From positions 719,342 to 783,341 of the forward strand of contig JAHDYR010000005.1 in the NCBI GenBank assembly GCA_019828565.1: a stretch of DNA of 64,000 nt, written 5' to 3'. The translations under genes and the position numbers were made by a program. Below the pieces are notes generated by a model. The model made no database searches. It was not told the DNA's origin and worked only from the letters and a program-made list of their open reading frames with translations. Below are positions 1-64,000 of the stretch, piece after piece. The stretch comes from Carpediemonas membranifera BICM. Its lineage: Eukaryota > Protista > Fornicata. Numbering within the stretch: position 1 is the first letter of the stretch; each line of letters starts with the position of its first letter.

Positions 1-89
1 ACCGGCCGGCAGTGGACGCGTTTCCCAGGAACCCACAGGGCAGGTGCGTTGCCCGAGCAGAAGATCTCCTCCCGAGCATCCCATAGAGA

Positions 90-3000
90 ATGCCTCCTCT
101 ACGCAAGGAGCGCACGAGAACCGAGAAAATCGCGACCCAGTCCGGTGCGGCGACCCTAAAGAGGTATAGCAAGATAAAGGATCCCTTCAGGGTGGATCAC
201 CAGCTACAGTGGTGGCAGAATCCCAGCCGAGAAAGGGAAATAACGGCTACCGTGCTAGAAAATGACATCCTGCTATACCACTACGCCCTGATAACCGGAA
301 GGCCATGGTGGGTAAACCAGGCGAGCCTGGAAATCCACCGCGAGGACCAGCGCCGGCCACTGCGATGCGGGCCGGCCTTCCTGAAATGTTGTTCACCTCC
401 AAGGCCGATTACTCCCTGACGGGTTTCCCAGCCACCGAGCCGGCGGCAGCGCCACAGGCGGGCGAGGCAGGAGGGCTCCCAGATGGCTGACACTCCGACT
501 TTTCGAGACCAGGTTTCGGCCACAAACACAAAAGTTCCCCAACAATAGCCATGGGCCGGAGATGATGGGCAGAAGCTGGAACAGAGCTCACCAAGCTTGG
601 AAAACAGCTTAGCTACAGAGGCCGAAGAGTGGCAAAAGTCCGAAGAGCAGCCGATTCCATCACTCGCCAAGTGCAACAGCTTACCACAGTGATCTTCTCG
701 AGGGATAACGCCGCCAGCTTCAGGATTATCGAGCCCGCCACCCGGCCTAGATCGCTGCTGTTCCGGAAAGGCTAGTTGCCCAGCACTCTCAGGCCTGCAG
801 GTCGCAAAAGCCTCACAGGGCCTGGGATCCAGGACAAGGTTCAGCCCAGCAGAGCGCCGCCTGGCTCCCTCAAGGCGGGCGGCCCAGCCCACAGCCGGCT
901 CCCTGGCAGAAAGCGCCAGGTGCGGACAGAGCCCACAGCAGCGTCAGCAACAAGTGGGCGGCCCTAGGTCGGGCCTGGGAGGATGCCCCGCCCGTCCCCC
1001 TGGCCCCCGAGCCCACAGCAGGAGAGCTTCGTGACGGACAGGCCGTCAAGCCCTGAGAGGAAAAGGTGGCATGTTCTCCGCGATAGCTGTCTACAGCAGG
1101 ACCGATGCGGGTGACCAGACCTGTGTTGGTTGGCAGGACACCACGGATTCAGCCCTCAACGTGCGGCGACGAGCTAGCCGAGTGAGGCCGAGAGACTTAG
1201 TGCTTCGCTGGACGGTTCCGGGCTTCCAAGAGCTGTGGAGCCGCATGGGATACTACTACCCGGCCAATGCCATTACAGTTCATCCACCGGACCTCTGCGA
1301 CGCTTCCACCCTCGTTAGCAGGATCGCAAACATCTGGATGGCGGACCAAGGGTGCCAAGCTGCTCGCCACCGAATCCACAGGGGACGGCCCGCCCAGGGC
1401 AACGAGCAAACCGACAACCCACCCACGAGGGCAGCCCGTCACCCCCACCGAATAATGGCAGAGCAAGTGCAGGTGATAGCCCGCCCAACGGCGGCCCAAG
1501 GACGGACCCACCCACCAGGGGCAGCCTGGGCGTTGCCCCGCACAACGGCGGCGACCCGACCGCTGGCCAACCCAGCATGGGCGATCCAGTCGCCCCCTCG
1601 TTCATTGGGGGCGAAGCAGGTTGGAACCCAACTAGCGGGGGAACCCCGCCACCATGCCCAGCGGCGAAAGTGCGGGCTCGGAGACCAGGGGTACCAAGAT
1701 GGCCCCGGCCCAACGCCGACGACTCGGCCAGAAGAGTCCCTGGCAGTGATAGTGACGTCAACCCGCCAAAGGGGTAGAGAACTGTCAGCCAACAGCAGAC
1801 TCCCCCGTCCTGCCCGCTCACCAACCCGCAGGGCAAGAGGATGCTGATCGGGTGCATTGACTTCGAAGCGTCCAAAACCCGCATCCAAGGCGGGGGATGA
1901 GGCCGTCATATGCGAAGGGGCGGTCATAGTCTTTGACCCCACCAACGGGAATATCGTCGCCAGTCTGCACGGGATGTTAGGCGAAGATATTCGGGTGGCC
2001 GACCTCGACCAGGCTCTGATGAGCTCAAGAATTCTCCACGGTTGCCCCCAGCCACCTTCGTCGACATCACCACTGGGCAGGCCCCCCAGGGATTCGAAAG
2101 CACATTCCCAAACAGCACCACATGGTGCGCGGAAATGATCGATGCCCTCCGGCGTCTCGAAGGACACCATAACGCGTTCATCCACCTGACTGCCAAAGGG
2201 GTGGAAGCTGAACGAAGTGTCCTCACGAGCGCCAAATACGTACCGGATTCCACGGCCAGGGCATGGGTAGCCACCCACCTAATCGATGAAGCCGGCCTAG
2301 ATGCGGTGTACCCCGTCTCAATAGCACCCTCACCCTCTTCTACCCCCCCTCCCAGGAGGACCGCCCGGTCCGAGAGACCCTCCCACAGGAGGTCCAGAAG
2401 GCAACCGAGCAGGCCAAGGTCTGGACCCGCGACCAGCAAAGGAGAAGGGAACCCAAGGGGGCTGTGCCCCTATCACAGAAAACGCACCAGCCTACTGTCA
2501 CTGTGCGCTTGCGGATGTATCGCTCTTCTACACAAGACTCTCCCTGGCCATCCACATGCTGTATAACCCGTGGACCTGGGCTGATGTGGGAGCGGAACTA
2601 ATCGCACGAGGGAGGGGGGAAAGTGACGGGGGCACAAAGCCCCATCATTAGAGTAGGACACGGGGTCCCAGACCTGGCTGTAGAGATCAACCGCCATAGA
2701 GGGCGAGAGGTCATCACACCCCTGGGGCAACTACAGCACGTGATCTTTACCACCAAGCCGCGTCCGAAGGAAATCCACATGGCCAACACGACCGCGCAAG
2801 AGTTCAGCACAGGAAAAGGAATCCTAAGGGTCCTTGAAAGGAGGGGGCGTAGCCGTTCTCAGCCCGGACTCCTGCCCAAGCACGAGACCCCTGGTCGTGG
2901 AGCTCCTATCCGAGTGGAACGGTAGGCGCCGCGTAGCAAGGGAGAAGGGCTACTGGCCAGACTTCTATGGCAACCGTACCACCCTGGACCCCAGGGTCAT

Positions 3001-4308
3001 GGAGCAACTCCCGGTCAAACTCCACCCCGAGCTCCTGACCCTATCCCAGGCAGCCTCGCTGGTCCCGCTCCATAAGCATGACATGATGCATGGGGGCTCA
3101 GCCCAGCAGCTGAGACACCGGCTCACCCACTGCCTGGTGAACATCGGCGATAGAGCACCAGCGGGCGTCCCGAAACTCATCGTAAGCGCGGAACTCCGGC
3201 GCCAAGATAGAGGGCCCAGGCATTATGTCAACTTCTTCCCCTCGGTTCTTCCCCTAGACTGGGGCATCCGCACAGTAGAACAAGGAGGGGAGCCTGGAAG
3301 ACGCCGCCCGAGCGCCTTGGGCGAACCCCAATACGACGGCACCCTGGCCCTGGGATGCAGTCCCATGATGAGACTACCCCCCATCCGCCTGTGGGACTTC
3401 CCGTACACCCAGAACAACGACGGGCACAGGTCGCAGCGAGAGCAAAAAGAGGCTGTGACCGCGGCAAGGGGCCGCGCTTAGAGCCTGCCTCGAAGAGCAC
3501 CGGGAGAGGCTCACCAACGAGATTCACCAAGGCATGGAGTGGCCGGCCCTAGGGCTGCTTGAGGGCCCGCTCACCGAGAACCGACAGGTCCCCACCCCGA
3601 ACCCATCTCAAAGGAAGGTGAACGCCACCCCCTCCCCCAGCAGGCTCCAAGGGGAAACAAACCCCACCCCCCAACCCGCGCCAGGTAACCCCCGCCCACC
3701 CCACCCCCAAGGGCAATCATCACCCCCTAATGCGCACCAGGTAAGCCCTGCTTACCCCACTCCCAGAGGAATGAACCCCCCACCCGGCCCCGGGACAGGC
3801 GATCCTCACGCCTCACAAAGAGGCCAACCCCCCGGCGATGCCTCTGAGCCAGGCTTTCGAGCACCGGCCCCCGCCGGGCGGCCCCGAAGGGAAGAGGCCC
3901 CCAAACCCAAGACTGGGCACGGTCGATCAGATGGGTGCCTACATCCAAGCCCTCTTCCAAGCGGAGGTGGAGCGAAGAGCTGAAGAAGAGCGGCAGCGGA
4001 TCATGAGCCATTACGAAGAGGAAGTCTCCCGGCTGAACAACGAGGTTACCCACCTCCAAGGCCAGCTGGCCAAGGAAAGGGAAGCCCTAGCAAGAGGAGC
4101 GAGCGAGCGCCAGCGCCTCCAGCGCATCGCCGAGAAATCGGAGGCCTTCAAAAGAGCCAGCCTCAGGCTCCGTGAAACAAACAGAGTCCTCGAGGCCAGG
4201 CTTGAGGAGGCGCTTGCCGCCGCCAACGGAAGCGACGAGGAAGAAGAGCTCCTACGCATCGGAATGGAGCACGAGAGCGACGAACCAGATCAAGAGATGC
4301 ATGAGTAA
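90..4308 (+). pseudogene. Element A ORF1 (multiply frameshifted): DEDDh/Maelstrom-like domain at ~1841-2520, Pro-rich linker, C-terminal coiled coil
   Basis: Across frames: CIDFE (D at 1859), ICEGAVI, LPPATFVDITTG, LTAKGVEAE, CPYHR..YCHCALAD. Coiled coil in ORF 3838-4308. True start uncertain; frameshifts may be assembly errors. Confidence 0.7.
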
Positions 4309-5035
4309 CGAGCCATACCAAAGCAGTGGAGGGAAGAGTGCAGAGTCTAAAGGGATGTGTATATATAGCACGTTAGTGTAGGACTAGGTGAAGTGAAGGC
4401 GCCGGAATAGGTGCAGCGTTGGAGCCCGCCAGAAGGGCTGTACTGGCGCCAATGCCCGGGTGACTTTTTCTTTTCTTAAAACCCCTGTTCCCCGCAGGAA
4501 CCGGGGGCGGGTAAGAGGCAGTTGGAACGCCATCGAGGACCCGCCTGTCCGGCAGGCTGGAACTCCAGCCTTGGGAGGGGCGCCGAAAGGAGTCGCTCCC
4601 ACCTATGCGTAGTTAGGTAACGATGCTGCCAATGTGCGAGGCCAGAAGCGCTATAGAGACTGGCACGAAAGTCCCGACAAGCACCGCGAGGGCGCGGCCA
4701 GTGAAAGGGGTGGTACACCCTAGGTCAGCTCCAAGAGGGAACCTGGGCCACGTCTGGGGACTCTGGAGGAAGCAGCCGTTCTGGCCAAGCACCCCATGTG
4801 AATGGCGCATGCTTCTGGGTCCTGGAGAAATATCAAGGGCAAAGAAGACGCCTACCCGGGCCGCCCACCAACAACCCACAGGGCGGGAAGCGGCCCACCC
4901 AACGTGCTAAACAACGACGACATAGGCGCTCACCCATTGGGAAGGCAACTATGCAGATGCTAAACCCCAACAACAAGATGAAAGTGTGCAGGTAGTGCAG
5001 AATAAGGAGTGCAGGTTAAGGCAGTAACAACCTGA

Positions 5036-8000
5036 ATGCGAATAGTCTCCCTTAACAGCCAAGGACACTTAACGGGCAATGAAGACTACAGCGGATCTAT
5101 AGCGGTAGCGCTTCGCAAGCACACGAGCCCGGACGCCCTCCTCTTGCAGGAAACATTCAGGTACGGTAACTCCGTAGTCCCCTGTTGGGCGGACCTACAA
5201 TACGCATGTGCAGGGCACGCCAAACCCATCAAGGCTCGAAAGGGCAAGATTAACCTAGGCGTAGCCACGGTGATCAGCCCACATTCACAGGCAACCTGGG
5301 ATGTAGGAGTATCTGACGGCACGAACCCCCGAGTTCAAGTTAGCATCCTCGAAACCTCAAGGGCTATCGCAGTCATCAACATATACGCCCCTCCAAGTGA
5401 CCGCAGCGCAGCGGAGCTAGACCGCTTCGACCAACAGCTGGAAAACATCGTCAGAGAGTACCACGGCTTCGAGATAATCATCATGGGGGACTGGAACCGT
5501 GACCCGCGGAGCCTGCGCCATGCCACCAGCGCCACACTACAGCGAAACAATCTAGACCTAGTTTTCCCTCGTCTCACACATACATGAGTGGGAATACCAC
5601 CTCGACGCTGGATTATGCAGCTGTATCTGGGGGGATCACGAGGGCCAAAGCTAGAGTCATTGACAAAGCTGAGATGGGGCATTGGGGCTCCCCCATAGGG
5701 CAGTGGAGCTAACCTGGGACGAACCGCATTGGAAGAAACAACCGGCCAAACCCAAGCTGGAAATCCCAGGAACAACCACCTGGAATGTCCTCCCAGAGCG
5801 CAACGGGGGAAAGGGCAAGGGAATGGCCGCAACCCGATGTGGAGCTCCATGTAGATACAATCGAGTACCAAATACGGGAACTCTTATCGGTGGGATTTCA
5901 AACTTCCGCTAGGAACGTCAGACCAGGGAGATCGCAAAAAAAGGATCCCGGAGAACGTATGGAAGCAACTCATCCTAGCCCGATGGAACAAAGCGGGGGC
6001 CGCGGAAATCAAGCGGACCCTGAACAACGAGCTCCAGAAGTCATGGAAAAGCTTCAAGGAGGAGTGGACGCAGCAGGTGGAAAACAGCGCAAGGGCAGGG
6101 TATAAGACCACCAAGAAGGTCATAGCAAAACCAGGTCCACAGGTTCTGGAACGAGAAACAACACGCAGGGCTACCGGCGATGCTCAGAGGAAAGAGGTCG
6201 ATCTTAACAAGGGAAAACGAGATAGCTAGGGAGCTGCAGAGGCAATACGCCCAAGTCAGTAGTGGCATAGCACCTAGTTGGGACCAGATCCCGGCGGCCC
6301 AAACAACTGATCAACCCCCACGGAGGAGGAGGTCACGGCCGCCATCAAGTCCCTGAAGAAATCATCGGCAGGAGGCCCGGATGGTATCACGGGCGAATGT
6401 CTGAGAGACCTCCCCCAGGCGGCCTACAGGGCAATCACATGCCTCTTCCAGAAAGTATACGAGTCTGGGGAACTACCCACCACGTGGAAGTACGCCTCCA
6501 TCTCCCCGATACACAAAGTAGGGAAAGATAAGCTACTGCCAGGATCCTACCGACCCATCTCACTCACCCCCTCCTCTACCGAGCATATGGGAAGGTACTC
6601 AAATGGAGGCTCAAACCAACAGTTGAGAGGCACACCCCCAGAGAGCAGATCGGCTTCATGAAGGGAAAGACAGTCATAGACCACATCGCCCTCCTAACCC
6701 AACTGCACCAAGAAGGAGACCGGACCAGCGTGCTGCTCGACATTGCAAAGGCGTACGACACGGTTCCCAGGGACATCCTAGTCAGCAAGCTGATCAATAT
6801 GGGTGTACACCCCCACCTAGTCAGAGCAGTACAAAGCACAATGGAGAGGACCTACATTGCGGTAAGGGGATCCGACCTATGGTCCGAAACGAACCTAGGA
6901 GTCAAGCAAGGTTGCGTGGTCGCCCCCACCCTATTCATACTATTTACGGCCAACTGGATTAGCCAGGCGTCACTCAGAATACAGTACGGCGAGATACCAG
7001 ACCCGAAGCTTCCCCCACCCACCACAGACCCGGGAATGGCATCATAGCAATGTTCGTAGACGATACGAGCATCTCGGCAAAGAAAGAAAATGATGCGGAG
7101 TCCCTCACCGCCGCAATGGTGGAAGTGATAGTGGCACACAAGCTGTGTATCAGCCCAGGAAAGAACATCGTCATAAGTACCAATCCAAATGCGGAAGTGC
7201 GAATTCAAGGGGAGGCCACCCGAGCAGCGGAGTCAGGCCGATACTTGGGACTCTGGATAGCAAGTGGCCCTCATCCGCTCAGCGCATGCATCGCAAAGAA
7301 AAGAGAACAGTCGAACAAGTACATCGCCCTCGCCCGGAGAGTGGGATGGACTAAAGGCTCCACGCCCGCGGCTGTCTCCCGAGTCCATCCTCCGCACCTT
7401 CCTATGGCCAAAGATCGAATTCGGAATCGAAATCTGGGGGCCAAGTCCCAGGAGGCAGAAGGCTTTGGAACGACTGGCGAGGACTCATGGCGGGAACCGG
7501 ACCCGGTGGAGGGGGTGTCGCCCGCCTGATGATGGGATGGATGTGCTGGGAAGCGGACATGGGTGTAAGAGCGGTTAGAATCCGCGAATCGGCCCGGGAC
7601 CCTGACCGCCCATCGCCCCTAGCGGACTTCGACTGGGGAAGAGCGAACCCCAAGTCCGTTATCGGAAAGCTGAACAAGTGGGCAGACAACGTACTAGATC
7701 TGGCCCCTAGCGACCTTCACGGACCCAGACCCAGAGCAATAGCCGGGGGATGGAAGATGACAGCACGAGACATCGCCACCAAAGGTAGCCGAACAGCCAA
7801 GGCGGCCGCCGAAGTGCTAGCTGCGGAGGCAATGCAAACAATGGCAGGCGGGAGAGCACCCAAGAAACCAAAGATTATCAGAGGGGAGATGATGCTCAGG
7901 AGGGAGCTGAAGAGGGTAGTTGCAACAGCCTCCAACACGCTCCCCTCCGCTAGCAACAGCCACACAACTCGAGGAGCCGCGCTCATCATAAGCAGGAGGT

Positions 8001-8408
8001 ACCCTGGGCAGGAAATGCTCTGCGACCGTATCCAAAGAATATGCCCGATATGCACACTCGCAGCCGAACGCGAATTGATCAACTACCTCCAACTATACCC
8101 CCCCCCAGGCGCAGGCGCTAGTGGCAGTAGCCGGGTGGCTGGAAGACCAACCGCTAGGAACACAAAGCCACATCATAGCGGAGTGCCAGGGCGTCGGCCG
8201 CCCAAGTGGGTGGGAGCAGTGCTGGGAAGCTGCGGCAACACACACCATGGCAAGTAGGCTGCGGCACGGCCCAGATGGGGAGTGGTATAACTCCAGGGCC
8301 ATATTGGAGCTCCACTGGCTACTGCAACAGGAGGATGAAACAGTGAAGGAGGGTCTATTATGCGGGAAAAAGGCCCTCATGAACCTCAGAACAGGCCCAG
8401 ACCCCTAG
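5036..8408 (+). pseudogene. Element A ORF2: APE endonuclease, reverse transcriptase, C-terminal Zn finger (frameshifted)
   Basis: SLNSQG, LQET, INIYAP, MGDWN; YRPISL, LDIAKAYDTV, GVKQGC, MFVDD, YLG; CPIC...HIIAEC. Colinear with the intact ORF2 of C. Confidence 0.88.
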
Positions 8409-9553
8409 GAGGAAAGCCCTGGGTGAAGACAAGGCACAGGGCGGAACATTCCTGGAACCGGCGGGAGGTGTTTTCCCCCCACATGTTCCGGTAGCGCCCG
8501 GCCGCACACCCAACCCAACCCACGCAGCAAGGGGAGCACTCTGATGCCTGCATCACACTTGAAACAACTCCCCCACCACCAAGAGGGGACAGGCCCAACC
8601 CACAGGGCGGCCTGGAAAGGTGGCCCGAGCACCGACCCCAAGCGCAGCGGGCCTGGAACCAATGAGGACAACACCACATGTTCCGGTAGCGCCAGGCGGA
8701 GGGAAGGCTGCAAAGGACCACTAAGGGACAACCGCATACAACAAGCACGAAATAGGGAAGGCCTGGCAAAACAGCTGGGCCAGTAGGGCGCAAGCGTCCG
8801 GACAAGCAGTCCGGCGCATCCCTCCGGCGCGCAAGGGGGTACCCCCTCCCCACACAGTGGGGGGCGCACCAGGAGGATGATGCATGGCAGACTGGCGGAG
8901 GTACTGGATGACGCAAGAAGCTACTCACTCCGTCGGTAACCTGCCGGGAAGGCAGGGCCATCCTGATGTGGCCCGGCGCCTAGCCAGGAACACTGGAAGA
9001 CGTGGCAACCGCCCCTGGGAGCTCCCCCCCGATAATGGGAACCTGGAGTGAAATCGGACAGCGCTAGATGAGCCCGAACGCAGCCGGCAAGTCCGTGGAA
9101 GTCTACCTACGCGGCGTCGGTGGGTTCCTAACCCGGCCCAGCTGGTACGGCGAACTCTAGACCCGACCCCGCCCTGGCGGGTGCCTGAAACATGGCGAGC
9201 GGGTCGAGGAAACTCCAGGACCTCCCTAGGGGACCCGGGGGAGAGGGGAAACGTACGGAAGGTCCCTGACAGCAGCGTGCAGGGCAAGGCTTTGTAGGTG
9301 CCAGGCAGACCTGGGACCCAAAGGGCCCCTAAGAGTAAGACCTGGGTTAGCCTAACTTTGGGGGTATTAATGTGGCCATGTATAGGATCCCTCTAGCGTA
9401 CCAGCTAGGCCTTGACGGCCGTTGTTCACGCCCTCTTAGGAAGTGTTAGGTGTGCTCTGTAGAGGTACCAACACGCTTAGGCGTTCCTCGAAGGGGTGAC
9501 ACAAACTGTGACATTCAGCTTACACAGCAGGACGAGTAGCAGGACACATTAAA

Positions 9554-9572
9554 TTCTTTCTTTCTTTCTTTC
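9554..9572 (+). repeat. (TTTC)n 3' tail of element A
   Basis: cattaaa-ttctttctttctttctttc; same tail type at the end of C and of the 83-bp stubs. Confidence 0.75.
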
Positions 9573-9814
9573 TCTCTTTTCCGCTTTTCGTTCGTTGTTG
9601 CTAGTGTTTCCTCTGTTTCTCTGCCTGCTAAAGCGTACTGGAAGTCTATGAAGCTGTGGACTCTTGTGTTTGCTGTTCTCCATGTCTCTTGTATACAAAC
9701 CGCTTCAATGTCTCTGAGTTTGGTTTGAATTGCTGTTGCTATTGATGCCGTGAAGTCCTTTCCTCGTCCTATGTGCCCCTGAGTGTTCAGGCTTAAGATC
9801 TTGAACGTTTCCAT
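9573..9814 (-). CDS. Element B ORF2 N-terminus (APE), cut by element A
   Basis: METFKILSLNTQGHIGRGKDF...IQETWRTAN, very similar to C ORF2 up to NEKRK. Confidence 0.85.
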
Positions 9815-10146
9815 GTTGTACTATGCTCTGATCCTTATCCTGCGAATTCTGAGAATTTCTGCAGGGGCTAAGGGTTCACTGTGTCTCTGTCCCGTCAAGG
9901 GGCCTCGATGCCGGTCTTGGTAACCCTTGGCGGGCCAGCCTCCGTGCTTCTTGGTGACCGATTCGCCCTCGGGCATGGATACTTAGGAGGGGGCGCAGTG
10001 GCGTGACCCCCCCTTTGGCTGCCGCCTGCAACCTACTGGCAGTGCCCGTGGGCTAATGCCAGGCCCTGGTGGGAGCCAGGGTTATATAAAGAAAGAAAGT
10101 CTGATACACTAGTTTCTGAAAGAATACTGCTTTATCTCTGATCCAC

Positions 10147-13100
10147 TTACTCCTCCGAGACCTCACTTTCACTGGCATCATCATACGGTTCAGGGTCGCG
10201 GGCCTGACCACCTTGCATGTTGGCCATGAAGGACATGAACTGTGTCATCATCTCCATGGGGTCCATCTGTCTGGTGGTCCTGGTTCTCCTGCTCTTGTTC
10301 CTGCGACGGGGCACTACCGCGGCGTCTCTGTTCTTGACCATCTCAATCGGTGGTCTGACAAGGGGGTCGGGTTCAGTGCCTGCCAGGTCTGCGGGTCTCT
10401 GCCGGGCGGCCTTGAGGGCTGAGATTTCTCGCTGTGCCTCTGCCAGTTGAAGTAGGAGCCTCTGTTTCTCGGCGTCCTGCTGGTCTGGTAGTCTGCTTCT
10501 TACCGTCCCAGCGGTGTCGTCACTGTGTCTGCTCCTCTTTCCTGACTCGGATGGGTCGTCTCTGCCTTGGCTGCCTCGCTTGCCGGCTGCTGAGGAGTGG
10601 TTGCCTCTGCGGTTGTCTCTGGCTGTTCCAAGATGTTCTCTAAACCACTCGTTTCTCTCCCGCTGGCGCCTCTCTGCCTCTTCGAAGTCGGGTCTGATCC
10701 GGAGACCGTCCTGTTCTGCTCTGTTGGCCCTGGCTTCCAGACGTTCGAGCTCCGTGTCGCGTTCATAGATTTCAGGACGTCTGATTTCTCTGTCGATGAG
10801 GCGCCCAGCCTCTCTGTCGTCAGGGTGTCTGATGTCTCTTTCGGTGGGTTGGTCAGCTTCTCTGGCGATGGGGCGTCTGACCTCATAGTCAGCCGGACGT
10901 CTGGCCTCTCTGTCGGCCAGGTGTATGGCTTCTCTGTGGGTGGGATGTCCGATCTCTCTGCCAGTAGGGCGCCTGACTTCCTGGTCGACCGACCGTCTGG
11001 CCTCTCTGTCAACTTGGTGACCCACCTCTCTGTCGTGGTGTCTCTCATCTCTGATGTCCGAGCGCCTGATCTCTCTGTGGTCACGGCGCTCGTCCTCGCG
11101 GCGTCTGTCCACCCGGGTTGCAGGGTCCAGGATGTCTCTGAAGTTCCTGCCTACCACTTGGTGCTCGACTTCGCCGACTGCCGTCTGGAGGTGAGTGTCT
11201 CTGTACGTGACCCTGAAGGGCATCTCGTCCTTGCCGTCCACGTCGGGTTTGTATCCGCTGGGTGGGATGCCCCCCATTCTGACTCTGGCCTCTTCCGGGA
11301 TCACTGTGGTGACCATGCGTCGGCCTTCCCAGCGCATGCGCTTCAGGATAGACCCCGCGTCTCTGGTTCTGATCAGTCCCCAGTCTCTGGGGATGAATGC
11401 GACTCTGATGGAGGCTCTGGCGTTCGGGGGGCTTTGACATTGGCTATGCGCCCTTCAAACTCTCTGAGTGCCTCTGCTAGCTCTTCGCATCCCCAGGTCT
11501 CTTGCCGGGCGATGCGCTCTCTGCTGGGCCACCAGTTGACGAGCTGTGACAGTGTGACCATGTTCTCTTCGTTGTGCGCTCCAAGGCCGGCTCGGCCCTG
11601 GACCGCTCTGAGTTGCTCTGGGTTGTCTAGCTCCTCTTCCAGTGTCCAGATAGGGTTCCTAGTGACTCTGTTGTCTCTGTCAGTGAAGGCGTCAGGGGAT
11701 AGGAGCAGGCCCTTCATCCCCATCGCTACCTCTGCAAATCCGAAGCCAATGCCGAACCTGTGTTCTCTGTCTGGCACTACGAGGAACCTGTTGCCCTGGT
11801 GCCCGTCTCTGATCTCTCTGAACGCTGGGTGGGGGCCAAACTCCTGGAACGCTGTGTGCCTCGGCTGGAACCCCAGCCCTGCTACGATGTCACTGCTTTC
11901 TCTGGCTGCTCTGACCTCTTCCTCAATGGCTGGCTGCAGCAGTCTGAGGGCGTCCTCTAACTCACCGATGCCGTTGGTGCCTCTGAATAGTGCTAGAACT
12001 CTGATTGCAACAGAACAGTGTGCTGTCCGCCAGTGCGCAGTGATAGCACCCCGCCGTGTGGCTGTGGTAGGGGCATACTCTCTTGGGTGCTTCCCGTGAC
12101 TGCCACCGGCTGGTCCACAGGTCTAGCCACTCCATGCTCTGCGCGTTGTTGTAATTGACTCTGAATCTCTGTTCGAGGTCGGGTCTAGCCCTGACCAGCA
12201 GCGTTGGCAGCTCGTTTTCATCCACTAGTCTCTGTGCGAAGTAGTCTCTGCTCTCTGCGGCTAAGCCGTTCGCTGCGTCTGTGAGGAGGAACATCTCCAT
12301 GTGCTTTCCCTTGGCGAACAGGTGGACTCTGCAGCCTTCTCTTCTCTCATACGCTTTGAGCTCCGTCGCTAGACGGTCGCCCCACGCCTGGAAGGTGTGG
12401 ACGTGCTGCTCTAGGTCTCTGGGGGGTCTTCCTGTCGCTATGTCCACGAAGGTCGCTGGTGGTAGGCCTGTGACAGCCCATGATGTGTGCCTTGACTGCT
12501 CGACTCTGTTGAGCGGCATGTCCTGGTAGAACATACCGTGGCCGTGGCCGACCACTTCACTGCTATCCACATCTATCATGACAATGCCTCCTTCGACCGG
12601 GATCGCTGGTGTGCCTTGTCTTGAGCTGCCCGTGTAGCTGCACTCAAAGTCAATGGCTGCTAGGACAAGTCTCTGGTTCGGCTGGGTCTCTGATAAGGGC
12701 AGGCTGCTGGTCTCGTGCTGGCTCCTCCCTTCGCCTGCCATCCTTCTGGCCTCCTGCTGATCTCTGATATGCTCTTGGACGATGTCTTCCAGGCTAATCC
12801 TCGGCGGCACCTCCTTGTCTCTGTTCACACTGTCTATAGGAAGCTGAGTGCGCTTGCCTGATGCCTCGCCCCCCAGCACCTGCCGCTTGGGGGTTCTTGT
12901 GGTTCTCTTGTTGGCACTGACTCTGTTTATCCTCTGAGACGCTGGGGTTGCCGGGGCTTGGCTACCACAGATACTGTCCGGCCTCGTCATCTCTACGTCG
13001 CTGTCGATGTCCGTGCTAGCAGACCTGTCCTCCTGGGAGGCATGTTCGGCTCTCTTGTCACGGCTGATCTCTGCTCCGATGATTTCGGCTCTGACTACTG

Positions 13101-13926
13101 CAAACTGCGGCTTGCCACTGAGCGGCGTCTCTTCCCCTCGCTTCCGGATACCGCTACGGCCGCTGGTGTCTACTCCTGAGCTATTCCATGCCGCTTGCCA
13201 CACCACTGGTGCCTCTGGTGCCTGCAGTCTCAGGATGTCTCTTGCCTCTTCCATGTACCTGGTGATGGGCCATGCCTCCGTGTCTTCCAGGTCCAGTAGA
13301 ACTCTGAAGGTGCCATCCTCTTGCTCTATGGCTACTCTGGTGATGGGTCCTCTGTTGGACGGGTCCCACACTTGCTCGCCGCTGAGGCACTCGGGGGCTT
13401 CATCCTCTGCTGTCCCTGTGATGACCGAGTACATGCCAGTCTCTCTGTTTTCGACGCTGTCTCTGACGTTGTCCCACTGAATGGGGTTCTGGCCTCTGGG
13501 TTGCAGGACTGCTTGTTCGATGGACTGCTCCTTGGGCCATCTGGCCATGTCCTTGTGCCCTGGTCTCACTGATGTGGGCTCGTTAGAGCTGGCGATGCGC
13601 TGAATCTCTGCTTCTCTGGGGTCTAGGGCCTCTGTTACCATGATGAAGAGGTCGCGAAGCCCGTGGATGCCGTTCGGATGTCTGAGGATGGTGTCCCTGT
13701 TGTCGGTCACTCCTGAGGCTGTGAGGATCCTTCTGACGTTGGTTAGTACTTCCTTGCGGGCTGTGGAGCTTGCGCCGAAGGACTTTTCGGAAAAGTCGTC
13801 ACTTCTGCGCAGTAGTAAGGTCCGGGCGTTTCCTTCCTTGATCAGGTAGCTGTCTAGTAGTTCTCTGATGGTACTCCACTGTTTTTGCGTAGATTCTCTG
13901 GTTTTCTCTGATATTTCTACCTGCAT
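10147..13926 (-). CDS. Element B ORF1 (~1250 aa, frameshifts near 12000 and 11400) with Maelstrom-like exonuclease domain at ~12020-12670
   Basis: ORFs 11962-13926, 11373-11777 and 10147-11337 align in order with C ORF1; AIDFEC, PVEGG, AKGKHME, CPYHSHTAGCYHCALAD. Confidence 0.82.
10770..11085 (-). repeat. Degenerate 24-bp / 8-aa tandem repeat (DRE[IVA]RRP-like, ~12 copies) in B ORF1
   Basis: DREVGHQV DREARRSV DQEVRRPT GREIGHPT HREAIHLA DREARRPA DYEVRRPI AREADQPT ERDIRHPD DREAGRLI DREIRRPE. Confidence 0.8.
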
Positions 13927-14520
13927 TCACTGTGCCGTTTTTGTGCGTATGAAAAAAGGTTGGCGAATGCATCGTCCTGAAAATCGGTCAGCGTGGCCTT
14001 GTGCGGCTCCTGTAACTGTGTAGGGGTCTCGGTTTTCTTCTTTTTCTCTGGTTCGGCCGTAAACTGCGTTACGGCGAAATGGCGCACTGTCCAAAAATGC
14101 ACGCTGATTTTCTCGCTGGGTGGTCTCTGGATTTTAGGACTGACTTCGCCCTAGGTAGTGCCTACATGAGGGCTATCTTTGGTCTCTGTGCCTCTGCTTG
14201 ATCACTCCTCCTTCACCGTGAACATGCCAAAAACCAAAAGTGGTCGCGGCTTCTCGGTGTTCTCTGTGGGTTTCCCTGCTTTCTCTGTTAAATCTCTGTT
14301 CATTGTACTCTTGTATTGTCTCTGTGTTGGGCGTGGAGCTCCCACTCGCGCCCGGCGGGGATCCATGAATGCACCTATGAGTTTGGCGGACAGGAAGCTG
14401 AGGCCGCTCCTTCTGAGCTGATGGGGGCGCTGTACCAGTTTACTGGGACAGGCCGTTGGCCTTTTGTCCATCCCCGAACATAGTCTTTCGACTTAGCTGA
14501 ATTCGATGGCGGACTGAGAA

Positions 14521-17081
14521 GTGTGGGAAGGGCAGACACCTGGCACAGTTCTGTAAGTCCAGTGTAAATCCGTCCTCCTATTTAACTCCCGCAACCGTCA
14601 AGACAACCCCTCAGGTGTGGACCGTAATTTCTGGTGGTCCCAACCTCCCGGTAGTATCGGCAGATATCACCGCACATTTTGGAGAGTCCGTGACTTGGAA
14701 GCTCGTGCTATATGACTGCGGCGCAGATGTCTGCTTGGTCAACCCCGACAAGGCCGCGTTGGCGGGCCTAACGCCGACCAAGTTGCCTGTGCCGATCAGG
14801 ATCAAGAGCCCAGGCGGGTACATCACGGCTCACACGTCTTATGAGATTCCGCTTCACATTGCCAAGTCTCCCATGACTCCCAAGGGACTCCGGGATACGA
14901 TCACGGCATACGGAATCTCCAGCGACTGCGACCTAGTTCTCAGCTACGGTATCATGGTTGCGTGGGACATCCTGCCATCCCTCGGCGCCGAGTCAGACGA
15001 AGTGGACGACGACGCAGAGCTTCCCGAACTTGACTCATCCGAGCGTCAGTTTTACACACTCTCAAGCACTTCACAGTCACTGCAGGACCGGCTAGTGGCA
15101 CGCTACGCTGATACGTTTAAGCCCCGAGTCAGTTTCAGCAAGCTGGAGCCCTACGACTTAGTCCTTCGGGACAACCGAGTTGTCTCGAGTCGACCCTATT
15201 ATATACCACCGCCGAAAGAGCCATTGGTACAAGCTCACATCGACGAGCTCCTACAGAAACGCTTCATCGAAGCATCCTTCTCGCCGTACTCGTCCCCCAC
15301 GATCATCGTTCCCAAGGGGAAGGACAAGACGAGATTCGTGGTAGACTTCAGGCGGATTAACGACTTAACCGACCCTTTCGACTATCCAATCCCTAAGATT
15401 GACGAGTGTCTCGCCCGCCTCGCGGGTTCCACGATCTTCGCGACCCTCGACCTGTCGAGCGGTTATCATCAGGTGGAACTCACCGAGCGCTCACGTCCCT
15501 TAACCGCGTTCAATACGCCTATGGGGAAATATCATTACACGGGAATGCCGTTCGGTCTCAAGAATGCTGGTGCCCATTTCCAGTGGGCGATGGAGACCGC
15601 TTTCGGCGACCTGGTCGGTAAGGCCTGTATCATATATATTGACGATATCATCGTCTTCGGACGTGATGAGGGACAGTATCTTCGCAACCTCAACAGCGTG
15701 CTGGCTCGCGCGCAGCAGTTTGAACTGCTCCTCAACCGCGAGAAGTCCCATTTTGGCCTCGCCGAGGTCGAGTTCCTCGGTTGGTTAGTCTCCGGATCGG
15801 GTTACAAGATCGCACCTGACCGGATCCACGACGTCATGCAACTGAAATTACCAAAAACTAAGCGTGGCGCCCAAGCCCTGATGGGGTTCCTTAACTATAT
15901 GCGAGACTTCGTTCCCCACTTCGTGCCGATAGCGTTCCCACTCCAGCAAGCAGCTTCAGGGAAGGCAGAACCAGGGGGACCGGGTCAGGCAGAGGCCTTG
16001 GCCAAGATGAAAGACATCCTATGCTCTGCCCCTGCCCTTGAGCTATTCGACGTCAACAAGGATCATGTCGTAATGACTGACGCCTCCGATCTCGGCGAAC
16101 GATCAGATCTCAGCTACTCACCTCCTGGGCAATGCCCACCTACCCATCTACACGACGCTCGAGCGCTTGCGCACCCAGGGCCTTAAGGCCCCGGTCGAGC
16201 GGGTTGCTGAGGTGATCAAAGCATGTCCCATATGCCAACTGACTACCAGGCCGACTGAGGCCACCCGTCCCTATCTCCACACAGCTACGATTAAGCCTTT
16301 CGAAAGTGTGGCGATGGACACCATCGGGCCGTTGCCCGAGTATAATGGCTACAGGTACATACTGGTGGTCGTCGATATGGCTTCCCGACTGACCGAGCTG
16401 GTTGCGCTCCGGTCTACCCGTGCCGACGAGGCCGTCAGGGCGTTCACCGACTCATGGGTGCTGCGGTACGGCGCGCCCAAGGTCTTGCAAACTGACGGCG
16501 GCAGCCAGTTCAACAACAAGCTGTTTCGAGAGCTGGCGGTGCGGGTCGGGTTCACGCCACACATTACCACGGCCTACCACCCCCAATCAAATGGGCTGGT
16601 AGAGCGGGCCAACGCCACGGTACTCCGCATCCTCAAGGCTCGCAAATACGAGCTTGAGTCCGAGGATTGGGTCGAGTCCCTTCCTGTGGCGCGTTTCCTG
16701 GTCAACTCGGCGCCCCGAGCGGCGACCCGTCTGACCCCCTATGATGATGAGATCATTTATGGAACAACGTTCATGGTCCCGGGTGAAGTGTTGGTCACGA
16801 CTGAGTCGGACTCGCGACCGGCTCAGGACCTCCTGGAAGCAGTGCAGCTGGCACGTGATCTAGCCGCAGCGCGGATCCAGGCTATGCGCGACGACGCGAT
16901 GCAGGCAGCGTCAGGACAGACTCCCATTACGTCACCCTATGTGCTAGTTAAGTACCCGAACAACCCCGCGAAGGAATTGAAGATCCCGGCCGAGAGGGTT
17001 CGGGCATTCGTGGGCGACATATCGCGGGACAAGGCCCAGAGGCTGGCGGCAACGTCGGACTCAGAGTATCTGGTTGAGGAG
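14521..17081 (+). mobile_element. Gypsy-1 chromovirus segment: end of gag knuckle, protease, RT, RNase H stub (internal deletion), integrase
   Basis: LYDCGA, VVDFRRIN, LDLSSGYHQ, MPFGLKNA, YIDD, TDAS, then a jump to H..H..CPIC, MDTIGP, TDGG, NGLVER. Confidence 0.92.
17066..17081 (+). repeat. Left 16-bp TSD of element C (right copy 25736-25751)
   Basis: gtatctggttgaggag on both sides; removing C restores the Gypsy-1 frame EYLVEEILD. Confidence 0.93.
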
Positions 17082-17678
17082 TTCACCAATGATTTCAGCA
17101 AAGTGGAAACACTTCGATCATGGATGGACAAGGACCAACAGGCCTGGCCTATATGGATAGGGCAGTGCCCCATGGAGCTCAGAAGGAGCGGCCTTGGCCT
17201 CCTGTCTGAACATTCAAGGGTTGCTATCAGGGCATACCGCTGGGCGCGAGTGGGAGCTCCACGCCCATACCAAGGAATCAAAGTGTCTTCATGGAACGTA
17301 TGTTTACAAGGAAAAGGAAAACAACCGTCGAGGGCCAGTGCTAGCACCGGCGGCTACATGGTTTTGTCAAGACCACAAGGAAGGAAGGGCAGCACAAAAG
17401 GGAAACAGGGGCCGTCGATAGAGGCTAAAAAGGAGACTACGAACAAAGCAACAACAACTACACAGAAAGGCCCCGCTACTCAGAAAAGGGCGACGCATTT
17501 TTAGGACCGCGCCTTTTTGAAAGAATGGCCTATATAGTACGGAGCATGGACAATGGGAGAAACTGGAAGGCCTGGACGGAGACCTCACCCGGATATGTAC
17601 ATGTGGCCCGACTTTCGGACCCAAAAATTCCGACCCAGTTTATGGACTAGGAAAAGGGGAGAAATTTTGCACTCAACA

Positions 17679-20600
17679 ATGCAGGTAGAAATACCGACAA
17701 GGATCAGGGATTCCACGCAGAAGCAGTGGGAGGACATCAGGGAACTACTGGACAGCTTCCTCGCTGAAAGGAACGATTCAAGGACTCTACTTCTTCGTAA
17801 GAACAGGCAAGTTTACAGGAAAGTCGCTCAATGCGAACTCCAAAGGACGCAAGGAAGTAATCATGAACGCCAGACGCATCCTCTTCGCAACCGGCGTCAC
17901 TGACAACAAGGACATCATCCTCAGGAACCCATGCGGCATCCACGGCCTCCGCGACCTTTTCTACATGCTCACAGAGGCGCTCAACCCCAGAGACGAGGAA
18001 GCAAAGGACATGGCACAGGCACTGGAGCCCAAGACGCTGAAAGCGGGCTTCACTGGCATGGCAAGATGGCCATCTGAGAAGGACATCGAGACGGCGATCC
18101 TCAAGCCGAAGGAAGATGGGCCCATCGAATGGGATGTAGACAGGGACAGCGTCAAGAAGGCCGAAGGGTCGTTCATACTGGTATCAGGGGCTCATGGAGA
18201 CGAGGCCGTAGAAGGCGTGCCTTACGACAAGGTATGGGATCCGGCAAACCAAGGCCCGGTCACCAGAGTGGCCTACGAGCAAGAGGACGGCAAGTACAGG
18301 GTCATCCTAGAGCTAAGCGACACGTCAGCATGGTCCATCAGCCGCTTCATGGAGGAGGCTAGGGACATCCTCAGGCTTCAGGCACCGGAGGCCCCGGCCA
18401 TATGGCAGGCAGCATGGAACAAGTCAGGGATCTACCTGAAGGGCAGAACCAATATCCTGGGCGAAGGGGAGGAGACCCCCTTAGCAACGAGCCGCCGTTC
18501 CGGAAGGTGAGGCTGGAAGTGCTCAAGGCCACCTCGGTCCGCAGCAATAGGGACGAACATGCCGATCTGGACAGGTCGTCCGCTAGCACGGTCATCGACG
18601 GAGACGAGGAGCAACATGTCAAGGACAAGGAGGAACGACGCCAGCAGGCCACCATGCCCGGCAGAAGAAGCCTCGACGACAGCCTCCTGGAAGTGAACAA
18701 GGACATGGTCGGGGCCAACCAAGGCAAGATCGACCAGGACGAGGAGGTCGACTCAAACAAGGTCAGCAGCCAGCCGCCGAGGATGCCTAGAAAGGACAAG
18801 GAGAAACGACTGGTGATCGGAGCCATCGACTTCGAGTGCGCAGACCCTGGCGTCAAGAAGGCAGGGATCCCTGCCATCCCGGTTGAGGGCGGGATCGTAC
18901 TCTTGACCTCAGCACTGGGGACATTCTTGGACACGGGCATGGCCTGTATTACCAGGACATACCGGCAGCAAGCATGGACCAAGCGAGGTACACGGCATGG
19001 GCAGTGACGGGGCTGCCGCCGGCCACCTTCGTGGAGGTCGGGACGGGGCGGCCGCCGATCGAGTATGAGAAGCACATACATACTTTCAGGGACTGGGCCA
19101 ACCGCCTGGCGGCTCAGCTGGCAAGGATCGAAAGGTCGGAGGGTTGGAAGATAATCATGTATGCAAAGGGGGTGGAGATGGAAAGCTTCCTCCTCACGAA
19201 CCCCACAAATGGACTGGAGCAAGGAACCAGGGAATTCTTCCAAGCTAGGCTGGTGGACGAGAAGAAGCTACCAGAGATCCTGGAGAACAACGGCAAGGAG
19301 GAGGCTGGCCAAAACCTCAGGGACAACCTCGACAAGGCCAACTACCTGGAAGCAGTAACAACATGGTCAAATGGATGGCAGAACAGGAGCGAGCCCAAGG
19401 GAGTCTGTCCGTACCACAGACACACCGCGGGTTGCTACCACTGTGGGTTGGCGGATACAGTAGTCTTCACAGCCAGGATCAGGGCCCTATGCAAGGAGAG
19501 GATGAGCACCCCAGACGTCTACCACTACATGGGTAAGGCACTCGACAAGACCATGGAAGCAGTCGGGAAGGCGGAGCCGGGCATGGATATCATGGGAGGC
19601 CCGGAATTCGCGACAAGGAGGGACACCTTTGAGATCTTCGGCACGTACCCGATCGGGGACGCAAGGGACGTCAGCAGGGAAGTCGGCGACAGGATCCTCG
19701 TAGTCCCGGACAACGGACACCGCTTCGGCATCGGCTTCGGGTTCGGGGAGGTTCTGTTGGGCATGAAGGGCATCTTACTGGCCCCCTCACAATCATGGAC
19801 AACGAAGGTGTACTGGAGAGAAGCCCGCTATGGACCATCATGGAAGAGCCACGGCTAACCAGCTCCGCATGGTACGCGTCAGGAAGGGCCTAGGGGCAGC
19901 AAGGGAGGAGGACATCATAACCATGGCCATGCTATACGAGTGGTGGCCCTCGAAGGAGGCTACGGCTCATCAAGGAGTCTGGGGCTGCGACGACCTAGCA
20001 GAGAGCCTCAGGGACTATGAGAAGGTCATAGTCAACGTCAAGGCCCCCAGGAACAGGGGTAGGATCACCCTAGGGGCGAGCTTCATCCCGAGAGACTGGG
20101 GGCATGGTCAGGGTCAGCGAGGCTGGGACCATCCTAAGCCGCATGCGCAAGGAAGGGGCCAGACTAGTCTCGGCAGCTATCCCGGACGAGCCCAGAGCCA
20201 ACACAGTCAATGTCCCAGGCATCACGTATGTCCCCACCATCGACGGAAAGTCCGAACAGCCATACCAAAGTAGGTTCTTCGACAACGGCCTGGAGGAAAA
20301 GGCGAGGCGGATTAGAACCAGGATGGTGGGCAGGCACTTCGGCCAGGACGCGGATCAAGGACATCACGACCAGCATGGAGACGGGGAAGAGGACAGAAGG
20401 GTAGGACACGGAGCCGGCGGTAGAGCTGGTGTCAGAGCTGACGACAGAACCGGCGACAGAGCTGGTAACATGAACAGGACCTCGGATCGTAACCACGGAG
20501 GAGACGACAGGGAGAGACAGGACAACACGGGAACGCAGATGAGAGGCTCGTTCAGCGGGAACACCTGGGCCGGTAGAGGCTCAGAGGGAGGCATGGACAA

Positions 20601-21066
20601 CAGCAAGGATCACTCTTCCTCCACGACGCTCAAGCGCAAGGAGGGCAGCACGAGTAGGATCATGGACTCGGACAGCGGAAAGAGAAGCAGGCACGAAGAG
20701 GACATGGACTGGGAGTCTGGAAGCAGACAGGCAACCGGCATGGACTCGGAGAAGCTGCGGCTCCGAAAGCAGTTGGCAGAGGCGCAACAAGAGATCTCAG
20801 CGCTCAAGGCTGCCCGACTCATGCAAGAGCAAGGCCACGGAAGGTTGGTGCTCTCCGGCGTCGCGACTAAGCCCAGCAAGGAGAAGCCCACGATCCCCCG
20901 GCACAAGCACAAGAAGGCTAAGAAGGCCAAGCAGATCTCACCCATGGACCTGATGACCCAGTTCATCACGGTAATGCAGAGTCTACAAGGACAGCAAGTG
21001 AGTCAGGCCGAGGACAGCTGCAGCGGCAGTGGGGGAGTCCACGGAGGAGGAGTAAGGACATGGTAA
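17679..21066 (+). CDS. Element C ORF1 (~1130 aa, several frameshifts) with Maelstrom-like exonuclease domain at ~18810-19460
   Basis: Starts MQVEI as in B; consecutive ORF pieces colinear with B; AIDFEC, PVEGG, AKGVEME, CPYHRHTAGCYHCGLAD; coiled coil QLAEAQQEISALKAAR. Confidence 0.82.
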
Positions 21067-21386
21067 AGCAGTATTCTTTCAAGGAACAAGCAACATTTTC
21101 TTTATAATTCACAAGCCCTGGCTCCCACCCAGGGCCCGGCATTAGCTGAAATGCACTGCCGGTAGGCTGTAGCGGCAGCCAAAGGGGGGTCACGTCATAT
21201 CGTCCCCCTCCTAAGTACCCTGCCCGAAGAATGGAAGGTCACCAGGTGGTAACAAGGTTGGCCTGACAAGGGTCACCGAGACCGGCATCTAGGCCCCTTG
21301 TTAGGACAAGGATAGCAGGAGAGGAGCGGGAAGCTGGGGCTCCCAAATTCTGGGAATTCGCAGGATAAGGACACAGGACAAAGGCA

Positions 21387-24300
21387 ATGGTAACCTACAA
21401 GATACTTAGTCTGAACACAGAGGGACACATAGGAAGAGGAAAGGACTTCACGGCGTCTATGGCAACGGCGATTCAGCTAAGGTTGAAGGACATAGAGGCA
21501 GTACTCATACAAGAGACATGGAGAACGGCGAATACGAGGGTTCATTGCTTCATGGACCTTGACTACGCACTAGCAGGGAGGGAGACGGAAGAGGACCTGG
21601 TCTTAGCCAACGAAAAACGAAAGGCGGATGTCAAAAGTCAGCACCGCATCAACCGACAACTAGGCATAGCAGGCAATGACGAACCTGCGCCAAGATGGAA
21701 GGGAACAAGGGAAGGCATCGGCACGATAGTGAGCCCACACGCAACTGCAAAGTGGGACATCGGCATAACGGACAGCCTATCGGGAAGAGTGCAAGCCAGC
21801 ATAATGAGAACCGGCAGGGACATACTAGTCATCAACGTGTATGGCCCTCCATCCGGCCACAGCAAGCAGGAGAAGGATGGATTCAGGGACACTATACAGA
21901 AGATCATGGACATGAAAGGGAGCATGGAGGCCATAATTATGGGAGACTGGAACATCGACCCAGGCCAGATGGAAAGATCCACCCGGTGGAAGGATATGAT
22001 GGAGAAGCACAGGCTCAAAGCCATCATACCCAAGTCTGGGACGCTCACATCAGGAACATCAACCCCGGACTTTGCAGTGACAACACCAGGAATCCAGGGG
22101 GCGGAGATTGAGGTGGTAGAGTCTCAGAAGGTCGGGGTATGGGGCTCAGCACACAATGGAATCACACTAGCATGGAAGGAACAACGGTACTATGGCAGAA
22201 GTGAGCGAGACGTGGCTCTGGCCATACCCGAGGTGCACACCTGGCCCATGAAAAAGAAGGAGGGGCCAGTCACAGTCTCAAAGCTGAACAGGATCAAGAG
22301 CTCGGACCAATGGGAAGAGACTATAAGAGCATGCATGGGCGACCCAGTGAACAACAGGGGAGCAAAGGCAAGGGACAAAGTGTTCGGGAACGGAGTGTGG
22401 AGCGAACTCCAGCGAACCCCATGGACAGAAATAGGCAACAGGACCAGGAAGGAAAGGATGAAAGAGGAGCTGGAGAAATTCTGGGGAGAGCGCAGGGCCA
22501 AATGGGTGGCCGACATCAGCAGAAGTGCAAAAAGGGGGTATAGGGCCTCAAGGGCCTCAGTGGAAGCTGCCATCAGAAGGTGGTGGTGTGACAACCAATA
22601 CAAGGGAATGCCGGAGAGCCTCCTCAAGGACGGAGTGATAACCACGGACAAGGCGGCCATCAGCGAGATCCTCTTGCAACAGTATGCTAGAGTCAGCAGA
22701 GGCAGGGAACCCACCTGGAAGACATGGAGGGGCAGGGACGGAAATGAGTTCAAGGAAAGCGAGGTCAAAGCCGCAATCAAAAGGATCAGGAGGGACACCG
22801 CACCAGGGCCTGACCTCACATCTGGAGACATGCTGAGAGAGCTGGATGAGAAAGGCCTTAGGGAAGTGACGAGGCTCATCAACAGGGTCTACAGGGAGGG
22901 CGACGTACCCAAAGCATGGAAGTATGCCACAGTGTCGGCCATACACAAGACAGGGAAGCCAAGGGTCAAGCCGGAATCATATAGACCAATATCCTTGACA
23001 CCACTGCTGTACAGGGTCTATGGTAGACTGCTCAAGATACGTCTGGAAGCAGCAACGAAAAGGTTCATACCAAGAGAACAGGCTGGTTTCCAGTCAGACA
23101 GGGACGTCATCCAGCAGATACAGTACATTGTGCAGCGGCACCAGGAGGGGGGTGAGACCACGTCAATCTTTCTGGACATCGAGAAGGCATATGACACGGT
23201 ACCAAGGGACATTCTCATGGATAAGCTACAGGGTATGGGGGTGGAGGAGCACTTGATCAGGGCAATTCAAGGCACAATAAAGGAAACCTGGATATCAGTC
23301 AAGGGGGCAAAGGCATGGGAAAGAACCAACAGGGGAGTTAAGCAAGGGTGCGTCCTGGCACCGACACTGTTTGTGCTGTTCATGGCTAACTGGCCCCACC
23401 TGGCCAGAAAGAAAATCAAGGGAGAACGGTACGACATCAGAGAACCGCCAAGGACCACGAGCCACCTCAGCGACCGACTACCGGCAGCACTTACCATGTT
23501 TGTGGATGACACTGCGGTCACAGGGAGCAAACCGGAGCATAGCCAGATCGTCGCCAACATAATGGTGGACATAATCAGAGAGCATGAAATGAGGGTGAAC
23601 GCCCAGAAGAATGTAATGATTAGCGTGGACAGAACAGCCCTAGTCAGGATCGAGGGGGTAACACTACTGCCAGAGAAGGAGGCGAGATACCTGGGATTAT
23701 GGATCGCAAGTGGGAAGGACCCTATGTCGGCCTGCATAAGGCGGAAACAGGAGCAGAGCGAAAGGTACAAGAGACTGGTGAGATGGGCAGGGTGGACCAG
23801 GGCAAACATGCCAGCACTAGCGAGCAGGCTACTACTGGAAATATATATATGGCCCAGGATCCTCTTCGGAGTCGAGGTGTGGGGGAACGCACCGGGAGGT
23901 AGAAGGATCTGGAATGACTGGCAGGGAATCATGGCAGGAACAGGACCGGGAGGGGGCGCAGCCATGAGGCTGATGAATGGATGGGTGGACCTCCAGGCAC
24001 ACATGGAATGGCTGGCAGTCAAAAGGATAGTCAACTACAGGGACCAGGATATACCAGTCAGAAACAGAGAATGGGGGCGGGGCACGGTTATGTGGGAAGC
24101 TAGGGAGAGAGTGCAGCATCTACTGGAGGGCACCAGAGAGGGAGCCCCTAAACCAGCGCTACTGGATTATGGCATGGAAACGATCAGGAGGGGGTGGATG
24201 AAGCGGTGCAAAAGCCGTACGGCACTAGGACTAATGGAAATCATGGGGACAAGGAAATTAAGCAAGTGTCTGCAAGGTAAGCCTACGGTAGACCGAAAGG

Positions 24301-24830
24301 CTGGGAAGGGGCAAAGCAGGGCGGAATGGAAGAGAATTGTATCCATTGCAGCCAATGTCAGCCCATCCCCATCGTCGGCAGAGAGAGGGGAGGGCCCTAT
24401 GAGAGCCATCACAGAGCTGGCCCAAGGCGCTGACCTGAAGAGAGAAATTAGCAGACTATGCCCCCTATGCTCGGAGGAGTCGGAGGTGAGCCTGTTCTAC
24501 AGGATCATTAGGGAAAAGCCAGGACCAGCAAGGAAGCAGGAAATGATCAGGGAGTGGGCAGAGGGCCAGAGGCTAGGATCGGCAGCGCACATAATCTGTG
24601 AATGCCCGGCAGTAGACAGGGGAGAAGCTTGGACAAAGCTGTGGACAGCAGCGAAGCACAAAACTAAGGACTTGGAAGTAAGGCAGGGCCCCCAGGGCGA
24701 ATGGTACCAGGAAAGACCCATCCTAGAATTACAGCAACTAATAATATGGGGCTCGGAGGACATTTGGGAAGGCCTCACGGCAGGACTACGGGAACTGGCA
24801 AAGGTTTACAACAGCTTCAAGGTGGAATAG
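21387..24830 (+). CDS. Element C ORF2, 1147 aa: APE endonuclease, reverse transcriptase, C-terminal Zn finger
   Basis: Open ORF; SLN, QET, GDWN, TPDF, SAH; APGPD, YRPISL, QAGF, LDIEKAYD, GVKQG, FVDD, YLG; CPLC...HIICEC. Confidence 0.96.
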   Translation: MVTYKILSLNTEGHIGRGKDFTASMATAIQLRLKDIEAVLIQETWRTANTRVHCFMDLDYALAGRETEEDLVLANEKRKADVKSQHRINRQLGIAGNDEPAPRWKGTREGIGTIVSPHATAKWDIGITDSLSGRVQASIMRTGRDILVINVYGPPSGHSKQEKDGFRDTIQKIMDMKGSMEAIIMGDWNIDPGQMERSTRWKDMMEKHRLKAIIPKSGTLTSGTSTPDFAVTTPGIQGAEIEVVESQKVGVWGSAHNGITLAWKEQRYYGRSERDVALAIPEVHTWPMKKKEGPVTVSKLNRIKSSDQWEETIRACMGDPVNNRGAKARDKVFGNGVWSELQRTPWTEIGNRTRKERMKEELEKFWGERRAKWVADISRSAKRGYRASRASVEAAIRRWWCDNQYKGMPESLLKDGVITTDKAAISEILLQQYARVSRGREPTWKTWRGRDGNEFKESEVKAAIKRIRRDTAPGPDLTSGDMLRELDEKGLREVTRLINRVYREGDVPKAWKYATVSAIHKTGKPRVKPESYRPISLTPLLYRVYGRLLKIRLEAATKRFIPREQAGFQSDRDVIQQIQYIVQRHQEGGETTSIFLDIEKAYDTVPRDILMDKLQGMGVEEHLIRAIQGTIKETWISVKGAKAWERTNRGVKQGCVLAPTLFVLFMANWPHLARKKIKGERYDIREPPRTTSHLSDRLPAALTMFVDDTAVTGSKPEHSQIVANIMVDIIREHEMRVNAQKNVMISVDRTALVRIEGVTLLPEKEARYLGLWIASGKDPMSACIRRKQEQSERYKRLVRWAGWTRANMPALASRLLLEIYIWPRILFGVEVWGNAPGGRRIWNDWQGIMAGTGPGGGAAMRLMNGWVDLQAHMEWLAVKRIVNYRDQDIPVRNREWGRGTVMWEARERVQHLLEGTREGAPKPALLDYGMETIRRGWMKRCKSRTALGLMEIMGTRKLSKCLQGKPTVDRKAGKGQSRAEWKRIVSIAANVSPSPSSAERGEGPMRAITELAQGADLKREISRLCPLCSEESEVSLFYRIIREKPGPARKQEMIREWAEGQRLGSAAHIICECPAVDRGEAWTKLWTAAKHKTKDLEVRQGPQGEWYQERPILELQQLIIWGSEDIWEGLTAGLRELAKVYNSFKVE

Positions 24831-25751
24831 AAGCATGTCATGAACCCCTGACTCCAGGACCGGGAAGGGATGGACAAGGAATCAGCCATGGACCACCCTC
24901 GCTGGGTGCTAAGCTCCTGGGATCAGTGAGGAAAGGCCCCACGTATCCCGGTAGCCAGGAACCAAAGCAAGGGAAGGAACGACTGCAAGGAAAGAACAGG
25001 AAGGACAGACCAGAAATAAGAAAGAAAGGACATGCAACAAGGACAGAGCAAGGATAAGGTCAAGGAAATCCATATTCATATGGTTGCACCACTCGTTGGG
25101 ACCCCAAGGAAACTGCAGGGACTGGCCACGGGGGTCGGAGGGGCACAGGTGCCCCTGCCGCCCTGTTAACGACATGGGAAACCAAGGGACATGTAGTGCA
25201 AGCGAAATGTTGTAAGGGGTAACAGGGACAACCAGGCCTAGTGCCTGGGGCTGCCGCTGACCCACGCCACCTAACCGGGGTAGACAGCATGGACTTAGTC
25301 ACTTTCCCCGCCTTCGGGTAGGCTTCTTAACAGAGTCGAGGGGGCATGGAATTGGGGAACCGGACAGACGAGAGGGTGCCGTGGCTGAACGGCTCTACAA
25401 GGACTGCAGGGAAGCAAGGAGTGTCATAGTCAAGGTTCTGCAGGACGATCCTGCCTGTCAATGCCCCGAGGACAGACCCCCAGGCTCCCCGGATAGTTGC
25501 CGGACTTTCAGGGAGACAGGAAAGCATATTTGCACGGAGATGGCCGCAGGGCCTCTGGGGCGATTGGAATCGGCTTTCCGCGGAGACAGTAGCACCGAAA
25601 GCCCAAGGCAAACGCTGCTGACCAGTTTGCCACGGGAAATAGGCAGTACCCCGGGGCACTCAGCTCCAAGACAACGGGAAACAAGCTCAGTCCGGAGTCA
25701 GAATCCAAGCACCATAAATTTCTTTCTTCTTTTCTGTATCTGGTTGAGGAG

Positions 25752-25845
25752 ATACTCGACCAGACCAAGGAGAAAGCTGTCTCAAAGCGCAGTTTCTTGG
25801 TCAGATGGACCAATTATGAGCCTGAAGAGGACTCCTGGGAACCCT
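25752..25845 (+). mobile_element. Gypsy-1 segment 2: middle of the integrase chromodomain
   Basis: Reads ILDQTKEKAVSKRSFLVRWTNYEPEEDSWEP in frame after the TSD. Confidence 0.88.
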
Positions 25846-25898
25846 TGTGGCGTAAACGACGGGTATTCGAGAATTCGTTTTAATCAGGTGATGCGTCA
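25846..25898 (-). repeat. Gypsy-2 3' LTR (53 bp; contains the pol stop codon)
   Basis: Identical to 37376-37428; preceded on the minus strand by the PPT (25899-25909). Confidence 0.92.
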
Positions 25899-28800
25899 CT
25901 GCCCTCCCTGAGCAGCTCGGGGTGAGCGGCTAAGAACTTCTTGGCGGCGGGAGTGTGGCGGACGGCGTCGATGGGCTCCCAGGACAGCTCGGAGCTACCG
26001 AGCCACTTGACGCGCAGGAAGCCGGGCTTGGACTTGACGATCCGTTCAACGTACCATTCCTCTTGGTCTGTAGCGGCGAAGTAGGCGAGCTCGCCCTCAG
26101 AGAGGTCGGACTTGAGCGGAATGAGGTGGGACAGGTGGACTGTGCGTCGCGGTTCGTTGGCGAGGAGCGGTACGACGACTGCCGTGAACGGGTTGACCTC
26201 AATGACCTTGAACGGTCCGGTGTGGCCGTGGAGCTTGCTTTCAGCGTGGTTCTTGCGCAAGACGTAATCACCGGGCTTGACTGGAACCGACTGCGTCTCT
26301 GCCCTCCCCTCACGAGTCTTGGACTGGCGTTTGTGAGCCTTGCGGCAGAGCTTGGCCAGGAGCGCGTCCATGACGGTGAGGTATTCGGCGACAGAGGTAA
26401 GCGGGGTCTCGTCCTCGGCGTTGTTGTCTGGCTGGGGTATCTGCCGGTCGGCAGCGTGTGTGCCGTAGAGTAGCTCGAACGGGGTGAACCCCGTCGCGCT
26501 GTGAACCGTGCTGTTGATTATCCACGCGACATATGGCAGTAGGGTCGTGGACCATGCGTCGAAGGAGTTAAATGCCAGCGCTAGGGTACGTAGGTGGCGC
26601 TTGATTTCGCGATTGACGCGTTCGACGTGACCGTTCGACTGCGGATGGAAAGGCGTGGTCCGGTGGTGTGTGACCGATAAGCGCTCGGTTAGAGCGGTGA
26701 TGATACGGTTGGCGTATTCCGGGCCTCCGTCTGTGTGCAGGATGGCCGGGATGCCGTGGCGGCAGATAGACGCCCAGATAGCGGCGGCAGCCGCGTCTGC
26801 ATTGTTCGAGGGGCTGGCACGAGCTCAGTAAAGTGCGTGAATGTGTCAGTAATCACGACGACATACCGGTTGCCGGCCGAGTCCTCTGAGATGGGGCCGA
26901 GCGTGTCGACGGCTACGCGTTCGAATGGTGTGCTGCTCGGGGTCGCGCCCATCTTCAGCTTGATGAAGTTCGCCAGACGGGTCTTCTGACAGATCAAACA
27001 GGCGTTGATCAGGTCGGATACGGTGTGTTCGAGCTGTGGCCAGTCGTAACCCAAGTCACGCACGGCCTGATCGGTCTTCTTGACGCCCAAGTGCAGCCGG
27101 TGGGCCTCGGCTAGGACGTCGCGACGCGCGTCGGCGGGTACGAATGTGCGACCGTGATACTTGACGACACCGATGACGATGGTGTGCTTGGAGGGTCTCT
27201 CGTCAGCGTGCTCCTTCTGAGAGGCGAGCACTCTCGACTCTAGCGTGTTAGCCGTGACCTCGGCGATCTCTGCGGGGCGGGTCTGGAAAGGGAAACGGCT
27301 TAAGAAGTCGGCCGTGACGTTGGACTCGCCCGGGACGTGGTGGATCTTGAGTCTGAACTCCAAGAACGACAGTAGCCATCGGCGATGCTTCCGATTGTGA
27401 GCGGCCATGCGGTGGAGTGCCATCAGATTCTTATGGTCGGTGAACACGGTCAGATCGGGGTGGCCCAGGAAGAGAGAGTACATGTCAGGACGTGTCAGAC
27501 AGTATATCAGAGCATACATCTCCTGGTCGTAGGTGCTCCATCTTTGTTGAACGTCCGAGAACGCCTTGGAGAAGTAGGCGACGACTCTCCAGTCTGTGGG
27601 CGTTTGCTGTTGTAGCAGTATGCCGCCTAGGCCGAGGAGACTAGCGTCCGTCTCGAGGCGCCAGGGTTTGGAGAGGTCTGGTATGGCGAGTGACTCCTCA
27701 GAGGCGAGCTGTGTCAGAACAGCCGCGATAGCCTCTTGGTGTGCTGAAGTCCACACGACCTTGGCGTCCTTGCGGAGGAGGCCATTGATGGGCGCTAGGA
27801 TGCGCTGGCAGTCAGGGATAAAATCTGCCACGTAGTTGATGTGGCCGAGGATCTGACGTACCTCGTGCGTGGTCGTCGGGCGTGGGAGGCTCTTGATCGT
27901 GTCAATGCGTGAGGGCTGAGGGCGACGACCGTGTTCGGAGACGATCTCGCCGAGACAGTCGAGAGTCTGGCCAAAATGACACTTCTCGGCGCGCAGCCTG
28001 ATGTTCTTGTCACTGAGTAGAGCGAGCGTGCGCTGGGTGCGCATGACGAGTACCTCGGGCGATGGCGCGCCAGCAAAGATGTCGTCTATGTAGTTCCTGA
28101 CGCCCTCTGAGTATACCGGGCGCAGGACGTTGGCGATGGCCCGCTGGAATTGTGCGGGGAGGTTCTTTAGGCCAAACGGGGCGACCATATATTCGAAAAA
28201 CTCGCCCGGGACCCGCACCGCGGACAGGTAACGGTGGGCATCCTTCAATGGCATCTGGTGAAACCCTTGGCGAAGGTCTAGACCGAAGAAGTACTTGCTG
28301 CCGACGAGGTCCTTGATGAGCGTGCGGGTATCTGTCGTGGGGAAAGCGTCAGTCACAGTTGCCTCGTTGAGGGCCCTGTAGTCTGCGCAAAGTCGTAGTG
28401 GGCGGCGTCCGTCCGCGTCGGGCTTCTTCTGGACAATCACAGCCGGGCTAGAGACTGGGCCGTGTGCGTCGCGGATGAGCTGGGCTTCGTACATTTCATG
28501 GAGCTGTCGCTTGATCTCGGGAAGCCAGTCGGCGCGGATGCCGCGTGGGTTGGCTTGTGGCAGAATGGCGTCCGGCTTCAGGTCAATGGTGGCTTCCGCG
28601 ATGTCGGCGCCGCCGAGAGGCAGCTTGGGGTCGAAGACGTCGGCGTTGGCCTGGAGCACAGCGAGTAGCTCGTCGTGTAGAGGGAACGAGGGGTCAATGT
28701 CGAAGGTTGGCGTGGCGAAGGACGAGACGTCGTCCGGCAGGTCGTCAGTCTCCGAGTCAACCTCGTCGATGTATTGATTCTGGGCCGGTGTGACATCGTC

Positions 28801-29931
28801 GGCGGGGTCCTCCGCTGACGGTGGTAGCTGAATGTTGATGCCCGTGTCCGACATGAGGCCTAGGTGCCGGAGGAGGTCTGCCCCGAACAGGAACTTGTGG
28901 GCCTCCCCGGAGATGACTGGTACGGTCCACGTCAGCTCGACAGCGTTTGGTACGATGCCGTCGATAACGAGCTCGGCTATGACGGCGGTGGTGTCCTCGC
29001 AAGGTCGCTGGTCGGCCATCTTCAGCGTGTAAGCATGATTTGTGATCATTACCGGGCCGGCCTCCTTCAGCGTGGCGAACGTGGCCTCCGAGATACAGGT
29101 CTTGGCGGCTGCCGGGTCGAGCTTCGCCCGCAGTCTCGTGCCGTTGACGAGGATGTCGTGGTAGATCGGCTTACCGATGTTTTCGCGCTGCGCTGACGTG
29201 TCGACTTCGTCGATTGACTCATCGGTGTCGGACTCGGCGTCTATGTCGACCTCGTTGATGGATTGACTGAGGCGCTCGAGCCGGTTCGTCTCCTTGTTTC
29301 GCGTCCAGCCTGCCGCTGGGTTAGGGGCTCTCGCGTTGCGTTTGGGCGCTTGGGTGGTCGTTGTTGCAGGTCGGTCAGGGTTGTTGTGGTGGCCAGGGGC
29401 CTTCTTGGGCTTGGCACCCACAACAGCTGGTTGAATAGGACGCGATGGTTGGGGGGCGGCACTGCGCTGTGTCTTCAGATGAGGGCACGCCTGAGTGACG
29501 TGGGACGAGTTGTATCCGTGGTAGTCGCAGAAGTGGCGGAAGGTGGGGTTGATGTAGTAGTTCGCCTTGTCTTTCAGCTGGACATACGGGTCTGGGCCGC
29601 TGATCTTGCGGGCTATGGGTTTGCGTGTGCGGGATCCGCCTGTCGCTTGCTCACCGTGGGGTTGCGGGGGCTGGCCGGTGCGGAATGCTCTCCAAGGAAC
29701 GACGATGTAACCGTCGTGGTCCTCTTTGAGGTCCCTAAGGTTATCAAGGACGTCATCGATGTCCTCTGCATCATCTATGATGTAGGAGTCGAAATAGTCC
29801 TTTGCTTCGGCGGAGAATCCCTTAAGTGCAAGCTCTCTGACTCTTGCGGCGAGAACCTTCCAAGGAATGGCTTGCAGTGCAGGAGCAGAAGCATCAGTGT
29901 TCACGAGATCGATGAACTCGCGCAAAGCGGC
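25880..29931 (-). CDS. Gypsy-2 gag-pol 3' part: gag end, protease, RT, RNase H, integrase, chromodomain (frameshift near 26800)
   Basis: LDPAA, CADYRALN, LDLRQGFHQ, YIDD, ETDAS, TDH, ADFLSR, H..H..CLIC, VDTLGP, WYVERIV..VKWLG..SWEP. Confidence 0.92.
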
Positions 29932-30076
29932 TGTCATGGCTGATGCCACTCTAGGCTCGATCAGTATTTATTTTTAGCCGATACGATACGGTCCCGGCTG
30001 GCCCGCGGCACCGTATCGCAATCTATTAAATACTTCCTCACCAGGTTTTGCTAGCACGCCCCAAAGGCACGGCACA
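29932..30076 (+). repeat. Gypsy-3 LTR copy 1 (others at 32099-32243, 34267-34411, 36436-36580)
   Basis: 145-bp repeats with no differences that I could see; internal hairpin cgatacggt/accgtatcg. Confidence 0.92.
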
Positions 30077-30104
30077 GTTTTAAAACTAGTCCACAACAAC
30101 CACC

Positions 30105-32087
30105 ATGTTCAGCAATATCAGCACCAGCAATTTCCCTAAGCTCCGCGAGCTCACCCGCTCCGGGGTGAAAGCCTATCGCCAAGAAGTTGACAGACTGAAA
30201 GTCTTCTTCCCCAATGCGAACTACCGAGTCTTCCTTGATGAGACGTATATTGACGCCGTTGAGAGACAGACTGACGCAAAAATCCAAGACCTCTCTGATG
30301 ACCAGGTCTCCGAAGCCCTCGACGCTCTTGTTGCCCCGCAACGCCGACGAGTGGGTCAGAGAACTCCAGCACACTCGCTGCACCATGCCCACGCTCGCTC
30401 CGCCCAAAGTCACTCGTCGAGGCACCGTCCGTTTATTTGCCACGCAATTCCGCGCCGTCTACGCCTCCCGCACTGAGGTAGATTTCCCCGATGAGGAACA
30501 ACCGGAGGAGGACGACACCGATGACGATGACGACGAGAAGGTCGACAAGCCTGAGAAGAAGGCCGCCAAGATCTTCATCAACAACCTGCGCCCGTACCCC
30601 CTACAACGCGCCGTACGCCTGAAGACCGAATTAGCGGTCGCCACCACCCTCTCGCTCGAAGACACCATCACTTTCGCGTTCGAGGCCGCCGATGAAGAAG
30701 AAAGAAAGAAATTTACATTTGCCTGGTGTCAGGCCCCGGACTGAGCTTGCTTTCCCATTATCCTGGAGCTGAGTGCTCCGGGGCCCGCCGATGAAGAAGA
30801 CGAGCTTGCCCAGACTGCCCTGATCAAGGGCTACGAGCTCGTTCCCATCAAGCAGAAGAAGGACGCGGACAACGACGATGAGGCCCCTTCCAAGCCTAAG
30901 AAGCCTGCTGTCAAGAAGAACACCGCACCCCCAGCCCGAGCAAACGACGTCAATCCGGGCAACCGCGCCCCTCCTGCTCCCTGTGAGAAGTGCGGTGGCA
31001 ACCACTGGAATTCCGAGTGTCCGACTGCCGAGAAGCCTGCCTTCAAACCCAAGTTCACGCGTGACAACGGCCGTCTGCGCCCCAATCCTCCCCGTAAGGA
31101 GCGTGTAGAAACAGTCGACGCGCACACCCCCCAGCAGGGCCCGCTCACCCTGAACGGCCATATAAATGGCCTGGAGTATCCGATTGTTATTGATACGGGG
31201 GCGGGAGTCACATGCGTTTCGAGTGGTTTAGCAGAGCATTTATACCAACGCACGAGCTGCGAAGTCGTCACAGGCAGAAAGACCTCCGCAGCTGTCGCAA
31301 CCGGCGACTCATTCACTAGCGACAGATACCTCCGAGTTACCGTTGCCCTGCCCAGGCCCGCGGGCTACGACACTGAGATCTCGCTACTGGCCCTCATTAT
31401 TCCAGGAGATGTGCCAAAGTTCCTATTAGGAACGGACGTACTCCGCAGACTTGGGATCCTCACCGAAGATTCCCTGAGCCTGTCGTTCCCATCCGATACC
31501 GCTGTTTCAGCCGACGACGATGACGATATAGCCGTCGACAACGTTGCACCCCGAGGATATGAAGCAGTAACAGTCCCGGAGCTCAAGGAGGACATTCTGC
31601 CCCTTCTCCGAGAGCATTCACAAGTATTCGAGCCTGAGCTGCCCTCAGAAGGTTCCAAGCTCGATCCTCTCCACATCAGGCTCACGGATGACGTCCTCAT
31701 ACAGGCGAAGCCACGCCCTATCGCTGATCCAGCTCTCAGAGCGCAAGTACATGCTGAAATCCAGCGCTGGCGCTCGCAAGGTATCGTTCGAGACTCCGAA
31801 GGCCCTTTCTCTGCCCCCATCGTGATCGTTAAGCACGGCCACAAGTCTGGGAAGATCCGCGTGTGCGTTGACTACACCCGAATCAATGCGTACATCCAGG
31901 ATGATCATTTCCCCTCCCCGACTTACGACTGTTTGCCAGGGAGGCGGCCGGCGCTCAGTATTTCGCCTCGTTAGACCTGCGCTCAGGTTATCACCAGATG
32001 CGAGTCCACCCTGATGATATCGCACTCACAGCAACTGTCACCCCGGACGACTACGTGGAATTCTGCCGCGTACCCTTCGGAATCAAA
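30105..32087 (+). pseudogene. Gypsy-3 truncated gag-PR-RT, unit 1 (units 2 and 3 start at 32272 and 34440)
   Basis: ATG 28 nt after the LTR; frameshift near 30340 in all units; stop from the LINE stub; no YxDD, RNase H or integrase. Confidence 0.85.
30702..30784 (-). mobile_element. 83-bp 5'-truncated insertion of a C-family LINE with 16-bp TSD (copies at 32870-32952, 35037-35119)
   Basis: Reverse complement matches the last ~85 nt of C (gcactcagctcc..caagctcagtccgg..taaatttctttct); TSD ccgccgatgaagaaga at 30686-30701 and 30785-30800. Confidence 0.9.
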
Positions 32088-35000
32088 CGCAAAGCGGCTG
32101 TCATGGCTGATGCCACTCTAGGCTCGATCAGTATTTATTTTTAGCCGATACGATACGGTCCCGGCTGGCCCGCGGCACCGTATCGCAATCTATTAAATAC
32201 TTCCTCACCAGGTTTTGCTAGCACGCCCCAAAGGCACGGCACAGTTTTAAAACTAGTCCACAACAACCACCATGTTCAGCAATATCAGCACCAGCAATTT
32301 CCCTAAGCTCCGCGAGCTCACCCGCTCCGGGGTGAAAGCCTATCGCCAAGAAGTTGACAGACTGAAAGTCTTCTTCCCCAATGCGAACTACCGAGTCTTC
32401 CTTGATGAGACGTATATTGACGCCGTTGAGAGACAGACTGACGCAAAAATCCAAGACCTCTCTGATGACCAGGTCTCCGAAGCCCTCGACGCTCTTGTTG
32501 CCCCGCAACGCCGACGAGTGGGTCAGAGAACTCCAGCACACTCGCTGCACCATGCCCACGCTCGCTCCGCCCAAAGTCACTCGTCGAGGCACCGTCCGTT
32601 TATTTGCCACGCAATTCCGCGCCGTCTACGCCTCCCGCACTGAGGTAGATTTCCCCGATGAGGAACAACCGGAGGAGGACGACACCGATGACGATGACGA
32701 CGAGAAGGTCGACAAGCCTGAGAAGAAGGCCGCCAAGATCTTCATCAACAACCTGCGCCCGTACCCCCCTACAACGCGCCGTACGCCTGAAGACCGAATT
32801 AGCGGTCGCCACCACCCTCTCGCTCGAAGACACCATCACTTTCGCGTTCGAGGCCGCCGATGAAGAAGAAAGAAAGAAATTTACATTTGCCTGGTGTCAG
32901 GCCCCGGACTGAGCTTGCTTTCCCATTATCCTGGAGCTGAGTGCTCCGGGGCCCGCCGATGAAGAAGACGAGCTTGCCCAGACTGCCCTGATCAAGGGCT
33001 ACGAGCTCGTTCCCATCAAGCAGAAGAAGGACGCGGACAACGACGATGAGGCCCCTTCCAAGCCTAAGAAGCCTGCTGTCAAGAAGAACACCGCACCCCC
33101 AGCCCGAGCAAACGACGTCAATCCGGGCAACCGCGCCCCTCCTGCTCCCTGTGAGAAGTGCGGTGGCAACCACTGGAATTCCGAGTGTCCGACTGCCGAG
33201 AAGCCTGCCTTCAAACCCAAGTTCACGCGTGACAACGGCCGTCTGCGCCCCAATCCTCCCCGTAAGGAGCGTGTAGAAACAGTCGACGCGCACACCCCAG
33301 CAGGGCCCGCTCACCCTGAACGGCCATATAAATGGCCTGGAGTATCCGATTGTTATTGATACGGGGGCGGGAGTCACATGCGTTTCGAGTGGTTTAGCAG
33401 AGCATTTATACCAACGCACGAGCTGCGAAGTCGTCACAGGCAGAAAGACCTCCGCAGCTGTCGCAACCGGCGACTCATTCACTAGCGACAGATACCTCCG
33501 AGTTACCGTTGCCCTGCCCAGGCCCGCGGGCTACGACACTGAGATCTCGCTACTGGCCCTCATTATTCCAGGAGATGTGCCAAAGTTCCTATTAGGAACG
33601 GACGTACTCCGCAGACTTGGGATCCTCACCGAAGATTCCCTGAGCCTGTCGTTCCCATCCGATACCGCTGTTTCAGCCGACGACGATGACGATATAGCCG
33701 TCGACAACGTTGCACCCCGAGGATATGAAGCAGTAACAGTCCCGGAGCTCAAGGAGGACATTCTGCCCCTTCTCCGAGAGCATTCACAAGTATTCGAGCC
33801 TGAGCTGCCCTCAGAAGGTTCCAAGCTCGATCCTCTCCACATCAGGCTCACGGATGACGTCCTCATACAGGCGAAGCCACGCCCTATCGCTGATCCAGCT
33901 CTCAGAGCGCAAGTACATGCTGAAATCCAGCGCTGGCGCTCGCAAGGTATCGTTCGAGACTCCGAAGGCCCTTTCTCTGCCCCCCATCGTGATCGTTAAG
34001 CACGGCCACAAGTCTGGGAAGATCCGCGTGTGCGTTGACTACACCCGAATCAATGCGTACATCCAGGATGATCATTTCCCCCTCCCCGACTTACGACTGT
34101 TTGCCAGGGAGGCGGCCGGCGCTCAGTATTTCGCCTCGTTAGACCTGCGCTCAGGTTATCACCAGATGCGAGTCCACCCTGATGATATCGCACTCACAGC
34201 AACTGTCACCCCGGACGACTACGTGGAATTCTGCCGCGTACCCTTCGGAATCAAACGCAAAGCGGCTGTCATGGCTGATGCCACTCTAGGCTCGATCAGT
34301 ATTTATTTTTAGCCGATACGATACGGTCCCGGCTGGCCCGCGGCACCGTATCGCAATCTATTAAATACTTCCTCACCAGGTTTTGCTAGCACGCCCCAAA
34401 GGCACGGCACAGTTTTAAAACTAGTCCACAACAACCACCATGTTCAGCAATATCAGCACCAGCAATTTCCCTAAGCTCCGCGAGCTCACCCGCTCCGGGG
34501 TGAAAGCCTATCGCCAAGAAGTTGACAGACTGAAAGTCTTCTTCCCCAATGCGAACTACCGAGTCTTCCTTGATGAGACGTATATTGACGCCGTTGAGAG
34601 ACAGACTGACGCAAAAATCCAAGACCTCTCTGATGACCAGGTCTCCGAAGCCCTCGACGCTCTTGTTGCCCCGCAACGCCGACGAGTGGGTCAGAGAACT
34701 CCAGCACACTCGCTGCACCATGCCCACGCTCGCTCCGCCCAAAGTCACTCGTCGAGGCACCGTCCGTTTATTTGCCACGCAATTCCGCGCCGTCTACGCC
34801 TCCCGCACTGAGGTAGATTTCCCCGATGAGGAACAACCGGAAGAGGACGACACCGATGACGATGACGACGAGAAGGTCGACAAGCCTGAGAAGAAGGCCG
34901 CCAAGATCTTCATCAACAACCTGCGCCCGTACCCCCTACAACGCGCCGTACGCCTGAAGACCGAATTAGCGGTCGCCACCACCCTCTCGCTCGAAGACAC

Positions 35001-36584
35001 CATCACTTTCGCGTTCGAGGCCGCCGATGAAGAAGAAAGAAAGAAATTTACATTTGCCTGGTGTCAGGCCCCGGACTGAGCTTGCTTTCCCATTATCCTG
35101 GAGCTGAGTGCTCCGGGGCCCGCCGATGAAGAAGACGAGCTTGCCCAGACTGCCCTGATCAAGGGCTACGAGCTCGTTCCCATCAAGCAGAAGAAGGACG
35201 CGGACAACGACGATGAGGCCCCTTCCAAGCCTAAGAAGCCTGCTGTCAAGAAGAACACCGCACCCCCAGCCCGAGCAAACGACGTCAATCCGGGCAACCG
35301 CGCCCCTCCTGCTCCCTGTGAGAAGTGCGGTGGCAACCACTGGAATTCCGAGTGTCCGACTGCCGAGAAGCCTGCCTTCAAACCCAAGTTCACGCGTGAC
35401 AACGGCCGTCTGCGCCCCAATCCTCCCCGTAAGGAGCGTGTAGAAACAGTCGACGCGCACACCCCCCAGCAGGGCCCGCTCACCCTGAACGGCCATATAA
35501 ATGGCCTGGAGTATCCGATTGTTATTGATACGGGGGCGGGAGTCACATGCGTTTCGAGTGGTTTAGCAGAGCATTTATACCAACGCACGAGCTGCGAAGT
35601 CGTCACAGGCAGAAAGACCTCCGCAGCTGTCGCAACCGGCGACTCATTCACTAGCGACAGATACCTCCGAGTTACCGTTGCCCTGCCCAGGCCCGCGGGC
35701 TACGACACTGAGATCTCGCTACTGGCCCTCATTATTCCAGGAGATGTGCCAAAGTTCCTATTAGGAACGGACGTACTCCGCAGACTTGGGATCCTCACCG
35801 AAGATTCCCTGAGCCTGTCGTTCCCATCCGATACCGCTGTTTCAGCCGACGACGATGACGATATAGCCGTCGACAACGTTGCACCCCGAGGATATGAAGC
35901 AGTAACAGTCCCGGAGCTCAAGGAGGACATTCTGCCCCTTCTCCGAGAGCATTCACAAGTATTCGAGCCTGAGCTGCCCTCAGAAGGTTCCAAGCTCGAT
36001 CCTCTCCACATCAGGCTCACGGATGACGTCCTCATACAGGCGAAGCCACGCCCTATCGCTGATCCAGCTCTCAGAGCGCAAGTACATGCTGAAATCCAGC
36101 GCTGGCGCTCGCAAGGTATCGTTCGAGACTCCGAAGGCCCTTTCTCTGCCCCCCATCGTGATCGTTAAGCACGGCCACAAGTCTGGGAAGATCCGCGTGT
36201 GCGTTGACTACACCCGAATCAATGCGTACATCCAGGATGATCATTTCCCCCTCCCCGACTTACGACTGTTTGCCAGGGAGGCGGCCGGCGCTCAGTATTT
36301 CGCCTCGTTAGACCTGCGCTCAGGTTATCACCAGATGCGAGTCCACCCTGATGATATCGCACTCACAGCAACTGTCACCCCGGACGACTACGTGGAATTC
36401 TGCCGCGTACCCTTCGGAATCAAACGCAAAGCGGCTGTCATGGCTGATGCCACTCTAGGCTCGATCAGTATTTATTTTTAGCCGATACGATACGGTCCCG
36501 GCTGGCCCGCGGCACCGTATCGCAATCTATTAAATACTTCCTCACCAGGTTTTGCTAGCACGCCCCAAAGGCACGGCACACGGC

Positions 36585-37358
36585 AATAGTTGAGCGATGT
36601 TTGGATGCTTTGCCATAGAGTGCACCGGGAAGGTTGATGGACTTGATGCGCGCGCCGACGTCCAGGGACGGCATGAGTGTGACGGAGCAGGCGGCTACGA
36701 TGTCGTCGGCCTCGTCATGGAGGTAGGCGCGAATGTCGGTGACGTCGTCCCAGTCGGACTCGTCACTGGACGTGTCGGAGTTGTTGGTGGCGGCAGCCTC
36801 GTCATCGGCCGGCTTGGGTGGGGCCAGGGCTGCGTTGACCTCGGCGACGTACTCGTCGTCGCGGAGGGGGACATCTGGGTTGAACTTGTTGATGAGGGGC
36901 ACATAAACCGGGGCGTTGTGGTCGATCTCGGCTACTGCAGCCGTGAATACGGCTTCTGCGCGGCGCTGTGCAGCCGCGGCCATCGGGCCTTCAGGAAAGG
37001 CCGCGGCCGCCGCTTCAGCGAGCATAAACAGGTCTTCTTCGAGAGCGGCGGTTAGACGGGCTACTGCCTGCTTGGGGGGTGGCGTGGAGGTGCTTGGGGG
37101 CGTGATGGGAAGTGAGAGCTTCATCTCGCGCCTAATGGCGCTGCGGATTACCGCATCGGGACATACATCGTCTTCTAGGTCCTCGAAGGTCTTATAGTCA
37201 GAGGTGGGTCTCCAATTGGCCCGTAAGAACTCCTGCGAGCTGATGCTTAGGCATCTGAGGAACGATGTAGGAAATCTTGCATGAGGAAGTTCCCGCTTGT
37301 ATTCCTTCGCGGCGGAGTTGAGCAGTGGAAGGGAACTTACGTCGAATTTCGTAGCCAT
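36585..37358 (-). CDS. Gypsy-2 gag 5' part
   Basis: ATG 17 nt after the 5' LTR; removing Gypsy-3 and one TSD joins HRSTIA to ALREFIDL in frame. Confidence 0.88.
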
Positions 37359-37375
37359 AGGGAGTGATTAATCAC

Positions 37376-37428
37376 TGTGGCGTAAACGACGGGTATTCGA
37401 GAATTCGTTTTAATCAGGTGATGCGTCA
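37376..37428 (-). repeat. Gypsy-2 5' LTR (53 bp)
   Basis: Identical to 25846-25898. Confidence 0.92.
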
Positions 37429-37491
37429 CCCTATTCAAATGTCAAGGACTGCGAGGCTCTGGACACATTCTTGAAACGTGTTGGCAGGTAA
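37429..37491 (+). mobile_element. Gypsy-1 segment 3: chromodomain end and stop
   Basis: PYSNVKDCEALDTFLKRVGR* continues ..DSWE across the Gypsy-2 TSD. Confidence 0.85.
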
Positions 37492-37914
37492 ATGCCACAC
37501 CAATTGTCCTTTATTACCATATGCTCTTCTCTCTCTCGCTGGATGCAGTTCCCACAGATGCATAAGCCCCAGTCCAAACCACTGGTTGCCGTCTTAACCG
37601 TGATGATCCGCACGAACAGGTCCTGCACATTTTGAGTCTCATTTCGTATGCCAGCAACCCAACCACACAAAAGATATTCTCCAGGGACATCTGACACTCA
37701 GCCTCATCCAACTGAGGAGGGCATGATAGAACTCTTGATCGCCATGTAATACAAGCATTTGCATCAAACAGACACTTGTGGAAACAGATAGACTTACACT
37801 CCACTGCAATATTCTTCACCTGGCCGTGTTTTCTGGTGCTTCCTCGTCTTGTATGACTGGAAATGATCCGGTTGATGCTGATCTTCTGGATAATAAAACC
37901 CAGAAGCCAAGCGC

Positions 37915-38444
37915 GCATGGCCCTGTACGGCTCCTATAACTGTGTATGGGTTCCTGCTTTCTCAATTTTCGCTGGTTCGTCCGTAAACTGCGAAGCGGCA
38001 AAATGGCGCGGCGGCGAAAAATGCACGTCGATTTTCTCCCTGTACAGTCCCTGGATTTTGGCAATGACTTTGCCCCTGACAATGCTCTTACTAGACCTAT
38101 CTTATGTCCCTGTTTCCCTGCTTGTGCTCTTCCCCTTCCCCTCGAACTGATAAAAAACCATTATGATCATGCTCTCTTGCGGTCTCTCTGTGTCCCTCTC
38201 CACTTTCCCTGTAAATCTGAGCTCTCTGTTGTATGTTATCTGATCCCTGAGGCTACGGAGCTCCCACTCGTAGCCGGCGGCGTACCCTGAATGTAACCCT
38301 CTGGCTCGTTGGACAGGGGCCATAATCGCTCCTTTTGAGCTCAATGGGGCGCTGTTCTAACACTTTTAGTACAGGCCTGCTGGTCTTCATCCATCCCTGC
38401 TATAAGTGCGGACACTTAGCTGAAAACAGTGATGGACTCCAGAA
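37915..38444 (-). mobile_element. Element D: 5' leader/UTR remnant of the B/C LINE family
   Basis: Blocks homologous to B 13990-14140 and 14329-14520; no recognisable ORF1 follows. Confidence 0.8.
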
Positions 38445-38556
38445 GATATACTGATGTTAGTGTGACAGGAGGCCCACATCACTGACAGGTGAGGCGATAG
38501 AGAAGTCAACCTAGGCATTTTATAATATTGATGATCGTTCGCGACCGAGTGTACAA

Positions 38557-39947
38557 TCATGTCACCGCAGGCTTAACATCAACCCCAACAAGCCGATGCA
38601 CCCCCCACATGTCGTTGGGCTCGGCACACGGCTCAAGAATGGACTCCCCACCCATCACAGTCGCGACGACTACCTTACCATATGCCCGAGGGGTGACGGA
38701 ACGCCCGCTTCCCAACGACGTCGACCTCAAAGGGAACAGAGAAGCTGTCATCGGCGTCCACGAAGAAGGTCCACCTGTCGCTCACCCAGCAGAGCCCGGC
38801 GAATATTGTGCAGTAGAAGGCGCTAACCTGCCCACTGAACTGCAGAGTGGCCGAGACACACAGAGGCTCCTCCTCGTAGCCCGGCAGCAGGCCCGACTGG
38901 GCTAGTGGCCGAGTGACAACACCCGCGTATTTGATCACTGCGGCCGAGAAATATGCTGAAGCTGTAGTCGCTCGGACTGCAGGCCCGAGTCGACCCAGAA
39001 CGGCAGGGCGACAAAGCCCGTCAGGCCTTGATGGCCTAGCCCGAGCTGGCCGACGTCATTCGACCCGCAGATGAGTAGAATGTCGCCTATGGAAAGGACG
39101 GCCGCGAATTCCTCATTGATGATGTGATCTGGTACAAAGCCTGTGGGCAGGCGGACCGGGTTGAAGAGGTGCCGACCGAAGGCCTCTCCGACAAACAAGG
39201 CGGCGTCATTCCCTGCCACTACGAGACTGGTCGTGCTGAATACGAAAGATCAAGAGATATTGATGGATACACTCGGCACGAGTCCATGCTTCCTCCAGGC
39301 GGGGACCCTGACCTGCCGCTCGGACACCGCCGGGTAGGCCATGAAGCTCAGCGGGGTCGGCGACTTGGACTGAAGCGAGGCCGAGCTTGTTGTTTGCGTT
39401 AGAATCGCAGCACCATATTCCCTTGGGCGGTGGCGTGGGTGAACCCGTAGCTGTGGCTCTCGATGACGCGGGGCATCCTGGCCATCTCGAAGTGCAGCTT
39501 GGAGGTAGCGAGGAGCAGCATCACACGGCCCATGTACATGGAGTGGTGGTGGTACGGTGCGAACTCCGTATGGTGGGAGACATCGCCGTCCTTCTCGGCA
39601 ACCTTCATGCAGAAGAAGAACTTGCGGCAAAGGAACCAGAGGGCCTTGTTCTCGGGCTTGAGTCTCGACCACAGCTTGTCATGAAGGATGTCCTCGAGGT
39701 CGGGGTTGGCCATGAGGATGGCCCAAAGCGTGCCCTGGAGCAGGGTGTGCAGGGCGACTGGGAGGTCCTCCCCTCCGTGAGCTCGACATTCATGGACAGA
39801 ATCGTACCGCTACTGAGGATCGAGCGGGCGTAGTCGAGGAGGATTTGCGCAGTGGGTATGAGGGGAGGAGAGCACGGCGAGCAGCTCCACACGAGCAGCG
39901 TTAATTTCCGTGGGTGCAAGCTGCTTTTGTTGCTGAATCAAGTGCAT
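38557..39947 (-). pseudogene. RCC1-like repeat protein, disrupted paralog of 40393-42018
   Basis: LWFLCRK and GSNDVGQLGLGH shared with the + paralog; spread over several frames; ends approximate. Confidence 0.65.
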
Positions 39948-40392
39948 TGTTTCCTCGAAATGACGGGAATAGGTGTGGCGAGGGAATACTCCCGGACAGA
40001 TCTGCAGTCGCGGTAACAGACGCGCAATACGCGGATACAAGGGCCGTTTTGACGTCCAGTGGCGACGTTTCAGCCATGCTCATGCTCTCAGAGTGCTGTA
40101 GCCGACGTGGATACGACCTCAAGAGCTGACATGTCGACTCACTCAGAGTAGGGCAGAGATAGTCACTCACAATCACCGACCATGGTCATTAATGGCCAGT
40201 GACACAGAGGAAGACGTGTTTCCGAGGGTCTGGACGCCCGGTCTCTCGGCGTCATGGTACAGTCTGCCCATGTTGGCCGCCGACACAATCCCGGTGACAG
40301 TGTCCCCTGGTTGGCCTCGGCTGATCCTCCATACACAGTGCCATCCCACCCTTTCTTCGTCGACTGCGGCCGGGCACTCCGATTACTGAGCC

Positions 40393-42018
40393 ATGTGCGG
40401 CCTGTTTTGCACGTCCAGTCCGAAGAAGATGGAGAAAGAGACCAACAAGCACAACCTTGTAGCCATTCGCTTGATGGCGATCAGTCTTACGGCCCAGATT
40501 CCTGGAGACGTTCCATCGTTGCTTTCTCGCGCATACGAACTCGAATATGGTGGAAGTATCCCAGCAAACGTACCACTTGACATGTCTAGAGCATCAATAG
40601 CCGATATTTTGATCATTCTGGAGCATATGCGTCTGCGGAAACCGCGAGCAATGAATCTCATCGACCGAGCCCGCGCCATTCTCACCGATGGGCCCCCAAT
40701 GAGCATGAATATCGAACTTTCTGAGGGCAAGAAGCTCCCAGTGGCCTTCCATACCTTGCTCCAGGGCACGATCTGGGCAGTTCTCATGCGAGCTGGGGCC
40801 GACCCGGACCTGGCGCCCAGGGCCGAGGCCAGTGGAAAGAACGGCAAGGGAGCGCCGCTAGAGTCGTCCTGCATGTGGTTCCTGTGCAGGAAGACCCGCT
40901 TCACCCACACGAGGGGCGAAGTTGACGGGCTGACCCGGGCCCGACCAGTCTCCGGTAGTCCCGACCAGGTCGTCCTGTTTCGTGGTTACCTGGGCCGACT
41001 GTTCACCAAGGGGTATACTGGGACCGGTCTACTCGGCCACCGTGCCCCCGAGAGGACGACAGCGGTGTTCCGACCGGTGAACCTGCCGCCCCTCCTCGAC
41101 CTGCACGTGTCGGATAACGCAGCTATCGCAGTGACATCTCTAGGGCTCTATGGCTGGGGTGACGCTGCAGCAGCTCTCGGGTTCGGCGGCAACAACCCCG
41201 CCCCAACCCGGCTGACCTTCCCGGCCTGCCCCGAGCTCCAGGCGTTCGAGGCGGGACTGGACGCGGGGTTTAAGTACCAGCTGGCCTCTAGGATCGCGAT
41301 GACTGCCTCGTCTGACCAATGCGCCATCCTCACGCCTGTCGGGCTGGCCGTAGCAGACGTCACAGCTCCTGCTGACGATGCCGGGTTCCGTATGGCCGTG
41401 CTGCCAGGGGAATACAAGCCAGACGACGTGGCAGTGGGCAGAGGCGTGCTGCTGGCTGCCTCTGGCTCCCGCAGCTTCATCACCGGGGACAACGGCTGTG
41501 GCCGTCTGGGGCTGGGCCACACCCGCCCCGTCGCCGGGTTTGAGCGGCTGCCCTTCACTGTCGACCGGTTGGTGGCCGCTGGGTCGACGTGGCTTCTCCT
41601 TCTCTCCGGGACTGAACTTTTGTTCGCTGGACAGGTCAACCGCCTGGTAAGCGAGCACCTCCCCGACATCCGCACCGGCGACGTTCTCTCCGAGGCCACA
41701 CCACTATCTCTACCCGGGGCCCTGGCCGCCGTGGGGGGAACAGCCGACGCCCTCGTCCTCGTCTGGGCCGACAGCACCAGCACTGTCACGACCATGGGGC
41801 AGACCTACGCCGTCCATGCAGAGGTCACTGCCGCGTATGTACTGAGATTACCGATCTGTACCGCCTTCCTGCGCACCCAGGATGGCTGGGTCGGCGTGGG
41901 TGGTAACCTCAACGCCGTCCTCAGCGGGGCAGGCAGGCTCACTGTTGATGAGGCCGTCCCCGTGCCCGCCAGCCGCGTCAGGGGATCCGCGGTGGATCTG
42001 GTAGCGGTGGGACGTTGA
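40393..42018 (+). CDS. RCC1/BLIP-II-like repeat protein
   Basis: 541-aa ORF; LYGWG, ITGDNGCGRLGLGH, KGYTGTGLLG repeats. Confidence 0.75.
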   Translation: MCGLFCTSSPKKMEKETNKHNLVAIRLMAISLTAQIPGDVPSLLSRAYELEYGGSIPANVPLDMSRASIADILIILEHMRLRKPRAMNLIDRARAILTDGPPMSMNIELSEGKKLPVAFHTLLQGTIWAVLMRAGADPDLAPRAEASGKNGKGAPLESSCMWFLCRKTRFTHTRGEVDGLTRARPVSGSPDQVVLFRGYLGRLFTKGYTGTGLLGHRAPERTTAVFRPVNLPPLLDLHVSDNAAIAVTSLGLYGWGDAAAALGFGGNNPAPTRLTFPACPELQAFEAGLDAGFKYQLASRIAMTASSDQCAILTPVGLAVADVTAPADDAGFRMAVLPGEYKPDDVAVGRGVLLAASGSRSFITGDNGCGRLGLGHTRPVAGFERLPFTVDRLVAAGSTWLLLLSGTELLFAGQVNRLVSEHLPDIRTGDVLSEATPLSLPGALAAVGGTADALVLVWADSTSTVTTMGQTYAVHAEVTAAYVLRLPICTAFLRTQDGWVGVGGNLNAVLSGAGRLTVDEAVPVPASRVRGSAVDLVAVGR

Positions 42019-42050
42019 TTCAGTCGTATCTTTAACAATCTAGTCTACAT

Positions 42051-45000
42051 CTAAAGATCCTCCATCACGCTTACCTCATAGCTGTCCGGATTAGCGAGCT
42101 CGGCGAAGTCTCTCACAAACCGTGCGCAGTCCCGCGCAACTCCGATCTTCGCTGCCTTGTCGGCGAACTCGTTCAAGTTCCCCGCGTGTGCGGAGATCGT
42201 CTCGAATCTCAGCGCATGGCCCGCCCCAGTCGCGGCCTCGATGACACCTCGGGCGGTGTTCAAGTCGCGATCGGGCACTTTGAGCGTCTTCCCGTCCGTC
42301 TCGTACTGGACGAAGTCGAGTACGTCGTCGCTGTCGATATAAACCACCGCCGTTCTCCGGGTCGGTAAGGCCCGCAGGATGCCACACAGCGCCACTATAG
42401 CACCCAGCTCGGCCCTGTCAATGTGCTGCTCGGCCGCCCCGGGCTCTGCGAGGAGGGGGAGACAGACCATGCCCATACGGGCAAGGACGGCGGGGTCGTC
42501 GTCGATCTGTGACTCTTTGGGGATACGCTTGGCCCTCTCGCGTGTGGTCAGGAAGACACCGAGACCGGCCCGGGCGTGCGTCGTGCCGATGCCTGTGCAA
42601 GCTCCGTCAGTGTACACAACAAGGTCGCCCTCGGGCACGCTGGCAGGGAACCGGGGCAGCAGGCTGGGCTTGACGAGGATGGGGGGCTCGTACGGTAGCA
42701 GCTCGTACAGACGGACGACGTTGGCGGCAAGCTCATCCTTCGAGATGGGAGCGTCGTCGATGGATGCATGGCAGTAGGGGCAGAGCTGGACCGAGAAGAA
42801 GCCCGAGAAGAAGATGAGGGGGACAGCGGGGACGGTCATGTCCCTATCATCGGCGTACTCCATGTCGGGCGGTGCTACCAGACGGCATTGGGTGCAGCGT
42901 CGCGACAACAGGGGGTAGCCGCTGCACAGCCTGGCCAGGAGGTCTTCGCTGGCGGTATCGAGCCCAACCGGCGCTGCTTTCAAGCGGGCGTCTGCTCGGC
43001 GTAGCAGCTCGTCGCGAGGCACATCCTTATCGGACTTAACAACCCTCATCCCGTCCTGGGCCTTAGCAGTCTTCTGGACGGCCATGACGGCGTCGTTGAA
43101 AGGGCCGCGTACGTCACAGAGGCTCAGCATCCGTGTGACGTCCTTCATGGGGACCGGCGTGAAGATTCGGGCCAGACGCTTCAAGTCCTCGTCGGGCACC
43201 CAGGGCGCGTCGGCCGGTCTGGTGGGGGCGACGACCAGCTGCCAGGAGACGCTGCTGTCGTGGTCCATGGCAATGAACCGCGCCATGTCGTAGCCACCGG
43301 TGGATATCCGGCAGACGGTCGCTGGGCTATGCCGGGCCGCGTGCCAGGCCGTCGGGTTGGACTTCGCAGTGACGGCGTCTGTGTTGATGCCAGCGGCGCG
43401 CTTCAGGGACCGGGTCTGGCGGGCGTCCTGGCTGACAGTGTCGACAGCCGACTGTGTCGCCAGGAAGAGCATGACAGCGTCGTCGAGGGGGCGGGTGCTG
43501 GTCTCGCAGCCGTGGTTCGCGACATGAATCATCGTCGCGCGCTCTGCCATCTCCTTCAGGTGCTTGACGACCGGATAGTCGAACGACCCCGGGTGGTCCA
43601 GCTCGATGGCGTACTTCCTGGCGATGTGCCGCGCCTCGGGGCCCGAAGACAGGCCGCACTCGCACAGACGGCTCCATATGTTGTAGATCATGCCGCAGCG
43701 GTTCTCCATGGGCATCGCCTGCTGCATGGCCAGGGCGTATGTGGCGGCCCCGAATGACGGAACGGGCGTGAAGTAGTCTGCCGCCGGGAATAGCACGTGT
43801 GCATCCGGGCCAGCCTTGGAGCGCACTGCGGCGACCACCGCGGAGTTTGTCATGATGAAGACCTTGTCGCCGTCGAAGTCGCCCCCGTTCATCCTGCATA
43901 TCGCGGGAGGGGTCGATCGGTGTTTCTGTCTCGCGTGGGCGGAGAAGATCGCGACGTTCTTCATGCCCGAATACTGTGGCCTGTCGACGGCGTCCATGAG
44001 CACCCAGTCACCAGGGTGGGTGCTGGGCGATCGGGTCACGAGGACCGGCCCGACGACGGGCTTGTCCTCCCGGTAGGGGTGGAAGTAGATCTCGTAAGGG
44101 GCTAGCACGTCCGTCTCGGTCACGGCGGTGCCGGCGTTGCCGCTGGGAGTGAGCTCGAGTTGCGGGCACACGACGGCGAACGCGGTGTGGAGCCCTGTGA
44201 AGGGGTACTGCGGCTTCTTCTTCCCCTTCTTCTGTGGCCCGTCCGCCGCCTGTTTCTTCGGGTCCTCTGCCAGCCGACACCGCGCGGCAAATCTGTCGTG
44301 GACGACCTTCGCGATGGTGTGGAAGTGGAAGGGGGGCACCTGGCTGTTCCTCATCGTCGTCATGGCGTTGAAGAACAGGTTATCGTTGTCCTCGGAGCTG
44401 CCCTTCCGTTTGAACGAGATCGCCTGGACAGGTCCCCGCTGCTCGATGTCCTCGTCTGATGGCACCTGGTGCACGCCGTAGCGGGCACGGGAGCCCTTGA
44501 CCACCTCCCTGGCCAGCACGCTGACGGGCACACCGGCCCCCATGAGGCTATGGGCGAGCATGAGCCCCATCCCGACGCTCTTGCGAGGGATATGGTAGAC
44601 CTTGGCGCCTCTAAACGGATCTGAGCGGGCGGCCTCGAGCACCTGGAACATGAGACCGAACCGGCCCCTCTCCTGGTCCGGGGGGAGGTCCCACTTGACC
44701 TGACTGCGGCGGCAGACCATGGTGTTGGGGGGCAGGTCGTTGTGTCGGACCCACATACCCTTCATGCCCTTGAAGCGGGCTTGGACGGCGATAATGGAGG
44801 GGTCGCCAAGCACCTTGCACAGGTCTGGAGAGAAGTAGCCGCAGCCGTCGGTGGCGTTGAATGTGTGGCGCTTGGTCACGGCCGGCCCTTCTGCGGTACG
44901 GCGCCCATCGAGGGTCGCACCGTCAACCTCAATGCCACACTCGAACTCAATGTCGTCAATAACGATGACGTTGAGATTTGTAGGCATCTGCACGATGACC

Positions 45001-45572
45001 CCCGTCGAGAAGAGCAGCTCGACGCGCTTGTTGGCCTTCTTCCCGTTGCTCCGAGCGATGGCCCGTGCGTCCAGGCCGAGACGGGACTTCATCCAGTCCA
45101 GAGGGTGTTCTCCCTGGATCTCACCAACGAATATCACCTTTCCATCGTGTCTGAGCGCCTTCACCGTGATCGTGTCGCCGGTATCAGGGCGAGATGACGA
45201 CTTGACGCACACAGGATAGAGAGTGTCGTTGGGGTACGCCTCCTTCACCGCCTGGATGATCCCGTCGAGCTTTGTCTTCTCATTGCGTTCCAGGAGGTAC
45301 TCTACAACCAAGGTCGAGGGCGAAACTTTCGCGAGCATGGAAAAGAGACGACGAGCTTCGAAACGGTTCTCGCTGATTCTCTCTTCGTATGTAGACATGG
45401 GGATCTCACGGATCTTCTCCCCAATCTTATCAATACGGCACTCAATGGCACGCTTACTCCTGCCTAGGGCGTCTGCGATCTCCTTGATGCTTCTATTGTC
45501 ATTCTTCATCGCCATGAGCTTTTCTTCTTCTTCCTTGGTCCAGCGACGCAAGTGGTTTTCGGCGGGTGCCAT
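42051..45572 (-). CDS. Eukaryotic RNA-dependent RNA polymerase with N-terminal Myb/HTH-like domain and C-terminal RNase HI domain
   Basis: TDGCG, QARFKGMKGM, VTRSPSTHPGD, GGDFDGD; CTQC..CPYC; YTDGAC, RAELGAI, YIDS, HAGNLNEFADKAAK. Confidence 0.92.
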   Translation of the reverse strand: MAPAENHLRRWTKEEEEKLMAMKNDNRSIKEIADALGRSKRAIECRIDKIGEKIREIPMSTYEERISENRFEARRLFSMLAKVSPSTLVVEYLLERNEKTKLDGIIQAVKEAYPNDTLYPVCVKSSSRPDTGDTITVKALRHDGKVIFVGEIQGEHPLDWMKSRLGLDARAIARSNGKKANKRVELLFSTGVIVQMPTNLNVIVIDDIEFECGIEVDGATLDGRRTAEGPAVTKRHTFNATDGCGYFSPDLCKVLGDPSIIAVQARFKGMKGMWVRHNDLPPNTMVCRRSQVKWDLPPDQERGRFGLMFQVLEAARSDPFRGAKVYHIPRKSVGMGLMLAHSLMGAGVPVSVLAREVVKGSRARYGVHQVPSDEDIEQRGPVQAISFKRKGSSEDNDNLFFNAMTTMRNSQVPPFHFHTIAKVVHDRFAARCRLAEDPKKQAADGPQKKGKKKPQYPFTGLHTAFAVVCPQLELTPSGNAGTAVTETDVLAPYEIYFHPYREDKPVVGPVLVTRSPSTHPGDWVLMDAVDRPQYSGMKNVAIFSAHARQKHRSTPPAICRMNGGDFDGDKVFIMTNSAVVAAVRSKAGPDAHVLFPAADYFTPVPSFGAATYALAMQQAMPMENRCGMIYNIWSRLCECGLSSGPEARHIARKYAIELDHPGSFDYPVVKHLKEMAERATMIHVANHGCETSTRPLDDAVMLFLATQSAVDTVSQDARQTRSLKRAAGINTDAVTAKSNPTAWHAARHSPATVCRISTGGYDMARFIAMDHDSSVSWQLVVAPTRPADAPWVPDEDLKRLARIFTPVPMKDVTRMLSLCDVRGPFNDAVMAVQKTAKAQDGMRVVKSDKDVPRDELLRRADARLKAAPVGLDTASEDLLARLCSGYPLLSRRCTQCRLVAPPDMEYADDRDMTVPAVPLIFFSGFFSVQLCPYCHASIDDAPISKDELAANVVRLYELLPYEPPILVKPSLLPRFPASVPEGDLVVYTDGACTGIGTTHARAGLGVFLTTRERAKRIPKESQIDDDPAVLARMGMVCLPLLAEPGAAEQHIDRAELGAIVALCGILRALPTRRTAVVYIDSDDVLDFVQYETDGKTLKVPDRDLNTARGVIEAATGAGHALRFETISAHAGNLNEFADKAAKIGVARDCARFVRDFAELANPDSYEVSVMEDL

Positions 45573-45883
45573 TGTTGAGCTTGCTTCTTCCCGTCACGCG
45601 TGGCGAGATCGTCCGTTAACCTGCTCCATCGGATATGTCGACCAAACAAGCCCAATGGAGCAAGATGCAGGGTATTCAGCCCCTGGACAAGTTTTCACTT
45701 CGTCCTGACAATCTTTGGAAGAGCCTATGGTGCAGGTTAGCCCGAGTCTGCCTTGCGGAGACTGAAAGGGGCAGCAGGCTCATTCATTGGCTTCAGATGC
45801 AATTCCCGCCGGCCGGCCACTGCTGGGACCATGCGGGACTGGGTCGGCTGCGGCAGTCAAAACCAGCGAACCAAGCAAAACTC

Positions 45884-47446
45884 ATGTTCAAGAAGCTACT
45901 TTCGACAATTGCAGGCACAACAAGCACATCAAAGCGAGATCTATCGTCAGAAGGACAGACAGAGGTCGTAGCATGCTCGTACGACCCAGTCCAGGAACTC
46001 CTCGCCATTGCCGTCCACTACAGCGACGAAAGCCGCTCCTCAGTACTCCTTATCAAGCCACCAACTACGAACGAGGCCGGAGAACATGTCCCTGTGGCCT
46101 CCCGCATCGATCTGCCCAGCCCAGTGTCATCAAGCACCCGCATCCACCTCGTTCCCAACGAGTCCGTCTTCCTCGTGACCTACCCTCGCGCCGCCAAGAC
46201 CCTGCTCCGTCTGGTCTCGTACGAGTCGGGCGAGGTGCTGCCGTCTGGGTCTGTCGGCTTCAAGGTCCGGGCGATGAATACTATTCCCGGCTTGCCCTAC
46301 GTCGTCATCTCGGGAAACGGGCTCGCCATCCTTAACGTGCACACAGGCGACGTCGTCCCATGCACTGGGGCGAGCCCGCTGTCCATGGCTGCCGCAGTGG
46401 CGGGCTGGTGGGATGCAGCGTACCCCAAGGAGGCCTACCTCCTCACGCAGACGGGCGCCGTGCACTCGTACAAGCTGCCGCAGGGCCCGCTCGAGGAGTT
46501 GGTCGAGCCATGGGCCGATGAGCCATGCGATGAGCTGCTGCCCGAGCTGCTGCTCACCGATATGACGCTCCACGCGGCGACGGCGAGGGACGGCACCATC
46601 CTTCACCTCACAGCGCCTAACAACGCAGTGGCGAAGTGGATAGAGAACCCGGTTGCTGGGCCCCGGCCAGTGGGGCTGGGACTAGCCTCGGACCTGGTCG
46701 AGGTCTGCCCCAGCGTGGAGCTCGCGGAGGAGAAGGAGCAGGAGGAGGAGCCCCAGACCGAGCCCAGCGTCGATGCTGAGGCCAAGGCCGAGTGTACCGT
46801 CGAGACTGATGTTGAGGCAGAGCCTAAGACCGAGGCAAATGTGGCGAATGATGAGCCCCACGCCGTCCCAGAACCCGAGGCCGAGACCTCTCCAGCTGAG
46901 GGTGACGCCGCTGAGACACCAGCGATGGAGCCTACTGAACCCGCGGAGACGGAGGACCGAGAGGCGCCCTTCGAGGCGATCCGGGCACTGTTCCTGCACG
47001 GCAGCTGGGTGCGGTGGGACTGCGATCGTCTGTTCGGCTGGGGCTACGAGGGTCTCGACCTCAGGGCGATCGGGCAGGGCGTGGCGGTCATGTTCGACTC
47101 GACGGTGACTCTGCCCGACGAGCCCAAGGGGAAGGGGTGGAAGCGGATGTTCACGAAGACAGTGTCGGGCCTCAAGAAGGACCTCGACTCCTGGTTCGAC
47201 GCGGAGGTTGAGGCCCGTCAGCCAGCCCCCGCCCCAGTCCAGGGGACGGCAAAACCGCCAGCCCCGTCGCAGGACCGCGTGGGGCAGAAGCTCGAGGGCG
47301 TGTCCGGTGTGCATACGGCGATGCAGCGGGCGCAGCAGGCGTTGGCAGAGAGGGGCGAGAAGCTCAACGAGATGAGCGACCGGAGCCAGCAGCTGGCCGA
47401 CCAGGCGAGCGGGTTTGCCGCGCTGTGCGCTGAGCTGAACAAGTAG
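45884..47446 (+). CDS. Tomosyn/Sro7-like protein (propeller-like N-terminus, C-terminal R-SNARE motif)
   Basis: SYDPVQELLAI near the N-terminus; LAERGEKLNEMSDRSQQL at the C-terminus with no TM anchor; MFKKLL taken as start (frame open from 45635). Confidence 0.75.
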   Translation: MFKKLLSTIAGTTSTSKRDLSSEGQTEVVACSYDPVQELLAIAVHYSDESRSSVLLIKPPTTNEAGEHVPVASRIDLPSPVSSSTRIHLVPNESVFLVTYPRAAKTLLRLVSYESGEVLPSGSVGFKVRAMNTIPGLPYVVISGNGLAILNVHTGDVVPCTGASPLSMAAAVAGWWDAAYPKEAYLLTQTGAVHSYKLPQGPLEELVEPWADEPCDELLPELLLTDMTLHAATARDGTILHLTAPNNAVAKWIENPVAGPRPVGLGLASDLVEVCPSVELAEEKEQEEEPQTEPSVDAEAKAECTVETDVEAEPKTEANVANDEPHAVPEPEAETSPAEGDAAETPAMEPTEPAETEDREAPFEAIRALFLHGSWVRWDCDRLFGWGYEGLDLRAIGQGVAVMFDSTVTLPDEPKGKGWKRMFTKTVSGLKKDLDSWFDAEVEARQPAPAPVQGTAKPPAPSQDRVGQKLEGVSGVHTAMQRAQQALAERGEKLNEMSDRSQQLADQASGFAALCAELNK

Positions 47447-47824
47447 TAAACTGGACCTAGGAAGGCTGCTTGTTTTGACCCCGTTCAGAATGAGTGAATC
47501 ACATTTGCCTTGCATTTCGATAAGGATGAGGTGACCTTTGAGTCGGCCATGGTGAGTCGGAGCCACCCGGGCGAGCGTCGCCATAGTGTGCTCCGCGGGA
47601 TTACCCGGCGAGCCCCGAGAGCCTAAGATGAGAGGGCGCAGAACCAGCCGGAACACCACGCCGGTTACCGGGAAGAGCGGTGGTCAAACATACGGCAGCA
47701 GACAACAGAGGGCAATCAGTTCGATTGTAGTCGGCGACGAACCGGTGATATCCGAGATTTTTTGAGCTCGGCTGCAGTTTAAAGCATCATCATTCGCGGA
47801 AGTTGTTTTGGCACGATATCATCA

Positions 47825-49291
47825 ATGTTCAGATATGTGGATGTACTATCACTTCCTCAATACATAATCTCAGCGCTATTCTTCATAACTGCGACACTTC
47901 TTATTTTAGTCGCGGGACTTTTGCGGCTTGCCTTCCTCGTGAAAGAGCGATCAGCGGGAGAAACAAATGTGTATACGGCTGGATTTTGGGCCATCGGCAC
48001 ATCATTTTGCTTCGCGTCAACGATCCTTCTTGGCTTACGTGCCGAGCAACTGCTCTTCACCGCCGTCCTGTCCGGCCTCTTCTTCCTCTTCTTCGTCTGC
48101 GTCGTCATCTTCCACCCGAAGACCACCCGCTGCCTCTCCCGCATCACCCGCACCGCCCACCCCGTCGCCGCCCACTCACAGCCGCTCCAATGGAGCCAGA
48201 CCGGGTCCCCCTCGGCAACGACGAGCGCGGCCACCACCACACCGCCCTCCCACAGCATGACCATGCTCGGCATAAGCCCGGCAGTGCTGGTGGCCGCCGC
48301 GGTGATCGACATCCGCACAGACAGCGGCTTCTACCGCTCCCTCTCCATCGCGGCAGGCATCGTCGCTGGGCTGGTGTCCAACATCTTTGCCGTGGTCTAT
48401 TTCGTGCCCGTGTTGTTCCAGATGTACCTCAATCACAAGGTGGCCCGGTGGGACGTGTGGCACGCCGTCGCTGTCGTGCTCATCACCGTCCTGCTGCTCG
48501 TGGGCGTCGTTATCGGCACGCCCCTGTCACTAGATGAGTTCGTCTTCTACTGCATCATCCAGTCGCCGTTCGTAAGCTTCGTCGTAGTCAGTATGGCTAT
48601 TGAAATCGCCGTCCTGGCCGTCGCGATCAACATTAAGTCGAGACACGCCGTCCCCGTGGCAAAGCTCGAGGTCGCGCCCCTCCGTAAGTACGCTACCCGG
48701 CTTGAGGAGTTCGTCTCCATCGCCAGGGGGTTCTACGACGCCGGGCTCGTCCACGGGGTCGACCTCCGCGGCCTGCAGACCGACGTGCAGACCCAGACCG
48801 AGCATGTCGTCGCCCTCGCCAGCCTCGCCCATAGCATCGCTGAGCTAGACACCATCGCGGACCGGCGACGCGTGCTCGATGAACTGTGCGAGCTGGGGCA
48901 AGCCGTGCTCAGCGTCGAGGCCCGTATCGAGACGCTTCGGGATCTAGAGGTGTGGTCCGCACGCCCGCCGATCCCGTCGGTCGAGGCGGAGCTCGTGCTC
49001 GCGTCTAACAGCCACACGAGCCTGGTGACGCAGGTGTCGACGCTGATGACGACGGCGTTCAACCTGAATGAGACCAACTGCCAGCTCTCGTTCAAGGTGC
49101 GGGATATCCAGCGCATCATCAGCGCCGGCCAGGTCTTCGCCCGGGACGACGTCCAGGTGTGGCTGTCCGAACGGGCCGCCGTGGAGCGGGCCGAGGCCCT
49201 CATCCAGGCGGGGGACCTCACAGGCGCCCAGCGGATGGCCAGTGACTACGACACAATCAAGATCTTCACGGATGTGGGGGCTAGCGCATAG
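47825..49291 (+). CDS. Hypothetical multi-pass membrane protein with helical C-terminal domain
   Basis: 488-aa ORF with about 7 hydrophobic segments in the N-terminal half. Confidence 0.7.
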   Translation: MFRYVDVLSLPQYIISALFFITATLLILVAGLLRLAFLVKERSAGETNVYTAGFWAIGTSFCFASTILLGLRAEQLLFTAVLSGLFFLFFVCVVIFHPKTTRCLSRITRTAHPVAAHSQPLQWSQTGSPSATTSAATTTPPSHSMTMLGISPAVLVAAAVIDIRTDSGFYRSLSIAAGIVAGLVSNIFAVVYFVPVLFQMYLNHKVARWDVWHAVAVVLITVLLLVGVVIGTPLSLDEFVFYCIIQSPFVSFVVVSMAIEIAVLAVAINIKSRHAVPVAKLEVAPLRKYATRLEEFVSIARGFYDAGLVHGVDLRGLQTDVQTQTEHVVALASLAHSIAELDTIADRRRVLDELCELGQAVLSVEARIETLRDLEVWSARPPIPSVEAELVLASNSHTSLVTQVSTLMTTAFNLNETNCQLSFKVRDIQRIISAGQVFARDDVQVWLSERAAVERAEALIQAGDLTGAQRMASDYDTIKIFTDVGASA

Positions 49292-49410
49292 AGCGCCGGC
49301 GTTTTTTCTGCCAATGCTGCTTTTACTTTTTATAATTACTCACAGCTCGAGTCAAGTCGCTTTTTATAAACTATATCACGAGCCCGAGGAGTCGCTCCCA
49401 CCTCCCTTTC

Positions 49411-52293
49411 TCACAGACACCGCGCCACCAGGCTCACCACCTCGCCCGCCGCGGTGCCGACGTGGATCCTGCCACCGTCATAAGAGCTGTTGAGCGCAGT
49501 GATCGCCGCCCCGACGTTAAAGCAGACGTGGGGAACAGTCTCGATGTGAACAGCCTGCCCGGGCGAGTCGAGCGCGGCCAGGACCGTGTCAGCGATGACC
49601 CAGACAGTGCCGTCGTCGTCACCGACCACAACTGTCCCGACCGCACGCGTCAGTGCAGTGATCGCGTGTCCGATGAATACGGTCGCCCTCTTTGCCGGGG
49701 CGGGTGTGCACACGGCGAGGGTCATGTCCGACGACGCCGTGACGACGAGCAGGCCCTCGGGCGGGTGGATGAACGCCGCCCCGACAATCTCGTCGTTGTG
49801 GGCCTCGGTCTCTCCGCTGCGTCTGTCGAGCAGGCTGTACGTCCGAACCATGCCGTTGGCGCAGCCGACAACGACTGTGTCGTTGCAGACATCGCACGCG
49901 GTCGGGAGGCCCATTCTGGGGCCAGCGACAGGACCCAGCGGCACGGTGAAGGTCGAGGCCGCGTCCACGGCGCCCCGACCGACCCGCCAGAGCTTGACCT
50001 GGTCGGGCGTCTTCTCTGTGCCGGTGGACACCATCAGCACGCTCATGGTCATGCTGGATTCTGACCGCCCCACGCCGACCGCGAGAGAGGTGACCGACTC
50101 GGCATGGAGTCGGACTCGCTTGACGATCTTTCCTGTGGCAAGGGAGACGGTGGCCAGCGTGCCATCTCTGCAGGCGAGGCAGAGCGCGTCCTGCACAAGG
50201 GGGTGGCCGAGGGCCTTCACGAACTTCAAACGGCCGAGGTCGATCGTGTGTTCGTGCTTGCCGTCAAGGATGTCGACGAGCATGCACTTGACGCCGAGGG
50301 CACACACGGACCGGTCGTCGATGGGTGCGACGGAGACAACAGGGCCCGGGCCGACTTTGAACCTCGGGCCGCAGTCGAGCTGGCTCGGTACTACTGCCGC
50401 GCCGAGTTTGCCGGGGAGGGCGCGCTTGGCGACTGCGACTGAGGCCCAGAAGACGGACACGACCGTGGCGGTGCGGATCGTCTCCACGTGGGCGGGGTTG
50501 ACTGGTCTCGCCACGGGCCTCGACGCCTGCTTTCCGTCCGTCGGCTCGTCCTCCCCGCCGCTGGCCGAGTCCTCCTTGCTCCACCGCACGTGGCGGGGGT
50601 GGGGGTCGACGAGGAGCTGTATGGGCGTCTGCCCGAACTCCATCACGTGCTGCCACAGGGCCGGTGTCATCGTCATCTTGGTCACCAGCGACTCGTACGT
50701 GTTAGGGTGGAAGAGGTTGTTCGCGTGAACGGCCGCCTCGCCGGATTGGAGACAGCCAAAGACGAGGTCGATCCAGAGATGGAGGTGGGTGGTCGTGTAG
50801 TTGGACTCCAGCGCGGCCCTCATCTTGCTCACGAAGTCCGCGGGCGTGTCCGCCCAGGGTGGGAGGATCACGTCGTGGACGTAGTCCCGCGTGCTCCGCT
50901 GTCCCAAATTCAGACCCCGTCGGTTTGTCAGGAAGCTGCTTGCATTCTCTGGATTGCAGTAGAACTCCGGGATCAGCTCCTTGATGTCTGTCGGCGAGGT
51001 CAGCACGCTCGTCCAGGTCTCCGCGATCGAGTGGAACAGCCGGTCTGGGGCATCGAACCGGCCTCGCTGGAGTCTCAGGATGTACTCTGGCCCGGCCCGG
51101 ATGAGGTAGTACAGGACGTATCCGGGAGCCGAGTAGTGAGTGCCAAAGAGGAACCGCTCGGCGGGGGGCAGGTCGAGCATGCGGCCCCGGAACCGGTCTA
51201 GGCGATCCTTGTTGAGGGCTCCGATGGGCTTGGACAAGTCCCTGTAGACCTTCGGGTCGCCGAGGTCGAGCTCCGTCGAGGTGTAGTCCTGCAGAACCCA
51301 CGGAAAGACGGGGTACTGGGCGACGTCCCGGAACGACCGGCCGGCCAGCATGTTCAGGGCCAGGATGTATTCGAAGTTACTGATTCTGCCCTGCACCCAG
51401 CGGCCTGTGAGGGCGTCGAGGGGCATGGGCCCACGGACTCCGTGGTCCTGGAAAAGCATGGCCGCCACCGCATCCCGGGCGGTGGGGGTGTCGAACGCGA
51501 AGTATACGGAGTCGGTGACGCTCTTGGCCCCGAAGAGGAAGGCGATAGACTTGCAGCTGGCGAAGTCGAAGACGGGGTCGAGGTCGACAACGTTGTACGA
51601 TCCCTGGGGTCCCGAGAGGAAGACCTCGAGGCCGACATGGCGCATGGCATAGCGCTGGCGGAGCTGGCCGACGATGTTCCTCAGTGACCAGCGGACGACA
51701 TCATTACCTGTGACCGCGTGGGCGGCCTGGAAGTAGAGGGCCTTGTTCGTGACGACGATGCGGCCGGAGATGCGGAGTAGAGCGATGACATAGGTCGCCG
51801 CATGCTCTTCGATGATGCTCTCGCCTGCCCTGAGAACAGTCGTGTCGAACGGCGTGCGTGCGACCTCATCGGTGAGGAACTGCTTGATCAGGTCCGCCCG
51901 CACAGACCAGTCCTGCGCGGCGATGTCCAGCAGTCGCGCCACAGTCTCGATGAGCCTAGTGGCATCGGTGGTGTCCATCTTGAAGTTGATTATAACCGGC
52001 GTCTTGACGGTGTTGAACGGCTGTCTCGGGTTGGAGATGACAGTGTGCACCTTCGCTGTCACTCTGTGCTTGCCGATGGCTCGGTCCACATCCTCGATGC
52101 CGTTCATGTCTGTGAGCGCGATTCGATATAATGGGGCATCAATAGCTGCGGGAACAAAGCTGAGTGAGGCAGTTCCAAGTACGATTCGGCCAGTTTGCAT
52201 GTCCGAGTCCTCCATCGTGTATGCTACGTAGTATGATTCCAGGAAGTTCTCATCCTCCGCGAGTTGGAGCAAATTGAACTTGTCTCGGCCCAT
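49411..52293 (-). CDS. BEACH-domain protein, FAN/NSMAF-like (PH-BEACH-WD40)
   Basis: ISNFEYILALN, GRSFRDVAQYPVFPWV, RDLSKPIG, GTHYS, ELIPEFY, WIDLVFG, FGQTPIQL. Confidence 0.92.
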   Translation of the reverse strand: MGRDKFNLLQLAEDENFLESYYVAYTMEDSDMQTGRIVLGTASLSFVPAAIDAPLYRIALTDMNGIEDVDRAIGKHRVTAKVHTVISNPRQPFNTVKTPVIINFKMDTTDATRLIETVARLLDIAAQDWSVRADLIKQFLTDEVARTPFDTTVLRAGESIIEEHAATYVIALLRISGRIVVTNKALYFQAAHAVTGNDVVRWSLRNIVGQLRQRYAMRHVGLEVFLSGPQGSYNVVDLDPVFDFASCKSIAFLFGAKSVTDSVYFAFDTPTARDAVAAMLFQDHGVRGPMPLDALTGRWVQGRISNFEYILALNMLAGRSFRDVAQYPVFPWVLQDYTSTELDLGDPKVYRDLSKPIGALNKDRLDRFRGRMLDLPPAERFLFGTHYSAPGYVLYYLIRAGPEYILRLQRGRFDAPDRLFHSIAETWTSVLTSPTDIKELIPEFYCNPENASSFLTNRRGLNLGQRSTRDYVHDVILPPWADTPADFVSKMRAALESNYTTTHLHLWIDLVFGCLQSGEAAVHANNLFHPNTYESLVTKMTMTPALWQHVMEFGQTPIQLLVDPHPRHVRWSKEDSASGGEDEPTDGKQASRPVARPVNPAHVETIRTATVVSVFWASVAVAKRALPGKLGAAVVPSQLDCGPRFKVGPGPVVSVAPIDDRSVCALGVKCMLVDILDGKHEHTIDLGRLKFVKALGHPLVQDALCLACRDGTLATVSLATGKIVKRVRLHAESVTSLAVGVGRSESSMTMSVLMVSTGTEKTPDQVKLWRVGRGAVDAASTFTVPLGPVAGPRMGLPTACDVCNDTVVVGCANGMVRTYSLLDRRSGETEAHNDEIVGAAFIHPPEGLLVVTASSDMTLAVCTPAPAKRATVFIGHAITALTRAVGTVVVGDDDGTVWVIADTVLAALDSPGQAVHIETVPHVCFNVGAAITALNSSYDGGRIHVGTAAGEVVSLVARCL

Positions 52294-52732
52294 TAGCCGA
52301 ACGACAGACGATGATGCCTAAACCTGCTCGTTTGTGCAAGGGTGGTTTCCAGGCGCCAAATGGCGATTCAGGGGCTATACAAGGCTTATAGGATGACTAA
52401 TTCTAGAGTGAGCTAATGTTATCCTCCAGCGTGGCGAGCTCCGTCGTCGGCGGCGATTCATGAAAGAATCGAGACGCATACACCTTCTCCATTAGCAGGC
52501 CCCTGCCCGCTGTGGCTATGTCGAACTCTGACGGCTCTGAGGTGGGGTCAAATCAGATTTCACTTTTGATGAAGCCACCAACTGATTATTCCTGATTACT
52601 CACTTGCGGGCTTAATACGCCATCAAATTCTTAGTCAGGTGATCTTTGCTGCTTCGGCGGCTGAGAACCACCCCAATTGTGTCGGAGATAGATGTGGCTC
52701 CGCCATGGCCACCGCACTTTAAGACACAACTG

Positions 52733-53344
52733 ATGTCGCAGCTGCACGACGTTTCATCAATCCACGACTGCAAAATTGTGCTCCTTGGGGACTCTGGTGT
52801 TGGAAAATCATCATTGGTTCTTCGATTTGTCAACAACACCTTCTCTCCATGGCAGGAATCGACGATCGGTGCTTCCTTCCTAACCAAGACAATTGTCGTT
52901 GATGACATGGCCTACAAATATCAAATATGGGATACTGCTGGCCAGGAGAAGTATCACACGCTGATTCCTATGTATTATCGTGATGCTTCTGCGGCCATTA
53001 TTGTGTACGACATCACAAAGCCTGAGACTTTCGACGCTGTCAAGGCCTGGGTCAAGGAGCTTCGCACAATGGGCTCGCCCGACACAGTTGTCGCCATTGC
53101 GGGAAACAAGTGCGATCTTGCGGAGAACAGGGCTGTTGCGGTGGAGTCCGCCCAGGCGTACGCCGATGAGATCGGGGCTCTGTTCATCGAAACATCCGCT
53201 AAGACTGCTGAGAACGTACCTGAGATGTTCCGACGCATCCCCGCAATGCTCCCTGCAAGTGTGACGAGCACGAAAGCCGACGATCTTGTTCTCGTTGCTG
53301 CGGCTACGGATAAGCCCAATAGTGAGTCTGGTGGATGTTGCTGA
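52733..53344 (+). CDS. Rab GTPase, Rab5/Rab22 group
   Basis: [37 protein letters not shown]-terminal CC. Confidence 0.92.
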
Positions 53345-53702
53345 TATAAATATGTATGCTGTTGTCTGCGGTCCTGTTCCGGAAGGCACAGTATTTGGTC
53401 GGGTCTGATCCGAACTTAAGCTCAGCTACTCGTGACGCATCGTATAGCGCCGTTACTATGTCATGATAGTCAGGAAAGCCGTTCTTGGGGCGATGCTCGT
53501 GCATCCATCCCCAACCTACTATTTGTAAGAACGAGAGTCGACCCATTTTCTGCCCAGACTGAGACAAAATCGACATTTTGAACGAGATGGCACCAATATG
53601 CTGTCTTAATGCGCTCAGATATGCATATGACTCAGCCAAAAGTTTAAGCCACTTTTGCACGAAAGGAGTCAACCGTAATCCTTTGAGCTTCGAGAAGTAC
53701 AA

Positions 53703-54156
53703 AGTACGTCGTCCAGGACGCTGTGGGCCTTAATGGACCGCCGTCTGTGTTCTCTACTCTTACTTAGTGCGTGTGAACGTTCTTGCTGACACTCTTCAGT
53801 CCATCGTCAACGCTGAGCGCCGTGGCAAGCGCCAGGTGATGTGCCGCCCCGCTTCCAAGGTCTCCGTCCACTTCCTCGGCCTCATGCAGAAGCATGGCTA
53901 CATCGGTGACTTCACTGTCATCGATGACCACCGCGCTGGCAAGATCTGCGTCAACCTGATCGGTCGCCTCAACAAGACCCGCGTCATCTCTCCCCGTTAC
54001 GACGTTGCTCACGAGGACATCGAGCAGTGGGTCCAGCGCCTCCTCCCCTCCCGTCTTTTCGGCCACATCGTGCTGTCCACCTCTAAGGGCATCATGACCC
54101 ACCACGAGGCCGCTGAGAAGGGCATTGGTGGTAAGGTCATTGGCTACTTCTTCTAA
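53703..54156 (+). CDS. RPS15A: 40S ribosomal protein S15a (uS8), probable intron 53704-53767
   Basis: [54 protein letters not shown]; ATG formed by splicing. Confidence 0.93.
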
Positions 54157-54961
54157 TTGGTTCGCTCTGCGAACACGGTTAAATACCACCAACACTTGCT
54201 GTGGGGGCCCTGTGCGGCCGATCAAACCTCGTTTGTGCTGAAAGACAATAACAACATCAAGATCTAAAGCCGGGACACGGCGGATTACACCCAGACATCC
54301 ACGAAATGTCGCCGCTTTCAATTCAAGAACGACGAAATCATAGATTTATTAGATCACGCCGGTATCTAAAATAAATATCTAACAGTTGCATTCGATTGTT
54401 GTGTTTGAGGTACAGCTGAATCACAACGGACCCCGAGATGGTGTGCGCCGTCTTCTGTGTTAGGAAGAATTGATTGATTCAGTTGGATGGAATATATTTA
54501 GCGAATTCGGAACAGGTTGACGGTGGACGAAGCACCCCCGCTCTGCCGCGTACATACGGCGTGGTCGGGCTCAGTCATGTGAGCAAGAACTTTATGCTTC
54601 TCTGGCGTTGCAACGTTAATCACGTTAATCTTGACTGGACCGCGACGACCTCCCGTAGCTCTGCTCTGAATGGCCTCCAAGAAGCTACATAGCTGTTATG
54701 CTGTGACCTTCTCCACATCAACAGAATACTTTGTGAAGTATTACCTCTGGAGCTCCGACTGTTTGTTCTTCTTGACTTTCCCACTAACGGGCCGGATAAG
54801 CCCCGGTCTAGCGAGGAAATTTCCATTCTTACAAAGTGCAGAGATATCCCCTCTTCTCTCGCGTTATCGGCGTTCCCGTTGGCGGCTCCGTCAGTCTGTT
54901 CGTGCATCGTGGAGCGATTCTCCGCCTTCCTGGCGAACGAGAGGCCCCAACCCCTGCGGAC

Positions 54962-55591
54962 ATGAACGTCAAGCTCACACTCATAGAGAAGCGAGACGTC
55001 ACCAGTTTCCGATCACGGCCAGCGGATACACCGACACAACAGATCTGTTGTGCCCTCGTGTATCAGTCCTTAGGCGACGACTTCTTCTTCAATCGTAATT
55101 ACGCACAGTCCCTCGCCACGTACGAGGATGGACTGAGGCTCTTAGCGCTAAAGGACCCGGAGGTTCAAAAGCCACCGACCACCGTCCCCCCCGAGACCCC
55201 GCCCGAGGTCGACCTCTTTGCTCAGTCTGATTATAGCTTCAGGGCATCCATATTCAACTCGATCACCCTCGCTGCGGCCACGTCAGCCCTCATGACCCGT
55301 TCGTTTGGCGTGGTGATCGTGTACTGCGACCGGATCCTCTCCCAGGCGCCGAAGAACATCGTCGCCATTATTAGGAAGATCCAAGCTCTGAGGATGCTCA
55401 AGAAGTACGACATGGCCATGATGCTGGCCTCCAGTGCCGTTCGGCTAGCACCCGAAGACCCCAACGTCCTCCGCGAGTGGCGCCATTCCCGCATGGCACT
55501 CAAGGTCGGTATTCCCGACGACGCCGAGCTTGACGTGGCGTTTGGCGGCTCTCTGTTCATCGGCAGTCCCCAGGCCTTCTATCAGGGATAG
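54962..55591 (+). CDS. TPR-like protein
   Basis: LGDDFFFNRNYAQSLATYEDGL; APKNIVAIIRK..YDMA..AVRLAPED. Confidence 0.65.
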   Translation: MNVKLTLIEKRDVTSFRSRPADTPTQQICCALVYQSLGDDFFFNRNYAQSLATYEDGLRLLALKDPEVQKPPTTVPPETPPEVDLFAQSDYSFRASIFNSITLAAATSALMTRSFGVVIVYCDRILSQAPKNIVAIIRKIQALRMLKKYDMAMMLASSAVRLAPEDPNVLREWRHSRMALKVGIPDDAELDVAFGGSLFIGSPQAFYQG

Positions 55592-55961
55592 CATGGCCCT
55601 GCCAGCAAAGGTATTCGAGTCGGACGATGCATATTATCATTGTTACTCATATTTCCGCCGGGTGGCGTGTAATAGTCGCCCCCGTCGCGTTAAATGACGA
55701 GTTTAGTCCTGCAGGCTGAGACCGATGTTGCCGTGCTGACGCGTTGCTTGGACCTGACGGAAACCAGAGCCGTGGCGGCCCCACGCCTGCCGAGTGGCGC
55801 CATTACGTGTCCAGGGGTACATCGGCAACATCTGGTTGGGGTGGCATCAGATCAATCATCAGATCGATTTCGTGCCCGCTCATCGCATCGATCCCCGGAT
55901 GGCAGAACAGTGAACAACGTGCGTTCACTACAACACCGCTCACACAGACTTAGATAAGCAC

Positions 55962-57040
55962 ATGACTGCTATCGGAATCGACTTAGGCACCACATACTCC
56001 TGCGTTGGCGTGTTCATGAACGACCGCGTCGAGATCATCGCCAACGACCAGGGCAACCGCACCACACCCTCATACGTCGCCTTCAACGAGGACGAGCGCC
56101 TCATCGGCGAGGCCGCGAAGAACCAGACGGCGATGAACCCGACCAACACAGTCTTCGACGCGAAGCGCCTCATCGGACGGCGCTTCAACGACCGCGAGGT
56201 CCGGGCCGACATGGGCCACTGGCCGTTCAAGGTCGTCGCGGGCGCGAGCGACAAGCCGGCCGTCCAGGTGCAGCACAAGGGCGAGACCCGCACCTTCCAG
56301 GTCGAGGAGATCTCGGGCATGGTCCTGCAGAAGATGAAGGGAGACCGCCGAGGCCTACCTCGGCACGCCCGTCAGCAAGGCCGTCATCACGGTCCCCGCG
56401 TACTTCAACGACTCGCAGCGCCAGGCCACGAAGGACGCCGGCCAGATCGCGGGCCTCGAGGTCCTCCGCATCATCAACGAGCCGACCGCCGCGGCGATCG
56501 CGTACGGGCTCGACAACAAGTCGGCCGCGGAGAAGAACGTCCTGATCTTCGACCTCGGCGGCGGCACGTTCGACGTCTCGCTGCTCACCATCGACGAGGG
56601 CATCTTCGAGGTCAAGGCGACCGCGGGCGACACGCACCTCGGCGGCGAGGACTTCGACAACCGCATGGTCAACCACTTCGTGACCGAGTTCAAGCGCAAG
56701 CACAAGATGGACATCAGCGGCAACGCCCGCGCGATGCACCGTCTGCGCACGGCCTGCGAGCGCGCCAAGCGCACGCTCTCGTCGTCGACCCAGGCCGCGA
56801 TCGAGATCGACTCGCTCTACGAGGGCGTCGACTTCTTCACGAACATCACGCGCGCCCGCTTCGAGGACCTCTGCGGCGACCTCTTCCGCGGCTGCATCGA
56901 CCCCGTCCAGCGCGTGCTCACCGACGCGAAGCTCGACAAGACCAAGATCCACGAGATCGTGCTCGTCGGCGGGTCAACCCGCATCCCCAAGGTGCAGCAG
57001 CTGCTCAAGGACTTCTTCAACGGCAAGGAGCCCAGCAAGA

Positions 57041-57071
<31 letters not shown>

Positions 57072-57882
57072 CGCCGCCGTTCAGGCCGCCATCCTCGCGG
57101 GCGACAAGTCCGAGAAGGTCTCCGACCTCCTCCTGCTCGACGTCACGCCCCTCTCGCTCGGCATCGAGACCGCCGGCGGCGTGATGACGACGCTCATCAA
57201 GCGCAACACGACGATCCCCGCGCACGCCAAGGAGACGTTCTCGACCTTCGCCGACAACCAGCCCGCCGTGACTATCCAGGTCTTCGAGGGCGAGCGCGCC
57301 CGCACGCGCGACTGCAACAAGCTCGGCACGTTCGACCTGACCGGCATCCCGCCCGCGCCCCGCGGCGTCCCGAAGATCGAGGTGTCGTTCGACATCGACG
57401 CCAACGGCATCCTCCAGGTCACCGCCGAGGACAAGAGCTCGGGCAACCGCCAGCAGATCACGATCACCAACGACTCCGGCCGCCTCTCCAAGGACGACAT
57501 CGAGCGCATGGTCGCCGACGCGGAGCGGTTCAAGGCCGACGACGAGAAGGTGCGCGAGAAGGTCGAGGCGCGCAACGGCCTCGAGAACTTCGCCTACTCC
57601 CTCCGCAACACCATCGAGGACGAGAAGTTCAAGGACAAGATCTCCGCCGAGGACAAGGACAAGCTCGACGCCGAGATCAAGAACGTCATGAGCTGGCTCG
57701 ACACCCACGTCGACGCCGAGAAGGAGGAGTTCGAGGCCAAGCGCAAGGAGCTCGAGCAGGTCTCGACACCCATCATGACCAAGTTCTACGCCGAGGGCGC
57801 GCCGCAGGGCATGCCCGACATGGGCGGGGCGCCTGGCGCGACCCCATCGGGCGCCGGCCCCACGGTCGAGGAGCTCGACTGA
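55962..57882 (+). CDS. HSP70: Cytosolic Hsp70 (one apparent +1 G near 56340)
   Basis: [20 protein letters not shown]-terminal GPTVEELD. Confidence 0.95.
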
Positions 57883-58399
57883 GCATGCAGACGGACAGTT
57901 TATTAAACAGCACACTGAATTCTGATCATTTACGATATTTACCGTATTATATGGTTAACTACGACTGGCCGGTTTTGATTTCTGACTCTCACCCGTCTGG
58001 GGAGCTACAGTCGGCACATCCCCTAGATCTGTAAGCTAACTTACTCGATCTGCCAACTAGCGTAAGTAAAAATAGAAGCTTTGCAGCCCTTTACCTTACC
58101 TTACCTTACGCCTGGCTAGTAAGGGCCAATTTACCTGTGGGTGGCGTCCTCGGGAGACTGAGGCGCCTTACCGTTGATGATCTGATCCTCATCAGTTGAA
58201 AACGAAACACCAACTATGGCCGCCAATGCGGCGACCTCCGCAACCGCAAGCAAAAGGTAAAGTTTTAAGGTTACATGGTACACCTGAATAGTTAGAAGCA
58301 AAAAAGGCACTGCATCTGCTTCACAAGAGCGACGACAACGTATTATTGGCACAGCATCATTTACCACAGACTGAAAACCTAATTATCCGCTCGGATCCT

Positions 58400-58472
58400 G
58401 GTTCCATGGTGTAATTGGTTAGCACTTTGGGTTTTGATCCCAACAATCAGAGTTCGATTCTCTGTGGAACCA
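58400..58472 (+). tRNA. tRNA-Gln(TTG)
   Basis: Acceptor ggttcca/tggaacc, anticodon arm ttggg-ttTTGat-cccaa, T-arm gttcgattc, downstream T5 run. Confidence 0.95.
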
Positions 58473-58876
58473 AATTTTTCAGCCAAAGTCAGAACGCCAT
58501 AAACTGCACGGAGTCATAAGTCAATCAGTTGATGCATTTGGGAGTACTCCGCGCCTCCGCGTATAGGCTACTAGAAGCCCTGACGATTCAGCGAGGCATT
58601 AGCCCGGGGCATCCCAACTCGTGATTTCAGGGGCAACCACCTTCGAAAAATGGGCACGACCCAGCGCAACGAGTTGGAACGCTATCGCCGGGAGATTGGC
58701 TTAATCGCGAGAGCTATACGCGCGCTAGCGATCTAGGGGATGTGCCGACTGTAGCTCCCCAGACGGGTGAGAGTCAGAAATCAAAACCGGCCAGTCGTAG
58801 TTAACCATATAATACGGTAAATATCGTAAATGATCAGAATTCAGTGTGCTGTTTAATAAACTGTCCGTCTGCATGC

Positions 58877-59688
58877 TCAGTCGAGCTCCTCGACCGTGGG
58901 GCCGGCGCCCGATGGGGTCGCGCCAGGCGCCCCGCCCATGTCGGGCATGCCCTGCGGCGCGCCCTCGGCGTAGAACTTGGTCATGATGGGTGTCGAGACC
59001 TGCTCGAGCTCCTTGCGCTTGGCCTCGAACTCCTCCTTCTCGGCGTCGACGTGGGTGTCGAGCCAGCTCATGACGTTCTTGATCTCGGCGTCGAGCTTGT
59101 CCTTGTCCTCGGCGGAGATCTTGTCCTTGAACTTCTCGTCCTCGATGGTGTTGCGGAGGGAGTAGGCGAAGTTCTCGAGGCCGTTGCGCGCCTCGACCTT
59201 CTCGCGCACCTTCTCGTCGTCGGCCTTGAACCGCTCCGCGTCGGCGACCATGCGCTCGATGTCGTCCTTGGAGAGGCGGCCGGAGTCGTTGGTGATCGTG
59301 ATCTGCTGGCGGTTGCCCGAGCTCTTGTCCTCGGCGGTGACCTGGAGGATGCCGTTGGCGTCGATGTCGAACGACACCTCGATCTTCGGGACGCCGCGGG
59401 GCGCGGGCGGGATGCCGGTCAGGTCGAACGTGCCGAGCTTGTTGCAGTCGCGCGTGCGGGCGCGCTCGCCCTCGAAGACCTGGATAGTCACGGCGGGCTG
59501 GTTGTCGGCGAAGGTCGAGAACGTCTCCCTTGGCGTGCGCGGGGATCGTCGTGTTGCGCTTGATGAGCGTCGTCATCACGCCGCCGGCGGTCTCGATGCC
59601 GAGCGAGAGGGGCGTGACGTCGAGCAGGAGGAGGTCGGAGACCTTCTCGGACTTGTCGCCCGCGAGGATGGCGGCCTGAACGGCGGCG

Positions 59689-59719
<31 letters not shown>

Positions 59720-60797
59720 TCTTGCTGGGCTCCTTGCCGTTGAAGAAGTCCTTGAGCAGCTGCTGCACCTTGGGGATGCGGGTTGACCCGCCGACGAGCA
59801 CGATCTCGTGGATCTTGGTCTTGTCGAGCTTCGCGTCGGTGAGCACGCGCTGGACGGGGTCGATGCAGCCGCGGAAGAGGTCGCCGCAGAGGTCCTCGAA
59901 GCGGGCGCGCGTGATGTTCGTGAAGAAGTCGACGCCCTCGTAGAGCGAGTCGATCTCGATCGCGGCCTGGGTCGACGACGAGAGCGTGCGCTTGGCGCGC
60001 TCGCAGGCCGTGCGCAGACGGTGCATCGCGCGGGCGTTGCCGCTGATGTCCATCTTGTGCTTGCGCTTGAACTCGGTCACGAAGTGGTTGACCATGCGGT
60101 TGTCGAAGTCCTCGCCGCCGAGGTGCGTGTCGCCCGCGGTCGCCTTGACCTCGAAGATGCCCTCGTCGATGGTGAGCAGCGAGACGTCGAACGTGCCGCC
60201 GCCGAGGTCGAAGATCAGGACGTTCTTCTCCGCGGCCGACTTGTTGTCGAGCCCGTACGCGATCGCCGCGGCGGTCGGCTCGTTGATGATGCGGAGGACC
60301 TCGAGGCCCGCGATCTGGCCGGCGTCCTTCGTGGCCTGGCGCTGCGAGTCGTTGAAGTACGCGGGGACCGTGATGACGGCCTTGCTGACGGGCTTGCCGA
60401 GGTAGGCCTCGGCGGTCTCCTTCATCTTCTGCAGGACCATGCCCGAGATCTCCTCGACCTGGAAGGTGCGGGTCTCGCCCTTGTGCTGCACCTGGACGGC
60501 CGGCTTGTCGCTCGCGCCCGCGACGACCTTGAACGGCCAGTGGCCCATGTCGGCCCGGACCTCGCGGTCGTTGAAGCGCCGTCCGATGAGGCGCTTCGCG
60601 TCGAAGACTGTGTTGGTCGGGTTCATCGCCGTCTGGTTCTTCGCGGCCTCGCCGATGAGGCGCTCGTCCTCGTTGAAGGCGACGTATGAGGGTGTGGTGC
60701 GGTTGCCCTGGTCGTTGGCGATGATCTCGACGCGGTCGTTCATGAACACGCCAACGCAGGAGTATGTGGTGCCTAAGTCGATTCCGATAGCAGTCAT
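58877..60797 (-). CDS. HSP70: Cytosolic Hsp70, second copy (one apparent +1 base near 59528)
   Basis: Near-identical inverted copy of 55962-57882. Confidence 0.95.
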
Positions 60798-61159
60798 GTG
60801 CTTATCTAAGTCTGTGTGAGCGGTGTTGTAGTGAACGCACGTTGTTCACTGTTCTGCCATCCGGGGATCGATGCGATGAGCGGGCACGAAATCGATCTGA
60901 TGATTGATCTGATGCCACCCCAACCAGATGTTGCCGATGTACCCCTGGACACGTAATGGCGCCACTCGGCAGGCGTGGGGCCGCCACGGCTCTGGTTTCC
61001 GTCAGGTCCAAGCAACGCGTCAGCACGGCAACAATGCGCTGCCAGACGGAGAAAGCTCACCGCCGACCTGGTACCCCACAAAGCAATGCCTGATTATGAC
61101 ATCCGAAAGTGGCGCTCGACTCGAGCCAGAGTTGGGAATATACATATTTTCGACGTTTG

Positions 61160-64000
61160 ATGGAAGTGCCACCGCTTTTGTTTCGCACAAAACGCGTCAA
61201 TCCAATAGAGATATGGCGAAATGTATGGCGCCATATCCTTGACAGCGTTAGTTTCTCCCGCGACGCCCGTCGTTTCTGGGGCGAAATATACAGGACCTCC
61301 GAGATCAGACTGTTACAGATACTCATTGCGGTGATGGCTGCGCTATTTATCATTATCTCCAATGCTGTGATGCTTATCTCCGACGCCACCGGCCGCACGC
61401 ACGAGACGATGCTCGACTTGTCCTTCCTCCTGATGGGAGTGACACGCGCCTCGTCCATTGTGATCGCTCCCTTCGTGATCCTCATCGAGCTGGCCATGCC
61501 GAACTTCCTCCTGCGCATCCCCGCCTACCACGTGCTCATCACCCTCCTGCTGCTGTACAGCACGATGCTGTACTGGCTGCTCCTCTACCAGTTCGCCCAC
61601 AGGCCGTGGCCGTACCTGGTGACACCAAACCACTGGACGCTCTTCATTCTCCTCTGCGGCTGGGTGATCCCCTCTCTCCAGGTCACCCTTCTCGCAGTGG
61701 AGGCGATGCTCTTCAACCTTGCCGCCGCAGGGGTGCTGCTCGTGATGGACGGCTGGAGCTCAAGGATACCGCTCCAGCTCGGCCTGAACTTTGTTGCCAT
61801 AGTCCTCGCCGTGGTGTTGCAGACGAGACAAAACTTCTCCCTCCGAAAAACTCACCGTGCCTCGACAAGCACGATCGCACTCGCCCAGCAGGTCCAGCTG
61901 CGGGAGGAAGCCATCCAGAACCACCTGCTGGCGACCGTCCCGGCCCACATCCTGTCACGGCTCGAGGCGGGCGAGTCCACCGCTGTGTCAGATTACCCCG
62001 CGTCCTGTATTATATTCCTAACGGTCATGCCCAGGCGATCACTGCCTCTCGACGCCGAGGTTACGCTGCTCAACGAGTGCTTCCTGCTCATCACCGAGTT
62101 TGTCAGGGGCTATGGGCTGATTAGGGTCAAGACAGTCGGGCACACCCTGATGCTGTTCACTGACACTATCATCCCGTCAGACCTGAGTCATTTACTTATC
62201 TCTATGTACGACCCAATCTCATTTATCGCGACTCCCGTCGCACTCAAGGCAGGCGTGGCTGTCGGCCCCGTCTCCGGTGGGGTCATCGGCAAGCTCCGGT
62301 TCCAGTTCGACGTCTGGGGCACGGTGGTCAATGCCGCAGCCCGCATGGAGAGTCTGGCGCGGGCTGGGAGCGTCGTGTTGACAGAGGCAGCTTTCAAGGT
62401 CATCCTCAGCGACCCGGGCGAGGCGTTGCAGATGGCGCCCGTGGCCGTGAAGGGCCTAGGGACAATGCAGCCGTGGGTGATGCCGCTTCTGACAAACGAG
62501 GTCTCCGATGACGAGTCGATCGAGGAGCTCACGCTGTCCCCGGCCTCGGGTCTGTCCTCCGCGGTGTCCACCCCCCGGGGGCTCCACTCGCGGTCCCACA
62601 GCAGGTTCGACCTGACGCTCGGGACGCCGAGGTCCAGCAACAACACGCCCAGGGCGTCCACCCGCGAGATGACAGACCTGCCGAGCGTCCTTGCCGACCT
62701 TACCCACGTCGCCAAGAAGTTCGAGTTCTCATACATCCGGGAGGGCTTCGTCGACGGTTCTGTGCAGCGAGAGTTCCGGGCCTTCGCCTGCGCCCGCTCC
62801 ACATCCCGTTTGAGCCCGCTCGTCCTGGTGCTGGCGGCCATGACAGTGTTGATCCATGATATTGACTTCATCTTTTTCTTTGATAACAAGGCCACCGCGA
62901 CGTTTACGTGGGCCGGTGTGGCCGTGGCATTAGCCACTTTCTGTGCCTCCTGTGTCTGCGCAGGGGTCCTCGCCGCGATCATCGGGAAGCCACACCCGAT
63001 TTCCGCCGCTGTCGCGTTGTATTGCGACCTTGCTATCTTTTTTATCCACAATACCTTATTCTGCGCGGCGATACGGTACGCATCGGCAGACTATGCCATC
63101 GAGATCGATGCCTATCTGTCCCTCGTCACTGCGTCGATATTCCTGCGGGCCTGCATGGCGACTTTCTTTGACTTCGTCGCCGAGCCTTTTAATGTGATTG
63201 CTTTCGGTTCCATGTATTTATGTAATGCCCTCGTCTTCGGCCTGGCAAGCGGCTGGGCCCTTCACGCCGGGGTCGGCGGTGCAGCATCGCACGTCATCAA
63301 CTTGGTGATAATCGCGGTGTTCGGCATGAAAATCCGCATGACGCGGTGCGGGCTCATCTTCAGGACCCAGTCCATCGCTGAGGAGACCAGCCAGCGCGTC
63401 CACGTGCTCGAGAACAGGAAGGTCGCGCTGCTCGAACTCATCTACCCCAAGAGAGTCTGCGACTGTGTGCTGGCCGGCCGGCAGTACGGCCCCGAGTTTT
63501 TCCAGGGCGTCGGTGTCCTGGTGTTCGACGTCGTTGACTTCACCCACTGGTCAAGCACGCACGGCTCGGTCGAGACGATCGAGATGCTCAACTGGCTCTA
63601 CCATCTCTGCGACATGGAGGTCGTGCGCATGGCCGGAAAGGGCGTCAACAAGATCAAGACTTGTGGCGACGCGTACATCATCGCATGCGGCGCTCCAGAG
63701 CCGTGCGACCTACCTGTGGACACGCTCGTCAAGCTCGCCTTCCTCCTCGCTGCGAGAATGGAGGCCGAGAACGAGAACTGGCCCGATATCCGCTGCAGAT
63801 TTGGTATCTCGTACGGCGATGCCATGGGCGCTGTCATGGGTTGTGCTCAGACGTCCATTTTCGATCTTTTCGGCCCAACAGTGACCGAGGCCGAGCGCAT
63901 GCAGGCTGCTGGCGAGCCTGGCAAGGTCATGCTGAGCGCTCGAGCTGAGAGGCATTGGACCGAGGGAGCTCTCAGGGCATACCACATCGTCCAGCCTGTG
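61160..64000 (+). CDS. Membrane class III nucleotide cyclase (TM-cyc-TM-cyc), probably adenylyl; runs off the window
   Basis: ATG 61160 is in frame with the distal motifs; RVKTVG..FDVWGTVVNAAARMES and FDVVDFT..KIKTCGDAY..FDLFGPTV. Confidence 0.85.
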   Translation, partial: MEVPPLLFRTKRVNPIEIWRNVWRHILDSVSFSRDARRFWGEIYRTSEIRLLQILIAVMAALFIIISNAVMLISDATGRTHETMLDLSFLLMGVTRASSIVIAPFVILIELAMPNFLLRIPAYHVLITLLLLYSTMLYWLLLYQFAHRPWPYLVTPNHWTLFILLCGWVIPSLQVTLLAVEAMLFNLAAAGVLLVMDGWSSRIPLQLGLNFVAIVLAVVLQTRQNFSLRKTHRASTSTIALAQQVQLREEAIQNHLLATVPAHILSRLEAGESTAVSDYPASCIIFLTVMPRRSLPLDAEVTLLNECFLLITEFVRGYGLIRVKTVGHTLMLFTDTIIPSDLSHLLISMYDPISFIATPVALKAGVAVGPVSGGVIGKLRFQFDVWGTVVNAAARMESLARAGSVVLTEAAFKVILSDPGEALQMAPVAVKGLGTMQPWVMPLLTNEVSDDESIEELTLSPASGLSSAVSTPRGLHSRSHSRFDLTLGTPRSSNNTPRASTREMTDLPSVLADLTHVAKKFEFSYIREGFVDGSVQREFRAFACARSTSRLSPLVLVLAAMTVLIHDIDFIFFFDNKATATFTWAGVAVALATFCASCVCAGVLAAIIGKPHPISAAVALYCDLAIFFIHNTLFCAAIRYASADYAIEIDAYLSLVTASIFLRACMATFFDFVAEPFNVIAFGSMYLCNALVFGLASGWALHAGVGGAASHVINLVIIAVFGMKIRMTRCGLIFRTQSIAEETSQRVHVLENRKVALLELIYPKRVCDCVLAGRQYGPEFFQGVGVLVFDVVDFTHWSSTHGSVETIEMLNWLYHLCDMEVVRMAGKGVNKIKTCGDAYIIACGAPEPCDLPVDTLVKLAFLLAARMEAENENWPDIRCRFGISYGDAMGAVMGCAQTSIFDLFGPTVTEAERMQAAGEPGKVMLSARAERHWTEGALRAYHIVQPV

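Follow-up and report, generated by a model that had tools for sequence, protein, structure and literature searches.

We asked what kind of protein is encoded by the first ORF of a LINE family in Carpediemonas membranifera, and what such a protein would do for the element that carries it. The window (the whole 64,000-nucleotide stretch of DNA analysed; coordinates below are positions in it) carries three diverged LINE copies, A, B, and C, each of which retains nuclease motifs in ORF1. An earlier note, made from the letters alone, had read these motifs as an exoribonuclease of the kind shared by Maelstrom and the arenavirus nucleoprotein (NP), with a DEDDh catalytic set and an E-C-H-C zinc site.

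Copy C is a full-length element of 8.65 kb with APE and RT domains (17082..25735, plus strand), and it sits within the coding end of a Ty3/gypsy-like element, an end that we take to be a chromodomain-like motif. It is bounded by an exactly matching 16-bp target-site duplication (17066..17081 and 25736..25751, plus strand), a sequence with two exact matches in the window and none in 100 shuffles. Its intact ORF2 (21387..24830, plus strand) encodes an APE endonuclease, a reverse transcriptase, and a C-terminal Cys/His knuckle (Pfam RVT_1: E = 1.7e-32; Exo_endo_phos_2: E = 1.5e-6), and the best PDB sequence match of ORF2, a weak one, is human L1 ORF2p (E = 8.7e-19, 70 bits). With a target-site duplication, no LTRs, and a simple-sequence 3′ end, copy C has the features of a LINE, and the elements are APE-type non-LTR retrotransposons. 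Copy B lies on the minus strand, with ORF1 at 10147..13926, the nuclease domain at 12007..12672 in one frame throughout, and the APE start of ORF2 at 9590..9814; this ORF2 breaks off after ~75 codons at what is probably the T-rich 3′ end of copy A. Of the three copies, A has diverged furthest and is the most damaged: its nuclease domain (1840..2560, plus strand) has all motifs spread over several frames, its ORF2 (APE and RT; 5006..8387, plus strand) is frameshifted, and a search of part of the window gave no target-site duplication for it. That the family remains mobile is indicated by the perfect duplication of copy C and by 99%-alike copies on other contigs. The elements are embedded in a dense nest of further retrotransposons, with antisense nesting present.

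Copy C terminates in TAAA followed by a T-rich tract, poly(A) being absent ahead of the duplication, and the T-rich sequence that is probably the end of copy A resembles this. The spacer between ORF1 and ORF2 of copy C (21067..21386, plus strand) contains TAAAG, a T-rich tract, and GC-rich hairpins; it shares 72% identity with the copy B spacer and folds modestly better than shuffles (z = −1.77), and Rfam returned no family for it or for the 5′ end of copy C. A motif resembling TAAAG and a T-rich tract follows ORF1 in B, C, and two relatives from other contigs (L001 and L002). These ends and motifs would suit the main rival to the function that we favor below, namely that the nuclease shortens the RNA of the element until a defined U-rich 3′ end is left, with poly(A) or read-through sequence removed, for target-primed reverse transcription by ORF2. 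L1 ORF1p forms a coat on its RNA, and the ORF1 of other LINEs works in cis on the RNA that encodes it, but many LINEs with simple-repeat ends have no such nuclease, and a single event per RNA needs no domain in an abundant ORF1 protein. An equal role has been proposed for rotifer DEDDy ORFs (PMC5408684). We consider trimming unlikely to be the selected role.

ORF1 of copy C (17679..21066, plus strand) has ~1,130 codons and consists of a conserved N-terminal domain, a low-conservation linker, the nuclease domain (18807..19500, plus strand), a conserved downstream domain, a low-complexity region, and a C-terminal coiled-coil-like stretch. The nuclease domain of copy C is assigned from its motifs, and its fold from the homologous domain of copy B. 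The four motifs said to be common to the three copies were located in each: IDFE at 1856 (plus strand, A), 12654 (minus strand, B), and 18825 (plus strand, C); PVEGG at 18879 (C) and 12600 (B), with ICEGA at 1908 (A); AKG-x3-E as AKGVEME at 19163 (C), AKGKHME at 12315 (B), and AKGVEAE at ~2192 (A); and CPYH-x7-HC(A/G)LAD at 19406 (C) and 12075 (B), the corresponding CPYH (~2465) and HCALAD (~2499–2516) of copy A being in different frames. The spacer in the last motif had been given as x6 and is x7. In copy C the residues with predicted roles are D-x-E at 18828–18836, the zinc Glu of PVEG at ~18885, the Exo II Glu within AKGVEME at 19163–19183, and CPYH-x7-HCGLAD at 19406–19456. In 30 base-shuffled windows, searched with patterns derived from the observed copies themselves, the zinc motif never occurred, and the DFE and AKG patterns occurred 0.1 and 0.2 times per window, respectively; the short VEG pattern, taken by itself, is about as frequent as expected by chance (1.2 per shuffled window, and one stray match at 43479). 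A profile of the relatives found the domain at the three copy positions and nowhere else within the window.

Copy B is the only copy with the whole domain in one frame, and its domain served as the query in all searches; the domain of copy C has one internal frameshift (~18900) and that of copy A several. In the assembly, ORF1 of copy C has five frameshifts (~17799, 18490, 18900, 19843, and 20090) and ORF1 of copy B has two (~12010 and ~11400), both past the nuclease motifs. Assembly error is their likely cause, since the Hsp70 copies in the window likewise carry single frameshifts. Contigs of run X1, which may be the source sample, have indels at 17799 and 19843 (a single contig in either case, depth <5), the nuclease frameshift at ~18900 being outside their coverage, and the NCBI model P0007 reads through two other frameshifts of copy C ORF1.

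The family is small in the databases searched. A phmmer search of 1.84 billion representatives gave 13 matches at E ≤ 0.001, of which 12 were kept: six C. membranifera proteins and six proteins from other contigs. The remaining match (P0016, E = 1e-4) is a repeat-rich protein of 2,086 residues without the motifs and was dropped as a relative. A profile search added P0021 and P0022, bringing the relatives not labelled Carpediemonas to seven. The near-identical proteins of the window copies are from C. membranifera, and copy B is 99.7% identical to the NCBI model P0021 over 639 residues. No stand-alone or viral family member was found among the 1.84 billion representatives, viral contigs, and prokaryote genomes, and a search of proteins of 2,189–5,000 residues gave no relatives. 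We read the DNA of two of the seven relatives from other contigs: L001 has an intact ORF1 of 1,129 residues, that of L002 is broken by one frameshift, and in each case the frame that follows opens like the APE domain of an ORF2 before the contig runs out. The placement of the domain in a LINE ORF1, upstream of an APE-type ORF2, is seen both in the window and outside it. Homology among the ORF1s spans the N-terminal domain, the nuclease, and the downstream domain, and the tree has three deep groups plus P0010.

Ten key residues (D, E, the zinc E, the Exo II E, the strand-5 D, C, H, H, C, and D) are all retained in six of seven whole domains, whose pairwise identity is 24–81%, and all ten are also present across the frames of window copies A and C. 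The exception is P0008, with Tyr in place of the first Asp. P0013, a fragment outside this tally, has Leu instead of the Exo III His, and P0019 was left out of the count of whole domains since its model begins inside the domain. The proposed dN/dS comparison across copies, done here as pN/pS from local alignments, likewise points to constraint. Between B and C, pN/pS is 0.41 in the domain (bootstrap 0.33–0.52, 187 codons, with synonymous sites near saturation) and 0.26 in a second domain segment (32 codons), against 0.91 (0.71–1.18) in the linker, a control treated by the same method; between L001 and L002 the domain gives 0.40 and 0.42. By these ratios the nuclease domain is under purifying selection, and the N-terminal domain is constrained as strongly (pN/pS = 0.43 between B and C). 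On the shuffles, key-residue conservation, and purifying selection, we reject the reading of the motifs as chance matches or a pseudogene relic.

Searches at the sequence level named neither family. Pfam, PHROGs, and PDB sequences gave no meaningful match for the domain, weak matches to ALR/sulfhydryl-oxidase and TetR_C being rejected, and neither Pfam nor the PDB sequences gave a match to Maelstrom or arenavirus NP; the Pfam Maelstrom profile (PF13017) matched none of the 13 members of the alignment at E ≤ 10. The ESM Atlas returned mostly arthropod clusters (0.93–0.94), with PF13017 Maelstrom at 0.89 and DEDDh_C at 0.84, a recognition score below the bar, and no usable match for the domain downstream of the nuclease. 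As the earlier note had it, none of the usual ORF1 domains is recognized: Pfam gave no match to an RRM, CCHC knuckle, PHD, or esterase in the window ORF1 pieces and 11 relatives, the flanking domains being modelled at a low confidence with which a remote RRM there is compatible. This absence would fit a domain that serves mainly as the RNA-binding module of ORF1, in place of an RRM or zinc knuckle, with weak or secondary catalysis. Bombyx MAEL is reported as an ssRNA-binding module, and the Carpediemonas models P0008 and P0013 each lack one catalytic residue. Metazoan Maelstrom, however, lost its acidic residues, whereas here they are kept in six of seven whole domains at identities down to 24%, and the two losses may be dead copies. 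We regard a mainly binding role as improbable.

The fold was predicted from two AlphaFold models, one of the domain from copy B (13 sequences, pLDDT 72.8, zinc loop <50) and one of the full 849-residue ORF1 model P0021 (mean pLDDT 57.6; 83–94 over residues 511–610 and 631–680, 61–76 in the zinc loop, and low elsewhere). Both show a DnaQ-like fold (five-strand sheet, helices A–C), and DSSP places the Exo I, II, and III motifs on the expected elements. Foldseek against the PDB gave 140 matches to the domain model at E ≤ 0.001, and the matches listed are all DEDD-family 3′–5′ exonucleases, as are most named rows of the viral list; Maelstrom and NP are absent among the matches listed. In VIA-align, the P0021 model placed Maelstrom at ranks 1–3 of 48,161 chains (Z = 11.0, 10.5, and 10.2; rmsd 3.9–4.3; 197–212 residues aligned, against at most 179 in the other 47 rows listed), Lassa NP (Z = 9.6) and LCMV NP (Z = 9.5) at ranks 8 and 10, and the generic DEDDh enzymes close by (DinG exonuclease 10.1, ESRP1 10.0, RNase T 9.9). 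The domain model put RNase T and DinG on top (Z = 10.4), Maelstrom at ranks 3, 6, and 7 (Z = 9.7–10.3, 177–190 aligned), and arenavirus NP at ranks 26 and 28 (Z = 7.3–7.4) with the highest identity among the rows listed (20–21%). The Z lead of Maelstrom over generic DEDDh enzymes in the P0021 model is ~1 or less, so that ranking alone is indecisive, and the Maelstrom assignment depends on the longer alignment together with the residue spacing. On these models the domain very probably has a DEDDh fold of the Maelstrom/NP type, as had been proposed with a Foldseek check in mind; of the two relatives named together there, both come near the top of the fold list, but the predicted structure is nearer to Maelstrom than to NP.

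TREX1, DinG exonuclease, RNase T, and DnaQ score near Maelstrom, and DEDDh enzymes often accept DNA, which would agree with a DNA 3′–5′ exonuclease that takes part in insertion, either resecting flaps at the target site or editing the ends of the cDNA. Yet the characterized members with E-C-H-C in the papers cited here are reported to act on or bind RNA, and DNA processing would be expected on ORF2; we think a DNA exonuclease quite improbable.

The strand-2 E and the C-x2-H...C before the last helix, the proposed E-C-H-C motif, are present in seven of seven whole domains; the predicted zinc Glu is on strand 2 in both the domain and Bombyx Maelstrom, and the C-x2-H-x8-C-x3-D spacing is identical in the two (C618/H621/C630/D634 against C290/H293/C302/R306). 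The proposed DEDD acidic set was right in part: D-x-E and H-x4-D are kept in six of seven whole domains, but the Exo II acid, on the helix after strand 4 in the model, is Glu, and the predicted catalytic set is DEED-h rather than DEDD. Either D or E is accepted at Exo II in nidovirus ExoN, and DEED has been reported in rotifer retroelements (PMC5408684). As to the two extra His of the EHHCHC pattern, compared here by motif and not by residue-level alignment to Maelstrom, one in (G/Y/F)-x-HG(L/M) is common though not universal, and two of the eight rows that cover the (T/H/S)GLPP position have His there. The eight-residue His–Cys loop is too short for the basic arm by which Lassa NP is reported to contact the second strand.

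We hypothesize that the central domain of ORF1 is a zinc-stabilized, Maelstrom-type 3′–5′ exoribonuclease, in which two metals would be held by D-x-E (strand 1), the Glu on the helix past strand 4, and H-x4-D (last helix), and zinc would be bound by E-C-H-C. By analogy with its relatives, the domain is quite probably active as a catalyst, and RNA is its likely substrate because EhMael, TbRIF4, and Lassa NP are RNases: EhMael is reported to be an active RNase that degrades ssRNA, the Lassa NP exonuclease to be dsRNA-specific, and TbRIF4 to prefer dsRNA. As in other LINEs, the ORF1 protein would be abundant and would coat the element RNA. A nuclease within that coat would have to spare the single-stranded RNA of the element, which would fit an enzyme with a preference for duplexes, such as Lassa NP or trypanosome RIF4; the nuclease may shorten dsRNA made by a host RdRP or by antisense nesting before that RNA enters silencing, and what it destroys would be the RNAs, double-stranded or small, that trigger silencing in the host. 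We favor counter-silencing because the nuclease must spare its own ssRNA, because, of the three active relatives, two favor duplexes, and because the window has antisense nesting and encodes a eukaryote-type RdRP (PF05183, E = 5.3e-29). As the selected role it is plausible but tentative. Against it, the short zinc loop could not accommodate the basic arm of Lassa NP, EhMael degrades ssRNA, and protist nucleases of this kind are reported to serve silencing, not to oppose it.

Another reading is a captured silencing factor that aids the host or limits the element, with small RNAs processed against competing transposons or the element's own family. TbRIF4, a DEDDh protein from a Maelstrom screen, is reported to be required for RNAi, and the elements lie in a dense retrotransposon nest where copy C interrupts another element. 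The family is nonetheless still mobile, and self-limiting elements are expected to be outcompeted (PMC5408684). We hold a silencing-promoting role to be very improbable. We return to counter-silencing and its origin. An old LINE lineage may have captured an active Maelstrom-type nuclease, which would be the ancestral form of an anti-transposon factor, into its RNA-coating ORF1 and turned it against host silencing, a chain of events that as a whole is somewhat doubtful; if true, the element would parallel the arenavirus nucleoprotein among retrotransposons and might be a link in the movement of the nuclease between hosts, transposons, and viruses. Proven silencing suppressors encoded by transposons are few, and the candidate here is a compact domain of 230 residues that can be expressed directly.

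A type of LINE ORF1 in which a Maelstrom-like DEDDh domain keeps its catalytic residues is apparently new and undescribed. In a full-text literature search, which covered neither Repbase, Dfam, nor most subscription journals, no Maelstrom-like or DEDDh LINE ORF1 appeared in titles or abstract starts among the matches listed. The statement of the earlier note that it knew of no such description stands in that literature for LINE ORF1, but not for retroelements at large, in which DEDD nucleases are known (PMC5408684). The domain would add to LINEs an ORF1 type with a likely enzyme in a usually passive RNA-coat protein, and it would be a third setting for the DEDDh and ECHC nuclease besides protist Maelstrom and arenavirus NP, with catalytic residues intact. 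It also bears on the origin of both.

The ORF1s described here resemble LINE ORF1 types I–V (PMC4120745) in lying upstream of an APE and RT ORF2 and in having a long coiled-coil-like part, and the esterase type is a precedent for an enzyme within ORF1. None of these types (RRM/CCHC, L1-like, PHD, or esterase) holds an exonuclease, a word that occurs 0 times in the main text of that paper. In insect LINEs, viral helicases in ORF2 have been put forward as silencing suppressors, as a proposal. ORF3 of the bdelloid Vesta/Juno LTR elements and of the Athena/Terminon elements (PMC5408684, PMC6431247) encodes a DEDD-superfamily 3′ exonuclease in a retroelement with a D-to-E change, as here, and a Cys-His-Cys motif has been noted in Vesta2 and Vesta5. 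The bdelloid ORF3, however, is RNase D-like DEDDy, a separate ORF, and found in LTR and Penelope-like classes, whereas the domain here is DEDDh, Maelstrom-like, and within a LINE ORF1. A Maelstrom-like gene on a mobile element is also known, by map label, from adintovirus/Polinton (PMC8502044, Suppl. Fig. S2; 'MAEL' occurs at least four times in the supplement maps and not in the main text), but it is a small stand-alone gene of an animal DNA virus-like element, unlike the ORF1-fused domain. Further literature for comparison is PMC7968707, PMC4408791, PMC5563155, PMC3985635, PMC3359990, PMC2628886, and bioRxiv 10.64898/2026.05.21.726589.

Protist Maelstrom and arenavirus NP are the systems like which the domain is predicted to work, while in Pfam it is a member of neither. 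Maelstrom (Bombyx 5af0/9nhc, Drosophila 4ybg; PF13017) has the DEDDh fold that is predicted for the domain and aligns with it structurally over the greatest length among the matches listed, and the Bombyx protein matches it in the strand-2 E and the C-x2-H-x8-C spacing; the active protist form EhMael (EHI_192630) has both the catalytic and zinc sets, as the domain does. The domain differs from Maelstrom in having no PF13017 match, a structural identity of 7–12%, an Exo II Glu, a place inside a retrotransposon ORF1, and no HMG box, and the two extra His of EHHCHC are not clearly kept. Compared with Maelstrom, the C-terminal exonuclease of arenavirus NP (Lassa 3r3l, LCMV 4o6h) aligns to the domain with lower Z (7.3–9.6) and over a shorter length, but its identity (16–21%) is the highest among the fold matches listed. 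It differs from the domain in carrier, and the domain has a short zinc loop with no space for the basic arm and no sequence match to NP. Both combine DEDDh with ECHC and share an HCALxD-like last motif, and arenavirus NP packages the RNA of a parasite, as the ORF1 protein would.

C-terminal to the predicted Maelstrom-type nuclease of the LINE ORF1, all relatives conserve a domain some 200-270 residues long (copy B: about 11420-12000, minus strand; copy C: 19500-20100, plus strand), and the motifs G-x-KG-(I/L)-LL, WP, AN, and FIPR-x-WG are present in most of them. Pfam, the ESM Atlas, and fold comparison all returned no match for this domain.

We compared the ORF1-ORF2 spacer of LINE copies B (9860-10140, minus strand) and C (21060-21340, plus strand) with each other, and likewise those of L001 (5250-5550) and L002 (4650-4950), the loci of two related ORF1s outside the window; identity was 70-72% inside each pair. 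The ORF1 stop is followed immediately by TAAAG and a T-rich tract, and then by GC-rich hairpins. TAAAG and the tract could possibly form the end of an ORF1-only mRNA.

A structured leader of roughly 190 nt is common to the 5′ ends of copies B (14322-14525, minus strand) and C (17082-17275, plus strand) and to one solo piece (38250-38450, minus strand). Among these three sequences, 11 of the 53 predicted pairs show two-sided change, and Rfam holds no match for the leader. A fourth family member is represented by a solo 5′-UTR (37915-38440, minus strand) similar to copy B (69% identity); no ORF1 was found behind it in the window.

At 9545-9590, the T-rich probable 3′ end of copy A adjoins the APE frame of copy B in opposite orientation, as if copy A had inserted into copy B; no duplication matching such an insertion was found within the window.

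The window also contains a Ty3/gypsy-like retrotransposon nest (14501-17081, 25752-29967, and 29921-36580), in which 29921-36580 holds a near-identical (99.8%) tandem repeat, about 2.17 kb in length, that is possibly an assembly artefact. Two Hsp70 genes (55726-58029, plus strand; 58730-61033, minus strand) form an inverted duplication (99.9%) with a tRNA gene between them (58400-58472); both Hsp70 genes have a single frameshift, which differs from one to the other. A gene of 1,180 codons (42051-45593, minus strand) encodes a eukaryote-type RNA-dependent RNA polymerase (PF05183, E = 5.3e-29), preceded by an HTH/Myb-like stretch at the N-terminus and joined to an RNase H1 domain at the C-terminus (PF00075, E = 1.1e-7); this polymerase-RNase H fusion looks unusual.

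What the first reader, a model, noticed from the sequence alone, without database searches (positions are those of the whole stretch)
42051..45572. RdRP fused to an intact RNase HI domain and an N-terminal Myb-like domain
Seen: one uninterrupted 1173-aa ORF with a Myb/HTH-like start, RdRP core with DFDGD, CxxC..CxxC, then RNase H with all four acidic catalytic positions plus His (~42130-42630). Established: cellular RdRPs make dsRNA for RNAi, and RNase H cleaves RNA in RNA:DNA hybrids. I do not know this fusion. Inference: an enzyme that recognises reverse-transcription intermediates or R-loops and turns the cut RNA into dsRNA/siRNA precursors, that is, an anti-retroelement sensor-amplifier.
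Basis: partly seen in the sequence, partly recalled or inferred. Interest (0 to 1): 0.87.

Follow-up and report, generated by a model that had tools for sequence, protein, structure and literature searches.

The report
RNA polymerase fused to RNase H
The genome's only RNAi-type RNA-copying polymerase gene is fused in one reading frame to a DNA-binding-like head and an apparently intact RNase H tail, a combination I found in no other eukaryotic protein and one that suggests small-RNA production coupled to RNA:DNA hybrids.

Summary
Window 42051-45572 (-) is one 1173-codon ORF with host-like codon bias throughout. It encodes four parts:
- an N-terminal three-helix HTH, only weakly Myb-like;
- a divergent but complete cell-type RdRP with the GGDFDGD catalytic loop, whose model matches QDE-1 and RDR2;
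- a CxxC...CxxC element;
- a type 1 RNase H with D989, E1055, D1080, H1129 and D1138 in place, but a shortened basic protrusion and a 25-residue insert.

Genome statistics match Carpediemonas membranifera (24.2 Mb, 69 contigs). The gene is single copy and the genome's only RdRP. The genome also holds two Argonaute/Piwi genes and two bacterial-type RNase HI genes. I detected no RNase III catalytic domain.

A search of 1.84 billion representative proteins found no relative closer than E 1e-10, and none of the 145 hits carries an RNase H. The only precedent I found is a literature remark on cyanobacterial RdRP-like enzymes combined with RNase H.

Neither transcription nor read support across the domain junction could be tested. 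The proposed function, cutting RNA in RNA:DNA hybrids to feed RNA copying and the Argonautes, is inferred. The scan's earlier notes hold no report of this fusion on other DNA.

The parts
42051..45572 (-). Whole gene: 1173-aa ORF including the stop codon, intronless, single copy (G000:C6:761395-764913)
   Evidence: The frame is open, with 0 internal stops against 36 and 30 in the other frames. GC3 is about 0.8 throughout. There is one place in the genome.
45402..45548 (-). N-terminal helix-turn-helix (residues 9-57), Myb/SANT-like or sigma-70 region 4-like; putative nucleic-acid-binding head
   Evidence: Pfam hits are sub-threshold: HTH_38 E 2.7e-4 and Myb_DNA-bind_6 E 0.014. phmmer finds Myb/HTH-repeat proteins at E 1.5e-9. 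AF2 predicts helices 13-24, 29-36 and 40-55, with pLDDT 76-85 over residues 11-50.
43503..45137 (-). Cell-type (two-barrel) RNA-dependent RNA polymerase region, about residues 146-690
   Evidence: PF05183 matches in two stretches, residues about 176-313 and 486-586. The AF2 model has pLDDT above 90 at 190-210, 240-290 and 490-540. Foldseek matches QDE-1 at E 7e-16 and RDR2 at E 1.6e-13 over 620-730 columns.
43866..43886 (-). Catalytic loop GGDFDGD (residues 563-569; D565, D567, D569)
   Evidence: G563, D565, D567, G568 and D569 are invariant or nearly invariant in the alignments with 94 and with 16 RdRPs.
42771..42896 (-). CxxC (893-896) ... CxxC (931-934): putative four-Cys zinc element in the linker between polymerase and RNase H
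   Evidence: There is no Pfam hit, and AF2 confidence is below 50, so the fold is unknown.
42141..42626 (-). Type 1 RNase H domain (residues 983-1144) with D989, E1055, D1080, H1129 and D1138. It has a 25-residue insert before helix A and a shortened basic protrusion that lacks the conserved Trp residues.
   Evidence: PF00075 scores above its cut-off. AF2 gives pLDDT 70-94, and Foldseek's top matches are human RNase H1 and E. coli RNase HI with TM 0.65-0.74.

Best explanation
This is a genuine, single-copy nuclear gene of a Carpediemonas membranifera-type genome and its only RdRP.

Shown:
- One continuous coding frame encodes an HTH head, a divergent but complete QDE-1/RDR-type two-barrel RNA polymerase with its Asp triad, a four-Cys linker element, and a type 1 RNase H with all catalytic residues.
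- The genome also has two Argonaute/Piwi genes, and I detected no RNase III catalytic domain.

Inferred mechanism:
- The enzyme works next to DNA, on RNA:DNA hybrids.
- Like QDE-1, the polymerase can copy single-stranded DNA or aberrant RNA. On DNA this yields RNA:DNA hybrids, which are a dead end for dsRNA synthesis.
- The RNase H in cis nicks the RNA strand of such hybrids, whether they are its own products or R-loops. This frees short RNAs with 5'-phosphate and 3'-OH ends.
- The polymerase then copies these RNAs into dsRNA, or they pass to the Argonautes.
- The shortened basic protrusion suggests that the RNase H relies on the neighbouring domains to hold its substrate.
- The pathway may partly replace a missing Dicer.
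For: - The gene is real and coding throughout, and is single copy and the only PF05183 hit in the genome.
- RdRP: Pfam hit, catalytic loop and fold.
- RNase H: Pfam hit, DEDD plus His, and fold.
- HTH head.
- Two intact Argonaute/Piwi ORFs.
- No RNase III catalytic domain with three profiles.
- QDE-1 copies ssDNA, and its products are mostly DNA/RNA hybrids that block dsRNA formation, while short RNAs that dissociate are copied into dsRNA (PMC2950127). Solved QDE-1 complexes with a DNA template are among the top structural matches.
- A review infers RNA-DNA hybrid function for prokaryotic RdRP-like enzymes combined with RNase H (PMC3417536).
Against: - There is no evidence of transcription or protein. 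The runs found were low-coverage contigs, not on record as RNA, and none bridges 42569-42780.
- No orthologue exists in the databases, so conservation and selection cannot be assessed.
- DNA-templated activity is shown for QDE-1, not for this very divergent enzyme.
- RNase H cleavage could just as well destroy the polymerase's DNA-templated products.
- The absence of Dicer is a weak negative: the PAZ profile also found nothing although two Argonautes exist.
- The AF2 models were built on family alignments and lean towards those folds.
Confidence: 0.4

Rival explanations
1. One reading: an anti-retroelement sensor-amplifier. The RNase H recognises RNA:cDNA intermediates of reverse transcription (LINE and gypsy elements are abundant here). 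It cuts the element's RNA, and the RdRP converts the fragments into dsRNA or siRNA precursors against that element.
For: The window holds LINE and gypsy reverse-transcriptase ORFs. RNase H and RdRP are both intact. Earlier unverified scan notes describe transposons in this genome that carry Piwi gene fragments, which hints at an active conflict between small RNAs and transposons.
Against: Nothing ties the enzyme to cytoplasmic or retroelement intermediates rather than to chromosomal hybrids. The HTH head points to DNA or chromatin. The position of the gene beside a TE nest is not functional evidence, because it is flanked by ordinary host genes. No Dicer-type nuclease was detected to process dsRNA.
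Confidence: 0.2
2. A DNA replication or repair role rather than silencing. The published genome analysis of C. membranifera found no ORC or Cdc6 and proposed origin-independent, recombination-based replication mediated by RNA:DNA hybrids. In that setting, a DNA-binding two-barrel RNA polymerase with RNase H could make or trim RNA primers or R-loops that start or restart DNA synthesis.
For: The paper proposes hybrid-mediated replication and notes loss of eukaryotic RNase H1 (PMC8516963). A review argues that prokaryotic RdRP-like enzymes arose as primase-like enzymes of selfish elements (PMC3417536). The protein has an HTH head.
Against: This is entirely circumstantial. All characterised eukaryotic PF05183 enzymes act in small-RNA pathways (my own knowledge), and Argonautes are present. 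The paper does not mention this gene.
Confidence: 0.1
3. A young or neutral chimeric gene. The RNase H tail (or the whole gene) is not functionally coupled to the polymerase. Despite conserved motifs it may be inactive on hybrids because of the altered substrate-binding surface.
For: It is an orphan in one genome with no orthologue. The basic protrusion is shortened and lacks the conserved Trp residues, the TTNNRMEL motif is changed, and there is a 25-residue insert. A bacterial RNase HI profile scores it at only 8.5 bits.
Against: All five catalytic positions are retained in a very divergent sequence, which argues for constraint. Codon bias in the tail and the linker equals that of host genes, so this is not a recent capture. 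No resident retroelement RNase H of this type exists as a donor, since the genome has only three PF00075 hits.
Confidence: 0.15
4. An artefact: a misassembly or an indel error has joined two neighbouring genes.
For: No independent contig bridges 42569-42780. The same window holds two near-identical HSP70 copies that differ by single-G indels, so homopolymer errors in the assembly are possible.
Against: An indel error breaks frames rather than creating 1173 open codons. The linker, residues 690-985, has 0 stops in frame against 8 and 8 in the other frames, and GC3 of 0.75-0.87, so it is coding and not intergenic. The eight listed independent contig pieces per run are 100% identical to the window. 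The published assembly is described as highly contiguous with deep long-read and short-read coverage (PMC8516963).
Confidence: 0.05

Closest known systems
Neurospora crassa QDE-1 (cell-type two-barrel RdRP/DdRP; PDB 2j7n, 7y7p-7y7t)
   Same: It is the best structural match (Foldseek E 7e-16 over about 660-730 columns), has the same DxDGD catalytic loop, and belongs to Pfam PF05183. QDE-1 copies ssDNA as well as RNA and produces DNA/RNA hybrids (PMC2950127), which is the context a fused RNase H would act in.
   Different: Sequence identity is only about 16%. QDE-1 has no HTH head, no Cys4 linker and no RNase H, and relies on RPA and the QDE-3 helicase to deal with hybrids, and on Dicer for dicing.
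Plant RDR2 (PDB 7roz, 7eu0; coupled to Pol IV)
   Same: It shares the fold and the catalytic loop. RDR2 takes an RNA 3' end directly from an RNA:DNA hybrid in Pol IV (my own knowledge). This is a functional analogue of hybrid-coupled RNA copying.
   Different: In plants the coupling is by protein-protein contact with a separate polymerase and no nuclease domain is fused. The sequences are very distant (E 4e-5).
Prokaryotic RdRP-like two-barrel polymerases combined with RNase H in cyanobacteria (Iyer & Aravind 2011, as cited in PMC3417536)
   Same: This is the same pair of activities in one protein or locus. The authors likewise infer action on RNA-DNA hybrids.
   Different: Those belong to bacterial selfish elements. 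I could not retrieve them. No RNase H-bearing relative appears among the 145 nearest proteins out of 1.84 billion, nor in phage, plasmid or viral collections. The present fusion therefore looks independent and sits on a eukaryote-type RdRP.
Type 1 RNase H (human RNase H1 catalytic domain 2qk9/8swc; E. coli RNase HI)
   Same: Pfam PF00075 scores above its cut-off, DEDD plus His are in place, and the fold matches at TM 0.65-0.74.
   Different: There is no hybrid-binding domain. The basic protrusion is shortened and lacks the conserved Trp residues, there is a 25-residue insert, and the sequence is about equally distant from every RNase H compared. It is not a recent copy of the genome's two bacterial-type RNase HI genes.

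Membership tests
Eukaryotic cell-type RdRP (Pfam PF05183; QDE-1/RDR/EGO-1 family) | Profile match above the curated cut-off | tested here: met
   101.8 bits against a cut-off of 23.8, in two stretches. The six-frame search of the genome gives the same two stretches.
Eukaryotic cell-type RdRP (Pfam PF05183; QDE-1/RDR/EGO-1 family) | Catalytic DxDGD loop with three Asp | tested here: met
   GGDFDGD at residues 563-569. D565, D567, G568 and D569 are invariant or nearly invariant in alignments A3 and A4.
Eukaryotic cell-type RdRP (Pfam PF05183; QDE-1/RDR/EGO-1 family) | Two double-psi beta-barrel fold like QDE-1 and RDR2 | tested here: met
   AF2 model with pTM 0.68 and barrels at pLDDT above 90. 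Foldseek matches QDE-1 at E 7e-16 and RDR2 at E 1.6e-13. Caveat: the model was built on an RdRP alignment.
Eukaryotic cell-type RdRP (Pfam PF05183; QDE-1/RDR/EGO-1 family) | Template-dependent RNA synthesis | not testable with these tools
   Needs recombinant protein.
Type 1 RNase H (Pfam PF00075) | Profile match above the curated cut-off | tested here: met
   32.6 bits on the whole protein and 38.8 bits on the domain alone, against a cut-off of 25.8. It is one of three PF00075 hits in the genome.
Type 1 RNase H (Pfam PF00075) | Catalytic Asp-Glu-Asp-Asp plus the His of the flexible loop | tested here: met
   D989, E1055, D1080, D1138 and H1129 lie in invariant columns of 123 sequences.
Type 1 RNase H (Pfam PF00075) | RNase H fold | tested here: met
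   AF2 gives pLDDT 70-94 over the domain. Foldseek's top matches are human RNase H1 and E. coli RNase HI with TM 0.65-0.74. Caveat: the model was built on an RNase HI alignment.
Type 1 RNase H (Pfam PF00075) | Basic protrusion / DNA-strand-binding Trp cluster of the cellular enzymes | tested here: not met
   The segment is shorter and the conserved KGW..W..W residues are absent. Some bona fide RNases H also lack it (my own knowledge), so this lowers 'typical cellular RNase HI', not 'RNase H'.
Eukaryotic RNase H1 (HBD + linker + catalytic domain) | N-terminal hybrid-binding domain (PF01693) | tested here: not met
   There is no PF01693 hit anywhere in the protein.
Myb/SANT DNA-binding domain | Profile match above the cut-off, and the regularly spaced aromatic residues | tested here: inconclusive
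   Myb_DNA-bind_6 scores 16.0 bits against a cut-off of 22.9, and HTH_38 scores 21.1 against 27. Only the first Trp (W11) is present. A three-helix bundle is predicted, and the nearest sequences are Myb/sigma-r4-like HTH repeat proteins from metagenomes and a Bacillus phage.
Prokaryotic RdRP-like + RNase H (cyanobacterial selfish elements) | Specific sequence relationship to those proteins | tested here: not met
   No RNase H-bearing protein is among the 145 hits of the exhaustive search. There are no hits in phages, plasmids or viral contigs. The bacterial proteins themselves could not be fetched.

The most novel reading that the evidence does not exclude
In a eukaryote for which the published analysis found no ORC or Cdc6, and in which I could detect no Dicer-type RNase III, this single enzyme may be a self-contained machine working on RNA:DNA hybrids. 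It could make Argonaute-ready small RNAs without Dicer: RNase H cutting leaves 5'-phosphate ends. Alternatively, it could make and trim the RNA of R-loops that prime origin-independent DNA replication.
Probability: 0.1. Interest if true: 0.92.

Novelty: new variant of a known kind. Interest (0 to 1): 0.62.

Why it matters
Eukaryotic RdRPs are known as stand-alone amplifiers of silencing RNAs. How their templates are chosen and how they are coupled to DNA is a standing question, answered so far by partner proteins such as Pol IV with RDR2, or RPA and QDE-3 with QDE-1. A natural fusion of the polymerase to an RNase H and a DNA-binding-like head would put the hybrid-processing step in the same polypeptide, giving a simple system for testing hybrid-coupled small-RNA synthesis. 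The host is also of special interest. The published genome analysis found no canonical replication-origin machinery, notes that eukaryotic RNase H1 is missing, and proposes replication through RNA:DNA hybrids. In my searches the genome shows no Dicer-type nuclease.

Tried and rejected
- **Close homologues.** The word-index search of 5.8 billion proteins returned only the protein itself, and the RNase H domain alone returned nothing. The ESM Atlas feature searches gave no usable hit. The metagenome locus scan found only an HTH look-alike.
- **Encoding contigs.** The look-up of the protein was not on record.
- **Bacterial genome scans.** The viral contig scan and tblastn against phages and plasmids found nothing. 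I therefore could not retrieve the cyanobacterial RdRP-like plus RNase H proteins. The primary paper (PMC3769190) is not held.
- **Reads.** The two holder runs are the same low-coverage contig set filed twice. Their pieces are 100% identical to the window, but none bridges 42569-42780 and none is on record as RNA. Junction and expression therefore remain untested.
- **Origin of the RNase H.** phmmer against 120 RNase HI/H1 sequences gave uniformly weak scores of 11-16 bits, with no preference for sequences with or without a hybrid-binding domain. Cellular versus retroelement origin is unresolved. A recent duplication of the genome's own RNase HI genes is rejected, and so is capture from a resident retroelement.
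- **Host lineage.** A red-algal host was considered and dropped after a negative phycobilisome-linker search.
- **Not run.** No complex prediction was run, because the parts are one chain. There was no InterPro-wide architecture query, so a rare RdRP plus RNase H elsewhere in eukaryotes is not excluded.
Full report
**Observation.** Window 42051-45572 on the minus strand is one ATG-to-stop frame of 1173 codons. It has no internal stop, against 36 and 30 stops in the other two frames of that strand. From base composition, the chance of such a frame is about 3.5e-15, and the longest open frame in 200 shuffles of the surrounding 12 kb was 395 codons. GC at third codon positions is 0.63-0.89 in every 100-codon block. 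A codon-use comparison puts all four parts (head, catalytic core, linker, RNase H tail) with the neighbouring host genes rather than with the LINE and gypsy ORFs of the window. The linker, residues 690-985, has 0 stops in frame against 8 and 8 out of frame, so there is no hidden intergenic gap.

**Domains.** Pfam gives RdRP PF05183 at E 5e-29 in two stretches, and RNase_H PF00075 above its cut-off at residues 983-1144.
- *Polymerase.* The loop GGDFDGD lies at residues 563-569, and its Asp and Gly residues are invariant or nearly so in alignments with 94 and with 16 RdRPs. An AlphaFold2 model of residues 1-880, built on that alignment, has pTM 0.68 and high confidence in both barrels. It matches QDE-1 (E 7e-16) and RDR2 (E 1.6e-13) over 620-730 columns.
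- *RNase H.* D989, E1055, D1080, H1129 and D1138 fall in columns that are invariant in 123 sequences. The model of the domain (pLDDT 70-94) matches human RNase H1 and E. coli RNase HI at TM 0.65-0.74. Both models lean on the family alignments they were given.
- *How the RNase H differs from cellular enzymes.* It has a 25-residue insert before helix A, a changed TTNNRMEL motif, and a shortened basic protrusion without the conserved Trp residues. There is no hybrid-binding domain.
- *Linker.* Two CxxC motifs lie at 893-896 and 931-934, in a region of unknown fold.
- *Head.* It is a predicted three-helix HTH. Its nearest sequences are Myb/sigma-r4-like repeat proteins from metagenomes and a Bacillus phage. 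All Pfam HTH and Myb matches are sub-threshold, so 'Myb-like' is only weakly supported.

**Genome and context.** The assembly has 24,237,836 bases in 69 contigs. An earlier scan note named the organism as Carpediemonas. I checked that lead against the literature. Table 1 of PMC8516963 lists C. membranifera at 24.2 Mb, 69 contigs and 57.1% GC. The paper reports that it lacks eukaryotic RNase H1 and has two prokaryote-type copies. That fits the two canonical RNase HI genes I found, whose best relatives are bacterial.

The fusion gene is single copy and is the only PF05183 hit in the genome. Its RNase H has no close paralogue. It is flanked by ordinary host genes: an RCC1-like gene converging on its 3' end and a synaptobrevin/tomosyn-like gene diverging from its 5' end. 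It is therefore a host gene beside a TE nest, not part of an element.

The genome encodes two intact Argonaute/Piwi ORFs. Three RNase III profiles found no catalytic domain. The only matches were to the dsRNA-binding part of the bacterial model, on another contig. This is a weak negative, because the PAZ profile also found nothing.

**Relatives.** An exhaustive HMMER search of 1.84 billion representative proteins found nothing closer than E 1e-10. Nearly all hits cover only the catalytic core (about residues 473-680) or the HTH head. The named top hits are nematode, chytrid and basidiomycete RdRPs, so there is no specific affinity. None of the 145 hits contains an RNase H, tested both with the fusion's own domain and with an RNase HI profile. 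The nearest ESM Atlas structure clusters carry RdRP families only. No paper in the library contains both 'Carpediemonas' and 'RdRP', and the genome paper and its supplements do not mention RdRP, Dicer or Argonaute.

One precedent exists. A review states that RdRP-like enzymes of cyanobacterial selfish elements may be combined with an RNase H domain, and infers function on RNA-DNA hybrids (PMC3417536). I could not retrieve those proteins. Since none appears among the relatives, the present fusion looks independent.

**Junction and expression.** The only runs found are one low-coverage contig set filed twice. Its pieces are 100% identical to the window, but none bridges 42569-42780 and none is on record as RNA. 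The third, the architecture survey, was only partly done.

**Mechanism.**
- *Shown:* both catalytic centres are intact in a very divergent sequence, the coding signal is continuous, and Argonautes are present.
- *Established elsewhere:* QDE-1 copies ssDNA efficiently. Its products are mostly DNA/RNA hybrids that prevent dsRNA formation unless RPA or a helicase intervenes, and short RNAs that fall off are copied into dsRNA (PMC2950127).
- *Inferred:* the HTH head brings the enzyme to DNA. The RNase H nicks the RNA strand of hybrids, either its own DNA-templated products or R-loops. The released RNAs, with 5'-phosphate and 3'-OH ends, are copied or handed to the Argonautes. This could compensate for the apparent lack of Dicer. 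I put this at 0.4.
A role in the hybrid-mediated, origin-independent replication proposed for this organism is possible but purely circumstantial (0.1). An uncoupled or inactive tail (0.15) and an artefact (0.05) remain.

**Verdict.** The fusion is a new variant of a known kind: a eukaryotic RdRP with a new domain combination that has a prokaryotic parallel. It is seen so far in a single genome and has no expression data. Interest is moderate to high because of the host's unusual nucleic-acid biology.

Noticed in passing
window 55962-58034 (+) and 58725-60797 (-), flanking tRNA-Gln at 58399-58473: Two inverted, near-identical HSP70 copies show 6 differences in 2074 aligned columns. Each carries one extra G in a GG/GGG run at a different place (columns 377 and 1269). 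The Pfam HSP70 match therefore stops at residue 127 in one copy and residue 422 in the other, although both frames stay open for 690 codons. These are either paired frameshifted genes or homopolymer errors of the assembly.
   Followed up: partly
G000 contig C63 (loci L011-L014) and C19: Several ORFs of 235-377 aa match only the dsRNA-binding part (positions 145-215) of the bacterial RNase III model, and three of them score almost identically. This looks like a small family of dsRBD proteins with no RNase III catalytic domain.
   Followed up: no
whole genome G000: The genome has two Argonaute/Piwi genes and one RdRP, but three profiles found no RNase III catalytic domain (PF00636, PF14622, TIGR02191). 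Dicer may be lost or very divergent in this lineage.
   Followed up: partly
L005:1201-2439 (-) and L006:1363-2268 (-): The two bacterial-type RNase HI paralogues share a conserved N-terminal helix motif (AQLSR.DQ.LA..LLQ) and an acidic-aromatic C-terminal tail (DD.FW[ED]) that are not part of the RNase H fold. These may be eukaryotic add-ons for partner binding.
   Followed up: no
L010:3001-3126 (metagenome contig SDBU01043377.1): This stretch is 48% identical to residues 9-50 of the HTH head. It was the only metagenomic match to any part of the protein.
   Followed up: no
window 47825-49291 (+): This 488-aa ORF has host-like codon bias (GC3 0.81) and no Pfam family.
   Followed up: no
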